From NCBI GenBank assembly GCA_963675755.2, contig CAXXMD010000002.1, forward strand, positions 1,696,001-1,760,000: a DNA stretch of 64,000 nt, written 5' to 3'. The notes beneath the pieces were generated by a model. That model ran no database searches and had not been told where the DNA came from. It saw only the letters and a list, made by a program, of their open reading frames with translations. The DNA comes from a bacterium. GTDB lineage: Bacteria > Zhuqueibacterota > Zhuqueibacteria > Residuimicrobiales > Krinioviventaceae. Shown one piece after another: positions 1-64,000 of this stretch; the first letter of the stretch is position 1; the number at the start of each line of letters is the position of its first letter. The position numbers and the translations under genes are program-made.

Positions 1-65
1 TCATGGCTCAGCAATGCTGACTTTGAAAGAGAAGTGAACGAGCGAATATGACGGGTACTATTCAT
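1..65 (-). CDS. possible 5' end of a CDS running off the window edge (MNSTRHIRSFTSLSKSALLSH...)
   Basis: ATG at 65 on the minus strand, open frame to position 1, downstream of the co-oriented lyase gene; too short to identify. Confidence 0.3.
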   Translation of the reverse strand, partial: MNSTRHIRSFTSLSKSALLSH

Positions 66-149
66 AGCAATCTTTTTTATACAAAATTATTTTCAAAGAT
101 ATGTATATTATTGGTTTAGCACAATATTTTTTTTCAATATAATGCAAGA

Positions 150-1400
150 TCAATCAAGCTGCTCAGGCATTGATGTCTTGAGGGGAAACAGTAAGCGTGT
201 TCGCATCTCTTTATTTAACTTTAGCTTACCCGTCATTTGTTCATAATACGGCGCATCCCACGCATTTGCGGAACGTCGCAACAATAAAAATAATCCTTCG
301 GCATTGGTATCAATATAATGTTCTATGCCACCGAGTTGTTCAAACTCCCAGGGTTCTCCATTAAGTGGACGCAATAAATAATCCATTGCTTTGCGCATGG
401 AATGTCCGTCTTGAGAATAATTCCACAAATCCACCCCAACTTTATCTCCCATTGATGCCAGCTCAAACATACCTCGTAAATTCATCACGCTATAACTATA
501 CGATTTGGTTCTATCAAGCTCATGGGGCTGGCCACCGTCCGGTTCTATATGTTTAGCAATACGGCATTCTTTGGCATCCTCAAGAATAGCAATTGCCAAA
601 CTATCCTGACCGGTATACAATGCCATACTTACAGCCTGAACATCCCACCAGGTTCCATGATTATTGAAATAATAATGTTCATCTTTACCTTTTTCGCTGT
701 TTATTAACCAATCCAGATAATCTTTGAACCAGGCCTGCATTCCCGTGTCATCCTTGGCAGTCCATGCCGGAGTAGTCTTGAGTATACATATCGCATCAAT
801 ACAATTCATCAAATTCCGTGTACCGATGATACCAATCCCGCGCCCTGTAACACGCCCGGGTATAGCCTGCCCGAACTCGAGATGAGGATTCATACGGGTA
901 GAATCATCAAGAAAAAATACACGCAACAAATGAGAAGCCTTTTCCGCGTAAACATCTTTATCAGAGAAAAAAGCCGCCAAAGCGAGTGTTTCAACTGTAT
1001 TTATCAATTTATTAAGAGTAGGCGCATCAGAACGACTGTCAATGCTTGCGGGATTCACCTCTCCATCTCTACGAATAAATGGCAGACCGTCTGGCTTTTC
1101 GGGATCAGGCCACCAGTATGGACCATAGCTCATAAAGTCATGTTTATCACCACTGGGCGGAACAATGCTTTTGTTTATGATTGTTAAATCAGGGCAACTT
1201 AAAGCCGCATCCGCATCTGCCAGCAACGCATTAAACGCAGGGATATACTCGGGGTCCGCAGCAACAATCCGTTCTTTGACATAATTCAGATCAGAAGGAT
1301 CCAGACGAAACGTTTTGCAATTTTTATCCAGCACAGAATCAGTTTGAAAACAATTCAAAAACATCAGGGGAAACAACAATACAAACAATCGTTTTTGCAT
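150..1400 (-). CDS. alginate lyase family protein (PL5-like alpha/alpha toroid), secreted or lipoprotein
   Basis: Signal peptide; PPSGDKHDFMSYGPYWWPDP and RRDGEVNP motifs; catalytic NNHGTW; QPHELDRTKSYSYS. Confidence 0.85.
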   Translation of the reverse strand: MQKRLFVLLFPLMFLNCFQTDSVLDKNCKTFRLDPSDLNYVKERIVAADPEYIPAFNALLADADAALSCPDLTIINKSIVPPSGDKHDFMSYGPYWWPDPEKPDGLPFIRRDGEVNPASIDSRSDAPTLNKLINTVETLALAAFFSDKDVYAEKASHLLRVFFLDDSTRMNPHLEFGQAIPGRVTGRGIGIIGTRNLMNCIDAICILKTTPAWTAKDDTGMQAWFKDYLDWLINSEKGKDEHYYFNNHGTWWDVQAVSMALYTGQDSLAIAILEDAKECRIAKHIEPDGGQPHELDRTKSYSYSVMNLRGMFELASMGDKVGVDLWNYSQDGHSMRKAMDYLLRPLNGEPWEFEQLGGIEHYIDTNAEGLFLLLRRSANAWDAPYYEQMTGKLKLNKEMRTRLLFPLKTSMPEQLD

Positions 1401-1622
1401 GACATCTCCGATAAATTTTGATTATTTATAGTATAATCAAAATTTTAGAGGAAAGCAAAATCAATTCAAAGCAGCTTGTAAAAATGGCTTGCATTTCAAA
1501 AAATCTATTATAAATTTATATTATCAAATCTTTGGGTAGATGTTTTAGGGTAAATATTTATAACAGAAAAAACGGGGACGATCAATCAGGAGCACATTTT
1601 CTGTTAGAAAGGGGTAACAAAA

Positions 1623-2537
1623 ATGATTTTTCTGGTTGAAGATGAACCAATCTATCAAAAATTAATATCCAGTGCTTTACAGCCTCTGCACTGTGAAATT
1701 GATATTGCCAATGATGGCTATTCGGCAATTGAAAAATTTAAACCCGATATTCACAAGCTTGCAATAATTGATCTGGTTTTACCAGGCCCCATGAATGGTA
1801 TTGAAGTAATCCGAAAACTGTTACAGTTAAAACCTGACCTAACAGTACTGGTTTGCTCTGGCTACGGAAACCACACCATCCAAACCAAAATTAAAAAAGC
1901 CGGTGCGCACGATTTTATCTATAAACCCTTTACTCCGGATCAAATGCTTGATAAAGTTGCAGCATTTTTGGATTTGCAAACACCAACAAGCAGACAACAG
2001 GCTGAAAAAGTCAACAACAGTCAACTTGAAAACAACGCTCATGATACCACCACAATACAAAAAGACACCAGTATAGATACTACAAAATCAACAGCACAAA
2101 TGACTTTTCCTCAAATATTTGAGAAATTTCCCACACCGATTATTAAAGAAATCTTTAAAATTGGTTCACAACTTCGTTTACTAAAACAATGCCGAGATAC
2201 CATCAATTATACCGAATCGATAATAACAGTTACATCCGGTCAATTGCGATGCTATTGTAAAAACCAGGTAATAGGTATACTGGAAGCCGGCCAAAGCCTG
2301 GGCTTTGAATCACTAACAAAAGAATACGATTCCCACTGTAATATTGAAATTGAAGCATTAACAACAACTACTTTGTTAATTATACCCAAAATCCATTTTT
2401 TACAATTCTTTTGCAATCATAGTGAGAATCTACTCGCCCAACTTGAACAAAATCTCAAACATGCAATGCCACAAAACTTGTTATACAAAGCGGGGATGCT
2501 GAATCCAAAACAAAGCCAGGTAAAAATACTCCACTAA
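1623..2537 (+). CDS. response regulator receiver fused to a degenerate cyclic-nucleotide-binding-like domain
   Basis: REC motifs VEDE, IDLVLPGPMNG, SGY, KPF; C-terminal cNMP-like pattern (VTSGQL...GILEAGQSLGFESL...IEALTTTTLLIIPK). Confidence 0.75.
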   Translation: MIFLVEDEPIYQKLISSALQPLHCEIDIANDGYSAIEKFKPDIHKLAIIDLVLPGPMNGIEVIRKLLQLKPDLTVLVCSGYGNHTIQTKIKKAGAHDFIYKPFTPDQMLDKVAAFLDLQTPTSRQQAEKVNNSQLENNAHDTTTIQKDTSIDTTKSTAQMTFPQIFEKFPTPIIKEIFKIGSQLRLLKQCRDTINYTESIITVTSGQLRCYCKNQVIGILEAGQSLGFESLTKEYDSHCNIEIEALTTTTLLIIPKIHFLQFFCNHSENLLAQLEQNLKHAMPQNLLYKAGMLNPKQSQVKILH

Positions 2538-2650
2538 CATCATGAACCTTTCTTTGAATCAACCTGGTCTGAAAATTATTTCTTGTTAAATGTTTTAAAA
2601 ATTGTATATTAGGTTTGTTGTAATTTAGAATTGGTTGAATTGGTGATGGA

Positions 2651-3634
2651 ATGATCCTAATTGTAGAAGATGAGGCCTTGTTCAGTCAAGCAATCGCAGA
2701 AATGCTTGATGGATTTGGTAAAAGAGTCATAATCGCTACTGATGGCGACCAGGCTCTTGAAAAAATGGAAAAATATCATTACTCTCTTGCTGTTATTGAT
2801 TTGGTTTTACCGGGACCAATGAATGGGTTAGAAGTGATTAAAAAGATAAAACTTCATACTCCAAGTACCCGTGTAATTGCTATTTCAGGTTATGGAAATC
2901 AATCTCTGATTCAAAAAACATACAAAGCCGGTGCGGATGTATTCATAGCTAAACCATTCAAACCTGTTGAATTGATTGATCATGTTGAAAAATTGTTATT
3001 CAAGCGTAAAACCGTTGAAACAGAAGAATCTCTGCCAGATATGGAAAAACCTACAACTCCGCCCTCAGCAACACCCGAGCTTGTAGCAGAGCCTGTTATC
3101 CCCCCACAACCTCAACCTGTTGTCAATCAACCCGAACCTGCAAGAGCTGGTAGCAATACTATACCAGAACTTTTTAAAAATTTTCCACAAAAATCTTTGG
3201 TCGAGTTAGTCAAACTGGGTAAAATCACAAAAATCAACCAGGGACAAAAACTTAAAATCAATTATACTGAAAATATTGTTATTGTTGCCGGGGGTATGGT
3301 AGGATGCTCAAAAGATAATATGCATGTAGGCATGTTGAACGTACGCGAATCCATAGGGCAGGAATCTCTCACCCAGGATATTGATCCCAATGCCTGGGTC
3401 ATCATTGAAACAACTGTTCCCAGCAGGCTCTTTATCATCTCCAAAGTACAACTGTTACGATACCTCAGCAATCATTCCGAACTGCTTTTAGAGACATTCA
3501 AGGCCAATTTGAAGGATTCGTTAAAGCACAATATCATCCTCAAAGCGGCCCGGCATATGGATGCATCCGGAGAATCTGGAATATCAAAAGATTCCACTGA
3601 AAACCGGAACCCACAGGACGATTTAATATTATAA
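2651..3634 (+). CDS. response regulator receiver plus degenerate cNMP-binding-like domain; paralog of the upstream gene with a Pro-rich linker
   Basis: Same REC motifs (VEDE, IDLVLPGPMNG, SGYGN, KPF); shares INYTE, ESLT and NHSE-LL segments with 1623-2537. Confidence 0.75.
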   Translation: MILIVEDEALFSQAIAEMLDGFGKRVIIATDGDQALEKMEKYHYSLAVIDLVLPGPMNGLEVIKKIKLHTPSTRVIAISGYGNQSLIQKTYKAGADVFIAKPFKPVELIDHVEKLLFKRKTVETEESLPDMEKPTTPPSATPELVAEPVIPPQPQPVVNQPEPARAGSNTIPELFKNFPQKSLVELVKLGKITKINQGQKLKINYTENIVIVAGGMVGCSKDNMHVGMLNVRESIGQESLTQDIDPNAWVIIETTVPSRLFIISKVQLLRYLSNHSELLLETFKANLKDSLKHNIILKAARHMDASGESGISKDSTENRNPQDDLIL

Positions 3635-3682
3635 TATTCTAAACTCCAATCTAACAGACCAAAATATAAAAACGAGGAAACT

Positions 3683-4540
3683 ATGAAGAAAATCTTGTTT
3701 ATAGTTGTAATGGTTTTAATAGCATTACCCGCTTTTTCATCAGGTAATTCCGATACACAGAATATTATGACCTTTAATTTACGGTTCAACAATCCCAATG
3801 ATGGTGAAAACGCATGGCCCTTGAGAAAAGATAATGCTGTTAGTATGATTCGATTTTACGATGCAGATATTGTAGGTTGTCAGGAAGCATTAATTGATCA
3901 GGTTGAATATTTGGATGAAAAACTGGACGATTATTCCTGGTATGGATTGGGAAGAGATGATGGTAAAAAAGACGGTGAGATTATGGCCGTTTTTTATAAA
4001 ACTGATAGATACAAAGTACTGATGGATTCAACAATCTGGCTTTCTCAAACACCTACCCAACCAGGAAAAGGCTGGGATGCCGCTTGTAATCGTACAATTA
4101 CCGTATTGAAATTCCAAGACAAAAATAACCAAAAGATCTTTTATCTGTTCAATACACATTTTGACCACAGAGGCCAGGAAGCACGCCGCAAAAGTGCACA
4201 ATTGTTAATTAAATCGGTCAAGGAAATTGCCGGTAAAACCCCATTTGTGATCACAGGTGATTTTAATATGGTTCCCGAGAGTGAACCTTATCAAATCATA
4301 ACCAGTAGTAAATCACCCAAAATTATAGACGCAAAAACAATTACACAGCTTCCACACCATGGACCAACAGGTACTTCAACTGGATTTAAAATAGAAAATA
4401 TTGACAAAAAGAAACGTATCGATTATATTTTTACTGGAACAGGCATTCAGGTATTGAGGCATGCAACGCTTTCAGATACCTTTGACGGGAAACTTCCATC
4501 AGACCATTTCCCGGTATTGGCAGAAATTAAACTACCATAA
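3683..4540 (+). CDS. endonuclease/exonuclease/phosphatase family protein, secreted
   Basis: MTFNLR, GCQE, NTHFDH, TGDFN, RIDYIF and SDHFPV motifs; signal peptide. Confidence 0.9.
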   Translation: MKKILFIVVMVLIALPAFSSGNSDTQNIMTFNLRFNNPNDGENAWPLRKDNAVSMIRFYDADIVGCQEALIDQVEYLDEKLDDYSWYGLGRDDGKKDGEIMAVFYKTDRYKVLMDSTIWLSQTPTQPGKGWDAACNRTITVLKFQDKNNQKIFYLFNTHFDHRGQEARRKSAQLLIKSVKEIAGKTPFVITGDFNMVPESEPYQIITSSKSPKIIDAKTITQLPHHGPTGTSTGFKIENIDKKKRIDYIFTGTGIQVLRHATLSDTFDGKLPSDHFPVLAEIKLP

Positions 4541-4565
4541 ATAAAATGATCAAAAAGGAGCAGAT

Positions 4566-5585
4566 ATGAAAAAGGTATTAATAGCATTACTTTCCTTGCT
4601 TTTTATCCTGGTTGCTTGCAGTACCCAAAATGCAGATAAACCTGCAGAAACAATTGTAAAACAACAGTTTATTTTTTCAATGGAATACCCTCCAACCCCG
4701 GAGTGCCACGCATCTACTATTGAAGAAACACCGGAAGGTCTTATTGCCGCATGGTTTGCAGGTACCAAGGAAAAAGATCCTGATGTAGGAATATGGACAT
4801 CACATTATACCAAAGCAAATGGCTGGTCTGCTCCGGTTGAAGTGATTGATGATCCTACCTACCCATGTTGGAATCCTGTACTGTTTCAGCCTTCCAGCGG
4901 CCCGCTGCTGCTTTTCTACAAAGTTGGTCCTACTCCGCGTGATTGGTGGGGAATGGTCCTCAAATCAAACGATAATGGTAAAACCTGGGGCAAACCGGAA
5001 AGATTGCCCGATGGATTTCTGGGTCCCATTAAAAATAAGCCTATCGAAACCAAACCGGGGATGGTCCTGTGCCCAACAAGTACCGAACACGACGGTTGGG
5101 TAGTACATTTTGAAATTCTGGACCTGTCTGATTGGAGCTGGTGGAAAACAGGTCGTTTAAATGACGCAGAAAAATATGGTGCCATTCAACCCACCCTTTT
5201 GACATATCCTGATGGAAAGATTCAGGCATTGAACCGTAGTCGTCAAAAGGTAATTACCGAATTATGGTCAAGTGATGGCGGAAGAACCTGGAGTGAAATG
5301 ACCGATACCATGCTTCCGAATCCCAACTCGGGTATTGACGGCGTTACATTAAAAGATGGTCGTCAGGTTTTGATCTATAATCATACTCCCAAAGGACGTT
5401 CTCCTATCAATCTGGCAGTATCCAAAGACGGAAAAAACTGGAATCCCGTTCTTGAACTGGAAACCATTGAAGGAGAATTCTCATATCCTGCAGTTATTCA
5501 AAGTTCAGATGGTATGGTACAAATCCTTTATACTTATAAACGCAAAACAATCAAACACGTAATTGTAGATCCTTCTACATTTTAG
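4566..5585 (+). CDS. BNR-repeat exo-alpha-sialidase-like lipoprotein
   Basis: Lipobox LVAC; CHASTI, Asp-boxes SNDNGKTW, SSDGGRTW and SKDGKNW; PNPNSGID; EFSYP. Confidence 0.85.
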   Translation: MKKVLIALLSLLFILVACSTQNADKPAETIVKQQFIFSMEYPPTPECHASTIEETPEGLIAAWFAGTKEKDPDVGIWTSHYTKANGWSAPVEVIDDPTYPCWNPVLFQPSSGPLLLFYKVGPTPRDWWGMVLKSNDNGKTWGKPERLPDGFLGPIKNKPIETKPGMVLCPTSTEHDGWVVHFEILDLSDWSWWKTGRLNDAEKYGAIQPTLLTYPDGKIQALNRSRQKVITELWSSDGGRTWSEMTDTMLPNPNSGIDGVTLKDGRQVLIYNHTPKGRSPINLAVSKDGKNWNPVLELETIEGEFSYPAVIQSSDGMVQILYTYKRKTIKHVIVDPSTF

Positions 5586-5588
5586 CAT

Positions 5589-5629
5589 AAAAAAGCCCCC
5601 GGATTTATAAAGTCCGGGGGCTTTTTTTT
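5589..5629. terminator. bidirectional rho-independent terminator
   Basis: A-run, GCCCCCGGA stem, TCCGGGGGC stem, T-run, between convergent genes. Confidence 0.9.
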
Positions 5630-5652
5630 AAATATCTGCACAAAAACAAACC

Positions 5653-6495
5653 TTATAACATTGACAATACACCTTTAATATAACCAATAGATTCCGCGGC
5701 ACCTGCCAAAGGATCATCTCCGTCCTTTTCATATTCCAGAGAAACTTTACCTTTATAGCCCAAATCAACCAGTGTTTTGAGGAATCTGGGGATATCAATC
5801 ACACCACGCCCAACTTGCAGGGTACTTCCCTTTTCTGTAGATTCAGTAACGTCTTTGATGTGCACATCAAACAATCGATCAAAGTATTTTTTAGATTCAC
5901 CAGCAGGGTCTAGTCCAATACGTTGCGTATGGCCAATATCCATACACAAGCCAAAACGTTTGTCTAGATTTTTAATGCGGTCATAGGCATCACTGGGCGC
6001 AGGATATCGTTTATCACCAGGTCCATGATTGTGAATTGCCACCATAATATCATATTCTTTGATCTTTTCATTAACCAGTTCTAAGAGATTGTGTTCAGGA
6101 ACACCAATAATCATTTTCATTCCAGCAGTTTTTGCATATTCAAATGCCTGGTTTACCTGTGCTTCATTTTCCATATAAACCACACCGCATCCATATAGGT
6201 TTAATCCTGCAGCTTTGGTTTTTTCAACAGTTTCTTTGATCTTTTCCGGTGAAGAGTCGAGTGGTAAATGCATGCTTTTAAATGCAATATTTTTTACACC
6301 CACTTTATTTGTCATTTCAAGGGTTTCTTCAAGACTGAATTTACGAAAAGTATAAGAAGCCATACCTAAATCCAATGGACAGTCTTTGCTCGTTTTATCA
6401 AACCTGGCGCCATACACTGAAGAAGCCAATGCGCCCGCAGCAGCTACACCAATGCCTGCGGTTTTGAAAAAATCTCTTCTTGATTGATGAGACAT
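5653..6495 (-). CDS. Tat-exported sugar phosphate isomerase/epimerase (xylose isomerase-like TIM barrel)
   Basis: SRRDFFK twin-arginine signal; IHNHGP, DIGH, HIKD, SLEYE; start moved to ATG 6495 behind a GGAGG SD. Confidence 0.85.
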   Translation of the reverse strand: MSHQSRRDFFKTAGIGVAAAGALASSVYGARFDKTSKDCPLDLGMASYTFRKFSLEETLEMTNKVGVKNIAFKSMHLPLDSSPEKIKETVEKTKAAGLNLYGCGVVYMENEAQVNQAFEYAKTAGMKMIIGVPEHNLLELVNEKIKEYDIMVAIHNHGPGDKRYPAPSDAYDRIKNLDKRFGLCMDIGHTQRIGLDPAGESKKYFDRLFDVHIKDVTESTEKGSTLQVGRGVIDIPRFLKTLVDLGYKGKVSLEYEKDGDDPLAGAAESIGYIKGVLSML

Positions 6496-6580
6496 TTTTG
6501 AACCTCCATTTTTTTGAATGGCATAAAGTAACATGAAATTCATGAAATGTCAATAAATAATTTGAACCGGTTCAAATTAT

Positions 6581-7021
6581 TTATTTTTCCGGTTTATCGC
6601 TCACCATATATATCAATGCTTCGCCTTCAACACAAACGGTGCCATCCTGTTTTTCACATAAAAGCTTTAATGTTACAATGGGTTTATCTTCTCGCAGGTG
6701 AGATACCGTAGCAGAAGCAGTGATGGTATCACCAATAAATACGGGGGCTTTCATATCAAAATTATAATTGAGAGAAACACCTCCGGGTGTAGTTAACGCA
6801 CTTGTACAGTTTTGAACAAGCGAAGCTGTTAAAAAACCATGTGCAATACGCTGACCAAATTGTGTGGTCTTGGCATAAGTATCATCAACATGAATACGAT
6901 TAAAATCACCTGTAATGCCTGCAAATAAATAAATATCACTTTCTGAAAGCGTTTTTACAAATTCATGCCGTAATCCAATATACATATCAGACATGTGCTT
7001 TTCGGCTATATCTTTAGACAT
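6581..7021 (-). CDS. MaoC family (R)-specific enoyl-CoA hydratase/dehydratase
   Basis: FAGITGDFNRIHVD...FGQRIAHG hot-dog hydratase motif; ATG 7021 behind GGAGG. Confidence 0.88.
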   Translation of the reverse strand: MSKDIAEKHMSDMYIGLRHEFVKTLSESDIYLFAGITGDFNRIHVDDTYAKTTQFGQRIAHGFLTASLVQNCTSALTTPGGVSLNYNFDMKAPVFIGDTITASATVSHLREDKPIVTLKLLCEKQDGTVCVEGEALIYMVSDKPEK

Positions 7022-7151
7022 TTGACCTCCTAATACAACACAAATAATCAAGTTGCAATAAACAAGAATTTAATGTATACTATACAAAATTGCACAATCA
7101 AAAACAATCAAGTAATTATAGCTGTTATACCCAATAAACTGGAGAACCAAA

Positions 7152-8411
7152 ATGAAAAAAATTGCAGCAATATTATTATTGATAGTAACGTTGGCAGTAT
7201 CTCAAGAGAAAAATTACGACGAGTCTCTTGTACCTGAATACACACTTCCGGAACTGTTTAAAATGCAAGACGGCACCCCGGTTAAAACAGTCCAGGATTG
7301 GGAGCAAAAACGTCGTCCTGAAATTTTGGCATTATTTGAAAAAGAAGTTTATGGAAAATCTCCCAATTCGCCTAAAAACCTGCGCTATAAAGTATTAGAA
7401 ACAAGTGACAAGGCAATAAACGGCAAAGCCACCCGTAAACAGGTTCGCGTCTATTTTAGCGATCAGGAAAATCCACATATGGATATTCTGATCTATATCC
7501 CAAACAAGGTATCAAAACCCGCACCCGGCTTTCTAACCCTCAACTTTTACGGAAACCATACAATCAGTGATGATCCGGAAATCATAATATCAGATGCCTG
7601 GTCACGCAACAATGAGGATTTTCATATTGAAAACAACAAACTGGATGAACGTTCACGCGGTGTTCGAACAAACCGCTGGGCTGTTGAAAGAATAATTGAT
7701 CGGGGTTACATGCTGTCTACAATCTATTATGGAGATATTGATCCCGATTTTAATGATTTCAGCAATGGTATACATCCACTTTTTTATAAAAATGGTCAAA
7801 CTCAACCGGGTCCCGATGAATGGGGTGCAATTGGTGCATGGGCCTGGGGTCTCTCGAGAGCCATGGATTATTTTGAAAAAGATAATCAAATCGATCAAAA
7901 AAATATTGCAGTTATGGGTCACTCTAGATTGGGTAAAACATCATTATGGACAGGTGCAACTGACCCTCGTTTTGCCATTGCAATTTCAAATTGCTCCGGA
8001 TGTGGTGGAGCGGCAATATCCCGCAGAAAATTTGGAGAAACCGTTAAACTTATCAACAACGCATTTCCCCATTGGTTTTGTGATAATTTCCTGAAATATA
8101 ATGATAACGAAAACAACCTGCCAATCGATCAGCATATGTTGATTGCTCTTATGGCACCCCGCCCTGTTTATATAGCAAGTGCCGAAAAAGACCGTTGGGC
8201 TGATCCCAAAGGTGAATTTTTGTCCGGTAAATATGCCAGCCCCGTCTTTGAATTGTATGGATTTGAAGCAATGCAGGCAGATGAATGGCCGCCTGTTAAC
8301 ACACCTGTCAAGGGTATCATTAGCTATCATGTACGTACTGGTAAACATGATGTAACCGAGTATGATTGGGAACAATATTTAGACTTTGCTGATAAATATT
8401 TAAAAAATTAA
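7152..8411 (+). CDS. CE15 glucuronoyl esterase-like (4-O-methyl-glucuronoyl methylesterase family)
   Basis: GHSRLGK nucleophile motif, WGAIGAWAWG, DQHMLIALMAPRP, WADPKGE; signal peptide. Confidence 0.88.
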   Translation: MKKIAAILLLIVTLAVSQEKNYDESLVPEYTLPELFKMQDGTPVKTVQDWEQKRRPEILALFEKEVYGKSPNSPKNLRYKVLETSDKAINGKATRKQVRVYFSDQENPHMDILIYIPNKVSKPAPGFLTLNFYGNHTISDDPEIIISDAWSRNNEDFHIENNKLDERSRGVRTNRWAVERIIDRGYMLSTIYYGDIDPDFNDFSNGIHPLFYKNGQTQPGPDEWGAIGAWAWGLSRAMDYFEKDNQIDQKNIAVMGHSRLGKTSLWTGATDPRFAIAISNCSGCGGAAISRRKFGETVKLINNAFPHWFCDNFLKYNDNENNLPIDQHMLIALMAPRPVYIASAEKDRWADPKGEFLSGKYASPVFELYGFEAMQADEWPPVNTPVKGIISYHVRTGKHDVTEYDWEQYLDFADKYLKN

Positions 8412-8428
8412 CTTTTTTTCTCTATTTC

Positions 8429-8467
8429 AATCCCCCTGACTATTCAGGTATTTTCAGGGGGATTTTT
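8429..8467 (+). terminator. probable rho-independent terminator
   Basis: AATCCCCCTGA / TCAGGGGGATT inverted repeat followed by Ts after the esterase stop. Confidence 0.65.
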
Positions 8468-8582
8468 ACATATCAACATCTCTTCTCAAATATATCAATG
8501 ATTAAGTATTGCGTTACATCTTTTTTTTCTGTATTTTATTTGAAATTTTTTCTCACAAAGATGAATTTAATTCAGGGAATTT

Positions 8583-9509
8583 ATGCAAGCAGATAAAAAA
8601 TGGGGTTTTATCGTCAATCCGGTAGCAGGTAATGGTCTTGCAAAAACCTATCTGCCATTGATTGAAAAACACGCAAAAACAAGAAACCTGAATTATGATA
8701 TTGCTTTAACAGAATATCACAATCATGCAGTGGAACTTGCGCATGATTTTGCCGTAAAAGGATATAAATACATTATTGCAGTGGGTGGCGACGGCACTAT
8801 ACATGAAGCTGCTACAGGTTTATTGCAGCATGATCATGATGCAATTTTAGGTGCCATTCCGGCAGGATCAGGTAATGATATTATACCCATGCTGGGCTTC
8901 CCGCATCAATTTACAGACAAAGATTGGGATATTTTTTTTAATTGCAATACTGTGCTTTCCGATGTGGGTGTATGTAATGGTCACTATTTCATCAATGGTA
9001 TGGGCCTGGGTATAGATGCACAGATAGCTGTTTCGAAAACAAAAGCAGAAGAAGATATTAGTAAAAAGCATACATCTTATTTTAGTCATATTATAAAGAC
9101 TATAATGACATTCAAAGAAGAACCCTTTACCCTTATTTTAGGGGAAGAAGAAACCAATGTCAACTGTTTAATATATACCATAGGAAACGGTAGACGTTTT
9201 GGTGGTGGATATTATTTGACACCCAAGGCAATAGCAAATGACAGTACCTTTGACATTTGTTTTGCAGATAAATTATCTATATTAGAAAGAATTTTATTAT
9301 TAGCCAAAGTACCTAGTGGCACACATATTAAAAATAAAAAAGTAATGTATTCACAAGCGGACCGAATATTGCTGCAATTTAATACAAAAGTGCCTTATCA
9401 TCTGGATGGAGAAATTTATTACGATGAACAATTCATTGTCAATATTCTCCCCCAAAAATTAAAGCTCTTGTACAATCCTGAAGGAGATCACTATTTTGGC
9501 AGCAACTGA
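8583..9509 (+). CDS. diacylglycerol/lipid kinase family protein (YegS/DgkB-like)
   Basis: NPVAG, GGDGT, PAGSGND, NGRRFGGG and LDGE motifs. Confidence 0.9.
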   Translation: MQADKKWGFIVNPVAGNGLAKTYLPLIEKHAKTRNLNYDIALTEYHNHAVELAHDFAVKGYKYIIAVGGDGTIHEAATGLLQHDHDAILGAIPAGSGNDIIPMLGFPHQFTDKDWDIFFNCNTVLSDVGVCNGHYFINGMGLGIDAQIAVSKTKAEEDISKKHTSYFSHIIKTIMTFKEEPFTLILGEEETNVNCLIYTIGNGRRFGGGYYLTPKAIANDSTFDICFADKLSILERILLLAKVPSGTHIKNKKVMYSQADRILLQFNTKVPYHLDGEIYYDEQFIVNILPQKLKLLYNPEGDHYFGSN

Positions 9510-10161
9510 TAAAAATTATATTGCGCTTTTTGATCTGGATCATACAATATTAAACGACAGTAGCGGAAAGATCCTGGCTTTACAAGCCTTGAAAAAAGAC
9601 ATATTGAAACGTAGAGATATTATGGAAGGGCTGTTTCTCTCCTTTTTATATAAACTGGGTTTAATGGATGGAGACAAGATCCTTGCGCGCATGTCACAAT
9701 GGATGCATGGCATGTCTGAAAAATGGATTAACAATTTCATCGACGAAATGATGAACATGGCCATGAAACCCGCAATCCGTGATAATGCCCTTCGTGAGAT
9801 TGAATATCATCTAAAGAATAATGCGTTAACTGTCATCTTGTCGGCATCTGTTACGCATATATGTAAGCCCATACAGGACCATCTGGGTATGGATGATATT
9901 ATATGCTCAACCCTTGAGGTTTCTAATGGTAAATTTACAGGAACTACCGTTGGACCCTATTGCTATGGTATAGAAAAATTAAATCGTGCTTTTGATTATT
10001 GCAAAAACCACGGCTTTGCACTGGATAATGCATGGTTTTATACAGATTCTGTTTCTGATCTGCCCATGTTAGAGGCGGTAGGGAATCCCATCTGTGTTAC
10101 TCCGGACAGAAAGTTACAAAACATTGCCCGGGAAAAAGGTTGGCCCATTAACTGGTGGTAA
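9496..10161 (+). CDS. HAD-IB family hydrolase (SerB-like, TIGR01490 type)
   Basis: FDLDHT motif I, LSAS, YTDSVSDLPMLEAVGNP; TTG start with AAGGAG SD overlapping the kinase end. Confidence 0.88.
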   Translation: MAATDKNYIALFDLDHTILNDSSGKILALQALKKDILKRRDIMEGLFLSFLYKLGLMDGDKILARMSQWMHGMSEKWINNFIDEMMNMAMKPAIRDNALREIEYHLKNNALTVILSASVTHICKPIQDHLGMDDIICSTLEVSNGKFTGTTVGPYCYGIEKLNRAFDYCKNHGFALDNAWFYTDSVSDLPMLEAVGNPICVTPDRKLQNIAREKGWPINWW

Positions 10162-10167
10162 TCTTGA

Positions 10168-10410
10168 TTGGGGGGATTATTGTCCGCGTTAATACATTTT
10201 TTCAGATTATTCTTATACATTCCAGAAATATTGCTGTTTTTCATGGCAGGAATTTTCATTCTTAAAACCGGCAGTTTTACAAACCCCTTTTTCTATAAAA
10301 AACAGGTATATGGGCCAGTTGCCTATATTACGGCCATCATTTTATTATTTCTGGCCATATGGTACCTGATTGGATTTGTGATGGTGTTTAAATATTCTCT
10401 CCAAAATTAA
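10168..10410 (+). CDS. small two-TM membrane protein, hypothetical
   Basis: Hydrophobic; homologous to the next ORF (IFI-KTG-F--P---KK---G--AY). Confidence 0.55.
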   Translation: MGGLLSALIHFFRLFLYIPEILLFFMAGIFILKTGSFTNPFFYKKQVYGPVAYITAIILLFLAIWYLIGFVMVFKYSLQN

Positions 10411-10425
10411 AAATAACTTGACAGA

Positions 10426-10686
10426 TTGGGTGCACCTGTGTTTAATTCAACTTTTTTTCCACATTATATACTGTTCCTGGGATTTATATTTACAACATTT
10501 AACAGCATATTCATATTTAAAACCGGCTGCTTTAACCATCCCCTGGATCGTAAAAAAACCATAGAAGGCCTGCCTGCGTATGTTGTGGCGGTTTTTCTTC
10601 TATTCTTTGGTTTATGGTGTCTGGCTACTCTCCTTCTGGCATCAAACATGAGCATATCAAGTCTTGCCAGATATTTTCATCTTTAA
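10426..10686 (+). CDS. small two-TM membrane protein, hypothetical (tandem paralog)
   Basis: Shares IFI-KTG-F--P---KK---G--AY--A--LLF--LW pattern with 10168-10410; start uncertain. Confidence 0.55.
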   Translation: MGAPVFNSTFFPHYILFLGFIFTTFNSIFIFKTGCFNHPLDRKKTIEGLPAYVVAVFLLFFGLWCLATLLLASNMSISSLARYFHL

Positions 10687-10779
10687 TTTATAATTATGAG
10701 AAGAAATAAACATTGACCCAATACCTTAATTTATTATATTAATATAGGGAGATTCATATCATCAATTAAGGGGATTCTC

Positions 10780-13389
10780 ATGAAAAAATGGTACTTGACA
10801 TTCTGTATTTATCTTTGCTTCTTACTCAATTCTTTTGCTGCCACTCTAATCGTACCCGATGATTTGGAAACAATACAAAGCGCCATAGATTCCTCAAGTA
10901 TAGGGGATACAATAGTGGTAAAACCGGGGAATTATTTTGAAAATCTGGTAATAATTAATAAAAATATCAATCTCTTTTCATTATACGAGATAGACGGTGA
11001 TACAGCCCATATAAGTAATACAATCATTGACGGGGGAAATACAAATTCAGTTCTTTCTATACAAACCGGGATCGATTCCACTTGTATTATATCAGGATTT
11101 ACAATTACGAATGGATTTCACAGAAGCGCGGGTGCCGGAATCAATCTGGTGAATGCCAGTCCTGTGATTAGAAATTGTATATTGACAAACAATGGTGATG
11201 ATTCTGACACCAGCCCCTCAGGCATTGGTGGAATATCTTGTTATCTGGCGAATCCCAAAATCCAATCTCTGATAATCACCCAAAATTACGGACCTGGGCT
11301 TTCGGCAATATACTCGAAACCTGTTATAACAGATTGCATCATCTCTAAAAATATGGGCAGTGGAATAAATTTATCAGGAACTTCTCAATTAACATGCTCA
11401 GAGACCATTATTAAGGAAAATAAAGGCTTTAGAGGTGGAGGTATTTACAGTACAAACGCAACAATGAGGCTGGACAATATAACAATTTGCAATAATGCCG
11501 CCAGTTATGGTGGAGGTATGTTTTTCACAGAGGACGCAACCATTGAATCATCAAACAATGTCAATATCTATCTCAATAAAGCATATACTGATGGAAATGA
11601 TCTGTTAGTATGGCAGTCCTCGATTTACGATACTGTTATTACCCCGATTGAGATCAATATAGATACTTTTACCGTCAAAGAGCCTGATGATTTTTTTGTA
11701 GCACCTGATTATGGATTTAATTTAAATATTGAAAATGCTAAAATAGAAAAAGTCAGTCATAACCTGTATGTTTCACCCAATGGCAGCGATCAAAATTCAG
11801 GACAAGATGCGAACCAAGCGCTAAAAAGTTTGGATTTCGCTCTGATAAAATCCAACGCAGACAGTCTGAATCCGCAAACCATTTATTTGTCATCAGGAAA
11901 ATACAGCAGTTCAACAACAGGGGAACAATTCCCTGTCAGATTACGCTCATATGTAACACTTGAAGGAGAATCAGATTCTACAACAATTCTGGATATTGAA
12001 AACCAATGGGAAACTGGAATAGTTGTTATTAATTGTGATTCAATCAGTATCTCTAATATGACTGTGCAAAATGGCTTTGAACATGGAGGAATATCTATTA
12101 AAGGATCATCTATCAAGATGAACAATCTATTCATTCATAACAATACAGGTTATACTGGTGGCGGAATTTATTTTGCAAACAGTTACCTGGAGGTTAAAAA
12201 TTTAATCGTGGCAAATAACAGTAGGGTCGTTTCTGGCTGCGGGGGTATTAAAATAGATTATTGTACCGGGTATTTAAAAAACATTTTGTTTGATTCAAAT
12301 GTTGGCGGCAACCAAAATGAAGAAGGTGGCGGCATGGCAGTCTTTAATTCTGCTTTAGAAATGGACAGTCTTGAATTTATCAATAACATTAGCGGCACCA
12401 ATGGTGGTGGCCTTTATATGTATGATTCAGATATTTCTATAAGCAATTCAACATTTGAAAATAATTCTGCCCTTTATGGCGGCGGTTTAGCTTGCGAAAA
12501 TACCAGGCTTTTACTGTCAAACACGCGGGTAACTAACAACCACGCAGAAAATGCAGGTGGCGGTTTGGTATGTTATCAATCCAGTCCCAGGCTGCATCGT
12601 GTTACTTTTGAAGGCAATACTACCGCAAATTGGGGAGCTGCAATCAGTTGTTCTGAAAATTCAAGCCCTGTACTGAGTCATGTTACAACCATTCACAATA
12701 CCGCGGACCAATATGGCGGGGGTATTTTCTGCTGGCGTGGTTCGAATCCTGTTTTGGTTAATTCCATATTATGGGATGATGTTCCTCAATCAATTGCAAT
12801 AATGCATGATGAAATAGCCTGTTCTCTTGCAGTATCTCATTCCATGATTGACAATGGCTATGAAGGAATGCTTTTTAATGATAACGATACAATAAACTGG
12901 ATGGATGGCAACATTGTGCAAGATCCATTATTTTATCAAGACGCAATTCTGTCAAAACATTCTCCCTGTATTGATGCAGGTACAACAGAGCTTATTTTCG
13001 ATTCAGATACGTTATGGATTGATAAAAACTATGACTATATAGGGACCGCTCCCGATATGGGTGCCATAGAATTTGATCCGCTAACGGATATCTCCCCTGC
13101 CCTTATACCAGAAACCTTTTCAGTACATTTATCCAGTTACCCTAATCCTTTCAATTCATCAACAATGATTGAATTTGGAATAGATAAACAGCAGGAATTG
13201 GATGTATCCATATACAATATGCTAGGCCAAAAAGTCAAACAATTGGTCAACAAAACAATGGATGCAGGAGAATATAAATTTCTCTGGGATGGTAAAAATA
13301 ATTACGGAAATGATACAAGTAGTGGTATATATTTGGTAGTGTTTACCGGAAATATCAATAAAAACATAAAAATTCTTTATCTAAAATAG
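10780..13389 (+). CDS. secreted right-handed parallel beta-helix repeat protein (DUF1565/Pmp-like repeats) with C-terminal FlgD-Ig/T9SS-like domain
   Basis: Signal peptide; VPDD..TIQSAID; repeated N-A--GGGI / F--N motifs; LYVSPNGSDQNSG; SPCIDAG, PDMGA; YPNPFN tail. Confidence 0.85.
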   Translation: MKKWYLTFCIYLCFLLNSFAATLIVPDDLETIQSAIDSSSIGDTIVVKPGNYFENLVIINKNINLFSLYEIDGDTAHISNTIIDGGNTNSVLSIQTGIDSTCIISGFTITNGFHRSAGAGINLVNASPVIRNCILTNNGDDSDTSPSGIGGISCYLANPKIQSLIITQNYGPGLSAIYSKPVITDCIISKNMGSGINLSGTSQLTCSETIIKENKGFRGGGIYSTNATMRLDNITICNNAASYGGGMFFTEDATIESSNNVNIYLNKAYTDGNDLLVWQSSIYDTVITPIEINIDTFTVKEPDDFFVAPDYGFNLNIENAKIEKVSHNLYVSPNGSDQNSGQDANQALKSLDFALIKSNADSLNPQTIYLSSGKYSSSTTGEQFPVRLRSYVTLEGESDSTTILDIENQWETGIVVINCDSISISNMTVQNGFEHGGISIKGSSIKMNNLFIHNNTGYTGGGIYFANSYLEVKNLIVANNSRVVSGCGGIKIDYCTGYLKNILFDSNVGGNQNEEGGGMAVFNSALEMDSLEFINNISGTNGGGLYMYDSDISISNSTFENNSALYGGGLACENTRLLLSNTRVTNNHAENAGGGLVCYQSSPRLHRVTFEGNTTANWGAAISCSENSSPVLSHVTTIHNTADQYGGGIFCWRGSNPVLVNSILWDDVPQSIAIMHDEIACSLAVSHSMIDNGYEGMLFNDNDTINWMDGNIVQDPLFYQDAILSKHSPCIDAGTTELIFDSDTLWIDKNYDYIGTAPDMGAIEFDPLTDISPALIPETFSVHLSSYPNPFNSSTMIEFGIDKQQELDVSIYNMLGQKVKQLVNKTMDAGEYKFLWDGKNNYGNDTSSGIYLVVFTGNINKNIKILYLK

Positions 13390-13479
13390 CAGGTTAATGC
13401 TTGTTTCCCAATACCTTTTTTAATATATTTATTCGTACACGGGTAGTTTTATATTTTCATATAAATAGAATATAATCAT

Positions 13480-15234
13480 ATGATTAGTATATCAGGCAAA
13501 AAAAGATCAATTCTGTATTTTTTATCAGCATGGAGCGTATTTCTTTTATTCAGTCTGTCTTTACTTGCAATACGCTATAATGCAACAGTCCACTCGATAA
13601 CAAACAACACCAGACTGGTCCAACAGAATGATCTGGATGATGCTGCCAGAAATATTCAATCTGTAATTAATGAGATCTCTTCTGACATTCTCTATCTATC
13701 AAAATCCAAAATAATACAAAACTATATCATTAATGGAAATCGTGAAAACATAATTCAGGATTGGATTATTTTTATCGAGGAAAATCCATACATAGATACC
13801 ATAAGATTAATAGGCACCGATGGTAAAGAAAAAATCTGTATAGAGTATAATAATGGCTTTCCAACCAGTGTACCTGATGATATTCTTGGGAATCTGTCAT
13901 CCGATCAGGAAATTGAACAAATCCTTGAATTAAAACCGGATGAAATCTATCTTTCCTCTTTTCATATCAACACTGAATTTGAACCTGAACACCCGGTTAA
14001 AAACAAAACTGCAAAAATTGCCACTTTGATTATTGATAAAAAAGGTATGTCATATGGCACTTTGATGTTTACATATCATCCCGAAAAGATAATAACCGGT
14101 ATATCTTCCAGCCTGTTTTTGTTAGACGCAAATGGTGATTATTTAATACATCCTTTGGCAGATTCAGTATGGATTAATCCAAAAGAACTCGAGGCCCCCT
14201 TTTCTTCAACCTACCCAATAGTTTGGGATTCCATAAAAACCAGTAATGCCGGAATCCTGAACATGAACGGATTTGAATATCTATACTCTACAATCCAGCA
14301 GGATCTTTATTATATTCAAAAAAAACCAGGCTCAAGAAATTCATCTATCAAAACGGGTTTAAAATTAATTTCAGTTCTCCCCAATAGGGATATTGTTTCC
14401 CAAGTAGATAATACAAAACACAGTTTTTCAATTCTTTTCTTTATTATAACCATTTTCACACTATTGATAGCTGCATTATTTACATGGATAAACCAGAGCA
14501 GAGAAAATGCCGTAGCAATGCTGCAAACAAAAGCAAACGAACTTGAAGCAAATAATAATACTAAAAACAAACTTTTTTCAATCATTGCGCATGATCTTCG
14601 TAATCCCATTGGGGGTATTAAAAACGTTCTTGAGCTTCTGGTAGACAAGAGTTTAAATATTGATGAACAAAAATCTAAAGAACTGACTGTGGAATTATTA
14701 AAATCCGCAGACATGACCTACAACCTGCTCGAAAATCTGTTGCTCTGGGCTAAAAACCAGAAAAATGAAATCAGAGTAGATTTCAAAATATTTGCTTTAA
14801 AAGATGTCATCGATGAAAATGTAAGATTTGTTGCACCAATGGCCAGGAAAAAAGAGATAGAATTAATTTCCCAGGTAAAAGGAAACTGTAAAGTCTATGC
14901 AGACCCGGATCTGACAACCACCGTTATTAGAAATTTGTTAACAAATGCATTGAAATTCACACAACCGGGTGGTTCTGTTACGATAAAAGCAAAAAAAATC
15001 AAAAAACACATCAGAACAAGTATTATAGATACGGGTGTAGGCATTAATCAAGAGGATATTGATAGCATTTTTGCTCTCAACCTCAAATCCACATATGGTA
15101 CCGCAAAAGAAAAAGGCAGTGGCTTGGGTTTGGATATTTGCAAACACTTTGTTGAACTCAATAAAGGCAATATTTGGGCAAACAGTAAAAAAGATCAAGG
15201 AAGCGAATTCCATTTTACCATACCCGTACCCTGA
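13480..15234 (+). CDS. membrane sensor histidine kinase with Cache-like periplasmic domain
   Basis: Two TM segments; SIIAHDLRNP H-box; NLLTNALKFT, DTGVG, GSGLGL. Confidence 0.9.
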   Translation: MISISGKKRSILYFLSAWSVFLLFSLSLLAIRYNATVHSITNNTRLVQQNDLDDAARNIQSVINEISSDILYLSKSKIIQNYIINGNRENIIQDWIIFIEENPYIDTIRLIGTDGKEKICIEYNNGFPTSVPDDILGNLSSDQEIEQILELKPDEIYLSSFHINTEFEPEHPVKNKTAKIATLIIDKKGMSYGTLMFTYHPEKIITGISSSLFLLDANGDYLIHPLADSVWINPKELEAPFSSTYPIVWDSIKTSNAGILNMNGFEYLYSTIQQDLYYIQKKPGSRNSSIKTGLKLISVLPNRDIVSQVDNTKHSFSILFFIITIFTLLIAALFTWINQSRENAVAMLQTKANELEANNNTKNKLFSIIAHDLRNPIGGIKNVLELLVDKSLNIDEQKSKELTVELLKSADMTYNLLENLLLWAKNQKNEIRVDFKIFALKDVIDENVRFVAPMARKKEIELISQVKGNCKVYADPDLTTTVIRNLLTNALKFTQPGGSVTIKAKKIKKHIRTSIIDTGVGINQEDIDSIFALNLKSTYGTAKEKGSGLGLDICKHFVELNKGNIWANSKKDQGSEFHFTIPVP

Positions 15235-15390
15235 AATAATTATCCAATATGTACTTTTTATCACATTAATGTAATATCTTCTTGAATACTGCAAGATAGC
15301 AAACAAAAAAAACAACAAGTTACACTAACTTTCTACAATATAATTATGGCTTATTTTTTGCTAATAAATCTATGATGTATTATTTAAAAA

Positions 15391-16917
15391 TTGCAGGTTA
15401 AAATGAATTCTGAAAAATATTATACAGATCTCTTCAACAATGCTCTGACCGGTATTTATCAAAGCTCAACTGATGGAAAATTTTTGCATGTAAATCCGGC
15501 TATGGCCAGAATTATGGGATATTCTAGTGCCAAAGAATTAATAGAATCCATTGATAATGTTCAGAATATTTATGTTTATAAAGAACAGCGACAAAAGTTA
15601 CTTGCAATAATTGACTCTGAGGGGTATGCAGAAAACTTTATTTCACAGATATATACGCAGGACAATTCAGTCATCTGGATTAGTGAAGAAGCCTGGACTA
15701 TACGTGATGAAAGCGGAACGGTTATTGGTTTCCAGGGAATGGTCAGAAATATCAGTCCCAAACGCAATCTGGATGAAAGAATGGCCAAAAAGCAAAAAGT
15801 TGCCAATCAAAATCAAAAGATGGAAGCCATCAAGACTATGGCCAGAGGTATCTCGCATGATTTTAACAACATTCTGAGTCCCATTGTTGGCTATACTGAA
15901 ATGCTGCTTGAATTCAACACCCATGATGAAAAAACAGAAAGATACCTGCAAAATATTCTCAAATCAGTAAACAAGGCATCAGACCTATCTGCACGAATCC
16001 ATACACTTGCACAACCCGCAAATTTCAAGTCCCAACCGGTTTACCTTGATGAGGTGATGGACGATGTAATGAAAAAACTTACAATTTCAATGCCCCCTAC
16101 TATCAATGTAGATATTGATATTGCGCCAGATATGCATCCGGTACTTATGGATGAAAACAATATGTATTATATTTTAATGAATTTGTGTACAAATGCATAC
16201 ATGGCGATGGCCAATAAAGGTGGTACCCTTACTGTAAAAATCCATCAGGGTGAGTTGGATGGACAATTTATAAGTGAAGAACTGTTAGACCTGGCCCCAG
16301 GTGAATTCATCATTTTACATGTTAATGATTCGGGAGTGGGTATTCCACCGCACGCTTTGGAGCGCATATTCGATCCTTATTATTCTACTCAACAAAAAGG
16401 CAAAGGCCTGGGATTATCACTATCCTATAGCCTGATCAAACAGCATGATGGAGATATCCAAATAAAGAGTAAAGAAAACAGCGGTACCAACATTACCTGT
16501 TATCTTCCAACATTTGATACCATGCTGGACAAAAAAAACAGCGCAAAACCATCAAAACACATATTACTGGTAGATGATGACAAGGACGTGTTGGATATTC
16601 AAAAAAAAATGATTGAAAAACTAGGTTATCAGGTAACTGCTTTTATAGAAAGCCCCCTGGCTTTACAAACATTCAAAGATTCGCCTGAATCCTTTGACCT
16701 GATATTAACCGATATGAACATGCCTCAAATGACCGGACTTGATTTATCAAAATCCATATTGAGCATAGATTCTCAAAAACCGATAATATTATGTACGGGC
16801 TTTAGTGACAGCGTAAACGAATCTCTGGTAAAACGAGCAGGTATTAAAAAGTTTATACTTAAACCGTTAACCACACAAAAACTGGCTAACGATCTTAAAT
16901 CTGTTTTTGAAAGTTAA
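15391..16917 (+). CDS. cytoplasmic hybrid histidine kinase (PAS-HisKA-HATPase-REC)
   Basis: PAS (VNPAMARIMGYSS); ISHDFNNIL; NLCTNA, DSGVG, GKGLGL; REC LVDDD, TDMNMPQMTG, KP; start may be ATG 15403. Confidence 0.9.
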   Translation: MQVKMNSEKYYTDLFNNALTGIYQSSTDGKFLHVNPAMARIMGYSSAKELIESIDNVQNIYVYKEQRQKLLAIIDSEGYAENFISQIYTQDNSVIWISEEAWTIRDESGTVIGFQGMVRNISPKRNLDERMAKKQKVANQNQKMEAIKTMARGISHDFNNILSPIVGYTEMLLEFNTHDEKTERYLQNILKSVNKASDLSARIHTLAQPANFKSQPVYLDEVMDDVMKKLTISMPPTINVDIDIAPDMHPVLMDENNMYYILMNLCTNAYMAMANKGGTLTVKIHQGELDGQFISEELLDLAPGEFIILHVNDSGVGIPPHALERIFDPYYSTQQKGKGLGLSLSYSLIKQHDGDIQIKSKENSGTNITCYLPTFDTMLDKKNSAKPSKHILLVDDDKDVLDIQKKMIEKLGYQVTAFIESPLALQTFKDSPESFDLILTDMNMPQMTGLDLSKSILSIDSQKPIILCTGFSDSVNESLVKRAGIKKFILKPLTTQKLANDLKSVFES

Positions 16918-17108
16918 AAATTAAATCATAAAAACATTCTACCGGTAAATTATTTTTCTTCAAACCCGGAATTTTTCTCTATATTATATAATTATAGATG
17001 ATGTTCAATTACATTTTTGTAAATCAATTATATACAATTATGTGATTCCATTCATTTATTTACCGAACCAACTAAAATAAGTACAATAAAAACAATACCG
17101 GAAAGTGC

Positions 17109-17138
17109 TTGTTTCAGTTTGTAATAACGGTATATAAT
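17109..17138 (+). promoter_or_regulatory. candidate sigma70-type promoter for the polysaccharide operon
   Basis: TTGTTT-N18-TATAAT about 60 nt upstream of ATG 17196; AT-rich context lowers specificity. Confidence 0.35.
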
Positions 17139-17195
17139 TTGCATTATACAGTTGTCTAAAACTAGAGCAAAAATAAAAAAAATCGGTAAAAATTT

Positions 17196-20100
17196 ATGAG
17201 CAGTATGCGTATTCGTCTCCCCTTTTTGTCTTTACTCTTAATCCTTTTGTATCAATCTCTTTTTTCTCAAAACCTTGGCCTTGATCCCGAAGCTAATCAA
17301 ATCAATGCAGTACGTTTTGATCCATCGTATTACTATGATTCAGATCTTGAAATCAAAGAGATGGCTCAGTCCCTGCTTCAAGCCTGGAAATCGAACGGAA
17401 TCAATACTGTATTTTACAAAGTATATGATCCTGCCTATGGTGCTAAATATGTTACTGACTATCAATTTAACATCATGGCGGATTATGGCAAACAGGATCT
17501 TTTATCACACATCATTAATGCAGCCCGTGAAACGGGTGATATGCAAATTATTGCATGGATTCCCGCGTTTCTTCATAAATCTGCCTGGGAGAACAATCCT
17601 GATTGGCGCGTTAAAAATTCAGATGGAAGCGATTACCAGCCCAATCCTGAAGATTATTTTCTCTGCCCGGCAAATGATCAGGTCCGTAGTTGGTGGATGG
17701 GTTTTATTAAAGACATTCTGGACAATTACCCAGATCTGGATGGAGTTGATATTGCAGAACCCATTGTCAAGTGGAATGACCATCGCTGCTATGGTGAGCA
17801 ATGTTCCCGATCTGAGGATCCCCTTTATACTTCAAAAGCACTTACAAAAACCTTGAATGAATCTGTTGAACTGATAAATAGCTATAATAAATTATCCTGC
17901 ATTACATCTGTCGTTACCGCAAACGCTAATGGCAGATTATTAACAATTGCTGAACAACAACTAAAATCCGGATTTTACCTGGATGGTGTATTGGATTATA
18001 AATCCCCGCCAGACTGGATCAACCTTGAATTAATGTGGCAGCAATGGGCGGATTACTATAATGCCCCCAATATTTTTACACCAGAATGGACAACAAATGC
18101 CGCTAAAACGGTTGTCAAATTTGTAGATGACCGTGCAACATTGATCGCACATCTTGAACAAACCTCATTTGGACAGATCAAGGTAGATGCTGAACAGTTG
18201 AACAATGCAATACAGTATAGCAAAGATGCAGGTATAGAACATGTAGATATTTACGATACCCATTTACTGGATGAAATGAACGCATGGTCAGTAATTAAAC
18301 CGTCTTTGGAATATGTGCCAACAAAGAATATTCTGGTATTAACGGATCCTAGTGGAGAAAATGACGCAAAACAAATTGCCAGCCTTCTCAGCCATTTTAA
18401 AACAAATATAGAATTTATCCAATTGGGTAATGATATTCAATTACCTGCTATGGACTCGTTACAAACCATATTTTATATTGGTATTGATGAAAAATTTCAG
18501 ATTCCCAATTCGGTCCTCACTGCATTGAAAAGCTTTGACGGAGATCTGTGCTGGATCAATTACGGAGTTGATCAATATATTAAAAATATTGGACTGGAAA
18601 AGACCGGTTTTTATGTAAATGCTATTCATCATGATTCATTATATCAGACAGTGCCCTTTAAAGGATATGACCTGCCCCGATTTGACCCATCTTATGTAGA
18701 AACAACCATTACTGACAGCAGTAAATGTCGCGTATTGGTTGAAATGCAGGGCAATCAAGGCAGCCTCCCTTATGTTATTAAAAGCAGTAATCTCTGGTAT
18801 TTTGCGGATTTACCGACCGCTTTTGTAACCGAAGGCGGAAGACACATTGTTATCAGTGATATGCTGCATGACATTGTAAGAGAAGACCATAAACCGAAAA
18901 AACTCGCACTGATCCGAATTGAAGATATTCATCCCATTTCAGACATAAAAGCGCTTGAACAAGTAACCGGTTACCTGAAATCTCAGGATGCACCTTATAG
19001 CATTGGTATTGTTCCCTATTACCTGGATCCTGAATCCAATTTAACAGCCACATTGAATGACATGCCGGATTTTGTTGATTTTGTGCACAAATCCATGAAA
19101 TCGGGTGCAACCATAATTATGCATGGATCAACCCATCAGTTCAGAGGTGAAACCACAGCAGATTACGAGTTCTGGGATGGTATGACCGAAGAGGTACTGT
19201 TCTCAGACTCGAAGGAATATGTAAGACAAAAGTTACTGTCAGGCTTGCAGGCATTTAAAGAAAATGGTATATATCCAATCATTTGGGAAACGCCTCATTA
19301 TGCTGCATCACAAATGGATTATGGCGTCATTAATAAGTTTTTCAATACCGCTTATGAACGCAGACAAACAGTAGATAAACATGGTTCGGATCAATTATTG
19401 CCCTATATGATTTATAATCATACTGCGGGCAACAAGATCATTCCAGAAAATTTGGGTTATATCCCTCTTGACGATCCGAATCCCGCACCCATGCTTCAAG
19501 CTGCCGAACATAATCTTGCAATTCGTGACGGAGTAGCCAGTTTCTTTTTCCACACATTTGTTGATCATAATGCTTTAAAAACCATTGTGCCCGGACTGAA
19601 AAAAATGGGTTACACGTTTACGTCTCCCCGCTATACAGCATCCAAGGTTATAGCTCCGGAATACCAGGCGCTAACCGGTGATGGTTCGATAAGCCTTACA
19701 TTAGATGGACAGTATTACCATGAATTTTATATGGACATAAAGGGCAGGAAAAAGAACGAATTTTATTCAGACTCTAGCCTGACTGAAACAATTAATAAAG
19801 ATGTCAAGGTGCCCACCGGCTGGATTTTCATTGCAGAAAAACTGGATGATAAACCCAAAGGACTGTTTGCAAGAGCAGTTAGTACAATAACACCCAATGT
19901 TCCCGAACTTTCTGAAACCATCTTTAACACAAACTCAAAATCATTAATAGATGAAGGTTCTTTTCCAATAAGTGCCGGAATTATTGTTGATTCTACCGCA
20001 ACAGGCCCTGCGGGTATTTCACAAAACAATCTGATCAAATCATTACAGGTAGTTGGCATTGATGTACAAATTTTACCTTTTGAAAACCTGATAGAGATTC

Positions 20101-22166
20101 CTGATGATATCAACATGCTGGTTGTACCCAAGGCAGCAGCAGACAGGTTAACAGAGCAGCAAAATCTTTTCATCTCGTATGCTTTACAAAACGGTCTAAA
20201 TGTCGTTTTTGAAAAGCACTCAAATATTGCCAATAATATTGGCATTATTGAACTCGATCAGGAAATCGTTATCAATAATGTGTATGATGAATATTATCCC
20301 GGTGTAAACATGACCTGGAAAACGCCAGATACCCTGCGTGCGTTTGATGTTGATATTGATTATGTTTCATATTACAGCATTCAAGATTCTGGTGATCCTG
20401 TGGTCATTGGCGGTGAATACGGTGAGGGTAAGTACCTGTTTATGGGTACATTATTTGATCCGATTACTGATTATGGATATGCTCGTTTCCCCTATTTTAT
20501 TGATCTATTGAAAAGACAGTTTAACCTGGTTCCTACAGTTCGCAGAAATACAGTAGAAATCTATTTTGAGCCGGGTGACCGTGAAGATATCAGCATTGAA
20601 GAACTCGTTAAAATGTGGCGCAACTTTGGTGTTCGTCGAATATATGTTTCAACCTGGCATTTTTATGAAGAATATACCTATGATTATGAACGTCTTATAG
20701 AACTTGCTCACCAGAACGCCATGCTGGTTTATGCATGGCTTGAAATTCCGCATGTTAGTCAAAAATTTTGGGATAAACACCCGGAATGGAGAGAAATAAC
20801 TGCAACCGGAGAAGAAGCACATATTGACTGGCGTCGTAATATGGCTGTAGATTTGCCCGAATGCCGGCAAGCCATTTTTGATGAATTACAAAAAGCCCTG
20901 TTGGAATATGACTGGGACGGGATCAATTTTGCTGAACTTTATTATGAATCTCCGGAAGGATTCAAAGCTCCACAAAATATGACTCCCATGAACGATTATG
21001 TTCGTAACATGTACTCGCAAAAATATGGTTACGATCCCAAAAGCTTGTTTGCTACGGCCTCCCCCTATTACTGGAAACGCAATAAACAAGCAGTTGAACA
21101 ATTCCAGCAATTTAGAGAAGACAGGGTCTTTTATCTGCATGGTGAATTTTTAAAATTCATGCACGAGCTTCGTCGTAAAAATGGTCGTGAATGGGAAATT
21201 CTGGTTACAACGCTTGAAAATATTTTCTCGCCGGAAATTGGTAAAGCAACAGCAACAAACACCAAGAGAATTCTACAATGGATAGATGAATACCCCTTTA
21301 CTATTCAAATTGAAGATCCGCAGCCATTATGGGCACTGGGTCCGGAACGTTACACCAAGATTCTGGATGAATACTCGTCTCTTGACTATCATAATAACAT
21401 GATTCTGGATATAAATGTGGTACCCTGGCGCGATACCAATATTACGCTGGCCCCAACAAGACAACCTACAGGACTGGAACTATTTCAACTGGCAAAAGCT
21501 GCGTCTGCAAATAATACACGTGTTGCTGTTTATTCTGAAGCCAGTTTATATGAGGTTGATTTCCCCATGCTCACGTATGTTTTTGCAAATAATGCCCGGG
21601 AAAGTATAAACAATAACGAATGGCTGATTGAAACACCTTATACAGTCAATACCCTGCTTGACAGAGATGCTCATAAAGACATCATGTTGAATGGTGTAAT
21701 CTGGCCGGCTTATTATCAGGGACGTGCAATCATTCCCGCAGGATTACACAAAATTCAACCGATATCACGGTATAACGGATTTATCAAAAAATTCAAATCG
21801 GATGTTCGTCTGGTGGAACTGTCGGGTGAATTGCTTGATGCGCAATCCATTTCACGTGGAATCGAAATCACCTATCGCTCAGACGCACCCAATATTTTAG
21901 TATTATCTGAAAATCCAATTTCTATCATTATTAATGAAGAAGAGTTGAACATCCCCGCTATCAAAGGTGAACTGGGCTATTCATTACGTCTACCCGCCGG
22001 TGAACATACAGTAACCATCTATACACAAACAAATGGTACCCAAACGCTCAAATACACCAGTGTTGTCATTTCAGGTATGATTGTAATACTGGGCATTTTG
22101 GCAGGTTTGTTCTTGTCAACTTTATATCTGCAAAATACAATTCGTCGTAAACGCGCTTCAATTTAA
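17196..22166 (+). CDS. 1656-aa exopolysaccharide-processing fusion: GHL10-like TIM barrel, DUF2334/YdaL-like polysaccharide deacetylase, second GHL10-like barrel, C-terminal TM anchor
   Basis: Signal peptide; GINTVF..IAWIP..NPDW..LCPAN..DGVD; IRIEDIHP, MHGSTHQ, WETPHY, IPENLGY, ASFFFH; VYAWLE..HPEW..DGINF; hydrophobic helix then RRKR. Confidence 0.75.
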   Translation: MSSMRIRLPFLSLLLILLYQSLFSQNLGLDPEANQINAVRFDPSYYYDSDLEIKEMAQSLLQAWKSNGINTVFYKVYDPAYGAKYVTDYQFNIMADYGKQDLLSHIINAARETGDMQIIAWIPAFLHKSAWENNPDWRVKNSDGSDYQPNPEDYFLCPANDQVRSWWMGFIKDILDNYPDLDGVDIAEPIVKWNDHRCYGEQCSRSEDPLYTSKALTKTLNESVELINSYNKLSCITSVVTANANGRLLTIAEQQLKSGFYLDGVLDYKSPPDWINLELMWQQWADYYNAPNIFTPEWTTNAAKTVVKFVDDRATLIAHLEQTSFGQIKVDAEQLNNAIQYSKDAGIEHVDIYDTHLLDEMNAWSVIKPSLEYVPTKNILVLTDPSGENDAKQIASLLSHFKTNIEFIQLGNDIQLPAMDSLQTIFYIGIDEKFQIPNSVLTALKSFDGDLCWINYGVDQYIKNIGLEKTGFYVNAIHHDSLYQTVPFKGYDLPRFDPSYVETTITDSSKCRVLVEMQGNQGSLPYVIKSSNLWYFADLPTAFVTEGGRHIVISDMLHDIVREDHKPKKLALIRIEDIHPISDIKALEQVTGYLKSQDAPYSIGIVPYYLDPESNLTATLNDMPDFVDFVHKSMKSGATIIMHGSTHQFRGETTADYEFWDGMTEEVLFSDSKEYVRQKLLSGLQAFKENGIYPIIWETPHYAASQMDYGVINKFFNTAYERRQTVDKHGSDQLLPYMIYNHTAGNKIIPENLGYIPLDDPNPAPMLQAAEHNLAIRDGVASFFFHTFVDHNALKTIVPGLKKMGYTFTSPRYTASKVIAPEYQALTGDGSISLTLDGQYYHEFYMDIKGRKKNEFYSDSSLTETINKDVKVPTGWIFIAEKLDDKPKGLFARAVSTITPNVPELSETIFNTNSKSLIDEGSFPISAGIIVDSTATGPAGISQNNLIKSLQVVGIDVQILPFENLIEIPDDINMLVVPKAAADRLTEQQNLFISYALQNGLNVVFEKHSNIANNIGIIELDQEIVINNVYDEYYPGVNMTWKTPDTLRAFDVDIDYVSYYSIQDSGDPVVIGGEYGEGKYLFMGTLFDPITDYGYARFPYFIDLLKRQFNLVPTVRRNTVEIYFEPGDREDISIEELVKMWRNFGVRRIYVSTWHFYEEYTYDYERLIELAHQNAMLVYAWLEIPHVSQKFWDKHPEWREITATGEEAHIDWRRNMAVDLPECRQAIFDELQKALLEYDWDGINFAELYYESPEGFKAPQNMTPMNDYVRNMYSQKYGYDPKSLFATASPYYWKRNKQAVEQFQQFREDRVFYLHGEFLKFMHELRRKNGREWEILVTTLENIFSPEIGKATATNTKRILQWIDEYPFTIQIEDPQPLWALGPERYTKILDEYSSLDYHNNMILDINVVPWRDTNITLAPTRQPTGLELFQLAKAASANNTRVAVYSEASLYEVDFPMLTYVFANNARESINNNEWLIETPYTVNTLLDRDAHKDIMLNGVIWPAYYQGRAIIPAGLHKIQPISRYNGFIKKFKSDVRLVELSGELLDAQSISRGIEITYRSDAPNILVLSENPISIIINEEELNIPAIKGELGYSLRLPAGEHTVTIYTQTNGTQTLKYTSVVISGMIVILGILAGLFLSTLYLQNTIRRKRASI

Positions 22167-22182
22167 AACAGCAGGAGTTATT

Positions 22183-23460
22183 TTGCCTTTTTCGCACACA
22201 TCTCTAGATATACTCTTTTTACTGAGTGTTTCCATAACGTGGGCTATGATTCTTTACCAGTTATTTCTAACCATTGCAGGTAACAGATACAGGTTCGATA
22301 TTATGAAAACCGATAAAGAGTTGGAACAAACCCCGGTTAATCCCCAACCGATATCTATCATGATCCCAGCACATAATGAAGAACTGGTTATCGAGAAAAC
22401 CATAGAACGTATCCAAAGTCTGGATTATCCTCCTGAAATGCTTCAAGTGGTAGTAATTAATGACGCATCTCAAGACAACACAGCAGCTCTGGTGGAAGCT
22501 CTGGCTGAAAAGGATAAACGTATCAAACTGGTTACGCTTGAAGGTGACCGGGGACACGGCAAAGCATATGCCCTGAATATTGGGTTAACGCATTGCAGTC
22601 ATGATCTCATTACAATTTACGATGCAGATAATAATCCCTCAAAGGATTCCTTAAAAATTCTTGTTTCTCATCTCAGTCAGGATGATGGACTGGCAGCGGT
22701 TATTGGTAAATTTAGAACCATCAATCGCGCTAAAAACAGTTTGACCCGTTTTATCAATATCGAAACCATGGCCTTTCAATGGATCTTACAGGCCGGGCGT
22801 TACAAAACTTCTCGGATTGCAATTCTGCCGGGGACCAATTATGTTGTTCGTAAATCTGTCATTGAAGAATGCGGCGGCTGGGACCCCAAAGCGATCACTG
22901 AAGATTCCGAAATCAGTGTAAGAATTTACAGATTGGGTTACAAGATCAAATTTGTACCCACCAGTGTTACCTGGGAACAGGAACCCGAAAAAATATCAAC
23001 CTGGATCAGACAACGTACTCGCTGGGTGCGTGGTAATAACTATGTATTGCAAAAATTTGCTCCCGATACATTCAAGTTTAAAAGCCGTTTTCTGTTAATG
23101 GAATTCTTTTATTTATTTGCACTGTACTACCTCTTTCTGGCTGCAATTGTCATTTCACACATGTTGTTCCTCCTGAGCGCTACCGGAGTTGTGGCATTGA
23201 ATGTTCCAGGGCCTTATTTCGGAGTATGGGTTTCTGCATACATCCTGTTTGTTTTGGAAATTGTGGTCGTTTTATCTTATGAACATGAAGATTCAGGCAT
23301 CAATTTATTATACACCCTGTTAATGTATTTTACATATTGTCAATTATGGCTATATGTAGTTTTCAAAGCCCTCTCGCTCGATTTCAGGCGTCACAAGGTT
23401 GGCGAATGGGACAAAACCGAACGATTTGAGGTAAATGTACCGAGCGAGCAGGAAGCCTGA
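22183..23460 (+). CDS. GT2 processive glycosyltransferase, YdaM/PssC-like polysaccharide synthase
   Basis: IPAHNEE, NDAS, GKAYALN, YDADN, RFINIET, PGTN, TED, QRTRW (QxxRW); N-terminal TM plus C-terminal TMs; ends W-KTERF. Confidence 0.88.
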   Translation: MPFSHTSLDILFLLSVSITWAMILYQLFLTIAGNRYRFDIMKTDKELEQTPVNPQPISIMIPAHNEELVIEKTIERIQSLDYPPEMLQVVVINDASQDNTAALVEALAEKDKRIKLVTLEGDRGHGKAYALNIGLTHCSHDLITIYDADNNPSKDSLKILVSHLSQDDGLAAVIGKFRTINRAKNSLTRFINIETMAFQWILQAGRYKTSRIAILPGTNYVVRKSVIEECGGWDPKAITEDSEISVRIYRLGYKIKFVPTSVTWEQEPEKISTWIRQRTRWVRGNNYVLQKFAPDTFKFKSRFLLMEFFYLFALYYLFLAAIVISHMLFLLSATGVVALNVPGPYFGVWVSAYILFVLEIVVVLSYEHEDSGINLLYTLLMYFTYCQLWLYVVFKALSLDFRRHKVGEWDKTERFEVNVPSEQEA

Positions 23461-24305
23461 TGAAATTCTCATTACAAAAAATTGCATTATATAATTGCAT
23501 CCTGGGTCTATTTTTTAGCACATGTGCCTACTCGTTACCGGGTTTGAATCCCAAATTCTTTGCGGAAGCCTATGATGAAACCGTAAATTTTGAACGGGAA
23601 GGTAATAATACCATTACTGCGGGCCATCTCATTCAAGGTGTAAAATTCCCTGAACTGGGGCTTGTTAAATCCGCTGAATTTTATTTTAAACAGCGTTATG
23701 GCAGCGATGCTAACAAAGATTATTGGAACAATCGCGGTGAATTGATCACCGGAACCCGCATTCGTTTTTTTTCCAAAATTTATGTTGCAGTTTTTTATGA
23801 ATATATTCGCGGCTGGTATATGGGTGATAACAATACAAATAATCCCAATCCATATGGCGATACTTATGAAGATATGCGATACGGATTTATTTTCTGGCAG
23901 GGTCTGGATAACGAGTATAAAAAGAAATGGAAAACCAACATCCCCCTCAGTTTTTGGGATGAGATCTATGCAGACGCAGTAAGGTACAAACGGGATGATA
24001 ACAACTTTGCATCATATACCAATATTCGAGCGGGTGAACGTCTGGTAAGAGTTGGTAAAATGGCATTTGATGTTTACGGTGCATTCTATTACGCGTGGGA
24101 TACAAATAAAGATTATTGGAACAATAAATTTGAATATGGACTGGGTTTCAGGCTTAAACCCTGGTCTGATTTGGATCTAAGTTTATTTTACGAAACACTG
24201 GATGGCCAGTATTTAAAACGAAAAGGACGGTATCCTTTACATCATGGTCTCAACTACTCGGACCACCGGTTTGGGATACTCTTTTGGTATGGATTAGGAT
24301 TTTAA
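23460..24305 (+). CDS. putative outer-membrane beta-barrel built from two homologous halves
   Basis: Signal peptide; alternating aromatic strands; C-terminal Phe (GILFWYGLGF); NKDYWNN twice; start overlaps the GT2 stop. Confidence 0.7.
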   Translation: MKFSLQKIALYNCILGLFFSTCAYSLPGLNPKFFAEAYDETVNFEREGNNTITAGHLIQGVKFPELGLVKSAEFYFKQRYGSDANKDYWNNRGELITGTRIRFFSKIYVAVFYEYIRGWYMGDNNTNNPNPYGDTYEDMRYGFIFWQGLDNEYKKKWKTNIPLSFWDEIYADAVRYKRDDNNFASYTNIRAGERLVRVGKMAFDVYGAFYYAWDTNKDYWNNKFEYGLGFRLKPWSDLDLSLFYETLDGQYLKRKGRYPLHHGLNYSDHRFGILFWYGLGF

Positions 24306-24326
24306 CAGCATTTCAAGGAGTTCAAA

Positions 24327-26105
24327 ATGAAAAAAATGCTACTCTTGCTCATTTTATTGATATCAAATCAATTTATATTTGCCCAGGACCAACTCTGGGA
24401 GTTTTCAGCCGATTGGTGGGTTAATTCTATTTATCCCATCAATAGCGTAAATGACAACAGTTTACAGGACGTACTGGTTGCTGCATCTGACAACCGTTTG
24501 TATTGTGTTGAAGGCGGTGGAGATGCCAAAGGAACAATCATCTGGTCCGCTACCTTTACCGGAGATGTCTGGGCAACAGAATCCATACTGGACGTTAACA
24601 ATGACGGTATTGATGATGCCATAGCCGGTGCTGCCGATAATACGGTCTATTGCATATCCGGAGATCCCACTTATGAAGGTGCAGAGATTTGGTCTTATAC
24701 CATCGGCGGTGATGCGTATTGTGTTGACGTAACAAACGATGTCGATTACGATGGAGTTCAGGATTGTGTTGTGGGCAGTAATGATGATTATGTTTACTGT
24801 CTTTCAGGCGCTAATGGCAGCTTAATCTGGAGTTACAAGACTGGAAGTACCGTTTATGATGTTACCCGCGCGGGTGATGTTGATAATGACGGTTATGATG
24901 ATATTTTTGCAGTATCTGTTGATGATAATACTTATTGTCTTTCCGGTAAAATGAATATACCGGGACAACGAGTAATATGGCAAACCACAACGGGCGATGT
25001 CCGCTCGGTCGCCATGATCTCTGATCTGAACAAGGATGGAGAAAATGAATGTCTCGCTGGTGGTGAAAATGATAAAGTAACCTGCCTGTCTGGTACCGAT
25101 GGAACAATTCTCTGGACATTTACTGCTGGTGCATCCATACACAGTATTGCCAGTACTGACGATGCAAATAGTGATGGAAAACCCGATGTATTGGCCGGAT
25201 CTGCAGATAATAAAGTATACATGATTTCGGGACACGATGGCTCTACCATTTGGTATAAACAATACAATGGTGATGTTTGGGATGTTGCGGCTATCCCGGA
25301 TGTGAATAATGACAACGTTCAGGACTGTCTGCTGGGTACGGGTAATAACGATATTGCAGTAATCAGTGGCGCTTCAAGTGGAACGGGAGATGTCATCTGG
25401 TCTGATTCATTCCTGGGTGATGTTTTGACTGTATCGTCATTAAGAGATGTTACCGGCAATGGTATTGTAGAAGTCTTGGGAGGTTCAAACGACAGCCGGG
25501 TTCTTGCATTTGAAGGGAATTCAACAATAACTCCTGTAGAATTGGCAAGCTTTACGGCAATTGTCAACAATAATACTGTAGAGTTGTATTGGGAAACAGC
25601 AACCGAACACAACAATTATGGTTACAAAATACAACGTTCGACGGACAATAAAACCTTTGACACCATTGGTTTTATAAGTGGAAACGGTACCAGCCATAAA
25701 AACGAAGCCTATGAGTATGTTGATGAAAATGTTGGGCCAAACCAGTATTATTACCGATTACTTCAAATAGATTACAATGGTTCAGTCTCAACACTGGATA
25801 CATTACATGTTAATGTAAATGTTCCCGAGACCTTTGCAATACAAAACAATTACCCCAATCCCTTTAATGCAGGAACAGTAATTTCATACTCACTGCCCAA
25901 TCCAGGATATGTGGAAATCAAGATCCATAATATTCGTGGTGAATACATAACAACCCTGTATGAAGGTCAACAACATGCCGGTTACCATAATATTCACTGG
26001 TATGGTAAAAACAACAATGGCATGCTGGTCTCCAGCGGTATATATCTATGCACCATTAAAAATGGAATTCAGAGCCAGACGATCCAAATGTCGTACATAA
26101 AATAA
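24327..26105 (+). CDS. secreted 8-bladed FG-GAP/PQQ-like beta-propeller with Ca-binding loops and FlgD-Ig/T9SS-like C-terminal domain
   Basis: Eight repeats of D-x-[ND]-x-D-G..D....G..D..VYC(L/I)SG..G..IW; PVELASF Ig/FN3 segment; YPNPFN tail. Confidence 0.8.
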   Translation: MKKMLLLLILLISNQFIFAQDQLWEFSADWWVNSIYPINSVNDNSLQDVLVAASDNRLYCVEGGGDAKGTIIWSATFTGDVWATESILDVNNDGIDDAIAGAADNTVYCISGDPTYEGAEIWSYTIGGDAYCVDVTNDVDYDGVQDCVVGSNDDYVYCLSGANGSLIWSYKTGSTVYDVTRAGDVDNDGYDDIFAVSVDDNTYCLSGKMNIPGQRVIWQTTTGDVRSVAMISDLNKDGENECLAGGENDKVTCLSGTDGTILWTFTAGASIHSIASTDDANSDGKPDVLAGSADNKVYMISGHDGSTIWYKQYNGDVWDVAAIPDVNNDNVQDCLLGTGNNDIAVISGASSGTGDVIWSDSFLGDVLTVSSLRDVTGNGIVEVLGGSNDSRVLAFEGNSTITPVELASFTAIVNNNTVELYWETATEHNNYGYKIQRSTDNKTFDTIGFISGNGTSHKNEAYEYVDENVGPNQYYYRLLQIDYNGSVSTLDTLHVNVNVPETFAIQNNYPNPFNAGTVISYSLPNPGYVEIKIHNIRGEYITTLYEGQQHAGYHNIHWYGKNNNGMLVSSGIYLCTIKNGIQSQTIQMSYIK

Positions 26106-26122
26106 ATAAAGGATGTTTTTAT

Positions 26123-27244
26123 ATGAAACCCATTGATGTTATGGTCATTTTTGGTACACGCCCGGAAGCGATCAAAATGGCGCCGGTAATTTTGGAATTG
26201 CAAAAACGATCAACCATCAACACGATTACCGTTTCCACATCACAGCATCGGGAAATGCTGGACCAGGTACTTGACATTTTTGACATAAAACCGGACTTTG
26301 ATTTAAAGATCATGCAGCCGGGACAGACATTGAACCAGATTGTAGAAAGATCAGTTAAAGGATTCAGGGATGTGTTTGAACAAACACGTCCCGATCTTGT
26401 TCTCGTTCAGGGAGATACCACCACAGCATTTACCGGTGCATTGGCTGCCTTTTATGAACGGATCCCGGTTGGGCATATTGAAGCGGGATTACGCAGCGGT
26501 GATATGTATTCTCCTTATCCGGAAGAGGCAAACCGCAGAATGATAAGTGTAATTACTGAATTTCACTTTGCTCCAACCCAGGGCAATCATGAATCTTTGA
26601 TCCAGGAAGGTACAGAACCGGAACGCATACATGTAACCGGAAACACTGTTATTGATGCTTTACACTATGTGTTGCAACACAAACCGGTTCAAGGATTCAC
26701 GGAACAATTTTGCAGCAATGGAGATAAACTGGTTCTGGTTACCGCGCACAGGCGGGAAAACTTTGGTGAACCTATTCGCAATATCTGCAAAGCTTTGATT
26801 GAACTAACTGAAACCCACAAAGACATTCAGATAGTCTATCCGGTACATCTTAACAACAATATTCAAAAACCGGTACATGAATTACTGGACAGTAAAGAAC
26901 GTATCCACTTGCTTGAACCGGTGGATTACAGACATCTTACCACATTGATGAAAGACGCCCATATTGTGCTGACAGATTCTGGTGGTCTACAGGAAGAGGC
27001 TCCCGCACTGGGAAAACCGGTGGTTGTTATGCGTACTGAAACAGAACGCCCCGAAGCGGTAAAAGCCGGAACGGCTGTTTTGGTTGGCATTGAACAGGAA
27101 GCAATTGTGAGTAAAATGACACAGCTTTTAACTGACAATACAGCATATCAGTCCATGGCCAAAGCAGTGAATCCCTATGGCGATGGAAAAGCGGCACATC
27201 GGATTGCGGATATTATTGAAACATCCGGATTAAATAAAAATTAA
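26123..27244 (+). CDS. wecB: non-hydrolysing UDP-N-acetylglucosamine 2-epimerase
   Basis: FGTRPEAIKMAP, QHREML, VQGDTTT, GHIEAGLRS, PEEANR, TAHRREN, TDSGGLQEE, NPYGDG. Confidence 0.95.
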   Translation: MKPIDVMVIFGTRPEAIKMAPVILELQKRSTINTITVSTSQHREMLDQVLDIFDIKPDFDLKIMQPGQTLNQIVERSVKGFRDVFEQTRPDLVLVQGDTTTAFTGALAAFYERIPVGHIEAGLRSGDMYSPYPEEANRRMISVITEFHFAPTQGNHESLIQEGTEPERIHVTGNTVIDALHYVLQHKPVQGFTEQFCSNGDKLVLVTAHRRENFGEPIRNICKALIELTETHKDIQIVYPVHLNNNIQKPVHELLDSKERIHLLEPVDYRHLTTLMKDAHIVLTDSGGLQEEAPALGKPVVVMRTETERPEAVKAGTAVLVGIEQEAIVSKMTQLLTDNTAYQSMAKAVNPYGDGKAAHRIADIIETSGLNKN

Positions 27245-27250
27245 TATCAA

Positions 27251-27769
27251 CTAGTCCTGGTTGATGGTAGATATCCATTTTCCATCTTCCAGGGCAATCT
27301 CGTCAATATTTCGATTAACCCAGGCGTTTTCCACATCAATACGGTTTACATTTACACCATCGATCAAAGTTACAACATATTTGATACCGGCATTTATAAT
27401 CAATCGCTTGCATATCTTGCAGGGTTCAGAGATCGCTAGTGTCTCTCCACTCTCTGAATCAATCCCCAGTAAATAAAGTGTAGAATCCAGCATATCCAGA
27501 CGTGATGCATGAATGATAGCATTTTGTTCCGCATGAACTGAACGGCACCATTCATAATGCTGGCCATGTTTTATATTCATTTCTTTACGGATGCAAACAC
27601 CAATATCCACACAATTTTTAGTATTTCGCGGCGCACCACAGTATCCGGTTGAAATGATCTGATCATTTTTAACAATCACCGCACCATACATCCGGCGTAA
27701 ACAAGTACTTCGTCCTGCTACTTCGCGGGCAATGTTCAGGTAATATTCATCTTTGGAAATTCGTCCCAT
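27251..27769 (-). CDS. dCMP deaminase family (cytidine/deoxycytidylate deaminase, ComEB-like)
   Basis: RSTCLRR, TGYCGAP, VHAEQNA and PCKIC zinc motifs. Confidence 0.9.
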   Translation of the reverse strand: MGRISKDEYYLNIAREVAGRSTCLRRMYGAVIVKNDQIISTGYCGAPRNTKNCVDIGVCIRKEMNIKHGQHYEWCRSVHAEQNAIIHASRLDMLDSTLYLLGIDSESGETLAISEPCKICKRLIINAGIKYVVTLIDGVNVNRIDVENAWVNRNIDEIALEDGKWISTINQD

Positions 27770-27864
27770 GTCACCAACCTCGTATTCAAATGAAAAAACA
27801 AAGTAATGGTTTTAGCATTATAATTCAAGTGCAATTCAAATAAAATATTCAATTTTAATTAAAT

Positions 27865-27890
27865 TGAAACCTTTTTTAGCAGTGATCGTA
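27865..27890 (+). promoter_or_regulatory. ECF sigma (sigmaW-like) promoter
   Basis: TGAAAC-N16-CGTA with a T-tract right after the -35, 36 nt upstream of the trmB-like ATG. Confidence 0.55.
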
Positions 27891-27891
27891 C

Positions 27892-27910
27892 TAGTTCTAT
27901 AAAGCAACTA
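27892..27910. promoter_or_regulatory. candidate operator (inverted repeat) for the TrmB-family regulator
   Basis: TAGTT-N9-AACTA immediately after the -10 element. Confidence 0.4.
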
Positions 27911-27926
27911 ATACACAGGATTATAA

Positions 27927-28772
27927 ATGAAAGAAACTGAAATCGCAAATCTGGTCCAATTCGGGTTAACCAAACTGGAAGCCGAGATCTATTTGGTATT
28001 ACTGCAAAATCCCAATTCCACAGGATATCGAATAGCGCAAATTCTCAACAAGCCGGTTCCAAATACTTATAAAGCATTGAATTCACTGCAGGCAAAACAA
28101 CTCATACTTGCAGATTCAAGCCAAAAAACCCGTATCTATACGGCAGTTCCCATTGCCGAATATCTGGACTATAAGACAATCGAGTTTAATACAAAACGTC
28201 AGGAACTTGAAAAGCAGCTTGAACATTACAAAACGCCAACCGTAGAAGGCGGTATTTATCGGCTAGAAAACATACAGGATATTCTGTCCCGGGCCAGCAC
28301 ACTCATTACCAAAGCACAGGATATTTTGTTGATCGATATTTTTCCAGCCCTGCTTCCCCTATTGCGTGACGAGATTGAAAAAGTAGCGGCATCAGGCACC
28401 AGGGTGATGGTGAAAACGTATGAACCCACAGAAATCAAGAATTGCCTGGTCGTCAATAATAAAACAGATAGTCAGCTGGTTGAAAAATTTTATGGAGAGT
28501 GGCTCAACATTATTGCGGATGGGCGCGAATACCTGTTATCGTTTATCAATCTGAACAAAGAACGTGTTTATGAGGCTTTCTGGAGTAAAAACCTGTTTTT
28601 ATCGCTCATGATGCACAATGGTTTTTCCGATGAATTCATCTTTACCCAAATTCGCAGTATGATTGAAAATGGAACGGATTATAAAGAACTATTGGGTTAT
28701 CTGGACCACTATGATACCATCAAAACCAGCAGTACCCATGCATTCCATGACTTTATGGAACAATTTTCATAA
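27927..28772 (+). CDS. TrmB family transcriptional regulator
   Basis: LVQFGLTKLEAEIYLVLL...TGYRIA...NTYKALNSL wHTH, followed by an effector-binding domain. Confidence 0.88.
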   Translation: MKETEIANLVQFGLTKLEAEIYLVLLQNPNSTGYRIAQILNKPVPNTYKALNSLQAKQLILADSSQKTRIYTAVPIAEYLDYKTIEFNTKRQELEKQLEHYKTPTVEGGIYRLENIQDILSRASTLITKAQDILLIDIFPALLPLLRDEIEKVAASGTRVMVKTYEPTEIKNCLVVNNKTDSQLVEKFYGEWLNIIADGREYLLSFINLNKERVYEAFWSKNLFLSLMMHNGFSDEFIFTQIRSMIENGTDYKELLGYLDHYDTIKTSSTHAFHDFMEQFS

Positions 28773-28796
28773 CCATTATCATTTGAGGAGGACACT

Positions 28797-30644
28797 TTGA
28801 AATTCAATTTAATCATTACATCTCTGATATTGTTTGTCATATCCCAAACCGGTATATCAAACCCAATGACCGATCCATTGCAGATTTTACAAAAACATTA
28901 CGAGGCTACCGGTGGATTGGAAAAGCATAAACAGGAAAAAACAACTTTTATGGAAGCCAAGCTATCTCTTGCAGGACTGGAAGGCACTGTGAAGCAATGG
29001 AACGAGATTCCCGGAAAAAGCAGACAGGAACTCGATCTTCAAATTTTGAAACAGGTTGAAGGAGATGACGGGAATACAAGTTGGATTGTGGATTCGAATG
29101 GCAAACTAAAAATTAATCGTGATAAAGCCACTTTGGAAAAGCGGGAAATATCACAGGCTATGGAACAAATGGAATTTATGGATCCCAATACTGAAATGTT
29201 TACACTGAAATTTGGAGGTATTGAACCGGTTGGAGGAACCGATTGCTATAAAATCACTATTTCAAATTCAATCAATAAAAATCTCAAAGTACGATACTAT
29301 AGCACAATAGACTTTTACGAGCTCAAATCCTGTGATTTTGAAAACAACTATGAAACCCAAACTCTATATTCAGATTTTAGAACTGTAAATGGATTAATCA
29401 AACCCTTTTTATACAATATCACAGAAGTGAATACTGGGCAAGAACAAAAAATAGAGGTAATGAACTGGGAATCCAATATGGAAATTGATCAATCCTTATT
29501 TCAGATCCCGGATCAAGATGTCAAAGACTTTGAATTCATCAAAGGCAACAGTTCAGAAAACATTCCTTTTAAATATATATACAATCATGTCTTTTTATAT
29601 GTAACCATTGATAATGATGTACAATTATGGGTTCTTGATAACGGCGCGGACGTGACCTGTATCAACCGCCAATACGCGGAAAGAATGGGTTGGGAGATCA
29701 GCGGAAATCTCAAGGGAGAAGGTGTAAACAATACCGTTGAATTTGGATTTTTAGAGATTCCTGAATACAGCATAAAAGGTATTCGATTAAAAAGTCAGAC
29801 AGTAGCAGCATTGGATTTTACGTTTATCGAAAAAGGTTTGGGAATCAAGCTGGCAGGAATTCTGGGCTATGATTTTCTCTCACGATTTGTTACCAAAATT
29901 GATTATGCCAACGAAACCCTATCGTTTTACGATCCCGATGCCTTTGAATATGCCGGAGACGGCAGCCAATTAGACGCACCTCTTTCCGGTAAAATGTTTA
30001 GCTTCCCTGCCACTGTTGATGGTAAATACACTGGCATATGGGGAGTTGATATTGGTTCAGGTTCTCTCTCCTTTCACTATCCCTTTGCCAGCGAGAACAA
30101 TCTGCTTGGTAAGGATGGCGTATTGTATATGGGCGGTGGTGCCGGTGGTGAAATGCAGGAAAAGCGTTCTAAATTTAAAACCCTCTCTTTTGCCGGTTTT
30201 ACCATCGATAATCCCTACATAGATCTGCCAACGGATTCATCAACAGGTGCATATGCCAACGATCGATTAATTGGCGAAATGGGTAATCCCTTATTTAGCA
30301 ACTTTATCTTTTATATGGATTATAAAAACCAGAGATTAATCTTTGAAAAAGGAGAAAATTTCAACAAACCGAAACCGGTTGATAAAAGCGGTATTCAACT
30401 CTATTACAATGATAACGATCAACTCTATATTCATTATCTTTCACCAAACTGTCCTGGTGAAAAAGCAGGATTTAAAAAAGGAGATATACTTCTCACAATT
30501 AATGATATAGGCATAGAGAGTTTTAACAAACTGGAAGCCATTCAAAAATTGTTTAAAAAACAGAGCGGTACAAAATATAAAATTAAAGTTCAGCGGGGGG
30601 ATAAAGAAAAAACGATAAAGCTCGAATTAAAGGATCTGTATTAA
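28797..30644 (+). CDS. secreted aspartyl protease (two retropepsin-like domains) with N-terminal LolA-like region and C-terminal PDZ
   Basis: Signal peptide; LDNGA and VDIGS Asp motifs; GILGYDFL; PDZ (PGEKAGFKKGDILLTIN); TTG start with GAGGAGG SD. Confidence 0.8.
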   Translation: MKFNLIITSLILFVISQTGISNPMTDPLQILQKHYEATGGLEKHKQEKTTFMEAKLSLAGLEGTVKQWNEIPGKSRQELDLQILKQVEGDDGNTSWIVDSNGKLKINRDKATLEKREISQAMEQMEFMDPNTEMFTLKFGGIEPVGGTDCYKITISNSINKNLKVRYYSTIDFYELKSCDFENNYETQTLYSDFRTVNGLIKPFLYNITEVNTGQEQKIEVMNWESNMEIDQSLFQIPDQDVKDFEFIKGNSSENIPFKYIYNHVFLYVTIDNDVQLWVLDNGADVTCINRQYAERMGWEISGNLKGEGVNNTVEFGFLEIPEYSIKGIRLKSQTVAALDFTFIEKGLGIKLAGILGYDFLSRFVTKIDYANETLSFYDPDAFEYAGDGSQLDAPLSGKMFSFPATVDGKYTGIWGVDIGSGSLSFHYPFASENNLLGKDGVLYMGGGAGGEMQEKRSKFKTLSFAGFTIDNPYIDLPTDSSTGAYANDRLIGEMGNPLFSNFIFYMDYKNQRLIFEKGENFNKPKPVDKSGIQLYYNDNDQLYIHYLSPNCPGEKAGFKKGDILLTINDIGIESFNKLEAIQKLFKKQSGTKYKIKVQRGDKEKTIKLELKDLY

Positions 30645-30647
30645 TCC

Positions 30648-30683
30648 AAAAGGCTGCACAATATTTTTTGTGCAGCCTTTTTT
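30648..30683 (+). terminator. rho-independent terminator
   Basis: AAAAGGCTGCACAA / TTGTGCAGCCTTTTTT directly after the stop. Confidence 0.88.
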
Positions 30684-30773
30684 CACATACAAAAAAAAGT
30701 AAAAAAAGCTTTTCCAAATTCAATTAATTGTTGTATAGTATTAAGATAAGGGAAGTCATAATTTGGGGCTTGT

Positions 30774-32336
30774 ATGCAAAAAATCAATCCTGCCAAGGCA
30801 GGAAAACGGAGATCGGCCAACATTAATGAAAACGGTTTGATCTGGGGTCTGGCAATTATAAAGCTGGCAATTATTCTAATTGCGGCTAATCATTATCACT
30901 ATAATCCTAAAGAGCTCTATTATCTGGCTTGCAGTCATAATCCAAGTTGGGGTTACGCAGATGTTCCTCCATTTTCAATCTTGTTATTATGGCTGGTCAG
31001 AAATACCATAGGTACATCTATTATTGCACTGCACATACTTCCCGCCCTAAGCGGAGCACTGACTGTTTTTATGATTGGTCAAATCACCCGTGAACTGGGT
31101 GGTAACCGATTTGCGATTACCCTTGCCTGCACGGCCTATATTCTTACTCCTTTATATTTATCGATTCACAGTTTTTTTTCTCCTGCTGCATTTGATGGTC
31201 TGTTTTATGTATTGGTTTTATATTTCTTTATCAAATCCATTCATACCGAAAATTATCTAAATTGGTTTCTTGTCGGATTTTTTATGGGGCTGGCAGTTTT
31301 GAACGCCTTTAGCAGTATGAGTCTGGTTCTGGGACTGTTTGCAGGTCTTTTTATTCTGAAAAAAAGAGCAGCATTTCGTCATAAAGAAGTATGGTACGCC
31401 GCTTTGCTTGTGATTTGCGCATTATTACCTCATATCACATGGCAGCTTGATCACAACCTGCCAATCAATCACTGGTTCAACAACCATTCTGTCTGGTCTT
31501 CATCAAACAACTCCTTGGCAGGATTTTTCAGCAAACAGTTTATATTCAACAATATATTTGTAATTCCGATATATATAGCAGGTATAATTGCGCCTTTTAA
31601 AAGCAAAGTACTAAAAGAATATTCAATTTTTCAATTTATATTCCTTACTGTTTTTGTACTTCACCTTGTTGCAGGAACGAATGATGGCACATCATTATTC
31701 TCTGCTTATCCCATGCTTTTAATCCCCGGTGCAATATATATGGAAGAAACACTGGTGGAAAATCTGGGCAATTCATTTAAACTGATTATATTACTACCCA
31801 TCATGTTATTTGGTTTGCTGCTGCTCCCCTTTTCCTCACCTGTCCTTCCAATTAATGGGTTAAAAATATACCAGCAAAAAATATCAGAATACATGCCCGT
31901 AATAACCCCATTATATATATCACATCATTCGCTTGAATATGGTGCGCAATTGGATACGGATTTAAAAACAAAAGCGATCCATTCGTTTATAAAAGAACAG
32001 GAACCCGGATATTATAAAAGCATTATAACTGACAACAGTCAATTGGCCGCGGCAATAGAGTTCTATCATGTAAAATACCAGTTACCTCAGGTATTCTCCC
32101 CCCATAGTGTTTATGGATATTGGGGACCGGGAAATGCCGAAACATCCCGATGCCTTTATGTAGATACCAAAGATATACCGGTACAATGGCGGGCGCTGTT
32201 TAATACAATTGTACCGTTGGATACGGTAACAATCAACCCTGATTTTGGTAAAAAAAATCGCATATTCTTTATTGAATGCAGGGATATTAACAAACCAATA
32301 GAAAACGCCTGGCCAGCGTTACTACATACGGATTAA
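30774..32336 (+). CDS. GT-C fold glycosyltransferase family 39/83-like (PMT_2) integral membrane protein
   Basis: ELYYLAC...WGYADVPP motif; many TM helices; LPHITWQ; HSVYGYWGPG. Confidence 0.75.
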   Translation: MQKINPAKAGKRRSANINENGLIWGLAIIKLAIILIAANHYHYNPKELYYLACSHNPSWGYADVPPFSILLLWLVRNTIGTSIIALHILPALSGALTVFMIGQITRELGGNRFAITLACTAYILTPLYLSIHSFFSPAAFDGLFYVLVLYFFIKSIHTENYLNWFLVGFFMGLAVLNAFSSMSLVLGLFAGLFILKKRAAFRHKEVWYAALLVICALLPHITWQLDHNLPINHWFNNHSVWSSSNNSLAGFFSKQFIFNNIFVIPIYIAGIIAPFKSKVLKEYSIFQFIFLTVFVLHLVAGTNDGTSLFSAYPMLLIPGAIYMEETLVENLGNSFKLIILLPIMLFGLLLLPFSSPVLPINGLKIYQQKISEYMPVITPLYISHHSLEYGAQLDTDLKTKAIHSFIKEQEPGYYKSIITDNSQLAAAIEFYHVKYQLPQVFSPHSVYGYWGPGNAETSRCLYVDTKDIPVQWRALFNTIVPLDTVTINPDFGKKNRIFFIECRDINKPIENAWPALLHTD

Positions 32337-32435
32337 TATACAGAATATTACTCCATTTAATAACTTTTATCAATTAATTTATTGATGTTATAACAACCTT
32401 TCAATAGATTAGATATAATTAAAAAGGAGTATATT

Positions 32436-33656
32436 ATGAAATCCAATATTTTTTATATTAATCTATTATTTTTCACTGTCATGTTATTTGCACAAGATGG
32501 AGAAACATTATATCAAGATAAATGCGGTAGATGCCACACATTATACATGCCATTCGAGTATGATACTCAGGAATGGCCAGGAATTGTAAAATCCATGAAA
32601 AATTATGCATCACTGGATGATGAAGAAGTTAAAAGTATTACTGAATTTCTTATTGATGAAAGCACCAGCCAAAAATTAAATACAACAGGACAAATAGATC
32701 CAACTGTAGGCGGCTATTTATATACGGAATATTTTAATTCACAACAAAAAGCATCAAACTTTGACATTCATTATCTTGCTTTATATGTATCTGGTTGGGC
32801 AGCTGAAAATATTTATTATTATGGAGAGCTGGAACTGGAGCATGGTGGTACCGGTGGCAACAATACATTTGTTGAACAGGCTTTTATAGATTATTGGATC
32901 CTCCCCAACAGTGCCATCAAGATAGGAGCGATTCTAACACCCTTTAATAGATTTGACGATTTTCATGGTCCGTTATTAAATGCAACGATTTCAAGACCTC
33001 AAGTTGCACGTGAAATTGGCACCAGTGCCTGGAAAGATGTTGGAATTGATTTACATGGTTTTTTTAATTTGAACAAGAATTTTCAATTTCAATACGACAT
33101 TTATACAATAAATGGTTTGGGAAGCGGTACTAATCTTCGTTCCAGCAGACAGTATAGAGACAATAATGAGAATCTGGCAAAAGGTGGACGCTTAAATTTT
33201 GTGCTCAACAACAACATAGAAATTGGTGGATCACTATACCAGGGTAAATGGGACGATGATGGCAAATATCAGTTAACTATGGCGGGTACTCATGTTATTT
33301 ACAACACCGTTTTTGGAGACATTTACGCCGAATATTCAAAAGCTGAATCTGAAAATCCTGATTCTCTTCAAAATGGGAATATGAATGGATATTTCATTCA
33401 AATCTCAAAACAATTATTAGAAAAGATAAGACCGGTAATACGATATGGTGAACTTGATTATCTGGACACCTCAAACGTACTCGGACGTAGCGCATCAAAA
33501 GGAAATAAAGACCTAAGCGAGTTGGTTTTTGGCATTTCATATTTTCCATCTCACAATACCGTTTTTAAAATTGAATATATAATATTTGATGAAGGCAGCA
33601 GAATACAACAGGTGAATAACAATCAAGTTGGATTTCAAGCAGCAGTAAAATTCTAA
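32436..33656 (+). CDS. monoheme cytochrome c domain fused to an outer-membrane porin (OprO/P-like barrel)
   Basis: Signal peptide; CGRCH heme motif with W-GIVKSM distal Met; barrel motifs GELELEHG, VEQAFIDY, FKIEY; C-terminal Phe. Confidence 0.75.
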   Translation: MKSNIFYINLLFFTVMLFAQDGETLYQDKCGRCHTLYMPFEYDTQEWPGIVKSMKNYASLDDEEVKSITEFLIDESTSQKLNTTGQIDPTVGGYLYTEYFNSQQKASNFDIHYLALYVSGWAAENIYYYGELELEHGGTGGNNTFVEQAFIDYWILPNSAIKIGAILTPFNRFDDFHGPLLNATISRPQVAREIGTSAWKDVGIDLHGFFNLNKNFQFQYDIYTINGLGSGTNLRSSRQYRDNNENLAKGGRLNFVLNNNIEIGGSLYQGKWDDDGKYQLTMAGTHVIYNTVFGDIYAEYSKAESENPDSLQNGNMNGYFIQISKQLLEKIRPVIRYGELDYLDTSNVLGRSASKGNKDLSELVFGISYFPSHNTVFKIEYIIFDEGSRIQQVNNNQVGFQAAVKF

Positions 33657-33715
33657 TTGAATTTATTGCATTTTTCATTTATTTTTCAACAAACGATTGA
33701 ATAAAGAGGAACGCT

Positions 33716-33919
33716 ATGGAATGTAAAAAAAGTAGAAATATGCAAAACTGTAATTGTAGTTATGAACCCTGCTCCCGTAAAGGTGTATGCTGCGATTGTA
33801 TTCAATATCATCTCAGAATGCGTGAACTACCTGCATGTGTTTTTCCGAATGACATTGAAAAAACCTACAACCGTTCGTTTGAGAAATTTGCACAACTGGT
33901 GAATGAAGGAAGAGTCTAA
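33716..33919 (+). CDS. small Cys-rich protein (DUF6485-like)
   Basis: [21 protein letters not shown]...ELPAC pattern; GAGG SD. Confidence 0.7.
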
Positions 33920-33976
33920 AAAGGATTCTTGTCATTTCTTTTAAATTCATAATTTTCACGGATACTTGGAGCCATT

Positions 33977-35026
33977 ATGAAAAAACTTTCCATCCTTTTT
34001 TTATTGCTGGTGTTTTCCTGCAGCTCTCAAAAATTCGATTTTTACTCACAACCCAAAATCGATTCACATGTTCATGTTAGAACCTATGACAAGAGCTTTG
34101 TTGAACAGGCACAAATGGACCATTTTGGATTATTGACCATAAATACGCGTTCATCCAGTAAAACCTATATCGATGAACAGCAGCGTTATGCTATTTTTCA
34201 AAACAAACACTATCCTGTTAACATATCCTGGGCTGCAACATTCAGTATGGAACACTTTGGGGAGCCGGATTGGCAGCAAAATACAATAGCCTATCTGGAT
34301 TCCTGTTTTCAAATGGGTGCCATTGCTGTAAAGGTATGGAAAGACATTGGTATGACTTTTCGAAATCCGGATAGCTCATTCATCATGATTGACGATGAAC
34401 GGTTTGATCCCGTTCTCGATTATATTGCGTCAAAAGGTAAAACTCTGGTTGCACATATTGCAGAACCGCGTAATTGCTGGCTGCCGGTTGATTCCATGAC
34501 AGTGAATAATGACAAAAAATATTTCACCAACAATCCACAGTATCACATGTATTTGCATCCTGATTACCCATCCTATGAAGAAATCATTGCATCGCGTGAT
34601 AATATGCTGGCTAAACATCCCGACTTGAGGGTTGTCGGTTGTCATTTGGGTAGTTTAGAGTGGAGTGTGGATGAACTTGCAAAACGATTGGACAAATATC
34701 CCAACCTTGCAGTAGATCTTTCTGCCCGTATATGCCATCTTCAGGTTCAAGACAGAAATAAAGTACAGAATTTTTTAAAAAAATACAGAACCCGTATTTT
34801 GTATGGTACCGATTTTGGAGTACGGGAAACCAGCGATTTTCATCAAGTAAGAAAAAATATTCATAATCGTTGGCTGGAAGACTGGGACTATTTTACAACA
34901 GCAAAACACCTGACATCAAAAGATGTGCCCAATGAATTTAAAGGTTTAAAATTAAAAGCTGAAATAGTTAAAGATATATACTACAACAATGCAATCAGAT
35001 GGTACCCCGAAATATCAGAATTATAA
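33977..35026 (+). CDS. amidohydrolase family lipoprotein (Amidohydro_2)
   Basis: IDSHVH, VKVWK, AHIAEP, GCHLGS, LYGTD; lipobox FSC. Confidence 0.85.
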   Translation: MKKLSILFLLLVFSCSSQKFDFYSQPKIDSHVHVRTYDKSFVEQAQMDHFGLLTINTRSSSKTYIDEQQRYAIFQNKHYPVNISWAATFSMEHFGEPDWQQNTIAYLDSCFQMGAIAVKVWKDIGMTFRNPDSSFIMIDDERFDPVLDYIASKGKTLVAHIAEPRNCWLPVDSMTVNNDKKYFTNNPQYHMYLHPDYPSYEEIIASRDNMLAKHPDLRVVGCHLGSLEWSVDELAKRLDKYPNLAVDLSARICHLQVQDRNKVQNFLKKYRTRILYGTDFGVRETSDFHQVRKNIHNRWLEDWDYFTTAKHLTSKDVPNEFKGLKLKAEIVKDIYYNNAIRWYPEISEL

Positions 35027-35047
35027 AATAGAATGAAAGGAAATTCC

Positions 35048-35494
35048 ATGGATCCTGTAAGCAACGCCAGTAATACATTTCTGGAAGGCTTTACCTGTTC
35101 TCAGGCAATACTCGCTGCATTTGCTGAACAGGTAGGACTCGATAAAAATGCAGCATTGAAATTAAGCAGTGGTTTTGGTGGCGGCATAGGTCGTACGGGA
35201 CATGTTTGCGGAGCGGTTTCTGGCGCTGTCTGTATACTGGGCATGCAATATGGTTTCACAGATGCAAGTGATGCTGACGCAAAAAACAAAATATATGATA
35301 AAGTTCAGGAATTTCAAAAAAGATTTCAGGCAATACATAATACATTGATTTGTAATGACTTGATTGGACATGACATCAATGACCCACAGGATCGGGCAAA
35401 AGCCATGGAAGAAAACATCTTTAAAACTGTTTGTCCAGATTTTGTTGCATCTGCTGCAAGTATCCTGGTTGAAATGTTGAATGAAGAAAAATAA
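35048..35494 (+). CDS. C_GCAxxG_C_C family putative redox protein
   Basis: FTCSQA, GFGGG, VCGAVSG, LICNDL, VCPDFV; start may be 35033. Confidence 0.88.
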   Translation: MDPVSNASNTFLEGFTCSQAILAAFAEQVGLDKNAALKLSSGFGGGIGRTGHVCGAVSGAVCILGMQYGFTDASDADAKNKIYDKVQEFQKRFQAIHNTLICNDLIGHDINDPQDRAKAMEENIFKTVCPDFVASAASILVEMLNEEK

Positions 35495-36281
35495 ATACAA
35501 CTGGAACGCAGACGACTATGCGAAACACTCCTCGGCCCAGTTGAACTGGGCCCGGGAATTGATACAAAAACTTGCTTTGAATGGAAGCGAGTCGGTTCTG
35601 GATGTTGGCTGTGGCGACGGTAAAATAACTGCAGAGTTGGCAAGAATGCTTCCACATGGTCTTGTACAGGGGATAGATAATTCAAAAGAAATGATCCAAT
35701 TGGCAAAAGAATCGTTTCCCTCTCAAAAATTTTCCAACCTTGATTTTGCTATTATGGACGCCCTGAATATACAATACAACGATCAGTTTGATTTGGTATT
35801 TTCGAATGCAGCACTGCACTGGATTCAAGGGCACCAACCTGTATTAACAGGAATCAGTAACGCGTTAAAACCCGGTGGCAGATATTTGCTGCAAATGGGC
35901 GGTTCTGGTAACGCAGCAGAGATATTAACCGTGGTTAATCAAATTATCAGCAATCCGGAATGGTTACCTTATTTTCAAGAGTTCACATTCCCATATGGAT
36001 TTTACACCCCGGAAGATTATGAAAAATGGATTATCAACACACGCCTCAAACCAGTACGAACCGAACTTTTACCCAAAGATATGGTTTATGACTCTGACGA
36101 AAAACTCAAAGGCTGGTTCAGAACCACCTGGCTGCCTTATATAGAAAAAGTTCCAATGGATTTAAAGGAACAATTCATTGATGAAATTATAAATACTTTT
36201 CTGTTAAACAATCCTCCGGATGCATCAGGAAATATACGGATAAAAATGGTACGTCTCGAAACACAAGGTTTCAAAGTATAA
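35481..36281 (+). CDS. class I SAM-dependent methyltransferase (trans-aconitate methyltransferase-like)
   Basis: WNADDYAKHS, VLDVGCGDG, FDLVFSNAALHW, LKPGG. Confidence 0.88.
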   Translation: MKKNKYNWNADDYAKHSSAQLNWARELIQKLALNGSESVLDVGCGDGKITAELARMLPHGLVQGIDNSKEMIQLAKESFPSQKFSNLDFAIMDALNIQYNDQFDLVFSNAALHWIQGHQPVLTGISNALKPGGRYLLQMGGSGNAAEILTVVNQIISNPEWLPYFQEFTFPYGFYTPEDYEKWIINTRLKPVRTELLPKDMVYDSDEKLKGWFRTTWLPYIEKVPMDLKEQFIDEIINTFLLNNPPDASGNIRIKMVRLETQGFKV

Positions 36282-36326
36282 CCCTGGTCCTTTTCGCGTA
36301 ACAACAAAACCAAACCAGATTACTCC

Positions 36327-36354
36327 TTGACATTGGCCCATATAATCGTATATT
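36327..36354 (+). promoter_or_regulatory. candidate sigma70 promoter for the abl operon
   Basis: TTGACA-N16-TATATT upstream of ablA. Confidence 0.45.
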
Positions 36355-36496
36355 AATATATGTTTTTATATGAATTTTCAAAAAATTTTACCAAAACGGG
36401 TTCTATTCTCTTTTCTTTCTACTTTAATTGATTTTTCCCCTACTCTCATCCTGTTTATATAAATGTGTATATATTAATATATATAAAGGAATACCT

Positions 36497-37822
36497 ATGT
36501 CTATATATAATGAAAAACAACAAAATTTAGCAGAAAAGATTGACTCTGATATTAAAAAATCACAATGGCAAGACTGGCGCTGGCAAATAAAACATTCTAT
36601 TAAAGATATTCAAACATTTCAAAAATTATTGGGTATAAAATTTTCTTCGCATACACAAAAAGCATTAAAGGAAACGCTCGATAAATTCCCTCTTTCCATA
36701 ACTCCTTATTATTTATCATTGATTGATGTAGACGATTATGAAAATGATCCCGTTTTCAAACAATCCTTTCCTTCTCCTTCCGAATTGATCATGAATGCTC
36801 ATGACATGGAAGATCCGCTTGCAGAAGATAAAGACAGTCCGGTTCCACTGGTAACGCATCGCTATCCGGACCGTGTACTGTTTCATATCAGTAATATATG
36901 CTCCATGTATTGCCGTCATTGCACGCGTAAACGCAAAGTAGGCGACGTAGATTCAATTCCCATACGTGATGATATCAAAGCAGGACTGGATTACATACGC
37001 AATACTCCCAAAGTGCGCGATGTATTATTGTCCGGTGGTGATCCTCTTATGCTGGCAGACAATTATCTGGATTGGATTTTAACTGAATTGCATGCCATAC
37101 CCCATGTCGAGGTTGTACGCATTGGTACCAGAATGCCGGTTGTACTGCCGTATCGTATCACTGATAAATTAGTTGATATGTTAAAAAAACACCAACCTTT
37201 ATGGATTAATACACATTTTAACCATCCCCGCGAAGTTACCGCGTCTTCAACTGCTGCGTTGCGTAAACTTGCAGATGCGGGATTCCCCCTTGGCAATCAA
37301 ACAGTATTGCTGGCAGGTGTAAATGACTGTCCCCGTATCATGAAAAGCCTGGTGCACAAATTGGTAAAAAATAGGGTACGCCCCTATTACATGTACCAAT
37401 GTGATCTTTCGGAAGGATTGTCACATTTTCGCACACCTGTTGGCAAGGGTATAGAAATCATAGAAAGCATGATTGGTCATACAAGCGGATTCGCAGTACC
37501 AACCTATGTAATAGACGCACCCGGTGGTGGCGGTAAAATTCCGGTCATGCCCAATTATCTGATATCATGGTCTACCAATAAAGTAATTCTTAGAAATTAT
37601 GAAGGTGTAATTACCACATACGAAGAACCTGATTCATACGAACAAGTATTCTGCGACAGAAATTGTGATAATTGCTCATTACAACTCAAACTCGAAGAGG
37701 CGGATGAGTACAAGTCCATTGGAATTGAAAAGCTCTTGTCATATGATGATGACGCAATTTCTCTGGTACCACAGGACAATGAAAGATTTGAAAGACGAAA
37801 CAACTCGGAAGACGAAGAATGA
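36497..37822 (+). CDS. ablA: lysine 2,3-aminomutase (radical SAM)
   Basis: [41 protein letters not shown] (PLP Lys); ATG 36497 behind AAGGA; linked to ablB. Confidence 0.93.
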
Positions 37823-39243
37823 GTCTTGTTGATTACCTGATTTTCATTATATATATGATGTTGGTTTTGGGTGTAGGAATTTATTTCTACTTTAAAAACC
37901 AGACAAAAGAAGATTATTACGTGGGCGGACGCTCCATATCTGCCAGCCATGTTGGCTTGTCTATTGTGGCAACAGATGTTGGCGGTGGATTTTCCATTGG
38001 CTTGGGTGGATTGGGGTACCTGATGGGTTTATCGGGTTCATGGTTACTATTTACCGGTCTGGTGGGTGCATGGATTACTGCGGTTATTATGATTCCCAAA
38101 ATAAAATCCATTGACGAAAAACTGGGTCTTCTCTCATTTCCGGACTTTTTGCAGCATAAATACGATCATCGTGTTGCCCTGGGAGCAGCTATTATTTCAG
38201 GTATCGGTTATCTTGGTTTTACCGGTGGCCAAATACTGGCTGGAGCCAAGCTGGCGGCAAGTACTATTTTCAGTGATTTGCCCTTTTCCATGGAACCATT
38301 GACATTTTCTATTTATATCATGTCCGGAATTATCATTATTTATACAGTTTTAGGTGGCATCAAAGCCGTAATTTATACGGATACTATCCAATGGATTGTG
38401 TTATTATGTGGATTGCTTTTCTTTGCATTGCCGATAACCTATTATGAGGTTGGCGGCTGGCATGAAATGACCCGTCAATTACCAAAAGAATTTATGACAT
38501 TGAGTAACATCTCTCCTATTCAGCTAATTAACTGGATTATAACCATTGTACCTATCTGGTTTATTGGAATGACATTGTATCAACGGATATATGCATGCAG
38601 GACTGTCAAAGAAGCACAAAAAGCATGGTTTATGGCCGGAATATTTGAATATCCGGTAATCGCATTTGTGGGAGTAACATTGGGGATGATGTCCCGAATC
38701 ATGTTCCCCAATATAGAACCGGAAATGGGAATGCCTTTACTCATCAAAAACGCGTTACCCATTGGCATCACAGGAATTGTGATATCAGCATATTTTTCTG
38801 CCATCATGTCTACTGCAGACAGCTGCCTTATTGCCTCTTCAGGAAATTTTGTTTCTGATATTATTCATAAACACCTCCTGAAAACAGCCTCCCATCGATT
38901 TATTATGAGACTTTCTTTGGTAGTAACATTGATATTGGGGATTCTGACAATAATTATAGCCAGTTCTTTTGGTACAGTGTTGGAAATTATATTACATGCG
39001 TATTCATTTATGGTTGCGGGATTATTTGTACCAACACTTGGCGCTCTGTTTTGGGAAAAAAGCCATCCTACAGCAGCACTATGGAGTATTTACACCGGGG
39101 GTACAATAACTTTGATTATTATATTTGCAAAGTTGGAAATGCCCATGGGATTAGACGCAAGTTTTTACGGCATACTGGTTTCCGCTTTGTTCTTTATACT
39201 GTTTTCACTCAAGTATAATAAAACGGAGAATAAACATGTATGA
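37819..39243 (+). CDS. sodium:solute symporter family protein
   Basis: [44 protein letters not shown]; ATGA overlap with ablA. Confidence 0.92.
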
Positions 39244-40078
39244 TACAATAGAAAAATTACAACATTCCACAATACAGCATGGTAAATACAACGATCGCAT
39301 CTATTTAATGAAGCTAGATCCTCAAGATTTTTTCACTCTTCCGGGTGAATTGGAAAAGCTTGCAGAACAGGAAGAATATTCTAAAATATTCACCAAAATA
39401 CCTGTGAATGCTTGTATGAATTTTCAACATTACCAATTTACCAAAGAAGCATATATACCCAAATTTTTTAATGGACGAACGCCTGCCTATTTTATGTCAA
39501 AATTTGTAGACCGGAAAAGAGCGCATTTATCAATCGAAAATCGCCAGATAATTTCTGACATTATTAAACTTGCAAAATCCAAAGCCAAACAAAAAGATGC
39601 CCCTCTTGCTGAAGGATTGGAAATAAGGCACTTGACTGAAAAGGATATTCCACAACTTACCAGTTTATATAAACAGGTATTCAAGACCTATCCCTTTCCT
39701 ATTTTTGAAGATGACTATATTGCAGAGACCATGAAAGACCATATTCTCTATTTTGGCTTGTTTGATAAAGATACTTTACTTGCAGCTTCTTCCTGCGAAA
39801 TGGACAAGGAGAACCTGAATGTAGAAATGACCGACTTTGCCACCAATCCTGATCATCTTGGAAACGGTTATGCCTACCAGCTATTACGTGCAATGGATAA
39901 GGAAATGAGAGCCCAGGAATTTGTAACTGCATTTACCATTGCACGCGCTGTTTCTCATGGAATGAATATTACTTTTTCCAAACGCGGATATAATTTTTCA
40001 GGCACATTGATTAACAATACAAACATCAATGGCGAAATTGAATGTATGAATGTCTGGTACAAAACATTACTAAAATAA
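39236..40078 (+). CDS. ablB: beta-lysine N-acetyltransferase
   Basis: IQHGKYNDRIYLMKL, YSKIFTK, VFKTYPFPI, EMTDFAT, TIARA, GTLINNTNI, MNVWYK. Confidence 0.92.
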   Translation: MYDTIEKLQHSTIQHGKYNDRIYLMKLDPQDFFTLPGELEKLAEQEEYSKIFTKIPVNACMNFQHYQFTKEAYIPKFFNGRTPAYFMSKFVDRKRAHLSIENRQIISDIIKLAKSKAKQKDAPLAEGLEIRHLTEKDIPQLTSLYKQVFKTYPFPIFEDDYIAETMKDHILYFGLFDKDTLLAASSCEMDKENLNVEMTDFATNPDHLGNGYAYQLLRAMDKEMRAQEFVTAFTIARAVSHGMNITFSKRGYNFSGTLINNTNINGEIECMNVWYKTLLK

Positions 40079-40185
40079 AATCCTGCAAAATCTCAGGAAT
40101 GCAGGGGGTAAAAAATATTTTCTTTAAATTTTTGCATAAAATTTTGTATATTCTTGTTTAAAATAAAAAAATAAAGAAAATATAC

Positions 40186-40914
40186 ATGAATACGATAGAA
40201 TATTCTGTAACCATTCCGGTTTATAACGAACAAGACAATCTGCAAGAACTCGCCGACAATATATCAGAAGCCATGGATGCTATTGGTAAACCTTATGAAG
40301 TTATTCTGGTAGATGACGGCAGTAAAGATAACAGCAGAGAACTCATTAAGCAGCTTTGTAATGAACGGGCCCCTTATCGCTATCTTTTTTTTGATGGAAA
40401 TCATGGACAATCAGCCGCATTTGATGCAGGATTCAAAGCCGCACGCGGCAATATCATCATTACCATGGATGCAGACCTTCAGGTTGACGCCAAAGATATT
40501 CCCAAACTCCTTGAAAAAATGGATGAATACGATGCAGTTGTGGGGTATCGCAAAACCCGCCAGGACAGCCTGAACAAACGAATTTCATCAAAAATTGCAA
40601 ATGCAATTCGAAACAAACTCAGCGGTGAAAGCATCCGCGATACGGGCTGTCCGTTAAAAGCAATGAAACGTGAAGCGCTGATCAAGATCAAGCTGTTCAA
40701 AGGCATGCACCGATTCTTCCCCACTTTGCTGAAAATGGAAGGGTATACGGTAACCGAAGTGCCGGTGAACCATTATCCCCGAGTTCATGGCGTTTCAAAA
40801 TACACAATGCGAAACCGGGCCATCCGTGCGTTGCTGGACCTGTTTGCAATCCGCTGGATGCAAAAAAGATATCTGCGTTACAAAATCATTCAAGACAGTT
40901 TACATTCCAACTAG
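40186..40914 (+). CDS. GT2 polyprenyl-phosphate glycosyltransferase (ArnC/RgtE/DPM1-like)
   Basis: IPVYNE, VDDGSKD, GQSAA, TMDADLQ, DTGC, MHRFFP, SKY. Confidence 0.9.
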   Translation: MNTIEYSVTIPVYNEQDNLQELADNISEAMDAIGKPYEVILVDDGSKDNSRELIKQLCNERAPYRYLFFDGNHGQSAAFDAGFKAARGNIIITMDADLQVDAKDIPKLLEKMDEYDAVVGYRKTRQDSLNKRISSKIANAIRNKLSGESIRDTGCPLKAMKREALIKIKLFKGMHRFFPTLLKMEGYTVTEVPVNHYPRVHGVSKYTMRNRAIRALLDLFAIRWMQKRYLRYKIIQDSLHSN

Positions 40915-40924
40915 AAAAAAAATC

Positions 40925-42496
40925 ATGAATACAAAATCAAACAGTTTTGCCGTTTTGCTGATCATTCTGATCACCCTGATATTCTATTTACCCGGTGTTT
41001 TGTCTCCCCGTGATTTTTGGGTAGAAGACGAAGCCCGTTATGGAGAGATATTGCGTGAAATGCTGGATGCCGGACAATGGTTTGTTCCCCATTTGAACAA
41101 TCATTTTTACCCGGACAAGCCGCCGGTCTATTTCTGGCTTGCTGCTACCGTCTCGTTAATAACAGGCAAGATCACACCATTTTCAGGATTAATCATAACC
41201 TGGATAACCACCCTGGGTGCAATACTGACCACCTACTTTTTCACAAAAAAATTGTACAATCAGAGGGCCGCGTTTCTGGCCTCCCTTGTGCTAACTTCCA
41301 CCTTTCTTGTATTAGGCTGCGCGCAAATTGTACGTATGGACATGATGATGACCTGGTTTGTAACCTGGGCTATTTATGCCTTTTACCTGGGATATACCAA
41401 AGGTCAAACGCGCTGGTACTATCTGTTTTATATTTTTGCGGCTCTGGCTGTAATGGGCAAGGGACCTTTGGGCTTTACCTTTGCATGGTTTCCGGCAATT
41501 ATTTATCTGATGACCGAAAAGAAATGGAAAGAATTGTTCAAATTCGTGGTACATCCCGGATTCATTCTCTTTTTACTGCTGGCCGTGAGTTGGATCCTTG
41601 CAGCCTGGTTCACAGGCAATAAGGATTTTGTAAATACAATCATTAACGAACAATTACTGGGAAGAGCTGTTAAATCCTTTAGTCATAAAGAACCCATTTA
41701 TTTCTATCTCATGCTGCTTCCCTTTGTGCTGCTGCCCTGGTCTCCCTTTATTCCACGCGCTCTCAAACGCGGCGGCAAAGCATACAAACTGTTAATTCTG
41801 TGGTTTGTTCTGGGATTTGTTACCATTTCAATCCTTAGCGGTAAACTGTTTATCTATCTTTTGCCTCTGGTTCCGGCAGTTGCCATGATGCTGGGTAAAT
41901 TATTTGATGAATTGTTAACCTATAAAGGAACCGTAAAAGCCTGGCGCATTGAGAGTATGATTGCTATACTACTCACCTTTGGATTTTTTATAGCGCTTGT
42001 CTTTGCGGCTCCACATTATCCTATTGCGGACCAATTGCGTATTTCATCACTTGCATGGGTTTTCATCCCCCTAACTCTGGTGGCGGTTTGGTTTGCCTGG
42101 AAACAAAAGATTAAACATACCTTTGTTCTCCTCTTTCTGGGTATGTACATCTTTTCTTTTTACCTGTTCCAGGTCATGATTCCCCAGTTAAACTCCTATT
42201 TTTCTGCCCGTGAAATTGGTGCTGAAATCGCTCAGCATGAACAAGAGGGATACACAGTATCCATATTCAGGGTCCGCAGGGGCATTCTTAATTTTTATGC
42301 CGAAACCTATTTGCCTGAAAAAGAGTTGAGCGATCTGGATGGATTTTTTGAAACACCTAATCAATTGCTTATTATGAAAAAAAGTGAATATAAAAAACAA
42401 CAGAAACTATTGGCAGATACTCACGTATTATCAAACTATGAAATTGCCAACGAAAAATATGTAATAATAGGAAAAAATGATGTTAAAGAATTTTGA
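40925..42496 (+). CDS. ArnT-like (GT83) lipid glycosyltransferase
   Basis: DEARYGEILREM, YPDKPP, RMDM, MGKGP, HKEPIYFY, K-FIYLLP; start set at ATG 40925. Confidence 0.88.
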   Translation: MNTKSNSFAVLLIILITLIFYLPGVLSPRDFWVEDEARYGEILREMLDAGQWFVPHLNNHFYPDKPPVYFWLAATVSLITGKITPFSGLIITWITTLGAILTTYFFTKKLYNQRAAFLASLVLTSTFLVLGCAQIVRMDMMMTWFVTWAIYAFYLGYTKGQTRWYYLFYIFAALAVMGKGPLGFTFAWFPAIIYLMTEKKWKELFKFVVHPGFILFLLLAVSWILAAWFTGNKDFVNTIINEQLLGRAVKSFSHKEPIYFYLMLLPFVLLPWSPFIPRALKRGGKAYKLLILWFVLGFVTISILSGKLFIYLLPLVPAVAMMLGKLFDELLTYKGTVKAWRIESMIAILLTFGFFIALVFAAPHYPIADQLRISSLAWVFIPLTLVAVWFAWKQKIKHTFVLLFLGMYIFSFYLFQVMIPQLNSYFSAREIGAEIAQHEQEGYTVSIFRVRRGILNFYAETYLPEKELSDLDGFFETPNQLLIMKKSEYKKQQKLLADTHVLSNYEIANEKYVIIGKNDVKEF

Positions 42497-42788
42497 TTTC
42501 TGGCTTGTGCTGGGTTTTGTAGCACAAGGCATTTTTGGAGTACGTTTTTTAATACAATGGATCGCCTCTGAACGTAAAAAGCAAAGTGTGATCCCCATAG
42601 GATTTTGGTACGTTAGTCTGCTGGGTGGTATGATGCTTCTGACCTATGCTATCCATATTAAAGATCCAGTATTTATATTGGGGCAGAGTACCGGCTCCCT
42701 CATCTATGGCCGCAATCTGATGCTGATCTATAATCAGCGTAAAAAGGAAAAAGCAGAAAAAGAAGCACAATCCGTAACTGCTGAATAA
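42477..42788 (+). CDS. lipid-A-disaccharide synthase N-terminal domain protein (LAB_N, RgtF-like)
   Basis: GFVAQ..F..RFLIQWIASE, SVIP..FW..SL.GG, DPVFILGQ, IY.RNL. Confidence 0.88.
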   Translation: MMLKNFDFWLVLGFVAQGIFGVRFLIQWIASERKKQSVIPIGFWYVSLLGGMMLLTYAIHIKDPVFILGQSTGSLIYGRNLMLIYNQRKKEKAEKEAQSVTAE

Positions 42789-42796
42789 GATATTTT

Positions 42797-42829
42797 AAAA
42801 CGGGATGTAATAAATACATCCCGTTTTTT
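42797..42829 (+). terminator. rho-independent terminator
   Basis: AAAACGGGATGTA / TACATCCCGTTTTTT. Confidence 0.88.
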
Positions 42830-42945
42830 ATTTACAGAAAAAATCCCCTCCCCCTATATTCATTCTTTGAACATTATTGAAAAAATGTATCAATTTCACT
42901 ATATTTAAAAAATAGCTTTCAATCCTCAAATTCAAAGGAAACTAG

Positions 42946-43728
42946 ATGGTATCTCGAGTAAAGTGGTTAATTCTATTGTTATTCCCGCTGGTCATATGGG
43001 GTCAAACAAACACAGAAATTACTATACTCTGTGACACGCCTCCTGAACCGCAAATGACCGTGCTGGAACAATTTCTAAACGCCAAAGATTTTAATTGCGC
43101 TCAATTGTCTCAAATGGAATATACCGAGAATAATTTTGGCGATTTCCCTCGCGCAATTATCGTTTATATTCATAAACCCCTAATCCCTCAAGTTGAAGAT
43201 GCATTATTGAATTACTGTAACCAGGGAGGCCGGCTCATTGTATTACACCATGCAATTGCTTCAGCTAAACTGGAAAATAAAAAATGGCTCCCCTTTGCGG
43301 GTATTCGCTTGAGTAAAGAACATACGAGTCCGTTCCCATGGACAGTTTACAGTAATGGCAAAATGGAGATTGTAAAACTATTAGATCATTATATTACAAA
43401 TAATAAAGTAAACTGGAATGACTCTACAAATTATATTTCCTCAGATCAGCCCAGTGCCGCGGCAGTTTTCCCCTCATTCACTATTCAAGAAACAGAGCTA
43501 TTAGCCAACCAAATGTTCACGGATGGTCGACAAAAAACGGTTTTACTGGGATACTCGTTTACAGACTCGGAAACCGGAAAAACAATCACTGCAGACCGTG
43601 GCGGATGGTTTCTACCAAAAGAACAGGGGTATTTCTTTTATTTCGTCGCGGGACACAATCCTTCTGATTTTGAAAATCAAAATTTTAGTCAGATGATAAT
43701 GAACTGCATCACCTGGGAAAGGGATTGA
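42946..43728 (+). CDS. ThuA-like (class I glutamine amidotransferase-fold) secreted protein
   Basis: Signal peptide; GGRLIVLHHA; G-FFYFVAGH...F-QMIMNCITW. Confidence 0.65.
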   Translation: MVSRVKWLILLLFPLVIWGQTNTEITILCDTPPEPQMTVLEQFLNAKDFNCAQLSQMEYTENNFGDFPRAIIVYIHKPLIPQVEDALLNYCNQGGRLIVLHHAIASAKLENKKWLPFAGIRLSKEHTSPFPWTVYSNGKMEIVKLLDHYITNNKVNWNDSTNYISSDQPSAAAVFPSFTIQETELLANQMFTDGRQKTVLLGYSFTDSETGKTITADRGGWFLPKEQGYFFYFVAGHNPSDFENQNFSQMIMNCITWERD

Positions 43729-43740
43729 CACTCGTTTTTC

Positions 43741-44220
43741 TGTCTGAATTAAGATGAATAGGATTTAAGGATGACAGGATTTGGAGAGAATATTCTGTTT
43801 GTCATCAATCAGATGGATACAAATAACATGGATTCCCTCTGTTTATTATTTTTCTGCTAAAACAAGCCATTAACCAGATATTACATAAACAGAATTTATG
43901 TGTTCAGTTCCAACCGAAACAAGAGTTTCGGTTGGAGCAAAAAAAAGCCACGGATCGACACGGAAGAAACACGGATCGGAATCGTTCATTAATTTTTATT
44001 TTACATGATTTTTATAAATTGATAGTATCAGGGAAAAATAAATTCTGATATTATATTATCAGAATCCATCCATGGAGATTTGTGTGAATCTGTAGCGAAT
44101 TTATTTGTACCGTCTACTCACTCCATCTGCCAACTGGCGGTTTGGAGGCAATATAAAGAATAATTAAAGAGTCAGTATCAAAATCAAGGTAATCAGGTTA
44201 ATCCTTTAATCTGGGTTCAG
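43741..44220. repeat. cluster of nested REP-like palindromic repeats
   Basis: A-type GGATT/AATCC iterations at 43741-43781 (+) and 44182-44220 (-); B-type CACGGAT iterations at 43946-43977 (+) and 44068-44096 (-); hairpins at 43907-43938 and 44121-44147. Confidence 0.65.
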
Positions 44221-44806
44221 GGTAATAACGCTCCACAACCGATTCCACCTGTGCAAGCCAGGTTTTGCGCTCCATCTCGGTACTGGTAACAATGATGCGA
44301 AACATTTCCCGGTAAAACGATTTCACCCCGCATAAATCAAACATACAGTCTTTCCAGATTCGCTGTAATGGATCTCCAAACACCTCAATCTCCCGTTTTT
44401 CAGAAGTATTTGCTGTGTTGAAAACCAATGCGGATTTGGCCTTCAAGAGTCCCACCGGTACGCCTTCACCGCTGTCCCCATCTATAAACTCGTACGCTAC
44501 ACCGGGGCGGATTACCCGGTCTACCCAGCCCTTGAGGATAGCCGGCGGCATGCCCCACCAATTTGGATGTACGATAATAATACCGTCTGATTCCATCAGT
44601 TCTTTACAATAGGTATCCAATTCAGGGGATATGTTAGCACCTTTGGGGAATTCTTTTGCAGGCAGTAAAGGATCGAATCCTTCTGCATACAGATCATGAT
44701 ACCAGACCGTGTGGTTGCAGGACAACAGCTTGTCCCTGGCAGTCTGTGCAATTGCATGATTAAAGCTGTTCGAATCGGGATGTGCGAGTATTATAGAGAT
44801 GTTCAT
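44198..44806 (-). CDS. NAD(P)H-dependent oxidoreductase (flavodoxin_2 / quinone reductase family)
   Basis: AHPDSNSFN, DLYAEGFDP, HPNWWGMPPAILKGWVDRV. Confidence 0.9.
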   Translation of the reverse strand: MNISIILAHPDSNSFNHAIAQTARDKLLSCNHTVWYHDLYAEGFDPLLPAKEFPKGANISPELDTYCKELMESDGIIIVHPNWWGMPPAILKGWVDRVIRPGVAYEFIDGDSGEGVPVGLLKAKSALVFNTANTSEKREIEVFGDPLQRIWKDCMFDLCGVKSFYREMFRIIVTSTEMERKTWLAQVESVVERYYPEPRLKD

Positions 44807-44922
44807 AAAAAAAACATATAAATTGATTATCATTTTTAATGTAAATAAAAAAATGCTTGCGATCCAATGTAATAATTTTTAATTATAAATTACATAAATT
44901 AATTTAAAAATTGGGGAACATA

Positions 44923-46371
44923 ATGGATGACGATTTTGAAAGCTATATCTGCCATGATTGCATTGGGGATCAATATATAAAAAAAAGTATTAAACAAACT
45001 GGTACAATTAATAAATGCCATTACTGTAATAAAAAACGAAAAAGTATAAATTTAACTGAATTGGTAAATTGGGTTGATGGAATATTTAATAATTATTACA
45101 AACAAGGTGATGAATATCCAGTGCCAGATTATGAAACTGATAAAATATTCTGGCATACTGAAGGTAGTCCTTTAGATGAAATAATTGCTAATTTGCTTCA
45201 AGTTGAAAATGAAATTGTTTCTGATATTGTTGCAAATCTGGATAACGATATAGACCGATATCTTGCAATTAAAGATGGTGATACTCCATTTTATGACAAT
45301 GAAATGAATTATACTCCTATTGAGATTGAGAGAATCAATCAAAACCATTCAAACCTATGGATTAAATTTTGTAATATTGTTAAACATCAGAAGAGATTTT
45401 TTAGTGAAGAAGTCGTTGAAATATTAAACGATATATTCTCAGGCTTGAAACAATATCGTTGTTTCGATGAAGAATTACACATAAGAAATATAAATCCAGA
45501 TGAAAAAGATAGTACAATTTATCGAGCAAGAAGAGCAATAAGTGAAAAGGATAGAATTAAGATATGTTTAGATCCTGTAAATGAATTGGGTCCACCACCA
45601 CCTAATAAAGCAATTGCTGGTAGAATGAATCCCTCCGGTATTTCAGTATTTTATGCAGCTTTTGAAAGAGAAACTTGTATCGCAGAATTAAGATTACCGG
45701 TTGGTGAAACAGCAATTAGTGGGGAATTTAAAGTAATAAAAAGTATCAAAGTTCTTGACTTGACAAAATTTCACAAACTTTATGCAGAATTAAGTTATTT
45801 TGATCCTGATTTTCCTGATAAAGCAAGCCGTTTAGATTTTCTTCGTCATTTTGAAAACCAGATAAGCCAGGTTATTTTAAAATCAGATAATGAAATTGAA
45901 TATATTCCTACTCAAGCATTTATTGAATACCTGGCAAATCACTTTCAGCACAAAATCGACGCTGTTATTTATTCATCATCACAAAATAAAAATGGAAAAA
46001 ATATTGTATTGTTAAACCATGTTGCAAAAATTAAACAAAATGATCAAAAGGAAAAGACAATTTCCAAAACACCTAAATATAAAGAAAATTGGTATGAAGA
46101 TTTTTACACTATATGGGAAGAATCAGAAAGGTCTACGAAAGAAGAAAATGATAACGATCTTAATAAGGTTTTAGATAATGATACACAATTTGACTTTGAT
46201 ACTGATAATAATTACTTAAATGAAGAAATTAAAACTCCGTATCTATCATTTGTTCCTGATAGTTTAGAAATACATAAAGTTAATCAAATTAACCCAACTA
46301 TAGAATCAACTTCTGTTTCAATTTATAATAAAAACAATAAATTATTTAATGATGGTATAATTGAATTATAA
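44923..46371 (+). CDS. standalone RES-domain protein (putative NAD+ phosphorylase) with Cys-rich N-terminal domain
   Basis: CHDC...CHYC N-terminus; YRARR, GRMNPSGISVFYAA, CIAELR, YIPTQ, VIYSSS; markedly AT-rich. Confidence 0.8.
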   Translation: MDDDFESYICHDCIGDQYIKKSIKQTGTINKCHYCNKKRKSINLTELVNWVDGIFNNYYKQGDEYPVPDYETDKIFWHTEGSPLDEIIANLLQVENEIVSDIVANLDNDIDRYLAIKDGDTPFYDNEMNYTPIEIERINQNHSNLWIKFCNIVKHQKRFFSEEVVEILNDIFSGLKQYRCFDEELHIRNINPDEKDSTIYRARRAISEKDRIKICLDPVNELGPPPPNKAIAGRMNPSGISVFYAAFERETCIAELRLPVGETAISGEFKVIKSIKVLDLTKFHKLYAELSYFDPDFPDKASRLDFLRHFENQISQVILKSDNEIEYIPTQAFIEYLANHFQHKIDAVIYSSSQNKNGKNIVLLNHVAKIKQNDQKEKTISKTPKYKENWYEDFYTIWEESERSTKEENDNDLNKVLDNDTQFDFDTDNNYLNEEIKTPYLSFVPDSLEIHKVNQINPTIESTSVSIYNKNNKLFNDGIIEL

Positions 46372-46431
46372 TACCTAGCTATTTATATTACTTAGTCGTA
46401 AAGGCCTGGTCCTGACGGAGAAATCAGAACC

Positions 46432-46570
46432 AATCCGTGCAGATCAGTGTGTATCCGTGGCTAATTTCTTTACTAAATCAATCAGCAATTTGGAGGATTA
46501 GACACTGTCTAATTAACAGCCCCCTTATTAATCCTAGAATCCTTTAATCCTAAAAATCTTAATTCAAACA
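46432..46570. repeat. second REP-like module (B-type and A-type units)
   Basis: 46433-46461 matches 44068-44096 at 22/29; 46530-46570 is the reverse complement of 43741-43781 at 33/41. Confidence 0.65.
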
Positions 46571-46580
46571 ATAAAATCAA

Positions 46581-47459
46581 TTACAGCGACTGTTTTGCGG
46601 CTTTGACCGTGTTAGCAAGCAGCATAACGATGGTCATGGGGCCTACACCACCAGGTACCGGAGTAATGGCTTCTGCAACTTCTTTGACATTATCAAAGTC
46701 CACATCACCTACAAGGCGGTATCCGCGTTTAGCTGAAGGATCATCTTTGCGGTTGGTGCCCACATCGATCACAACAGCACCGGGTTTAACCATATCTTTG
46801 GTTATAATTCCCGCACGTCCCGCGGCAGCCACGAGTATGTCCGCTTGTTTGGTATAAGGAGTCAAATCACCTGAACCGGTATGACAAACCGTAACGGTTG
46901 CATTAGCGTCTTCTTTTTTCTGCATCATCATATTGGCGAATGGCAGGCCAACCAGTAAGCTGCGTCCCACCACAACCACATGTTTGCCTTTGGTTTCAAC
47001 ACCATTACGGATGAGCAACTGCTGCACACCTGCAGGAGTACAGGGTAAAAAGCAATTTTCTCCCGCGGTCAAACGACCACGACTGACAGGATTCAATCCA
47101 TCTACATCTTTATCAGGAGAAATAGCTTCAATAATCTTTTTGGAATCAATTTGCTTAGGGACCGGCAATTGTACCAGAATGCCATGCACTTGCGAATCAT
47201 TATTGAGTTTATCTACCACAGCCAGCAATTCTTCTTCTGTTGTTTCTTCCGGTAAAAGAATAGTTTCGGAGCCGAGTCCGTGTTTTTCGCAGGCTTTTTG
47301 TTTCATGCCCACATATACTTTGGATGCCGGATCTTCGCCAACCAGGACAACCGTAAGGTGCGGTGTACATCCATCAGCCTTTAACTTGGCTACATCATCC
47401 GCAATTTCCTGGTAAATAGCTTCTGCAGTTAATTTTCCATCAATAATTCTTGCGCTCAC
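46581..47459 (-). CDS. folD: bifunctional methylenetetrahydrofolate dehydrogenase/cyclohydrolase
   Basis: IIDGK, YVGMK, HGILVQLP, KDVDG, PCTP, GRS, ITPVPGGVGPMT. Confidence 0.97.
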   Translation of the reverse strand: MSARIIDGKLTAEAIYQEIADDVAKLKADGCTPHLTVVLVGEDPASKVYVGMKQKACEKHGLGSETILLPEETTEEELLAVVDKLNNDSQVHGILVQLPVPKQIDSKKIIEAISPDKDVDGLNPVSRGRLTAGENCFLPCTPAGVQQLLIRNGVETKGKHVVVVGRSLLVGLPFANMMMQKKEDANATVTVCHTGSGDLTPYTKQADILVAAAGRAGIITKDMVKPGAVVIDVGTNRKDDPSAKRGYRLVGDVDFDNVKEVAEAITPVPGGVGPMTIVMLLANTVKAAKQSL

Positions 47460-47472
47460 AATGCAACTCCCT

Positions 47473-48267
47473 CTATGGCAGGTTAATACGTTGAATACCG
47501 GTAGCCCGGCCGGTTTGAATATCTATATCAACAACCACTGCATTTAAACGAATGTTTGTACTTGCAAGCTGGTATTTTTCTGGTAATTGGGTTACAAATC
47601 GTTTAATGGCAACATGGGTTTCCAATCCAATTACCGAATCAAAGGGACCAGTCATGCCCACATCCGTGATATATGCAGTACCTTTGTGCAGTAACCGCTC
47701 ATCAGCAGTCTGCACATGTGTATGGGTTCCTACAACTGCACTGACTTTACCATCCAGATACCAGCCCAATGCCAGTTTTTCTGCTGAAGCTTCAGCATGA
47801 AAATCAACAAAGATAATATTTGTCTGCTGTCTCAGCATCTCTGCTTCTTCCAGGCCAACTTTGAACGGGCAATCAATAGGATTCATAAACGTGCGTCCCT
47901 GAAGATTGATTACACCAACATTGATACCAGATGGATGATTAAATAAAAGCGAGCCCTTGCCGGGTGCTTCGGATGGAAAATTCATTGGGCGTAAAACCCG
48001 TGTGGCAGTATCGAGATAGGAACGAAAATCAGCAATATTCCAGCTGTGGTTACCGCCGGTGACAACATCAATACCGGCGCTAAAATATTTGCGGACAACC
48101 TGTTCTGTCAATCCCCTGCCATTGTAGCCATTTTCACCATTGGCAATGGTCATGTCAACATGATATTGCTTGATGAGGTTTGGCAGCAAGGCAGAAATGA
48201 TTGTCAGACCAGGTTTACCAACAATATCCGCTATAAATAAAATTGTAAATTTCTTTTTATCAGACAC
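47473..48267 (-). CDS. ymdB: TIGR00282 family metallophosphoesterase (YmdB)
   Basis: DIVGKPG, NGEN, TGGNH, DFHAEA, GTHTHVQTAD, TDVGMTG; follows rny. Confidence 0.93.
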   Translation of the reverse strand: MSDKKKFTILFIADIVGKPGLTIISALLPNLIKQYHVDMTIANGENGYNGRGLTEQVVRKYFSAGIDVVTGGNHSWNIADFRSYLDTATRVLRPMNFPSEAPGKGSLLFNHPSGINVGVINLQGRTFMNPIDCPFKVGLEEAEMLRQQTNIIFVDFHAEASAEKLALGWYLDGKVSAVVGTHTHVQTADERLLHKGTAYITDVGMTGPFDSVIGLETHVAIKRFVTQLPEKYQLASTNIRLNAVVVDIDIQTGRATGIQRINLP

Positions 48268-48291
48268 CTGAATCCAAACTTTGTTCGGGTT

Positions 48292-49857
48292 CTATTTTGC
48301 GTATTCTATAGCACGGTATTCACGAATAACCGTAACTTTGATTTGTCCAGGATATTCCATTTCCTGTTGGATCTTTTCTGCAATATCTGCGGACAATTGT
48401 TCGCACATATCATCACCAATTTTTTCGTGTTCAACGATAACACGAATTTCACGTCCGGCTTGAATTGCATAAGACTTTTCAACACCAGGGAAAGAATTGG
48501 CAACAGATTCGAGCTTGTCGAGACGTTTGATATAAGACTCGAGAGTTTCACGACGTGCACCAGGACGAGAACCGCTGATTGCATCTGCAGCTTGCACCAG
48601 TACCGAAATAGGATGGGTCGGCTCAACATCTTCATGATGAGACGCAATGGCATTCAGTACAATGGGGCCTTCGCCGCATTTTTTTGCAATCTCTACACCG
48701 ATCTGGGTATGAGTACCCTCGGTGTAACGGTCAATGGCTTTACCAATATCATGCATCAGACCTGCACGTTTGGCAAGTTCACCATCAAATCCCAGGCTTG
48801 ACGCCAAAAGACCTGTAACATAGGCAACTTCAATAGAGTGCTGCAATACATTTTGACCATAGCTGGTACGATATTTCAATTTACCCAGCAAACGGACAAT
48901 CTCGTTATGAACGCCGGTGATACCGGTTTCAAAAACAGCAGATTCACCGATCTCCATGAGTTTTTCTTCCATTTCATCGTGGACTTTTTTCACCACTTCT
49001 TCAATACGAGCCGGGTGAATACGTCCATCCTGAACCAGACGTTCAAGTGCTACGCGAGCAACTTCACGACGGAACGGATCAAAACCAGACAATACAACCG
49101 CCTCCGGGGTATCATCCACAATGACTTCAACACCTGTTGCGGTTTCAAATGACCGAATATTACGACCTTCACGACCAATGATACGACCCTTCATATCATC
49201 ACCGGGCAAACTCACAACAGAAACTGTAGTTTCGGTAGAATGATCTGCGGCAGTACGTTGAATTGCCTGAATAATAATTTCTTTGGCCTCGCGGTTAGCC
49301 ATTTGGCGGGCGTTGTCTTTGATTTCTTTGATCTCTTTGGCTGCAGCTTGCTTGGCCTTGTCGACCAGGTTCTGCATAAGGATCTTTTTAGCTTCTTCGT
49401 TTGAAATGCCACTGATCGATTCCAGCTTTTTGTTCTGTTCTTCAATCAGCTGTTCAAGATCGCCTTCGAGTTTTTGACATTTCTCTTCACGAACTTTGAT
49501 TCGTTTATCTTGCTCATTCACAGACCGTTCTTTTTGGTTCAAAAGGTCATTACGACGATCAAGATTCAGTTCACGTTGATTACATTTGTTTTCAAGCTTG
49601 GAAATTTCGCTGCGTTTGGTTTTGGTTTCGTTTTCAAGTGTTTGTTTTAAACGGTGCCATTCTTCCTTTGCTTCGAGTACTTTTTCACGCTTGATATTGC
49701 TTGCTTCTTTTTGAGCATCATTAACTATTTTTTCTGCCATCTTTTCGGCTTTGGCAACTTTGGATTTACCAATATATTTGGAAACAATCCAGCCACCGAT
49801 AAAGGCAATGATAGCAGTCAATGCTGCCACCAATATTGTAACTATCCAATTCTCCAT
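48292..49857 (-). CDS. rny: ribonuclease Y
   Basis: N-terminal TM, coiled coil, KH domain (KGRIIGREGRNIR), HD domain (HS.E, HDIGK), DAISGSRPGAR. Confidence 0.98.
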   Translation of the reverse strand: MENWIVTILVAALTAIIAFIGGWIVSKYIGKSKVAKAEKMAEKIVNDAQKEASNIKREKVLEAKEEWHRLKQTLENETKTKRSEISKLENKCNQRELNLDRRNDLLNQKERSVNEQDKRIKVREEKCQKLEGDLEQLIEEQNKKLESISGISNEEAKKILMQNLVDKAKQAAAKEIKEIKDNARQMANREAKEIIIQAIQRTAADHSTETTVSVVSLPGDDMKGRIIGREGRNIRSFETATGVEVIVDDTPEAVVLSGFDPFRREVARVALERLVQDGRIHPARIEEVVKKVHDEMEEKLMEIGESAVFETGITGVHNEIVRLLGKLKYRTSYGQNVLQHSIEVAYVTGLLASSLGFDGELAKRAGLMHDIGKAIDRYTEGTHTQIGVEIAKKCGEGPIVLNAIASHHEDVEPTHPISVLVQAADAISGSRPGARRETLESYIKRLDKLESVANSFPGVEKSYAIQAGREIRVIVEHEKIGDDMCEQLSADIAEKIQQEMEYPGQIKVTVIREYRAIEYAK

Positions 49858-49870
49858 GGCCCCTCCGAAA

Positions 49871-49990
49871 TAAAAAAGCCCAGTATTTGCATATTAATCT
49901 GACTCATTCGTTAATTTTCCAGGTGTAAAACAGGCAGGAATGTAAATAAATACAGGAAACAGGTGTCAGACTCTCGCAATCTGGGTCTCA
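49871..49990 (-). ncRNA. putative 6S-like structured RNA between zapA and rny
   Basis: Nested pairings CCCAG/CTGGG, TTGC/GCAA, TCTGAC/GTCAGA and TTTCC/GGAAA ending in a U-run on the minus strand; canonical ssrS synteny, but shorter than typical 6S. Confidence 0.45.
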
Positions 49991-50015
49991 CAAACAGTAT
50001 TGGATGGTTACGTTT

Positions 50016-50366
50016 TTACTCCAATATATTTTTATCAGACTCAAACTTTGTTAATTGATCATCATCCTCCAGGGATTTTTGGATACCAAGTTCCAATTTG
50101 TTGGTTATTTGATCAATACGATCTGTATAATTTTTCATTTGTTCGCCATCAGAATTCAATGCCTGATGTAACTCATCAGCTATATTTAAACAAGCCAAAA
50201 TAGCTATCTGGTGCATGGGTCGTTCGGGCTTGGCTGATTGAATTTCTCTCATTTTTCTGTCAACAAAGCTTGCTACCTTTTGAATGTATTCAACATCTTC
50301 ATTAACCTTTAATGGATATTCTATATCCATTATTTTCACTTTGAGTATATTTTGATCTACATTCAT
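50016..50366 (-). CDS. zapA: cell division protein ZapA
   Basis: VKIMDIEYPL...YIQKVASFVDRKMREI...AILACLNIADEL. Confidence 0.9.
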   Translation of the reverse strand: MNVDQNILKVKIMDIEYPLKVNEDVEYIQKVASFVDRKMREIQSAKPERPMHQIAILACLNIADELHQALNSDGEQMKNYTDRIDQITNKLELGIQKSLEDDDQLTKFESDKNILE

Positions 50367-50434
50367 AAGATTTACATTGACATAAACATCAGACTATATG
50401 GTCTGAATTCATTATTTTAATAGGATACAATGAA

Positions 50435-50728
50435 TTAATCTACGAGTTTCAACTCTTCCAATTTCGCCAACATGCTTTTTATTCGTTGACGTAACTGCTC
50501 TTCCTTTTCCTGATACTTTAATACTTCCGAGCCTTTTGAATTTTTTTTTAGCTCCTCAATAGTTTTTTGTAATCCTTCCATAAACAACTCTTGTTCTGCC
50601 AGACGGGTCCTGAGTTGTTTATTCTCCTTTCCCAATATCCGATTTTTCTTTGTCAAATAGGCAATCTGCTTTATTGCCTCAAAAACTTTGGCTTCCAGGT
50701 TGTTAATTTTTTGATCAAATGCTGTCAT
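50435..50728 (-). CDS. coiled-coil protein, ZapB-like
   Basis: All-helical heptad sequence (LEAKV...IKSMLAKLE) between pheT and zapA. Confidence 0.7.
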   Translation of the reverse strand: MTAFDQKINNLEAKVFEAIKQIAYLTKKNRILGKENKQLRTRLAEQELFMEGLQKTIEELKKNSKGSEVLKYQEKEEQLRQRIKSMLAKLEELKLVD

Positions 50729-50732
50729 TTAA

Positions 50733-53132
50733 TTATCCTGGACGAAGTTCAGCACCAAACAATGTTTTTAAATGCTTTAGCACTCCTTGTACGGCGCGAT
50801 CTACTTCTTCATCATCCAATGTACGTTCTTTTGATGAAAAGGTCAATGAAAAAGCAACACTTTTTTTACCTTGCTGTATTTGCTCACCTTTATAAAAATC
50901 AAACAAATGTACATTGTTTATATAGGGTCCTGCCGACTTCCAAATTTCATCCAAGACATTCTGAATGGGTATATTTACGTCAATCAACAAAGCGATATCA
51001 AATGGAGATGACGGAAATTTGGATACAGGCACAAACTCTTTAAGGGTAGTTCTGTTTTCATATATTGTTTGAAAATCGAGACAGAATGCAAAAGCATCCT
51101 GAACTTTGATTTTAAACAATGAACATATCTTTTTATCGATTTTACCAAACTCGCCTATTTCTTTGCCATCAACAAGCACTAGCGCACTGTGTGCATCCCA
51201 ATAGGAGGATTTGGCTGGTTTCAGTTCGTAATTTTCAATACCACATTTGTTTAATAATGCGGTTACTACTCCCTTTATATCATAAAAATCGAATGCTTCC
51301 TCTTTACCATACCAGGTGTTTTCTGTTTTCTTGCCTGCAAGAACACCACAAACCTCAACCCATTCCCGATATTCATCTTTACCGGGGACTTTGTAAGCTG
51401 CATTTCCGATCTCATAAAATCTGAGATTGGGAATCTGACGGTTTCTGTTATAGGCAACGTTTGTTAACAGCGAAATCAAAACAGAAGAGCGGAAAACTGC
51501 CATATCCGTACTCATGGGATTCATAAGAGCAACGGTTTCTGTTTCTGCTGGTAAAAAAGGATTTGCGTGACGTTCAGAAACCAAAGAAAAGGATACATTT
51601 TCCATGAATCCAAATCCGGTTAAATATTCACGCATTTTATCTCTAAATGCCACCTGCGGATTGGCTTCCTGATTCTGGTCAATCTGCGGTGCCATATTGA
51701 AATCAATATTATTGTAACCGTACAAGCGGGCAACTTCTTCCGAAATATCAACAGGTTTCAATAAATCCGGTCGAAAAGTTGGCGCTTTAACTGTAAAAGT
51801 TTCATCATCCTGTGAAAGTACCTGCATTTCCAAAGGCAACAACAGATTGCACATTTCACTGGTGGTTAAATTTGTACCGAGTAAATTATTGACCCGTTCA
51901 GTTTTTACTGAAATTTCAACAGGATCAATTTCTCTTGCAACATTATTAATAAAAGATTCAACAACCTGACCTTCAGCCAGTTCTTCCATGAGCTGAGCCG
52001 CACGATCCATAGCATAAACCTGGCCATTAGGATCAGAACCACGCTCAAAACGACGTGAAGATTCTGTCATTAAACCCAATTTAGTCGATGTCTTACGTAC
52101 CGTTACCGGTTCAAAGTAAGCGCTTTCCAGAAAGACGGTGGTTGTATCGTTTTCAACTTCAGAATTTAATCCGCCCATAACACCAGCTAGCGCAACAGGC
52201 TTTTCACCGTCACAAATCAACAGATCGTTACTGTCAAGTTTGTGTTCCTGGTTGTCCAACGTTGTAAAAGGTTCACCCGCTTTGGCATCCCTAACAATGA
52301 TTGCGTTTCCAGAAATTGTTTTGTAATCAAACGCATGAAGAGGTTGGCCGGTTTCCATCATAACATAGTTGGTAATATCAACAACATTATTAATAGCACG
52401 CACACCAACCGCATGCAGACGAGACACAAGCCAGTCTGGAGACGGTTTGATAACAATATTTTTAATCATTCTGCCGGCATAACGCGCGCATTTATCCGCA
52501 TTTTGGATATCAACGCGTATTTCACCATTAATATCATCATTGACAGTATTGTTGAATTTAATTTCGGGTTTACGTAAAGGCATGCCGGTAATTGCAGAAA
52601 TTTCTCTTGCAATTCCAATGACACTGAGACAATCAGGACGATTGGATGTAATAGCGATATCGATAACGGTATCAGGTTCACCCATAAGGGCTTGCATATC
52701 CGCACCTACCTGTGTATCTTTAGGAAGTTCCATCAGGCCGTCAGCACGTTCAGATAGCCCCAGTTCCATTTCAGAACAAAGCATACCGTTAGAAAGAATA
52801 CCACGTACTTTACGCGCGGTGATCTTGAAATCTTTTCCCAGAACAGCACCCACCTGTGCAAAGGGAGCAATCATTCCTTCACGAACATTGGGAGCACCAC
52901 AAACGACCTCTAACTGTTCACTACCGTTATCCACAATGCAGAGGTTCAGCTTGTCGGCATCCGGATGTTTCTCAACAGAAAGAACTTTACCCGCTACAAC
53001 ATTTGAAAATTCGCGGGACTCTTTATAAATAGATTCAACCTCAAGACCGGCCATTGTGATCTTTTCAGCCAGTTCTTCAGGAGAAAGTTGAATATCGACG
53101 TAATCTTTTAACCAGTTGAGTGTAACTTTCAA
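50733..53132 (-). CDS. pheT: phenylalanine--tRNA ligase beta subunit
   Basis: MKVTLNWLKDYV, HPDADKL, VCGAPN, NRPDCLS, GQPLHAFD, RFERG, FDX-ACB C-terminus. Confidence 0.98.
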   Translation of the reverse strand: MKVTLNWLKDYVDIQLSPEELAEKITMAGLEVESIYKESREFSNVVAGKVLSVEKHPDADKLNLCIVDNGSEQLEVVCGAPNVREGMIAPFAQVGAVLGKDFKITARKVRGILSNGMLCSEMELGLSERADGLMELPKDTQVGADMQALMGEPDTVIDIAITSNRPDCLSVIGIAREISAITGMPLRKPEIKFNNTVNDDINGEIRVDIQNADKCARYAGRMIKNIVIKPSPDWLVSRLHAVGVRAINNVVDITNYVMMETGQPLHAFDYKTISGNAIIVRDAKAGEPFTTLDNQEHKLDSNDLLICDGEKPVALAGVMGGLNSEVENDTTTVFLESAYFEPVTVRKTSTKLGLMTESSRRFERGSDPNGQVYAMDRAAQLMEELAEGQVVESFINNVAREIDPVEISVKTERVNNLLGTNLTTSEMCNLLLPLEMQVLSQDDETFTVKAPTFRPDLLKPVDISEEVARLYGYNNIDFNMAPQIDQNQEANPQVAFRDKMREYLTGFGFMENVSFSLVSERHANPFLPAETETVALMNPMSTDMAVFRSSVLISLLTNVAYNRNRQIPNLRFYEIGNAAYKVPGKDEYREWVEVCGVLAGKKTENTWYGKEEAFDFYDIKGVVTALLNKCGIENYELKPAKSSYWDAHSALVLVDGKEIGEFGKIDKKICSLFKIKVQDAFAFCLDFQTIYENRTTLKEFVPVSKFPSSPFDIALLIDVNIPIQNVLDEIWKSAGPYINNVHLFDFYKGEQIQQGKKSVAFSLTFSSKERTLDDEEVDRAVQGVLKHLKTLFGAELRPG

Positions 53133-53153
53133 TGTATTGTTCCAGGAATTATA

Positions 53154-54182
53154 TTAATACTGTTCTAAAAATCTTTTATCGTTTTCAAAAAACAAGCGGA
53201 TATCATTAACCTGGTATTTCAGCATGGCAATACGTTCAATTCCCATACCAAATGCATACCCGGTATAAACTTCAGGATCATAATCCACAAAACCAAAAAC
53301 AGCGGGATTCACCATACCCGCTCCAGAAATTTCAATCCATCCGGTATTTTTACAGACTCGGCATCCCTTTTGTTTACAAAAAGGACAAGAGAAATCATAC
53401 TCGGCACTGGGTTCTGTAAATGGGAAATAACTTGCCCTGAAACGCACTTTGGCGTCTTTACCGAATAATTTCTGCGCAAATGCCTGAACCACACCCCGTA
53501 AATCAGCAAAAGATACACCTTTATCCACACATAAGCCCTCAACCTGATGAAAGATTGGGGTATGCGTAGCGTCTGGGGTATCTTTACGAAAACATTTACC
53601 GGGAGCAATCATGCGTACCGGTGGTTTTTGTTGCTCCATCGTATGTATCTGTACAGGTGAAGTATGAGTACGCAACAAATGTTTTTCAGTGAGATAGAAT
53701 GTATCGTGCATGTCCCTTGAGGGGTGGTGAGGCGGAATATTTAAAGCCTCGAAATTATGAAAATCGGATTCAATTTCCAAACCCTCTTCAATCCGAAAAC
53801 CCATTTGTGCAAATATACCTTTAATCTCATCCATAATTTGATACAATGGATGATAATGGCCCACTACTGGTTCTTTACCCGGCAAAGAGGGATCAAAACC
53901 ATCAACAGTACCCTGTGACTCTTGAAAAGAGGCCATTTTGTCATCAATACCCTTTTGCACAAGTATCTTGAGGGTATTCAGTTCAGCACCGGCTTTGGGA
54001 CGATCAGCAGAATCAATTTTCCCCAAAATGGGGAACAATTGCTGTACCGATCCCTTGCGGCTGGTATATTTCAACTTGACCTGTTCAGTATCTTTGATGG
54101 AGGAGGCCTTTTCAATATCGGCCACGAATTCTTTACGAATTCGTTCTATCTGTTCAAGTAAACTTGATAATTGTTCCGCCAT
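53154..54182 (-). CDS. pheS: phenylalanine--tRNA ligase alpha subunit
   Basis: NFEALN, HPSRDMHDTF, LRTHTSPVQ, FHQVEG, YFPFTEPS, GYAFGMGIER. Confidence 0.98.
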   Translation of the reverse strand: MAEQLSSLLEQIERIRKEFVADIEKASSIKDTEQVKLKYTSRKGSVQQLFPILGKIDSADRPKAGAELNTLKILVQKGIDDKMASFQESQGTVDGFDPSLPGKEPVVGHYHPLYQIMDEIKGIFAQMGFRIEEGLEIESDFHNFEALNIPPHHPSRDMHDTFYLTEKHLLRTHTSPVQIHTMEQQKPPVRMIAPGKCFRKDTPDATHTPIFHQVEGLCVDKGVSFADLRGVVQAFAQKLFGKDAKVRFRASYFPFTEPSAEYDFSCPFCKQKGCRVCKNTGWIEISGAGMVNPAVFGFVDYDPEVYTGYAFGMGIERIAMLKYQVNDIRLFFENDKRFLEQY

Positions 54183-54194
54183 CCGTATCCGAAT

Positions 54195-54542
54195 CTATGC
54201 TTTAATTGATGTTACAATTTCTTCAAATGCTTTGCTATCATTCACTGCAAGATCAGCCAATACTTTACGATCAATCTGAATGTCTTTTTCATTCAACAGA
54301 TGAATAAAAGTAGAGTAATTCAAGTCATAAGGTCTAACAGCTGCATTGATTCTTGCAATCCATAAACGACGAAACTCACGTTTCTTCGCTTTTCTATCAC
54401 GATATGCATATTGCAGCCCTTTTTCAACCTGCTCTTTTGCAGATTTGAAAAGACGATGTTTACCGCCATAATAACCTCTGGCTGCTTTTAATACTTTATT
54501 CCGACGGTGCTTTGTAGGGACCGACGAAGATGATCTAGGCAT
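54195..54542 (-). CDS. rplT: 50S ribosomal protein L20
   Basis: [39 protein letters not shown]. Confidence 0.98.
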
Positions 54543-54564
54543 AACTCCTCCGTATTACTGGGTC

Positions 54565-54759
54565 TTATTTAGAGATCAATAATTTTACTCTTTTAGCATC
54601 GCTCTCGGCGACGAGTCCGTTTTTCCGCAAGTTCCGTTTACGTTTGGTAGACTTTTTGGTCAAAATATGGCTTTTATACGCTTTAGAACGACGTACTTTG
54701 CCGGTACCTGTAAGTCTGAAACGTTTACTGGATGCTCTGTTACTTTTCATTTTTGGCAT
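54565..54759 (-). CDS. rpmI: 50S ribosomal protein L35
   Basis: MPKMKS...[10 protein letters not shown]...HILTKKS.KRKRNLR. Confidence 0.98.
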
Positions 54760-54770
54760 GAAAGCACCTC

Positions 54771-55280
54771 TTATTTCTTTGTAAAAAACATGATCAATTG
54801 CCCGCCTTCCAGACGCGCATCTTTTTCAATTTTTGCAATATCTCCAAGCGCCTCTGTAAAACGATCCAATACGCGTTCTCCATATTCACGGTGGGCATTC
54901 TCACGTCCGCGAAACAAAACGGTGGCCTTTACACGGTGCCCGGCTTCAAGAAATTTACGGGCATGGCGCAATTTAAATTCAAAGTCGTGTTCTTCAATTT
55001 TCGGTCTCAGTCGAATTTCTTTTGTAATGACTACATGCTGTTTCTTTTTGGTTTCCTTTTCTTTTTTGGCCATTTCATATTTATATTTGCCAAAATCCAT
55101 AATTTTGCAAACCGGGGGTTTTGCATTTGGAGAAACCTCTACCAAATCAAGGCCAGCTGCTTCCGCTCTTTGCAATGCTTCTTGCTTTGTAATAACACCA
55201 AGCTGTTCACCATCAGAACTAATCACGCGAACAGAGGGCGCTTCAATCTGATCATTAATGCTGATTTGTTTTTTCTTAAT
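54771..55280 (-). CDS. infC: translation initiation factor IF-3 (ATT start)
   Basis: INDQI...[42 protein letters not shown]; AAGGAGG SD 6 nt before ATT at 55280. Confidence 0.97.
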
Positions 55281-55306
55281 GACCAACCTCCTTAAAAGGA
55301 TTCGAC

Positions 55307-57214
55307 TTATAATTTATTTTCAATATCCTGTAAAACAGTTTCAATAAACGCTTCCAATTTGACAGAACCTTGATCACCTTCTCTGCGTTTTCTAACAGAA
55401 ACAGATCCTGACTCTATCTCTTTATCGCCCACTATAAGCATATAAGGGATCTTTTGTGTTTCACCTTCCCTTATCTTATAACCTACTTTTTCGCTGCGAT
55501 CATCCAATTTTGAACGAATTCCTGCATCAACAAGCTTGTCATGGACTGATTTTGCGTAATCCAATTGCTTGTCAGTAATAGGAATAACATGAACCTGCAT
55601 GGGTGACATCCAAACCGGAAAAGCACCTGCATAGTTTTCAATCATCACACCAAAAAAGCGCTCAAGAGAACCCAAAAGTGCACGATGCAACATAATAGGC
55701 TGATGTTTATCACCATCCTGCCCTACATATGTAATATCAAAACGTTCAGGCTCATTAAAATCTACCTGAATAGTTGAACACTGCCAGGAGCGACCCAACA
55801 CATCTTTAATTTTAATATCTATCTTTGGTCCGTAAAATACACCTTCACCCGGATCAACCTGGTATTCCACATTTGCTTTATCAAGACCTGCCTTCAAAGA
55901 CTCGGTAGCGCGGTCCCAGTTATCCAGGGTACCTACATATTTTTCAGGACGGGTAGACAGGTAAATATCTACATCATCAAAACCAAAGGAGCGCAGCATA
56001 TACAAAGAAAAATCAAGTGTACGCGCTACTTCGGATTCCAATTGATCAGGACGGCAAATGATATGCGCGTCATCCTGAGTAAATCCACGAACCCTTAACA
56101 GTCCATGCAATACTCCGGAGCGTTCATAACGATAAACCGTTCCCAATTCAGCCCAACGAATGGGCAAGTCTCTATAACTTTTAGAACCGGCTTTGTAAAT
56201 CTGCAAATGGTAAGGACAGTTCATGGGTTTTACCAGATACTGCTGCTCATCCACTTCCATACCGGTAAACATATTTTCACTGTAGAAATCAAGGTGACCG
56301 CTTTTATGCCAGAGATCGTTTCTGGCGATATGCGGAGTCACTACAAACTCGTAACCGGCCTTGATATGTTCTTTGCGCCAAAAGTCTTCAATCTGATAAC
56401 GAATAAAAGCACCTTTGGGATGCCAGAGCACAAGTCCGGGCCCAATTTCATCATTTATACTATAAAGATCAAGCTCGCGACCCAATTTACGGTGGTCACG
56501 TTTCTTGGCCTCTTCCATTCTGTAAACGTAATCCTCAAGCTGCGTTTTTTTTGGGAACGAAACACCATAAATACGCTGCAACATGGGATTCTTTTCATCA
56601 CCCAACCAGTAAGCACCAGCAACACTGGTCAGTTTAAAATACTTGACCCAACCGGTAGACGGCAAATGCGGCCCACGGCAAAGATCCGTAAAACCATCTT
56701 CACTATAAATACTGGGTGGCTCACCAAGTCGTTCTATCTGCTCAACCTTGAAGGTTTCACCCAGATCTTTGAACAACTTTAATGCATCATCAACCGACAT
56801 TTCATTACGAATAAAGGGCTGATTTTTAGTAACAATAGCCTGCATTTCTTTTTCAATACCTTCAAGATCATCAGGCGTAATTGGACGCTCAACGTCCACA
56901 TCATAGTAAAAGCCTTCGTCCACAGGCGGGCCAAAGGCAAATTTAGCATTAGGAAAAATATTTTTAATAGCGTGTGCCATCACATGAGCACTACTGTGCC
57001 AAAACACATCCATACCTTCGGGTGAATTGACATCAATAAACAGCAAATCACCGTCCCCGGTCAATGGACGTGACAAATCAACTAACGCGTCATTAAACCG
57101 TGCGGCAATAGTTTGTTTTTTTAGACGACCGCCAAGCTCATTCAAAATATCCTGAGCAGTAGTACCCTCAGCATACTCTGCAATGCGTCCGTCTGGAAAT
57201 TTTATATTTGGCAC
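55307..57214 (-). CDS. thrS: threonine--tRNA ligase
   Basis: TGS domain, HSSAH, DLCRGPH, RDHRKLG, KPMNCP, RVRGFTQDDAH, FYGPKID, HRA. Confidence 0.98.
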   Translation of the reverse strand: MPNIKFPDGRIAEYAEGTTAQDILNELGGRLKKQTIAARFNDALVDLSRPLTGDGDLLFIDVNSPEGMDVFWHSSAHVMAHAIKNIFPNAKFAFGPPVDEGFYYDVDVERPITPDDLEGIEKEMQAIVTKNQPFIRNEMSVDDALKLFKDLGETFKVEQIERLGEPPSIYSEDGFTDLCRGPHLPSTGWVKYFKLTSVAGAYWLGDEKNPMLQRIYGVSFPKKTQLEDYVYRMEEAKKRDHRKLGRELDLYSINDEIGPGLVLWHPKGAFIRYQIEDFWRKEHIKAGYEFVVTPHIARNDLWHKSGHLDFYSENMFTGMEVDEQQYLVKPMNCPYHLQIYKAGSKSYRDLPIRWAELGTVYRYERSGVLHGLLRVRGFTQDDAHIICRPDQLESEVARTLDFSLYMLRSFGFDDVDIYLSTRPEKYVGTLDNWDRATESLKAGLDKANVEYQVDPGEGVFYGPKIDIKIKDVLGRSWQCSTIQVDFNEPERFDITYVGQDGDKHQPIMLHRALLGSLERFFGVMIENYAGAFPVWMSPMQVHVIPITDKQLDYAKSVHDKLVDAGIRSKLDDRSEKVGYKIREGETQKIPYMLIVGDKEIESGSVSVRKRREGDQGSVKLEAFIETVLQDIENKL

Positions 57215-57250
57215 GTTTTACCTTCCGTTATCGGATTACACCTGTCTATA

Positions 57251-57280
57251 AACAAGAAACCGCCTTATATCGGGCGGCTT
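57251..57280 (-). terminator. terminator/attenuator hairpin between the tRNA cluster and thrS
   Basis: Minus strand GCCGCC-loop-GGCGGT followed by TTCTTGTTT. Confidence 0.55.
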
Positions 57281-57322
57281 AATCATCGTCAATGTTTTTC
57301 AGTTCGTCCTGCTCTATTTGAG

Positions 57323-57396
57323 TGGGCGGTACTGGATTTGAACCAGTGACCCCTTGCATGTCAAGCAAGTACTCTAACCAACTGAGCTAACCGCCC
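57323..57396 (-). tRNA. tRNA-Val(GAC)
   Basis: GGGCGGTTAGCTCAGTTGG; anticodon arm CTTGC-TTGACAT-GCAAG; GGTTCAAATCC; CCA not encoded. Confidence 0.97.
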
Positions 57397-57482
57397 ATAA
57401 TCCGTTTGAATTGGCAAATTTAGCATGGGCTATAAAAAAAGCGCACCTACCAGCTACGCTTGCACTTTTTCAAAATTTTAAG

Positions 57483-57569
57483 TGCCGAGGGCCGGAATCG
57501 AACCGGCACGGACTATAAAGTCCGAGGGATTTTAAGTCCCTTGCGTCTACCAAATTTCGCCACCCCGGC
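57483..57569 (-). tRNA. tRNA-Leu(TAA)
   Basis: GCCGGGGTGGCGAAA; AGGGA-CTTAAAA-TCCCT; long variable arm; GGTTCGATTCC. Confidence 0.97.
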
Positions 57570-57574
57570 GGGTG

Positions 57575-57647
57575 AGGCGGCGATCGGATTCGAACCGATG
57601 AATAGAGATTTTGCAGACCTCCGCCTTAGCCACTTGGCCACGCCGCC
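57575..57647 (-). tRNA. tRNA-Cys(GCA)
   Basis: GGCGGCGTGGCCAAGTGG; GAGGT-CTGCAAA-ATCTC; GGTTCGAATCC; U discriminator. Confidence 0.97.
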
Positions 57648-57660
57648 ACGCACTAACAAG

Positions 57661-57732
57661 AGCGGGAGACGAGATTTGAACTCGCGACCCCAACCTTGGC
57701 AAGGTTGTGTTCTACCACTGAACTACTCCCGC
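57661..57732 (-). tRNA. tRNA-Gly(GCC)
   Basis: GCGGGAGTAGTTCAGTGG; CAACC-TTGCCAA-GGTTG; GTTCAAATC; classic Gly-Cys-Leu cluster order. Confidence 0.97.
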
Positions 57733-57745
57733 TTCAAAGTTTCAC

Positions 57746-57774
57746 AATATACCTAATCTTTTAATTCTATGCAA
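57746..57774 (-). promoter_or_regulatory. sigma70 promoter of the tRNA-thrS superoperon
   Basis: Minus strand TTGCAT-N17-TATATT, 13 nt upstream of tRNA-Gly. Confidence 0.7.
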
Positions 57775-57926
57775 GAATTATTTTCAGTTTTTTCATTAAC
57801 TGTTAAATTTTTTTTCATTTTCTCCGCAAGTAGACCTGAAAACCGCTATTATCTGGTATAAAGTTTTTGAATAATACCTTGAATAATAATTCAAGTTTAT
57901 TTACATTAAAAAAAAAGAAAGCTTTT

Positions 57927-58121
57927 ATGAATAAAGTACAATTGGTCATAACCTGTGAAGACTGCGACGCAGTTGCACATTTCTCTGCAGTTAAAGAGTC
58001 AGAGATTGAAAAGTATATTTTAGAATTTAAAAAAAAACACCAAAACTGCAACCCCAAATATACCAGCTATTTCACTATTTCTTCCATTGATTTCACTCTT
58101 GAAGCTGAACAAACCAGTTGA
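57927..58121 (+). CDS. small hypothetical protein with CxxC...HxxC putative zinc ligands
   Basis: 64 aa from ATG 57927 (ITCEDC...KHQNC); divergent from the tRNA promoter; weak SD. Confidence 0.45.
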   Translation: MNKVQLVITCEDCDAVAHFSAVKESEIEKYILEFKKKHQNCNPKYTSYFTISSIDFTLEAEQTS

Positions 58122-58232
58122 ATGCGTTGAGCTTTTTTTATATATTTCCCCATATACACTTAAATTTTCAAGCATCACCAATTACTATCAAAATGATATC
58201 ATCTTTAATCTTTCGTATTACCAGGAGTAGTC

Positions 58233-59264
58233 ATGAAAGCACTGGTATTAAAAGAATATAACAAGCTGATTTATACTGACTTCCCCAAACCAGAACCTGA
58301 ACCCAACGAAGTAAGGGTACGAATTAAATCCTGTGGAATATGCGGAAGCGATGTACATGGTATGGATGGCAGTACAGGTAGACGCATCCCTCCCCTGATA
58401 ATGGGACACGAAGCTTCGGGAATTATTGAACAATTGGGCCCCAATGTTCAAAACTGGTCAGTTGGCGACCGCGTTACATTTGATTCCACGATTTACAATC
58501 TGGACGATTGGTACACCCGCAAAGGATTATACAACCTGAGCGACAACCGCAAGGTGCTTGGCGTTTCTCCCGGTGAATATACACGTCACGGATGCTTTGC
58601 CGAGTATGCAGTCATTCCCCAACATATTCTATATAAAATCCCTGATAATGTCTCGTTTGATCAGGCTGCCATGGTTGAACCGGTTGCGGTAGCGGCCCAC
58701 GCTGTCAACATAACACCTATGCAGTGGAACGATACCGCTGTGGTTGTAGGTACCGGGATGATAGGATTGTGCATTGTTCAGGTATTAAGAGCAAATGGTG
58801 CGGGACAAATAATTGCCATTGACAAGGATCCGGATCGTCTTGAACTGGCCAAACAACTGGGTGCGGATATAATCCTTGATGCTGATAACGAAAATATTGC
58901 TAAAATCATCAAATCCCACACTCAAAATAGGGGTACGGACATTGCTTTTGAAGCCGTGGGTATTGAACCTGCTATACATACAGCTATATCCGCATTACGA
59001 CGCGGAGGTTCTCTCACCCTGGTGGGCAATCTTGCACCGGGGGTTAACATTCCATTGCAGGCAATTGTCACCCAACAACTATGCTTACAGGGAAGCTGTG
59101 CCATTTGTGGCGAGTACCCCGCCGTACTGGACATGATTGAACGTGGTGTTATTAATGTAGATGTTCTAAAAAGCGCTGCCGCTCCTCTCTCGGAAGGTGC
59201 AAGCTGGTTTAAACGCCTATATGATTGGGAAAAAGGATTAATGAAAGTGGTTTTAAATCCCTGA
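58233..59264 (+). CDS. zinc-dependent sugar alcohol dehydrogenase (galactitol-1-phosphate/L-iditol dehydrogenase-like)
   Basis: CGICGSD, GHEASG, GTGMIG, FEAVG. Confidence 0.9.
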   Translation: MKALVLKEYNKLIYTDFPKPEPEPNEVRVRIKSCGICGSDVHGMDGSTGRRIPPLIMGHEASGIIEQLGPNVQNWSVGDRVTFDSTIYNLDDWYTRKGLYNLSDNRKVLGVSPGEYTRHGCFAEYAVIPQHILYKIPDNVSFDQAAMVEPVAVAAHAVNITPMQWNDTAVVVGTGMIGLCIVQVLRANGAGQIIAIDKDPDRLELAKQLGADIILDADNENIAKIIKSHTQNRGTDIAFEAVGIEPAIHTAISALRRGGSLTLVGNLAPGVNIPLQAIVTQQLCLQGSCAICGEYPAVLDMIERGVINVDVLKSAAAPLSEGASWFKRLYDWEKGLMKVVLNP

Positions 59265-59277
59265 ATAAGGACATGAA

Positions 59278-60369
59278 ATGACCAAACTTAAAACTGCCAT
59301 TATAGGCGCCGGTAAAGTGGGACACACGCACGCACTGGCTTTGCTGGAGCTGGAACAGTCTGAACTGACCGCGGTTTGCAGTCGCACACCTGAAAAAGCA
59401 AAAGCCTTTGCGGAACGATATGGCATACAGGCATTCACAGATGTATCAGAGATGGTCAGCAAATGTGGTATTGATATGGTAACAAACTGCACGCCGCATC
59501 CCGTGCATGCTGCCACCTCTATTGATGCCATGCAGGCCGGTGCACATGTCATTGTTGAAAAGCCGCTTGCTTCCTCCCTTGCGGATTGCGATGCGATGTT
59601 AAAAGTATCTGAACAGACCGGGAAAAAGCTGGCAATGATCAGCCAGAGACGATTGTATGCCCCGGTAAAACGTATAAAACAAGCCATAGATGAGGGAAAA
59701 ATCGGAACTCCGGTTCTGGGCACCGTCAACATGTTTAGTTGGCGCGATAAAAACTATTATGACAGCGATCCCTGGCGCGGCACCTGGCAGCATGAAGGCG
59801 GCGGTGTACTTGTGAACCAGGCCCCGCATCAACTCGATATTTTACAATGGTATATGGGCCCCATAGATTCACTGTTTGGCTATTGGGATAACCTGAACCA
59901 TCCCTATATAGAGGTTGAAGATACAGCTGTATGTGTTATCCGATTTAAAAACGGCGCGTTAGGCAATATTTTGGTGAGCAATTCTCAAAATCCTGCGCTT
60001 TATGGCAAAGTCGCAGTATATGGCAGCAATGGTGCATCTGTGGGCGTTCAAACGGATGGCGGTGCAATGTTTATTGCCGGCATGTCATCCATTACCGAAC
60101 CTCCGGTGAACGACTTGTGGACAGTCCCCGGTGAGGAAAACATGCTGGAATTGTGGAAACAACAGGACTCGGATTTCTTTAACAGTATCGATGCCACACA
60201 ATATTATCATAAAATACAGCTGGGGGATTTTCTAAGTGCGATCAAAAACAATACCTCTCCCCTGGTTTCAGGTACCGAAGGCCGTAAAACAGTCGAGCTG
60301 TTTACAGCGATTTATCGTTCGCAAAGGGACAACCGACCAGTTAGCTTTCCACTACAACCGGAATCATAA
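59278..60369 (+). CDS. Gfo/Idh/MocA family oxidoreductase
   Basis: IIGAGKVG, TPHPVH, VEKPLA, GGGVLVNQAPHQLD, EVED. Confidence 0.92.
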   Translation: MTKLKTAIIGAGKVGHTHALALLELEQSELTAVCSRTPEKAKAFAERYGIQAFTDVSEMVSKCGIDMVTNCTPHPVHAATSIDAMQAGAHVIVEKPLASSLADCDAMLKVSEQTGKKLAMISQRRLYAPVKRIKQAIDEGKIGTPVLGTVNMFSWRDKNYYDSDPWRGTWQHEGGGVLVNQAPHQLDILQWYMGPIDSLFGYWDNLNHPYIEVEDTAVCVIRFKNGALGNILVSNSQNPALYGKVAVYGSNGASVGVQTDGGAMFIAGMSSITEPPVNDLWTVPGEENMLELWKQQDSDFFNSIDATQYYHKIQLGDFLSAIKNNTSPLVSGTEGRKTVELFTAIYRSQRDNRPVSFPLQPES

Positions 60370-60382
60370 AAAATCAAGAATA

Positions 60383-60417
60383 CTACTCGCCCCCAAACTC
60401 CTGTTTGGGGGCGCAAT
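60383..60417. repeat. REP-like hairpin
   Basis: CTACTC-GCCCCCAAAC-TCCT-GTTTGGGGGC-GCAAT; flanks resemble those of the hairpin at 44114-44153. Confidence 0.55.
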
Positions 60418-60543
60418 AAAACAGACAAACACTGTTTATTCTTAAATCATAATATTTTTAAATTCGCATCCGAATATAATCAATATTAAATGTGTTATTC
60501 TTTTCATGTTTCAGCTAAAATAACAATGAAAAAGGATAACCAT

Positions 60544-60990
60544 ATGAATACATTTACAGTAAAATTGAATCGCGTTCTAAACGCCCCACAGGAAAGGGTA
60601 TACAAGGCCTTTATCGATTCGGAAGCTATGGTGAAATGGCTTCCCCCTTTTGGATTCACCGGCAAAATCATCCACAATGATGCAAAACCGGGTGGAACGT
60701 ACAAAATGTCATTCACCAATTTCACAACCGGCTCCAGTCATACGTTTGGCGGAAAATATGTAGAGCTGATCCCCAACGAGAAAATTGTCAATACGGATCT
60801 ATTTGATGATCCCAATCTGCCTGGAGAAATGCGTACCACAGTGACTTTGAAAAAAGTATCAGTGGGTACCGAGTTAAATATAGTACAGGAAGGCATTCCG
60901 GCAGCCATCCCCGAGGACGGATGCTACCTGGGGTGGCAGCAATCCCTGACCATGCTTGCACAATTGGTTGAATCCGCTGTCCCGGATTGA
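60544..60990 (+). CDS. SRPBCC/AHSA1 family protein
   Basis: LNRVLNAPQERVYKAF..KWLPP.GFT, GGTYKMSFTNF, CYLGWQQSL; ATG 60544 behind AAGGA. Confidence 0.9.
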   Translation: MNTFTVKLNRVLNAPQERVYKAFIDSEAMVKWLPPFGFTGKIIHNDAKPGGTYKMSFTNFTTGSSHTFGGKYVELIPNEKIVNTDLFDDPNLPGEMRTTVTLKKVSVGTELNIVQEGIPAAIPEDGCYLGWQQSLTMLAQLVESAVPD

Positions 60991-61614
60991 TTTCACCCGA
61001 AATACGATATTATTTAACTTGCACCCAGACTCTTCAGATTGTGTATAAATGAATTGAATCAAAAGATTTAAAAAATCAATTCTGAGAAAAGTGAAGAACG
61101 TGGAGTGCTGTACCTTTATGTACAGCGGGCCGTCGTAGACGGCCTCAATATAACTGTATTTTTATGAAATATTGAATTTTTGATACTATTAAAATTATTT
61201 ATTATTTAACTATACGGCCCAATTTATTTAGGCCCTTCGGCCCAACGCGGCGTCAGCCGGTTGGCGGACAAGCTATAAAGGCACCGCACTCCCAAAACAC
61301 ATTTTTTTCATGCAATCTGCGCTGTTAAGTGCAGAATACAACTTTTTTTCAATAAGGTTTCCTGAAAAGTAACTTCATTTCAAACAACCTCCCAAATATC
61401 ATTACCATTAACAACAAAACCCCGGGATATAATCGAAACACGTCTCCAATAAACCAGTTGCAGAATAATCGTTAAATTCGTATTATAAGTCTCCTGAAAT
61501 ATTCAATACGAGAGATAATTCTTAAATGTTATTGCAATAAAATCATCCACTTTCCATTCATAATGAATTCAAAAAAACATTTATAATCAATACATGCAAT
61601 ACAAGGGAGTATAT

Positions 61615-63780
61615 ATGCGGCATCTCGGGTACATATTTTTTCTAATCATGACAATTTTTATGATCAATTGTAACAGTTCCAACTATCAAAAGATCAGCAA
61701 ACCCAAAGACATAAATACAATAACAAGCCGTGGTGACATAAGCCGATCCGCATTTAAAGATGCGGCACAAATCCCCCTGTACCAGGGAAACGGCAGATTT
61801 GGATGCCTCTATGGTCAACTGGGATTACATCATTCGCCGGTGAGTATTGGAAAATTTGGCAAGTATGGTGTAACCCAATTCATGCATTATGGCCATTTCT
61901 TCAGAGGTAAATACAATAACGATTATCTGCTCCCTCTTGCAAGGATTTACTGGGAGAATGAGCCGCAGGATATAACATCATATAATCAGCACCAATCTTT
62001 TTATGACGGTACAATCACCACATCGTTTTCATTTGGTGAAAATTCAATAACAGTAACCACCTGGTTTGATCCGGTTGATCGCAATATCGCCGGATATAAA
62101 ATTGATGTCAAGGGCAATGGTCCCAACATAATAGTAGCTCCATTAACAACAATAAAAGCGCATTACGGACAGACAGTAAATCAGCAATATTCCGGCAAGA
62201 TTTTAGAGAATACATGGCAAGGCACAATCCAGGCGAATGAAACCACAACAGATTTTGTTATCAAAACCGACTCTCAACTGGATGAAAATGATAGTGGAAT
62301 TGCCATTACCTTACATGAAGGTGAAAACACGATCCTGTTGTCCGTTAATGGAGAAATCAATAAATCCGCAAATCAATCTTTGACAGATACCCAATCCTGG
62401 TGGAATGAAACATGGCAGAACCACGGCTGGGTTGACATAAATGATAATGCAGCCCAAAAGATCTGGGTCAGATCCATTGCATATTTCCTCTCCAGCTTTA
62501 ATGATGATGGAATTGGGCTAGCCCCTCCCTGCGGCCTGGCAGGTAATTTATGGCCATTTGCGTTTCCACAGGACCTCTCTTATATTTTCCCGGTGTTTCT
62601 CTCTACAGGTCATTTAGATATTGCCAAATCCATGATAGAATATTATGCGAATCGGATTGAAGGTAATAAAGCATACACCAAACGGTTGTTTAAAACCGAA
62701 ATCATAAACGGCAAAGTTTATCCGGCAAAACCCAACAGCACAACATCCGTCGATGGTGTGTTTTGCCCCTGGGTATATCCTTATGGTGACTTTGAAAATT
62801 TTCATTATCCAACGCCTCCCAATCGCTGCATGTACGAGATACACAATACCGGATATTTATCGCGAATGGCTTTTGAAACATCAGTTGCTTTAAATAATCC
62901 CGAATGGAGCAAAACCTATGCAGAGCCATTGATCAGTGAAACGGCTCTGTTTTATAAAAGCATATGTACAAAAGAAGCGGACGGATACTGGCATATTTTT
63001 ATTACGCCGGCAATGGGTCAGGATGAAATGGGCGGCATTAACCAAAAAGACTATTTGGATGCGCTTTACGGCGCGCAATACTGTTTTCAAAAAGCAGTAG
63101 AATGCGGATTGGATCCTGACGGAGAGTATCAGCAAATTTTAAAAGACGGTCTTGCTTTTCCTACCCTTGTTTCTCCCCAAGGTTACTATTTTACCTGCGA
63201 AGGACAAACCTTGAGCCAGTTTGGCACACAAAAACACCCGCCACAGCTTAACGCATTGGCCTTTTTGCCGGTAGGCAAAGTAAATGATGTGGTTAAAACA
63301 TCCTACAATTTGCGTTATGAATTGACGGACAAAGCCTCTACCCCGTTTTTCTGGGGCTGGACGATGGGTGAATTTTTGCTCGCCGGCTCACGCATGGGTG
63401 ATGTTGAAGGCTGGAAAAAAGACTGGGATAATGTATTCAAAGCCGATTATATGGATCCGGATTATATCCAGATTTATGAATCGAGCAAAAAGTGGTATGG
63501 CTCATTTTACATTACCACCCATGGTCTGTTTGCGCAAACCTTGATTGAGAATATTGTATCTACCTGGAATGACGAACTTGCTATTGGCCATTGCATGCCC
63601 TGGGAAAAAGTTCGTTTTGGACAAATCCATACCCAGTTGGGTGTGGATGTAAGCGGTAAAATTGAAAACAACCGCGCGGATTTGGTGCTAAAAGCCTGGA
63701 AAGACACGGAATTTCGCTTGAACGGCAAGGAATACGTATTGAAAAAGGGGCAAACCCAATCAGTTAAAACGGATTTATAG
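61615..63780 (+). CDS. uncharacterised glycoside hydrolase, (alpha/alpha)6-barrel GH95/GH65-like, probable lipoprotein
   Basis: Lipoprotein-like signal (MINC); PLYQGNGRFG N-terminal motif; WWNETW; PQDLSY; GQDE; family assignment tentative. Confidence 0.6.
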   Translation: MRHLGYIFFLIMTIFMINCNSSNYQKISKPKDINTITSRGDISRSAFKDAAQIPLYQGNGRFGCLYGQLGLHHSPVSIGKFGKYGVTQFMHYGHFFRGKYNNDYLLPLARIYWENEPQDITSYNQHQSFYDGTITTSFSFGENSITVTTWFDPVDRNIAGYKIDVKGNGPNIIVAPLTTIKAHYGQTVNQQYSGKILENTWQGTIQANETTTDFVIKTDSQLDENDSGIAITLHEGENTILLSVNGEINKSANQSLTDTQSWWNETWQNHGWVDINDNAAQKIWVRSIAYFLSSFNDDGIGLAPPCGLAGNLWPFAFPQDLSYIFPVFLSTGHLDIAKSMIEYYANRIEGNKAYTKRLFKTEIINGKVYPAKPNSTTSVDGVFCPWVYPYGDFENFHYPTPPNRCMYEIHNTGYLSRMAFETSVALNNPEWSKTYAEPLISETALFYKSICTKEADGYWHIFITPAMGQDEMGGINQKDYLDALYGAQYCFQKAVECGLDPDGEYQQILKDGLAFPTLVSPQGYYFTCEGQTLSQFGTQKHPPQLNALAFLPVGKVNDVVKTSYNLRYELTDKASTPFFWGWTMGEFLLAGSRMGDVEGWKKDWDNVFKADYMDPDYIQIYESSKKWYGSFYITTHGLFAQTLIENIVSTWNDELAIGHCMPWEKVRFGQIHTQLGVDVSGKIENNRADLVLKAWKDTEFRLNGKEYVLKKGQTQSVKTDL

Positions 63781-63787
63781 AATTTTG

Positions 63788-63832
63788 CGTGACGGAGATC
63801 GCTTTGCTTATCTCCGTCACGATCTTTTTTTT
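63788..63832 (+). terminator. rho-independent terminator
   Basis: CGTGACGGAGAT / ATCTCCGTCACG stem followed by T8. Confidence 0.85.
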
Positions 63833-63852
63833 CTTGTTATCATCAGTTCTTG

Positions 63853-63889
63853 TTGCCCGGTATCTCGGAGGTGCCGGGCAATTCGTTTT
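63853..63889. terminator. second GC-rich hairpin (terminator or REP-like)
   Basis: TTGCCCGG...CCGGGCAA stem just downstream of the first terminator. Confidence 0.45.
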
Positions 63890-64000
63890 AAAAATAAGCT
63901 TTATTTTTAAATCCCACCGTAACAGTAAACATTTGCGCCATACCAAGTTAATCTCATACAACCAATTCAATTAATCACTTTAAAAATCGCTTAAACAGAG

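Follow-up and report, generated by a model that had tools for sequence, protein, structure and literature searches.

Synthase-dependent secretion of exopolysaccharides is known from a few systems of proteobacteria and firmicutes, namely those for cellulose, PNAG, alginate and Pel and the more recent Nfr and PGR. To our knowledge, the described diderm systems of this type all use a TPR scaffold, either joined to a large barrel or lying beside it. PssC of Listeria monocytogenes is part of the pss operon (pssA-E), whose product is described as having a β-1,4-ManNAc backbone (PMC13492145, PMC6307706). This operon and ydaJKLMN of Bacillus subtilis are monoderm systems that lack outer-membrane parts (PMC4125290, PMC13492145, PMC6307706, PMC13274460); both have a BcsB-like protein (PssD/YdaN) and a c-di-GMP receptor with a degenerate GGDEF domain (PssE/YdaK). 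A diderm system with a PssC-like family-2 glycosyltransferase (GT2), WecB and a predicted porin was published in 2025 as the PGR (phage glycan receptor) locus of Acinetobacter baumannii, pgrA-G (PMC12507263). As outlined in that report, the WecB homologue is needed for infection by phage StAb3 and a ManNAc glycan is proposed; the locus also carries a BcsB homologue, the degenerate GGDEF-like PgrA, a TPR segment on the porin, separate small accessory proteins and a GH-like accessory protein (DUF4434) described as PgaB-C-terminal-like. The NfrB/NfrA/YbcH system of Escherichia coli is likewise diderm and synthase-dependent, includes an outer-membrane component and is tied to WecB and ManNAc in the published descriptions (PMC8669469, PMC8669472).

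In this uncultured bacterium, the operon analysed here most likely serves to make and trim a surface sugar polymer and to export it across the two membranes. The favoured reading, to which we assign a probability of about two in three, is synthase-dependent exopolysaccharide secretion of the PssC/PgrC lineage across two membranes. Three PGR-type parts occur together in the operon: a PgrC-like GT2 (37% identity), WecB, and a barrel related to the TPR-barrel protein PgrG of the A. baumannii locus (390 aa, C-terminal part; hhalign 95.4%, E 1.7e-8, 109 columns). The kinds of parts are already known, and it is the five-gene arrangement as such that is undescribed. The original prediction had placed systems of this kind in monoderms and taken the arrangement to be new, overlooking the PGR locus as outlined in PMC12507263. 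Compared with PGR, the operon lacks BcsB, a TPR scaffold and a c-di-GMP receptor (no GGDEF-like gene), and it has a giant processing protein anchored in the inner membrane, a single 1656-aa DUF2334 fusion, together with a conserved FG-GAP surface propeller. The BcsB-like protein and the c-di-GMP receptor of Pss and Yda are missing as well: no Pfam match to the BcsB family was found in the operon or in the whole genome (98% complete), and none to GGDEF or PilZ among the five genes and six scanned neighbours. The original prediction had not remarked on the absence of these Pss, Yda and PGR partners. The Listeria pss operon, in turn, has no WecB, which is present here.

The ORF list of the window (the whole 64,000-nucleotide stretch of DNA analysed) gives five co-oriented genes on the + strand between 17196 and 27244 (Table 1). 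From ORF1 to ORF5 the intergenic gaps are 16, -1 (a one-base overlap), 21 and 17 nt, and all five ORFs and their tight spacing are as first described. A sigma-70-type scan returned 44 sites, not above the shuffled background of 38.2 +/- 6.4, so that a promoter in the intergenic region 5' of the operon is only presumed.

Table 1. Features of the operon, with window coordinates and the basis of each assignment
Feature	Coordinates	Strand	Basis
Presumed promoter region, 278-nt intergenic, 5' of the operon	16918..17195	+	Coordinates from ORF list
ORF1, 1656 aa, exported multi-domain polysaccharide-processing protein with C-terminal membrane anchor	17196..22166	+	Pfam, sequence, orthologues
ORF1 residues 26-378, GH-like (β/α)8 barrel 1, PgaB-C-terminal/Cwp19-like	17271..18329	+	Pfam, AF2, Foldseek
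ORF1 residues 571-798, DUF2334 deacetylase-like domain	18906..19589	+	Pfam PF10096, 153.8 bits (cut-off 26)
ORF1 residues ~1111-1440, second GH-like barrel (GHL10-like), possibly non-catalytic	20526..21515	+	Pfam
ORF1 residues ~1621-1648, C-terminal transmembrane helix, then RRKR	22056..22139	+	Sequence
ORF2, 425 aa, TTG start, PssC/PgrC-type processive family-2 glycosyltransferase	22183..23460	+	Pfam/NCBIfam, sequence identity, motifs
ORF2, predicted role: synthase and inner-membrane channel	22183..23460	+	Homology
ORF3, 281 aa, 12-strand outer-membrane β-barrel without TPR, PgrG-related, presumed exit pore	23460..24305	+	AF2, Foldseek, hhalign
ORF4, 592 aa, signal peptide, seven-repeat FG-GAP β-propeller, Ig-like domain, T9SS tail	24327..26105	+	Pfam/NCBIfam
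ORF4 residues 509-586, T9SS sorting domain	25851..26084	+	TIGR04183, 29.4 bits (cut-off 23)
ORF5, 373 aa, WecB, non-hydrolysing UDP-GlcNAc 2-epimerase (UDP-ManNAc supply)	26123..27244	+	TIGR00236

The arrangement is conserved far beyond chance, with the same order in relatives and across phyla. The gene order recurs in all 11 loci from relatives, and the GT2 lies directly downstream of the fusion in every locus with room for it (32/32). Fusion, GT2, barrel and propeller keep their order in 25 of 26 related loci across phyla, the barrel and the propeller each being present in 25, and the locus records carry the labels KSB1, Fibrobacterota, Sumerlaeota and Desulfobacteraceae/Deltaproteobacteria, among others. 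WecB is found in 18 of the 26, on the same strand in 16. Co-conservation of the five genes, which the original prediction had proposed as a check, extends well beyond KSB1, less regularly for WecB than for the barrel and propeller.

ORF2 belongs to the processive membrane GT2 synthases of the BcsA/PgaC/PssC type. The hallmarks of these are a GT-A fold with D, DxD, TED and Q(Q/R)xRW motifs, together with flanking transmembrane helices, and the corresponding signatures (D94, D147-x-D149, T239-E240-D241 and Q277-R-T-R-W281) are found unchanged in all 12 GT2 orthologues. Pfam matches ORF2 to GT2 families, PDB sequence matches to BcsA span residues 51-337, and the gene is single copy in the genome. 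The protein shares 43% identity with Listeria PssC across its full length (414 residues, E 2e-122), compared with 25% for E. coli PgaC, 24% for BcsA and 28 bits (E 0.012) for NfrB; the PGR GT2 is itself 39% identical to PssC. The comparison with the Listeria protein points to orthology with PssC. The motifs on which the original prediction had based a PssC-kind GT2 are present in the sequence and align with those of PssC, and the identities agree with that assignment. In the phylogeny it called for, 12 of the 28 inner branches are open, with the deep branching order at the base not resolved. Two other identities were considered and rejected. The best NCBIfam match, PgaC_IcaA (TIGR03937), reaches only 163.4 bits against a cut-off of 422.3, and the NfrB-type models NF012033 and NF011305 score about 33 bits against cut-offs of 409-537.

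Which sugar would such a synthase polymerize? ORF5 is a true WecB equivalog, as originally called, matching TIGR00236 over residues 5-366 of 373 with 499.5 bits (cut-off 210.15). Judged from sequence, the operon probably yields a ManNAc polymer with part of its N-acetyl groups removed; the sugar is deduced from the 37-43% identity of the GT2 to studied homologues and from its linkage to WecB. It is rather unlikely that the same machinery makes another sugar, such as a GlcNAc-type or other HexNAc polymer (PNAG-like or mixed), with WecB feeding a different pathway or a minor component. That PgaC_IcaA is the best NCBIfam match of the GT2 would fit such a product, as would the joining in ORF1 of deacetylase-like and PgaB-C-terminal-like domains, seen also in PgaB; however, the PgaC_IcaA score falls far below its cut-off, identity to PgaC is well under that to PssC, and the nearest studied GT2 homologues are tied to ManNAc in their published descriptions. 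WecB itself argues both ways. It is not within the fetched locus in 8 of 26 cases, and ORF5 is an extra paralogue in a genome with two more full copies, three in all; yet its same-strand position within the cluster recurs across phyla. Four genomes without WecB at the locus have copies elsewhere, in two of them 8-11 kb away on the same contig.

ORF1 begins with a signal peptide, and all 25 orthologues from other loci are likewise single open frames, some 1620-1800 aa long. Its first GH-like barrel (model pLDDT 92.8) scores 38.6 bits with GHL10, with weaker matches to GHL6 and GHL13, the GHL10 and GHL6 matches spanning residues 53-186, and residues D42, D78, H127, D185, E188, E278 and E321 are the same in all 26 sequences compared. 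The best Foldseek matches of this barrel are Cwp19 (TM 0.71) and the C-terminal domain of E. coli PgaB (TM 0.69-0.72, E 8e-13). Cwp19, a cell-wall protein of Clostridioides difficile, is also its sole PDB sequence-profile match, which could mean that ORF1 is a peptidoglycan remodelling enzyme in a cluster that builds or edits a wall-associated glycan, the barrel and propeller being unrelated neighbours; that GHL10 and DUF2334 are poorly characterised families leaves some room for this. We consider it very improbable. The PgaB match equals that of Cwp19, the fusion-GT2-barrel-propeller order holds across phyla, the GT2, with its QRTRW motif, is a processive membrane synthase, and in A. baumannii, too, the barrel family goes together with WecB and a PssC-like GT2.

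The exopolysaccharide reading also accords with the DUF2334 domain, the best-conserved part of ORF1, where 21.7% of positions are invariant among the 26 sequences against 3.5-11.6% in the remainder. D577, H643 and H647 (H-x3-H), which by CE4 motifs may form a CE4-like metal triad, occur in all 26, and so do E576, D656, E698, H701, D778 and H786. The domain is deacetylase-like and may remove N-acetyl groups. Its placement resembles that in Listeria, where the gene directly upstream of the GT2 encodes an extracytoplasmic partner of DUF2334 type that has a hydrophobic segment at its C-terminus. The match to PssB is weaker than the original prediction claimed: a strong DUF2334 domain is encoded directly upstream of the GT2, but the link to PssB itself is distant, with BLASTP not significant and hhalign giving 77% (E 2e-5). 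PssB scores a sub-threshold 23.3 bits on the DUF2334 model, and the hhalign alignment finds no equivalents of D577, H643 and H647 in it. No sequence similarity was detected between ORF1 and A. baumannii PgrE. In the second GH-like barrel, a GHL10-like stretch near residues 1165-1300 falls under the Pfam cut-off (E 2.4e-5, 24 bits), and conservation is incomplete at its candidate acidic residues (E1247 is kept in 18, E1373 in 19 and E1428 in 22 of 26). The hydrophobic C-terminal helix and basic tail are kept in 26 of 26. Neither this second domain nor the anchor figured in the original prediction. The E. coli pgaABCD system (PNAG) offers a parallel, with a processive GT2, a periplasmic protein of deacetylase and GH-like barrel domains and an outer-membrane barrel; it differs in that here DUF2334 serves as the deacetylase-like domain, the domains come in the reverse order, PgaD is absent and the GT2 is remote from PgaC. 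PgaB is an outer-membrane lipoprotein, whereas ORF1 is anchored by its C-terminal helix.

Complex prediction, a check proposed with the original prediction, docks ORF1 on the GT2 with an ipSAE of 0.75, against 0.00 for the best of three controls. Of 157 solved complexes, 116 attain the ipSAE mark applied, as do 2 of 215 mismatched pairs, and a pass here may partly stem from likeness to solved BcsA-BcsB complexes. The docking runs share at least 90% of contacts, with partner pLDDT at least 72. In the predicted complex the C-terminal helix packs on GT2 residues 6-34 and 340-370, suggesting that it holds ORF1 beside the synthase. Could ORF1 then take the place of BcsB? No significant similarity links it to PssD or to the A. 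baumannii BcsB homologue, so the proposal rests on topology and this one complex prediction.

ORF3 has no Pfam or NCBIfam family match. Its AF2 model (pLDDT 83.2, pTM 0.73) has a signal helix and 12 strands, and the Foldseek and VIA matches listed for it are all outer-membrane barrels, upholding the original call of a β-barrel. A PgaA-type porin, which combines TPR with a large barrel, was rejected: ORF3 itself has no TPR, and PgaA (4y25) scores Z 8.8, under many unrelated barrels (Z 8.8-9.3 for PgaA and BcsC, 9.4-12.3 for autotransporter or KdgM-type barrels). An NfrA-type barrel was rejected too, at an hhalign probability of 0.65%, with NfrA_C matching 0 of 29 barrel family members at E up to 1; one barrel relative has a sub-threshold NfrA_C match (22.6 bits against 25). 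The operon thus differs from Nfr in its barrel, whose match to the NfrA profile is not significant, as well as in GT2 lineage.

ORF3 is the presumed exit pore, although it may instead serve to anchor ORF1 or the propeller in the outer membrane or to dock them there, the polymer leaving otherwise or staying periplasmic. The pores for PNAG, cellulose and alginate have 16-18 strands, more than the 12 seen here, the nearest folds are autotransporter and small-porin barrels, and ORF3 itself falls in no Pfam family. An anchoring role is nevertheless improbable, given the position and co-conservation of ORF3. KdgM/NanC-type 12-strand barrels, which are among its matches, pass oligosaccharides. Many distant relatives are TPR-barrel proteins with N-terminal TPR repeats, built like known exopolysaccharide porins, and ORF3 is homologous to the protein predicted as the PGR porin in the report of that locus (PMC12507263).

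Taken as exopolysaccharide secretion, the operon would work as follows. WecB would convert UDP-GlcNAc to UDP-ManNAc, which the GT2 would polymerise at the inner membrane while threading the chain through its own channel. ORF1, kept next to the synthase by its C-terminal helix, where Pss, Yda, PGR and cellulose systems have BcsB, would receive the chain in the periplasm, where its DUF2334 domain may remove some N-acetyl groups and its PgaB-like GH domain may bind or trim the chain. It would extend to the small barrel of 12 strands, and the polymer would exit through this barrel without a TPR scaffold; the FG-GAP propeller would be exported, here by the T9SS, and meet the polymer at the surface. 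Of this scheme, the domain identities, the homologies, the synteny and the conservation of catalytic-type residues are established from sequence, while the sugar, its deacetylation, the passage through the barrel and the part played by the propeller are inferred. A more specific proposal, which we offer tentatively, makes the 1650-aa protein, anchored in the inner membrane and docked by its C-terminal helix, a periplasm-spanning chaperone/deacetylase/hydrolase "conveyor" to a minimal 12-strand pore, replacing both the BcsB and the TPR scaffold of the systems described so far, with a calcium-binding FG-GAP propeller, exported on its own, capturing cationic poly-ManN/ManNAc at the cell surface. 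This might be a further secretion architecture, widespread in uncultured diderm phyla.

The operon places the PssC/PgrC lineage in uncultured diderms under at least five different group labels, where its partners form a constant set unlike that of the known systems. Should the proposed route be correct, it would be a compact five-gene path to a probably cationic ManNAc-type polymer and a test case for the passage of a chain through a periplasm that has neither TPR nor BcsB. Two families that have not been studied, DUF2334 in diderms and the PgrG-type barrel, would also gain a function. The operon further ties the Listeria Pss and Acinetobacter PGR glycans, which bear on biofilm persistence or phage adsorption, into one family.

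ORF4 matches FG-GAP/β-propeller families in Pfam and NCBIfam, and its sorting domain marks it as a likely type A cargo of the T9SS, a system whose use by this genome is judged from at least 150 T9SS-tail matches. The propeller may be a matrix protein, as originally proposed, and at the surface it probably holds or organises the polymer. The sorting tail is limited to some lineages, whereas the propeller part is conserved in 25 of the 26 loci.

The original prediction described five closely spaced, co-oriented genes encoding a hydrolase/deacetylase fusion, a family-2 glycosyltransferase (GT2), a barrel, a propeller and WecB, and the ORF listing and family scans bear this out while adding detail (see table). 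The ORFs are spaced by 16, -1, 21 and 17 nt, ORF1 is preceded by a 278-nt gap, and a convergent gene of the cytidine/dCMP deaminase family lies 6 nt 3' of ORF5. Promoter and terminator scans at the operon gave no excess over shuffled background, and the family scan detected no PilZ, GGDEF or MshEN parts within it.

Genes of the operon and its flanks, with positions in the window
Feature	Position	Strand	Product	Basis
Kinase pair	13480-16917		Cache-type histidine kinase and PAS hybrid kinase with receiver domain, directly upstream	
ORF1	17196-22166	+	fusion protein, 1656 aa	
ORF2	22183-23460	+	GT2 synthase (family-2 glycosyltransferase)	family scan
ORF3	23460-24305	+	barrel, 281 aa	without family match in Pfam and NCBIfam
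ORF4	24327-26105	+	propeller, FG-GAP/PQQ-type	family scan
ORF5	26123-27244	+	WecB, equivalog-level match	family scan
Downstream genes	27251-32336		deaminase, TrmB-family regulator, aspartyl-protease plus PDZ protein, PMT_2 (ArnT-like) glycosyltransferase	

The synthase had been assigned to the lineage of PssC, which is the GT2 encoded in the pss operon of Listeria monocytogenes, and this assignment holds. The two proteins share 43% identity over 414 residues (E 2e-122), and their motifs align one to one: FINIET..FQW..QAGR, PGTN, TWEQEP, QR(T/S)RW, LMY.TYCQLW and W.KTERF. Pairwise identity is 42% to an Enterococcus faecalis homologue, 37% to the GT2 of the Acinetobacter baumannii PGR locus, 36-38% to Priestia and Bacillus thuringiensis plasmid GT2s, 25% to Escherichia coli PgaC (102 bits) and 24% to BcsA (84 bits), while NfrB scores 28 bits. 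Residues D94, D147xD149, TED239-241 and QRTRW277-281 do not vary among 12 orthologues, and the gene is single-copy in the host genome. The proposed phylogeny was less informative: a tree of 31 rows (7 from 120 listed matches, 15 from relatives' and other-phyla loci, and 9 references, among them the GT2 of the window itself) does not resolve at its base and has very long PgaC, BcsA and NfrB branches. The pairwise scores were therefore used instead and the claim limited to the PssC/PgrC side; on these scores, the GT2 belongs with PssC and PgrC and not with PgaC, BcsA or NfrB. The literature searched has nothing that treats YdaM together with PssC. Several PLSDB "plasmid" records of 2.9-5.5 Mb (NZ_CP030101.1, NZ_CP104448.1, NZ_CP093325.1 and others) are evidently chromosomes.

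The view that such systems are described in monoderms only is outdated, as this synthase lineage has already been published from a diderm. The A. baumannii locus reached through the GT2 (CP040041.1) is the PGR locus of PMC12507263, which comprises the GGDEF-like PgrA, the GT2 PgrC, a BcsB homologue, PgrE, which resembles the C-terminal part of PgaB, WecB (PgrF) and PgrG, which is predicted to be a porin. Phage StAb3 is blocked by mutations in the BcsB homologue and in the wecB homologue, and the authors propose a ManNAc-containing polymer as the product (PMC12507263). ManNAc, the sugar suggested for the present operon, is likely the right reading here. The Listeria locus runs from a membrane protein through a DUF2334 protein, the GT2 and a BcsB-like protein to a GGDEF-like protein, which is the pssA-E order of PMC4125290. 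Where PMC12507263 discusses its GT2, it relates it to NfrB, BcsA and PgaC, and Pss goes unmentioned there; the PGR GT2 shares 39% identity with PssC of Listeria, and PGR and Pss look like a single family of systems. Both differ from the operon described here: PGR has a BcsB homologue and the GGDEF-like PgrA, and pss has BcsB-like and GGDEF-like proteins, but this operon has neither.

What remains new is the conserved set of partners that the synthase keeps, together with its occurrence in several uncultured diderm phyla. The set consists of one giant anchored GH/deacetylase/GH protein, where other systems have BcsB, TPR and separate enzymes, of a TPR-less PgrG-type barrel and of an FG-GAP propeller. 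The literature searched contains no description of this fusion-GT2-barrel-propeller arrangement. The DUF2334 literature found holds nothing on polysaccharides by title and abstract, and that on KSB1 exopolysaccharides nothing relevant by title.

The fusion protein opens with a signal peptide and a GH-like domain that matches GHL10/GHL6 at residues 53-186 in the family scan, continues with a DUF2334 domain at 571-798 (153.8 bits) and a second GHL10-like stretch at about 1165-1300, and closes with a hydrophobic helix followed by RRKR; the helix and a basic tail are found in 26/26 sequences. Orthologues from other loci form a single open frame of about 1620-1800 aa in 25/25 cases, so the fusion is old and did not arise by accident at this one locus. 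In a comparison of 26 sequences, conservation is highest in the DUF2334 part (21.7% of positions invariant vs 3.5-11.6% elsewhere), and D577, H643 and H647 (H-x3-H) never vary, in keeping with a putative metal triad like that of CE4-type deacetylases. In GH-like domain 1, D42, D78, H127, D185, E188, E278 and E321 are kept in 26/26, whereas the candidate acids of GH-like domain 2 are not kept (E1247 in 18/26), suggesting that this second domain may only bind.

A model of ORF1 residues 26-378 (pLDDT 92.8) matches Clostridioides difficile Cwp19 as well as it matches the hydrolase domain at the C-terminus of E. coli PgaB, at TM ~0.7 and E 1e-14 to 8e-13. By sequence, the link between the ORF1 family and PgaB was only weak (hhalign E 0.025) and was later supported by this fold search. 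ORF1 matched nothing among PDB sequences at E up to 0.1, its family profile matched only Cwp19 there (E 0.0039), and NCBIfam held nothing for ORF1 or the barrel. The best score in an atlas look-up with residues 800-1125 was 0.83 (DUF2194, LBP_M and GH42M-like domains), under the level of more than a lead. The predicted match of the deacetylase to PssB was overstated: the DUF2334 domain itself is strong, but BLASTP of ORF1 against PssB and PssD was not significant, and hhalign gave 77% probability for PssB in an alignment where PssB has no equivalents of D577, H643 and H647, so that the relationship is distant. Comparison of the ORF1 family with PgrE by hhalign found nothing. GH-like domain 1 has a stand-alone relative (31% identity over 36-368) in a Pacearchaeota MAG (locus L087, 9001-10041), and the rest of the system is absent beside it in that archaeal record.

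Could ORF1 stand in the place of BcsB? By sequence, no BcsB-like part was detected in it, whether against PssD or, by hhalign with the ORF1 family, against the A. baumannii BcsB homologue, and the whole host genome has no BcsB family match; among the control genomes, DUF2334 and BcsB both register in B. subtilis. Of the suggested complexes, one was predicted, the GT2 with ORF1 residues 1440-1656; it gave an ipSAE of 0.75 (runs 0.71, 0.75 and 0.75) against 0.00 for the best of three controls. Among 157 solved complexes 116 reach this mark, as do 2 of 215 mismatched pairs, but solved BcsA-BcsB complexes may have contributed to the pass. At least 90% of contacts are shared between the runs, with a partner pLDDT of at least 72, and the predicted interface lies between ORF1 helix 1611-1651 plus residues 1530-1533 and GT2 residues 6-34 and 340-370. 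The modelling supports a putative binding of the GT2 by the C-terminal region of ORF1.

The barrel is modelled as a signal helix and 12 strands (pLDDT 83.2). An alignment of 29 family members shows an internal duplication: two motifs, DANxDYWNN(R/K) (residues 83-92 and 214-222) and RxGxxFWxG (140-148 and 270-278), each occur twice and are invariant or nearly so. The Foldseek and VIA matches listed are outer-membrane barrels throughout (Z 12.3 for BrkA, 11.7 for PcoB, 9.4-9.5 for KdgM/NanC, 9.0-9.3 for BcsC and 8.8 for PgaA), so the fold is generic. Its profile was not significant against E. coli NfrA, and scanning all 29 members against Pfam (E up to 1) returned no meaningful family, with neither NfrA_C nor Gcw_chp/TorF. 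A profile search of 1.84 billion representatives recovered 369 relatives, in many of which the barrel is the C-terminal part of a 400-1400-aa protein; TPR repeats precede it in 10 of the 16 relatives scanned. Known exopolysaccharide porins are built in this way, with TPR repeats in front of a barrel. In the PGR locus, the 390-aa TPR protein in the place of PgrG matches the C-terminal half of the barrel (hhalign 95.4%, E 1.7e-8), and the same barrel family therefore accompanies a PssC-like GT2 and WecB in Gammaproteobacteria also. This association lends independent support to a putative role of the barrel in the same pathway. A predicted protein among the database representatives matched by the profile (P0152, 605 aa) combines the barrel with the C-terminal part of the GT2, which may reflect either read-through at the overlapping stop and start or a genuine fusion. 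An apparent GT2-barrel fusion at another locus (L059) was rejected, its long open spanning frame being two different frames.

ORF4 carries seven DxDxDG-like repeats, an Ig-like domain and a type A T9SS sorting tail above cut-off. The propeller part is kept in 25/26 loci, and the Ig-like domain and T9SS tail in some lineages only; orthologues from Desulfobacterota, Sumerlaeota and Fibrobacteria have other C-termini. Most of 13 orthologue N-termini have a signal-like hydrophobic stretch, and together with its conservation this makes the propeller an exported core component. Its most economical role would be to bind or organise the polymer on the surface. Dockerin repeats at the ends of the Desulfobacterota propellers, a guess from sequence, had no Pfam support at E up to 0.01. 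In the host genome (6.48 Mb, 98% complete) the C-terminal sorting domain of the T9SS is matched at least 150 times (150 of 291 candidates were scored). This is an unusually large predicted cargo set, and the genome is therefore that of a diderm making heavy use of T9SS.

Among 41 genomes searched, the barrel protein is present in 15, the window's own included, and ORF1, GT2, barrel and propeller keep order and strand in all 11 relatives' loci examined. WecB follows on the same strand in four of these, is convergent in three and lies outside the examined flank in four. A cross-phylum scan with the ORF1 family took one genome per species and used two peptide patterns only, so its yield of 44 loci, every one from metagenome-assembled genomes, is a lower bound; these loci come partly from the same genomes as the relatives' set, and kin among them are not independent. 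They are labelled KSB1, Fibrobacterota, Sumerlaeota, Desulfobacteraceae/Deltaproteobacteria, Planctomycetota, Kapaibacterium, Gemmatimonadota and unnamed bacteria, and the ORF1-family match extends to at least residue 1400 in 33 of the 44. The predicted synteny beyond KSB1 was found: the GT2 lies directly 3' of the ORF1 homologue in 32/32 loci with room, and of the 26 loci with at least 2.8 kb downstream, 25 have the barrel, 25 the propeller and 18 WecB (16 same-strand), the sole one without barrel and propeller being from Kapaibacterium. The module is clearly spread across differently labelled phyla. Four genomes with WecB-less loci have 2-5 WecB copies each, in two of them with a copy 8-11 kb off on the same contig; the host genome has three, and the operon's WecB is thus an extra copy. 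At one locus in a Kapaibacterium MAG (L064, 9001-15045), the ORF1 homologue is matched only from residue 374 onward, and GH-like domain 1 is therefore absent there; the GT2 lies about 950 nt downstream of it, and barrel, propeller and WecB were not found in the 6.8 kb beyond the GT2.

Among the relatives' loci examined, the sensor-kinase pair adjoins the operon only in the same-genus genome, which is also the only one to keep synteny of the downstream neighbours. Some more distant loci have kinase-like genes upstream on the opposite strand. Elsewhere in the host genome (contig C3, about 1996908-2006451), five GT2 paralogues are clustered within 10 kb, probably a separate polysaccharide locus.
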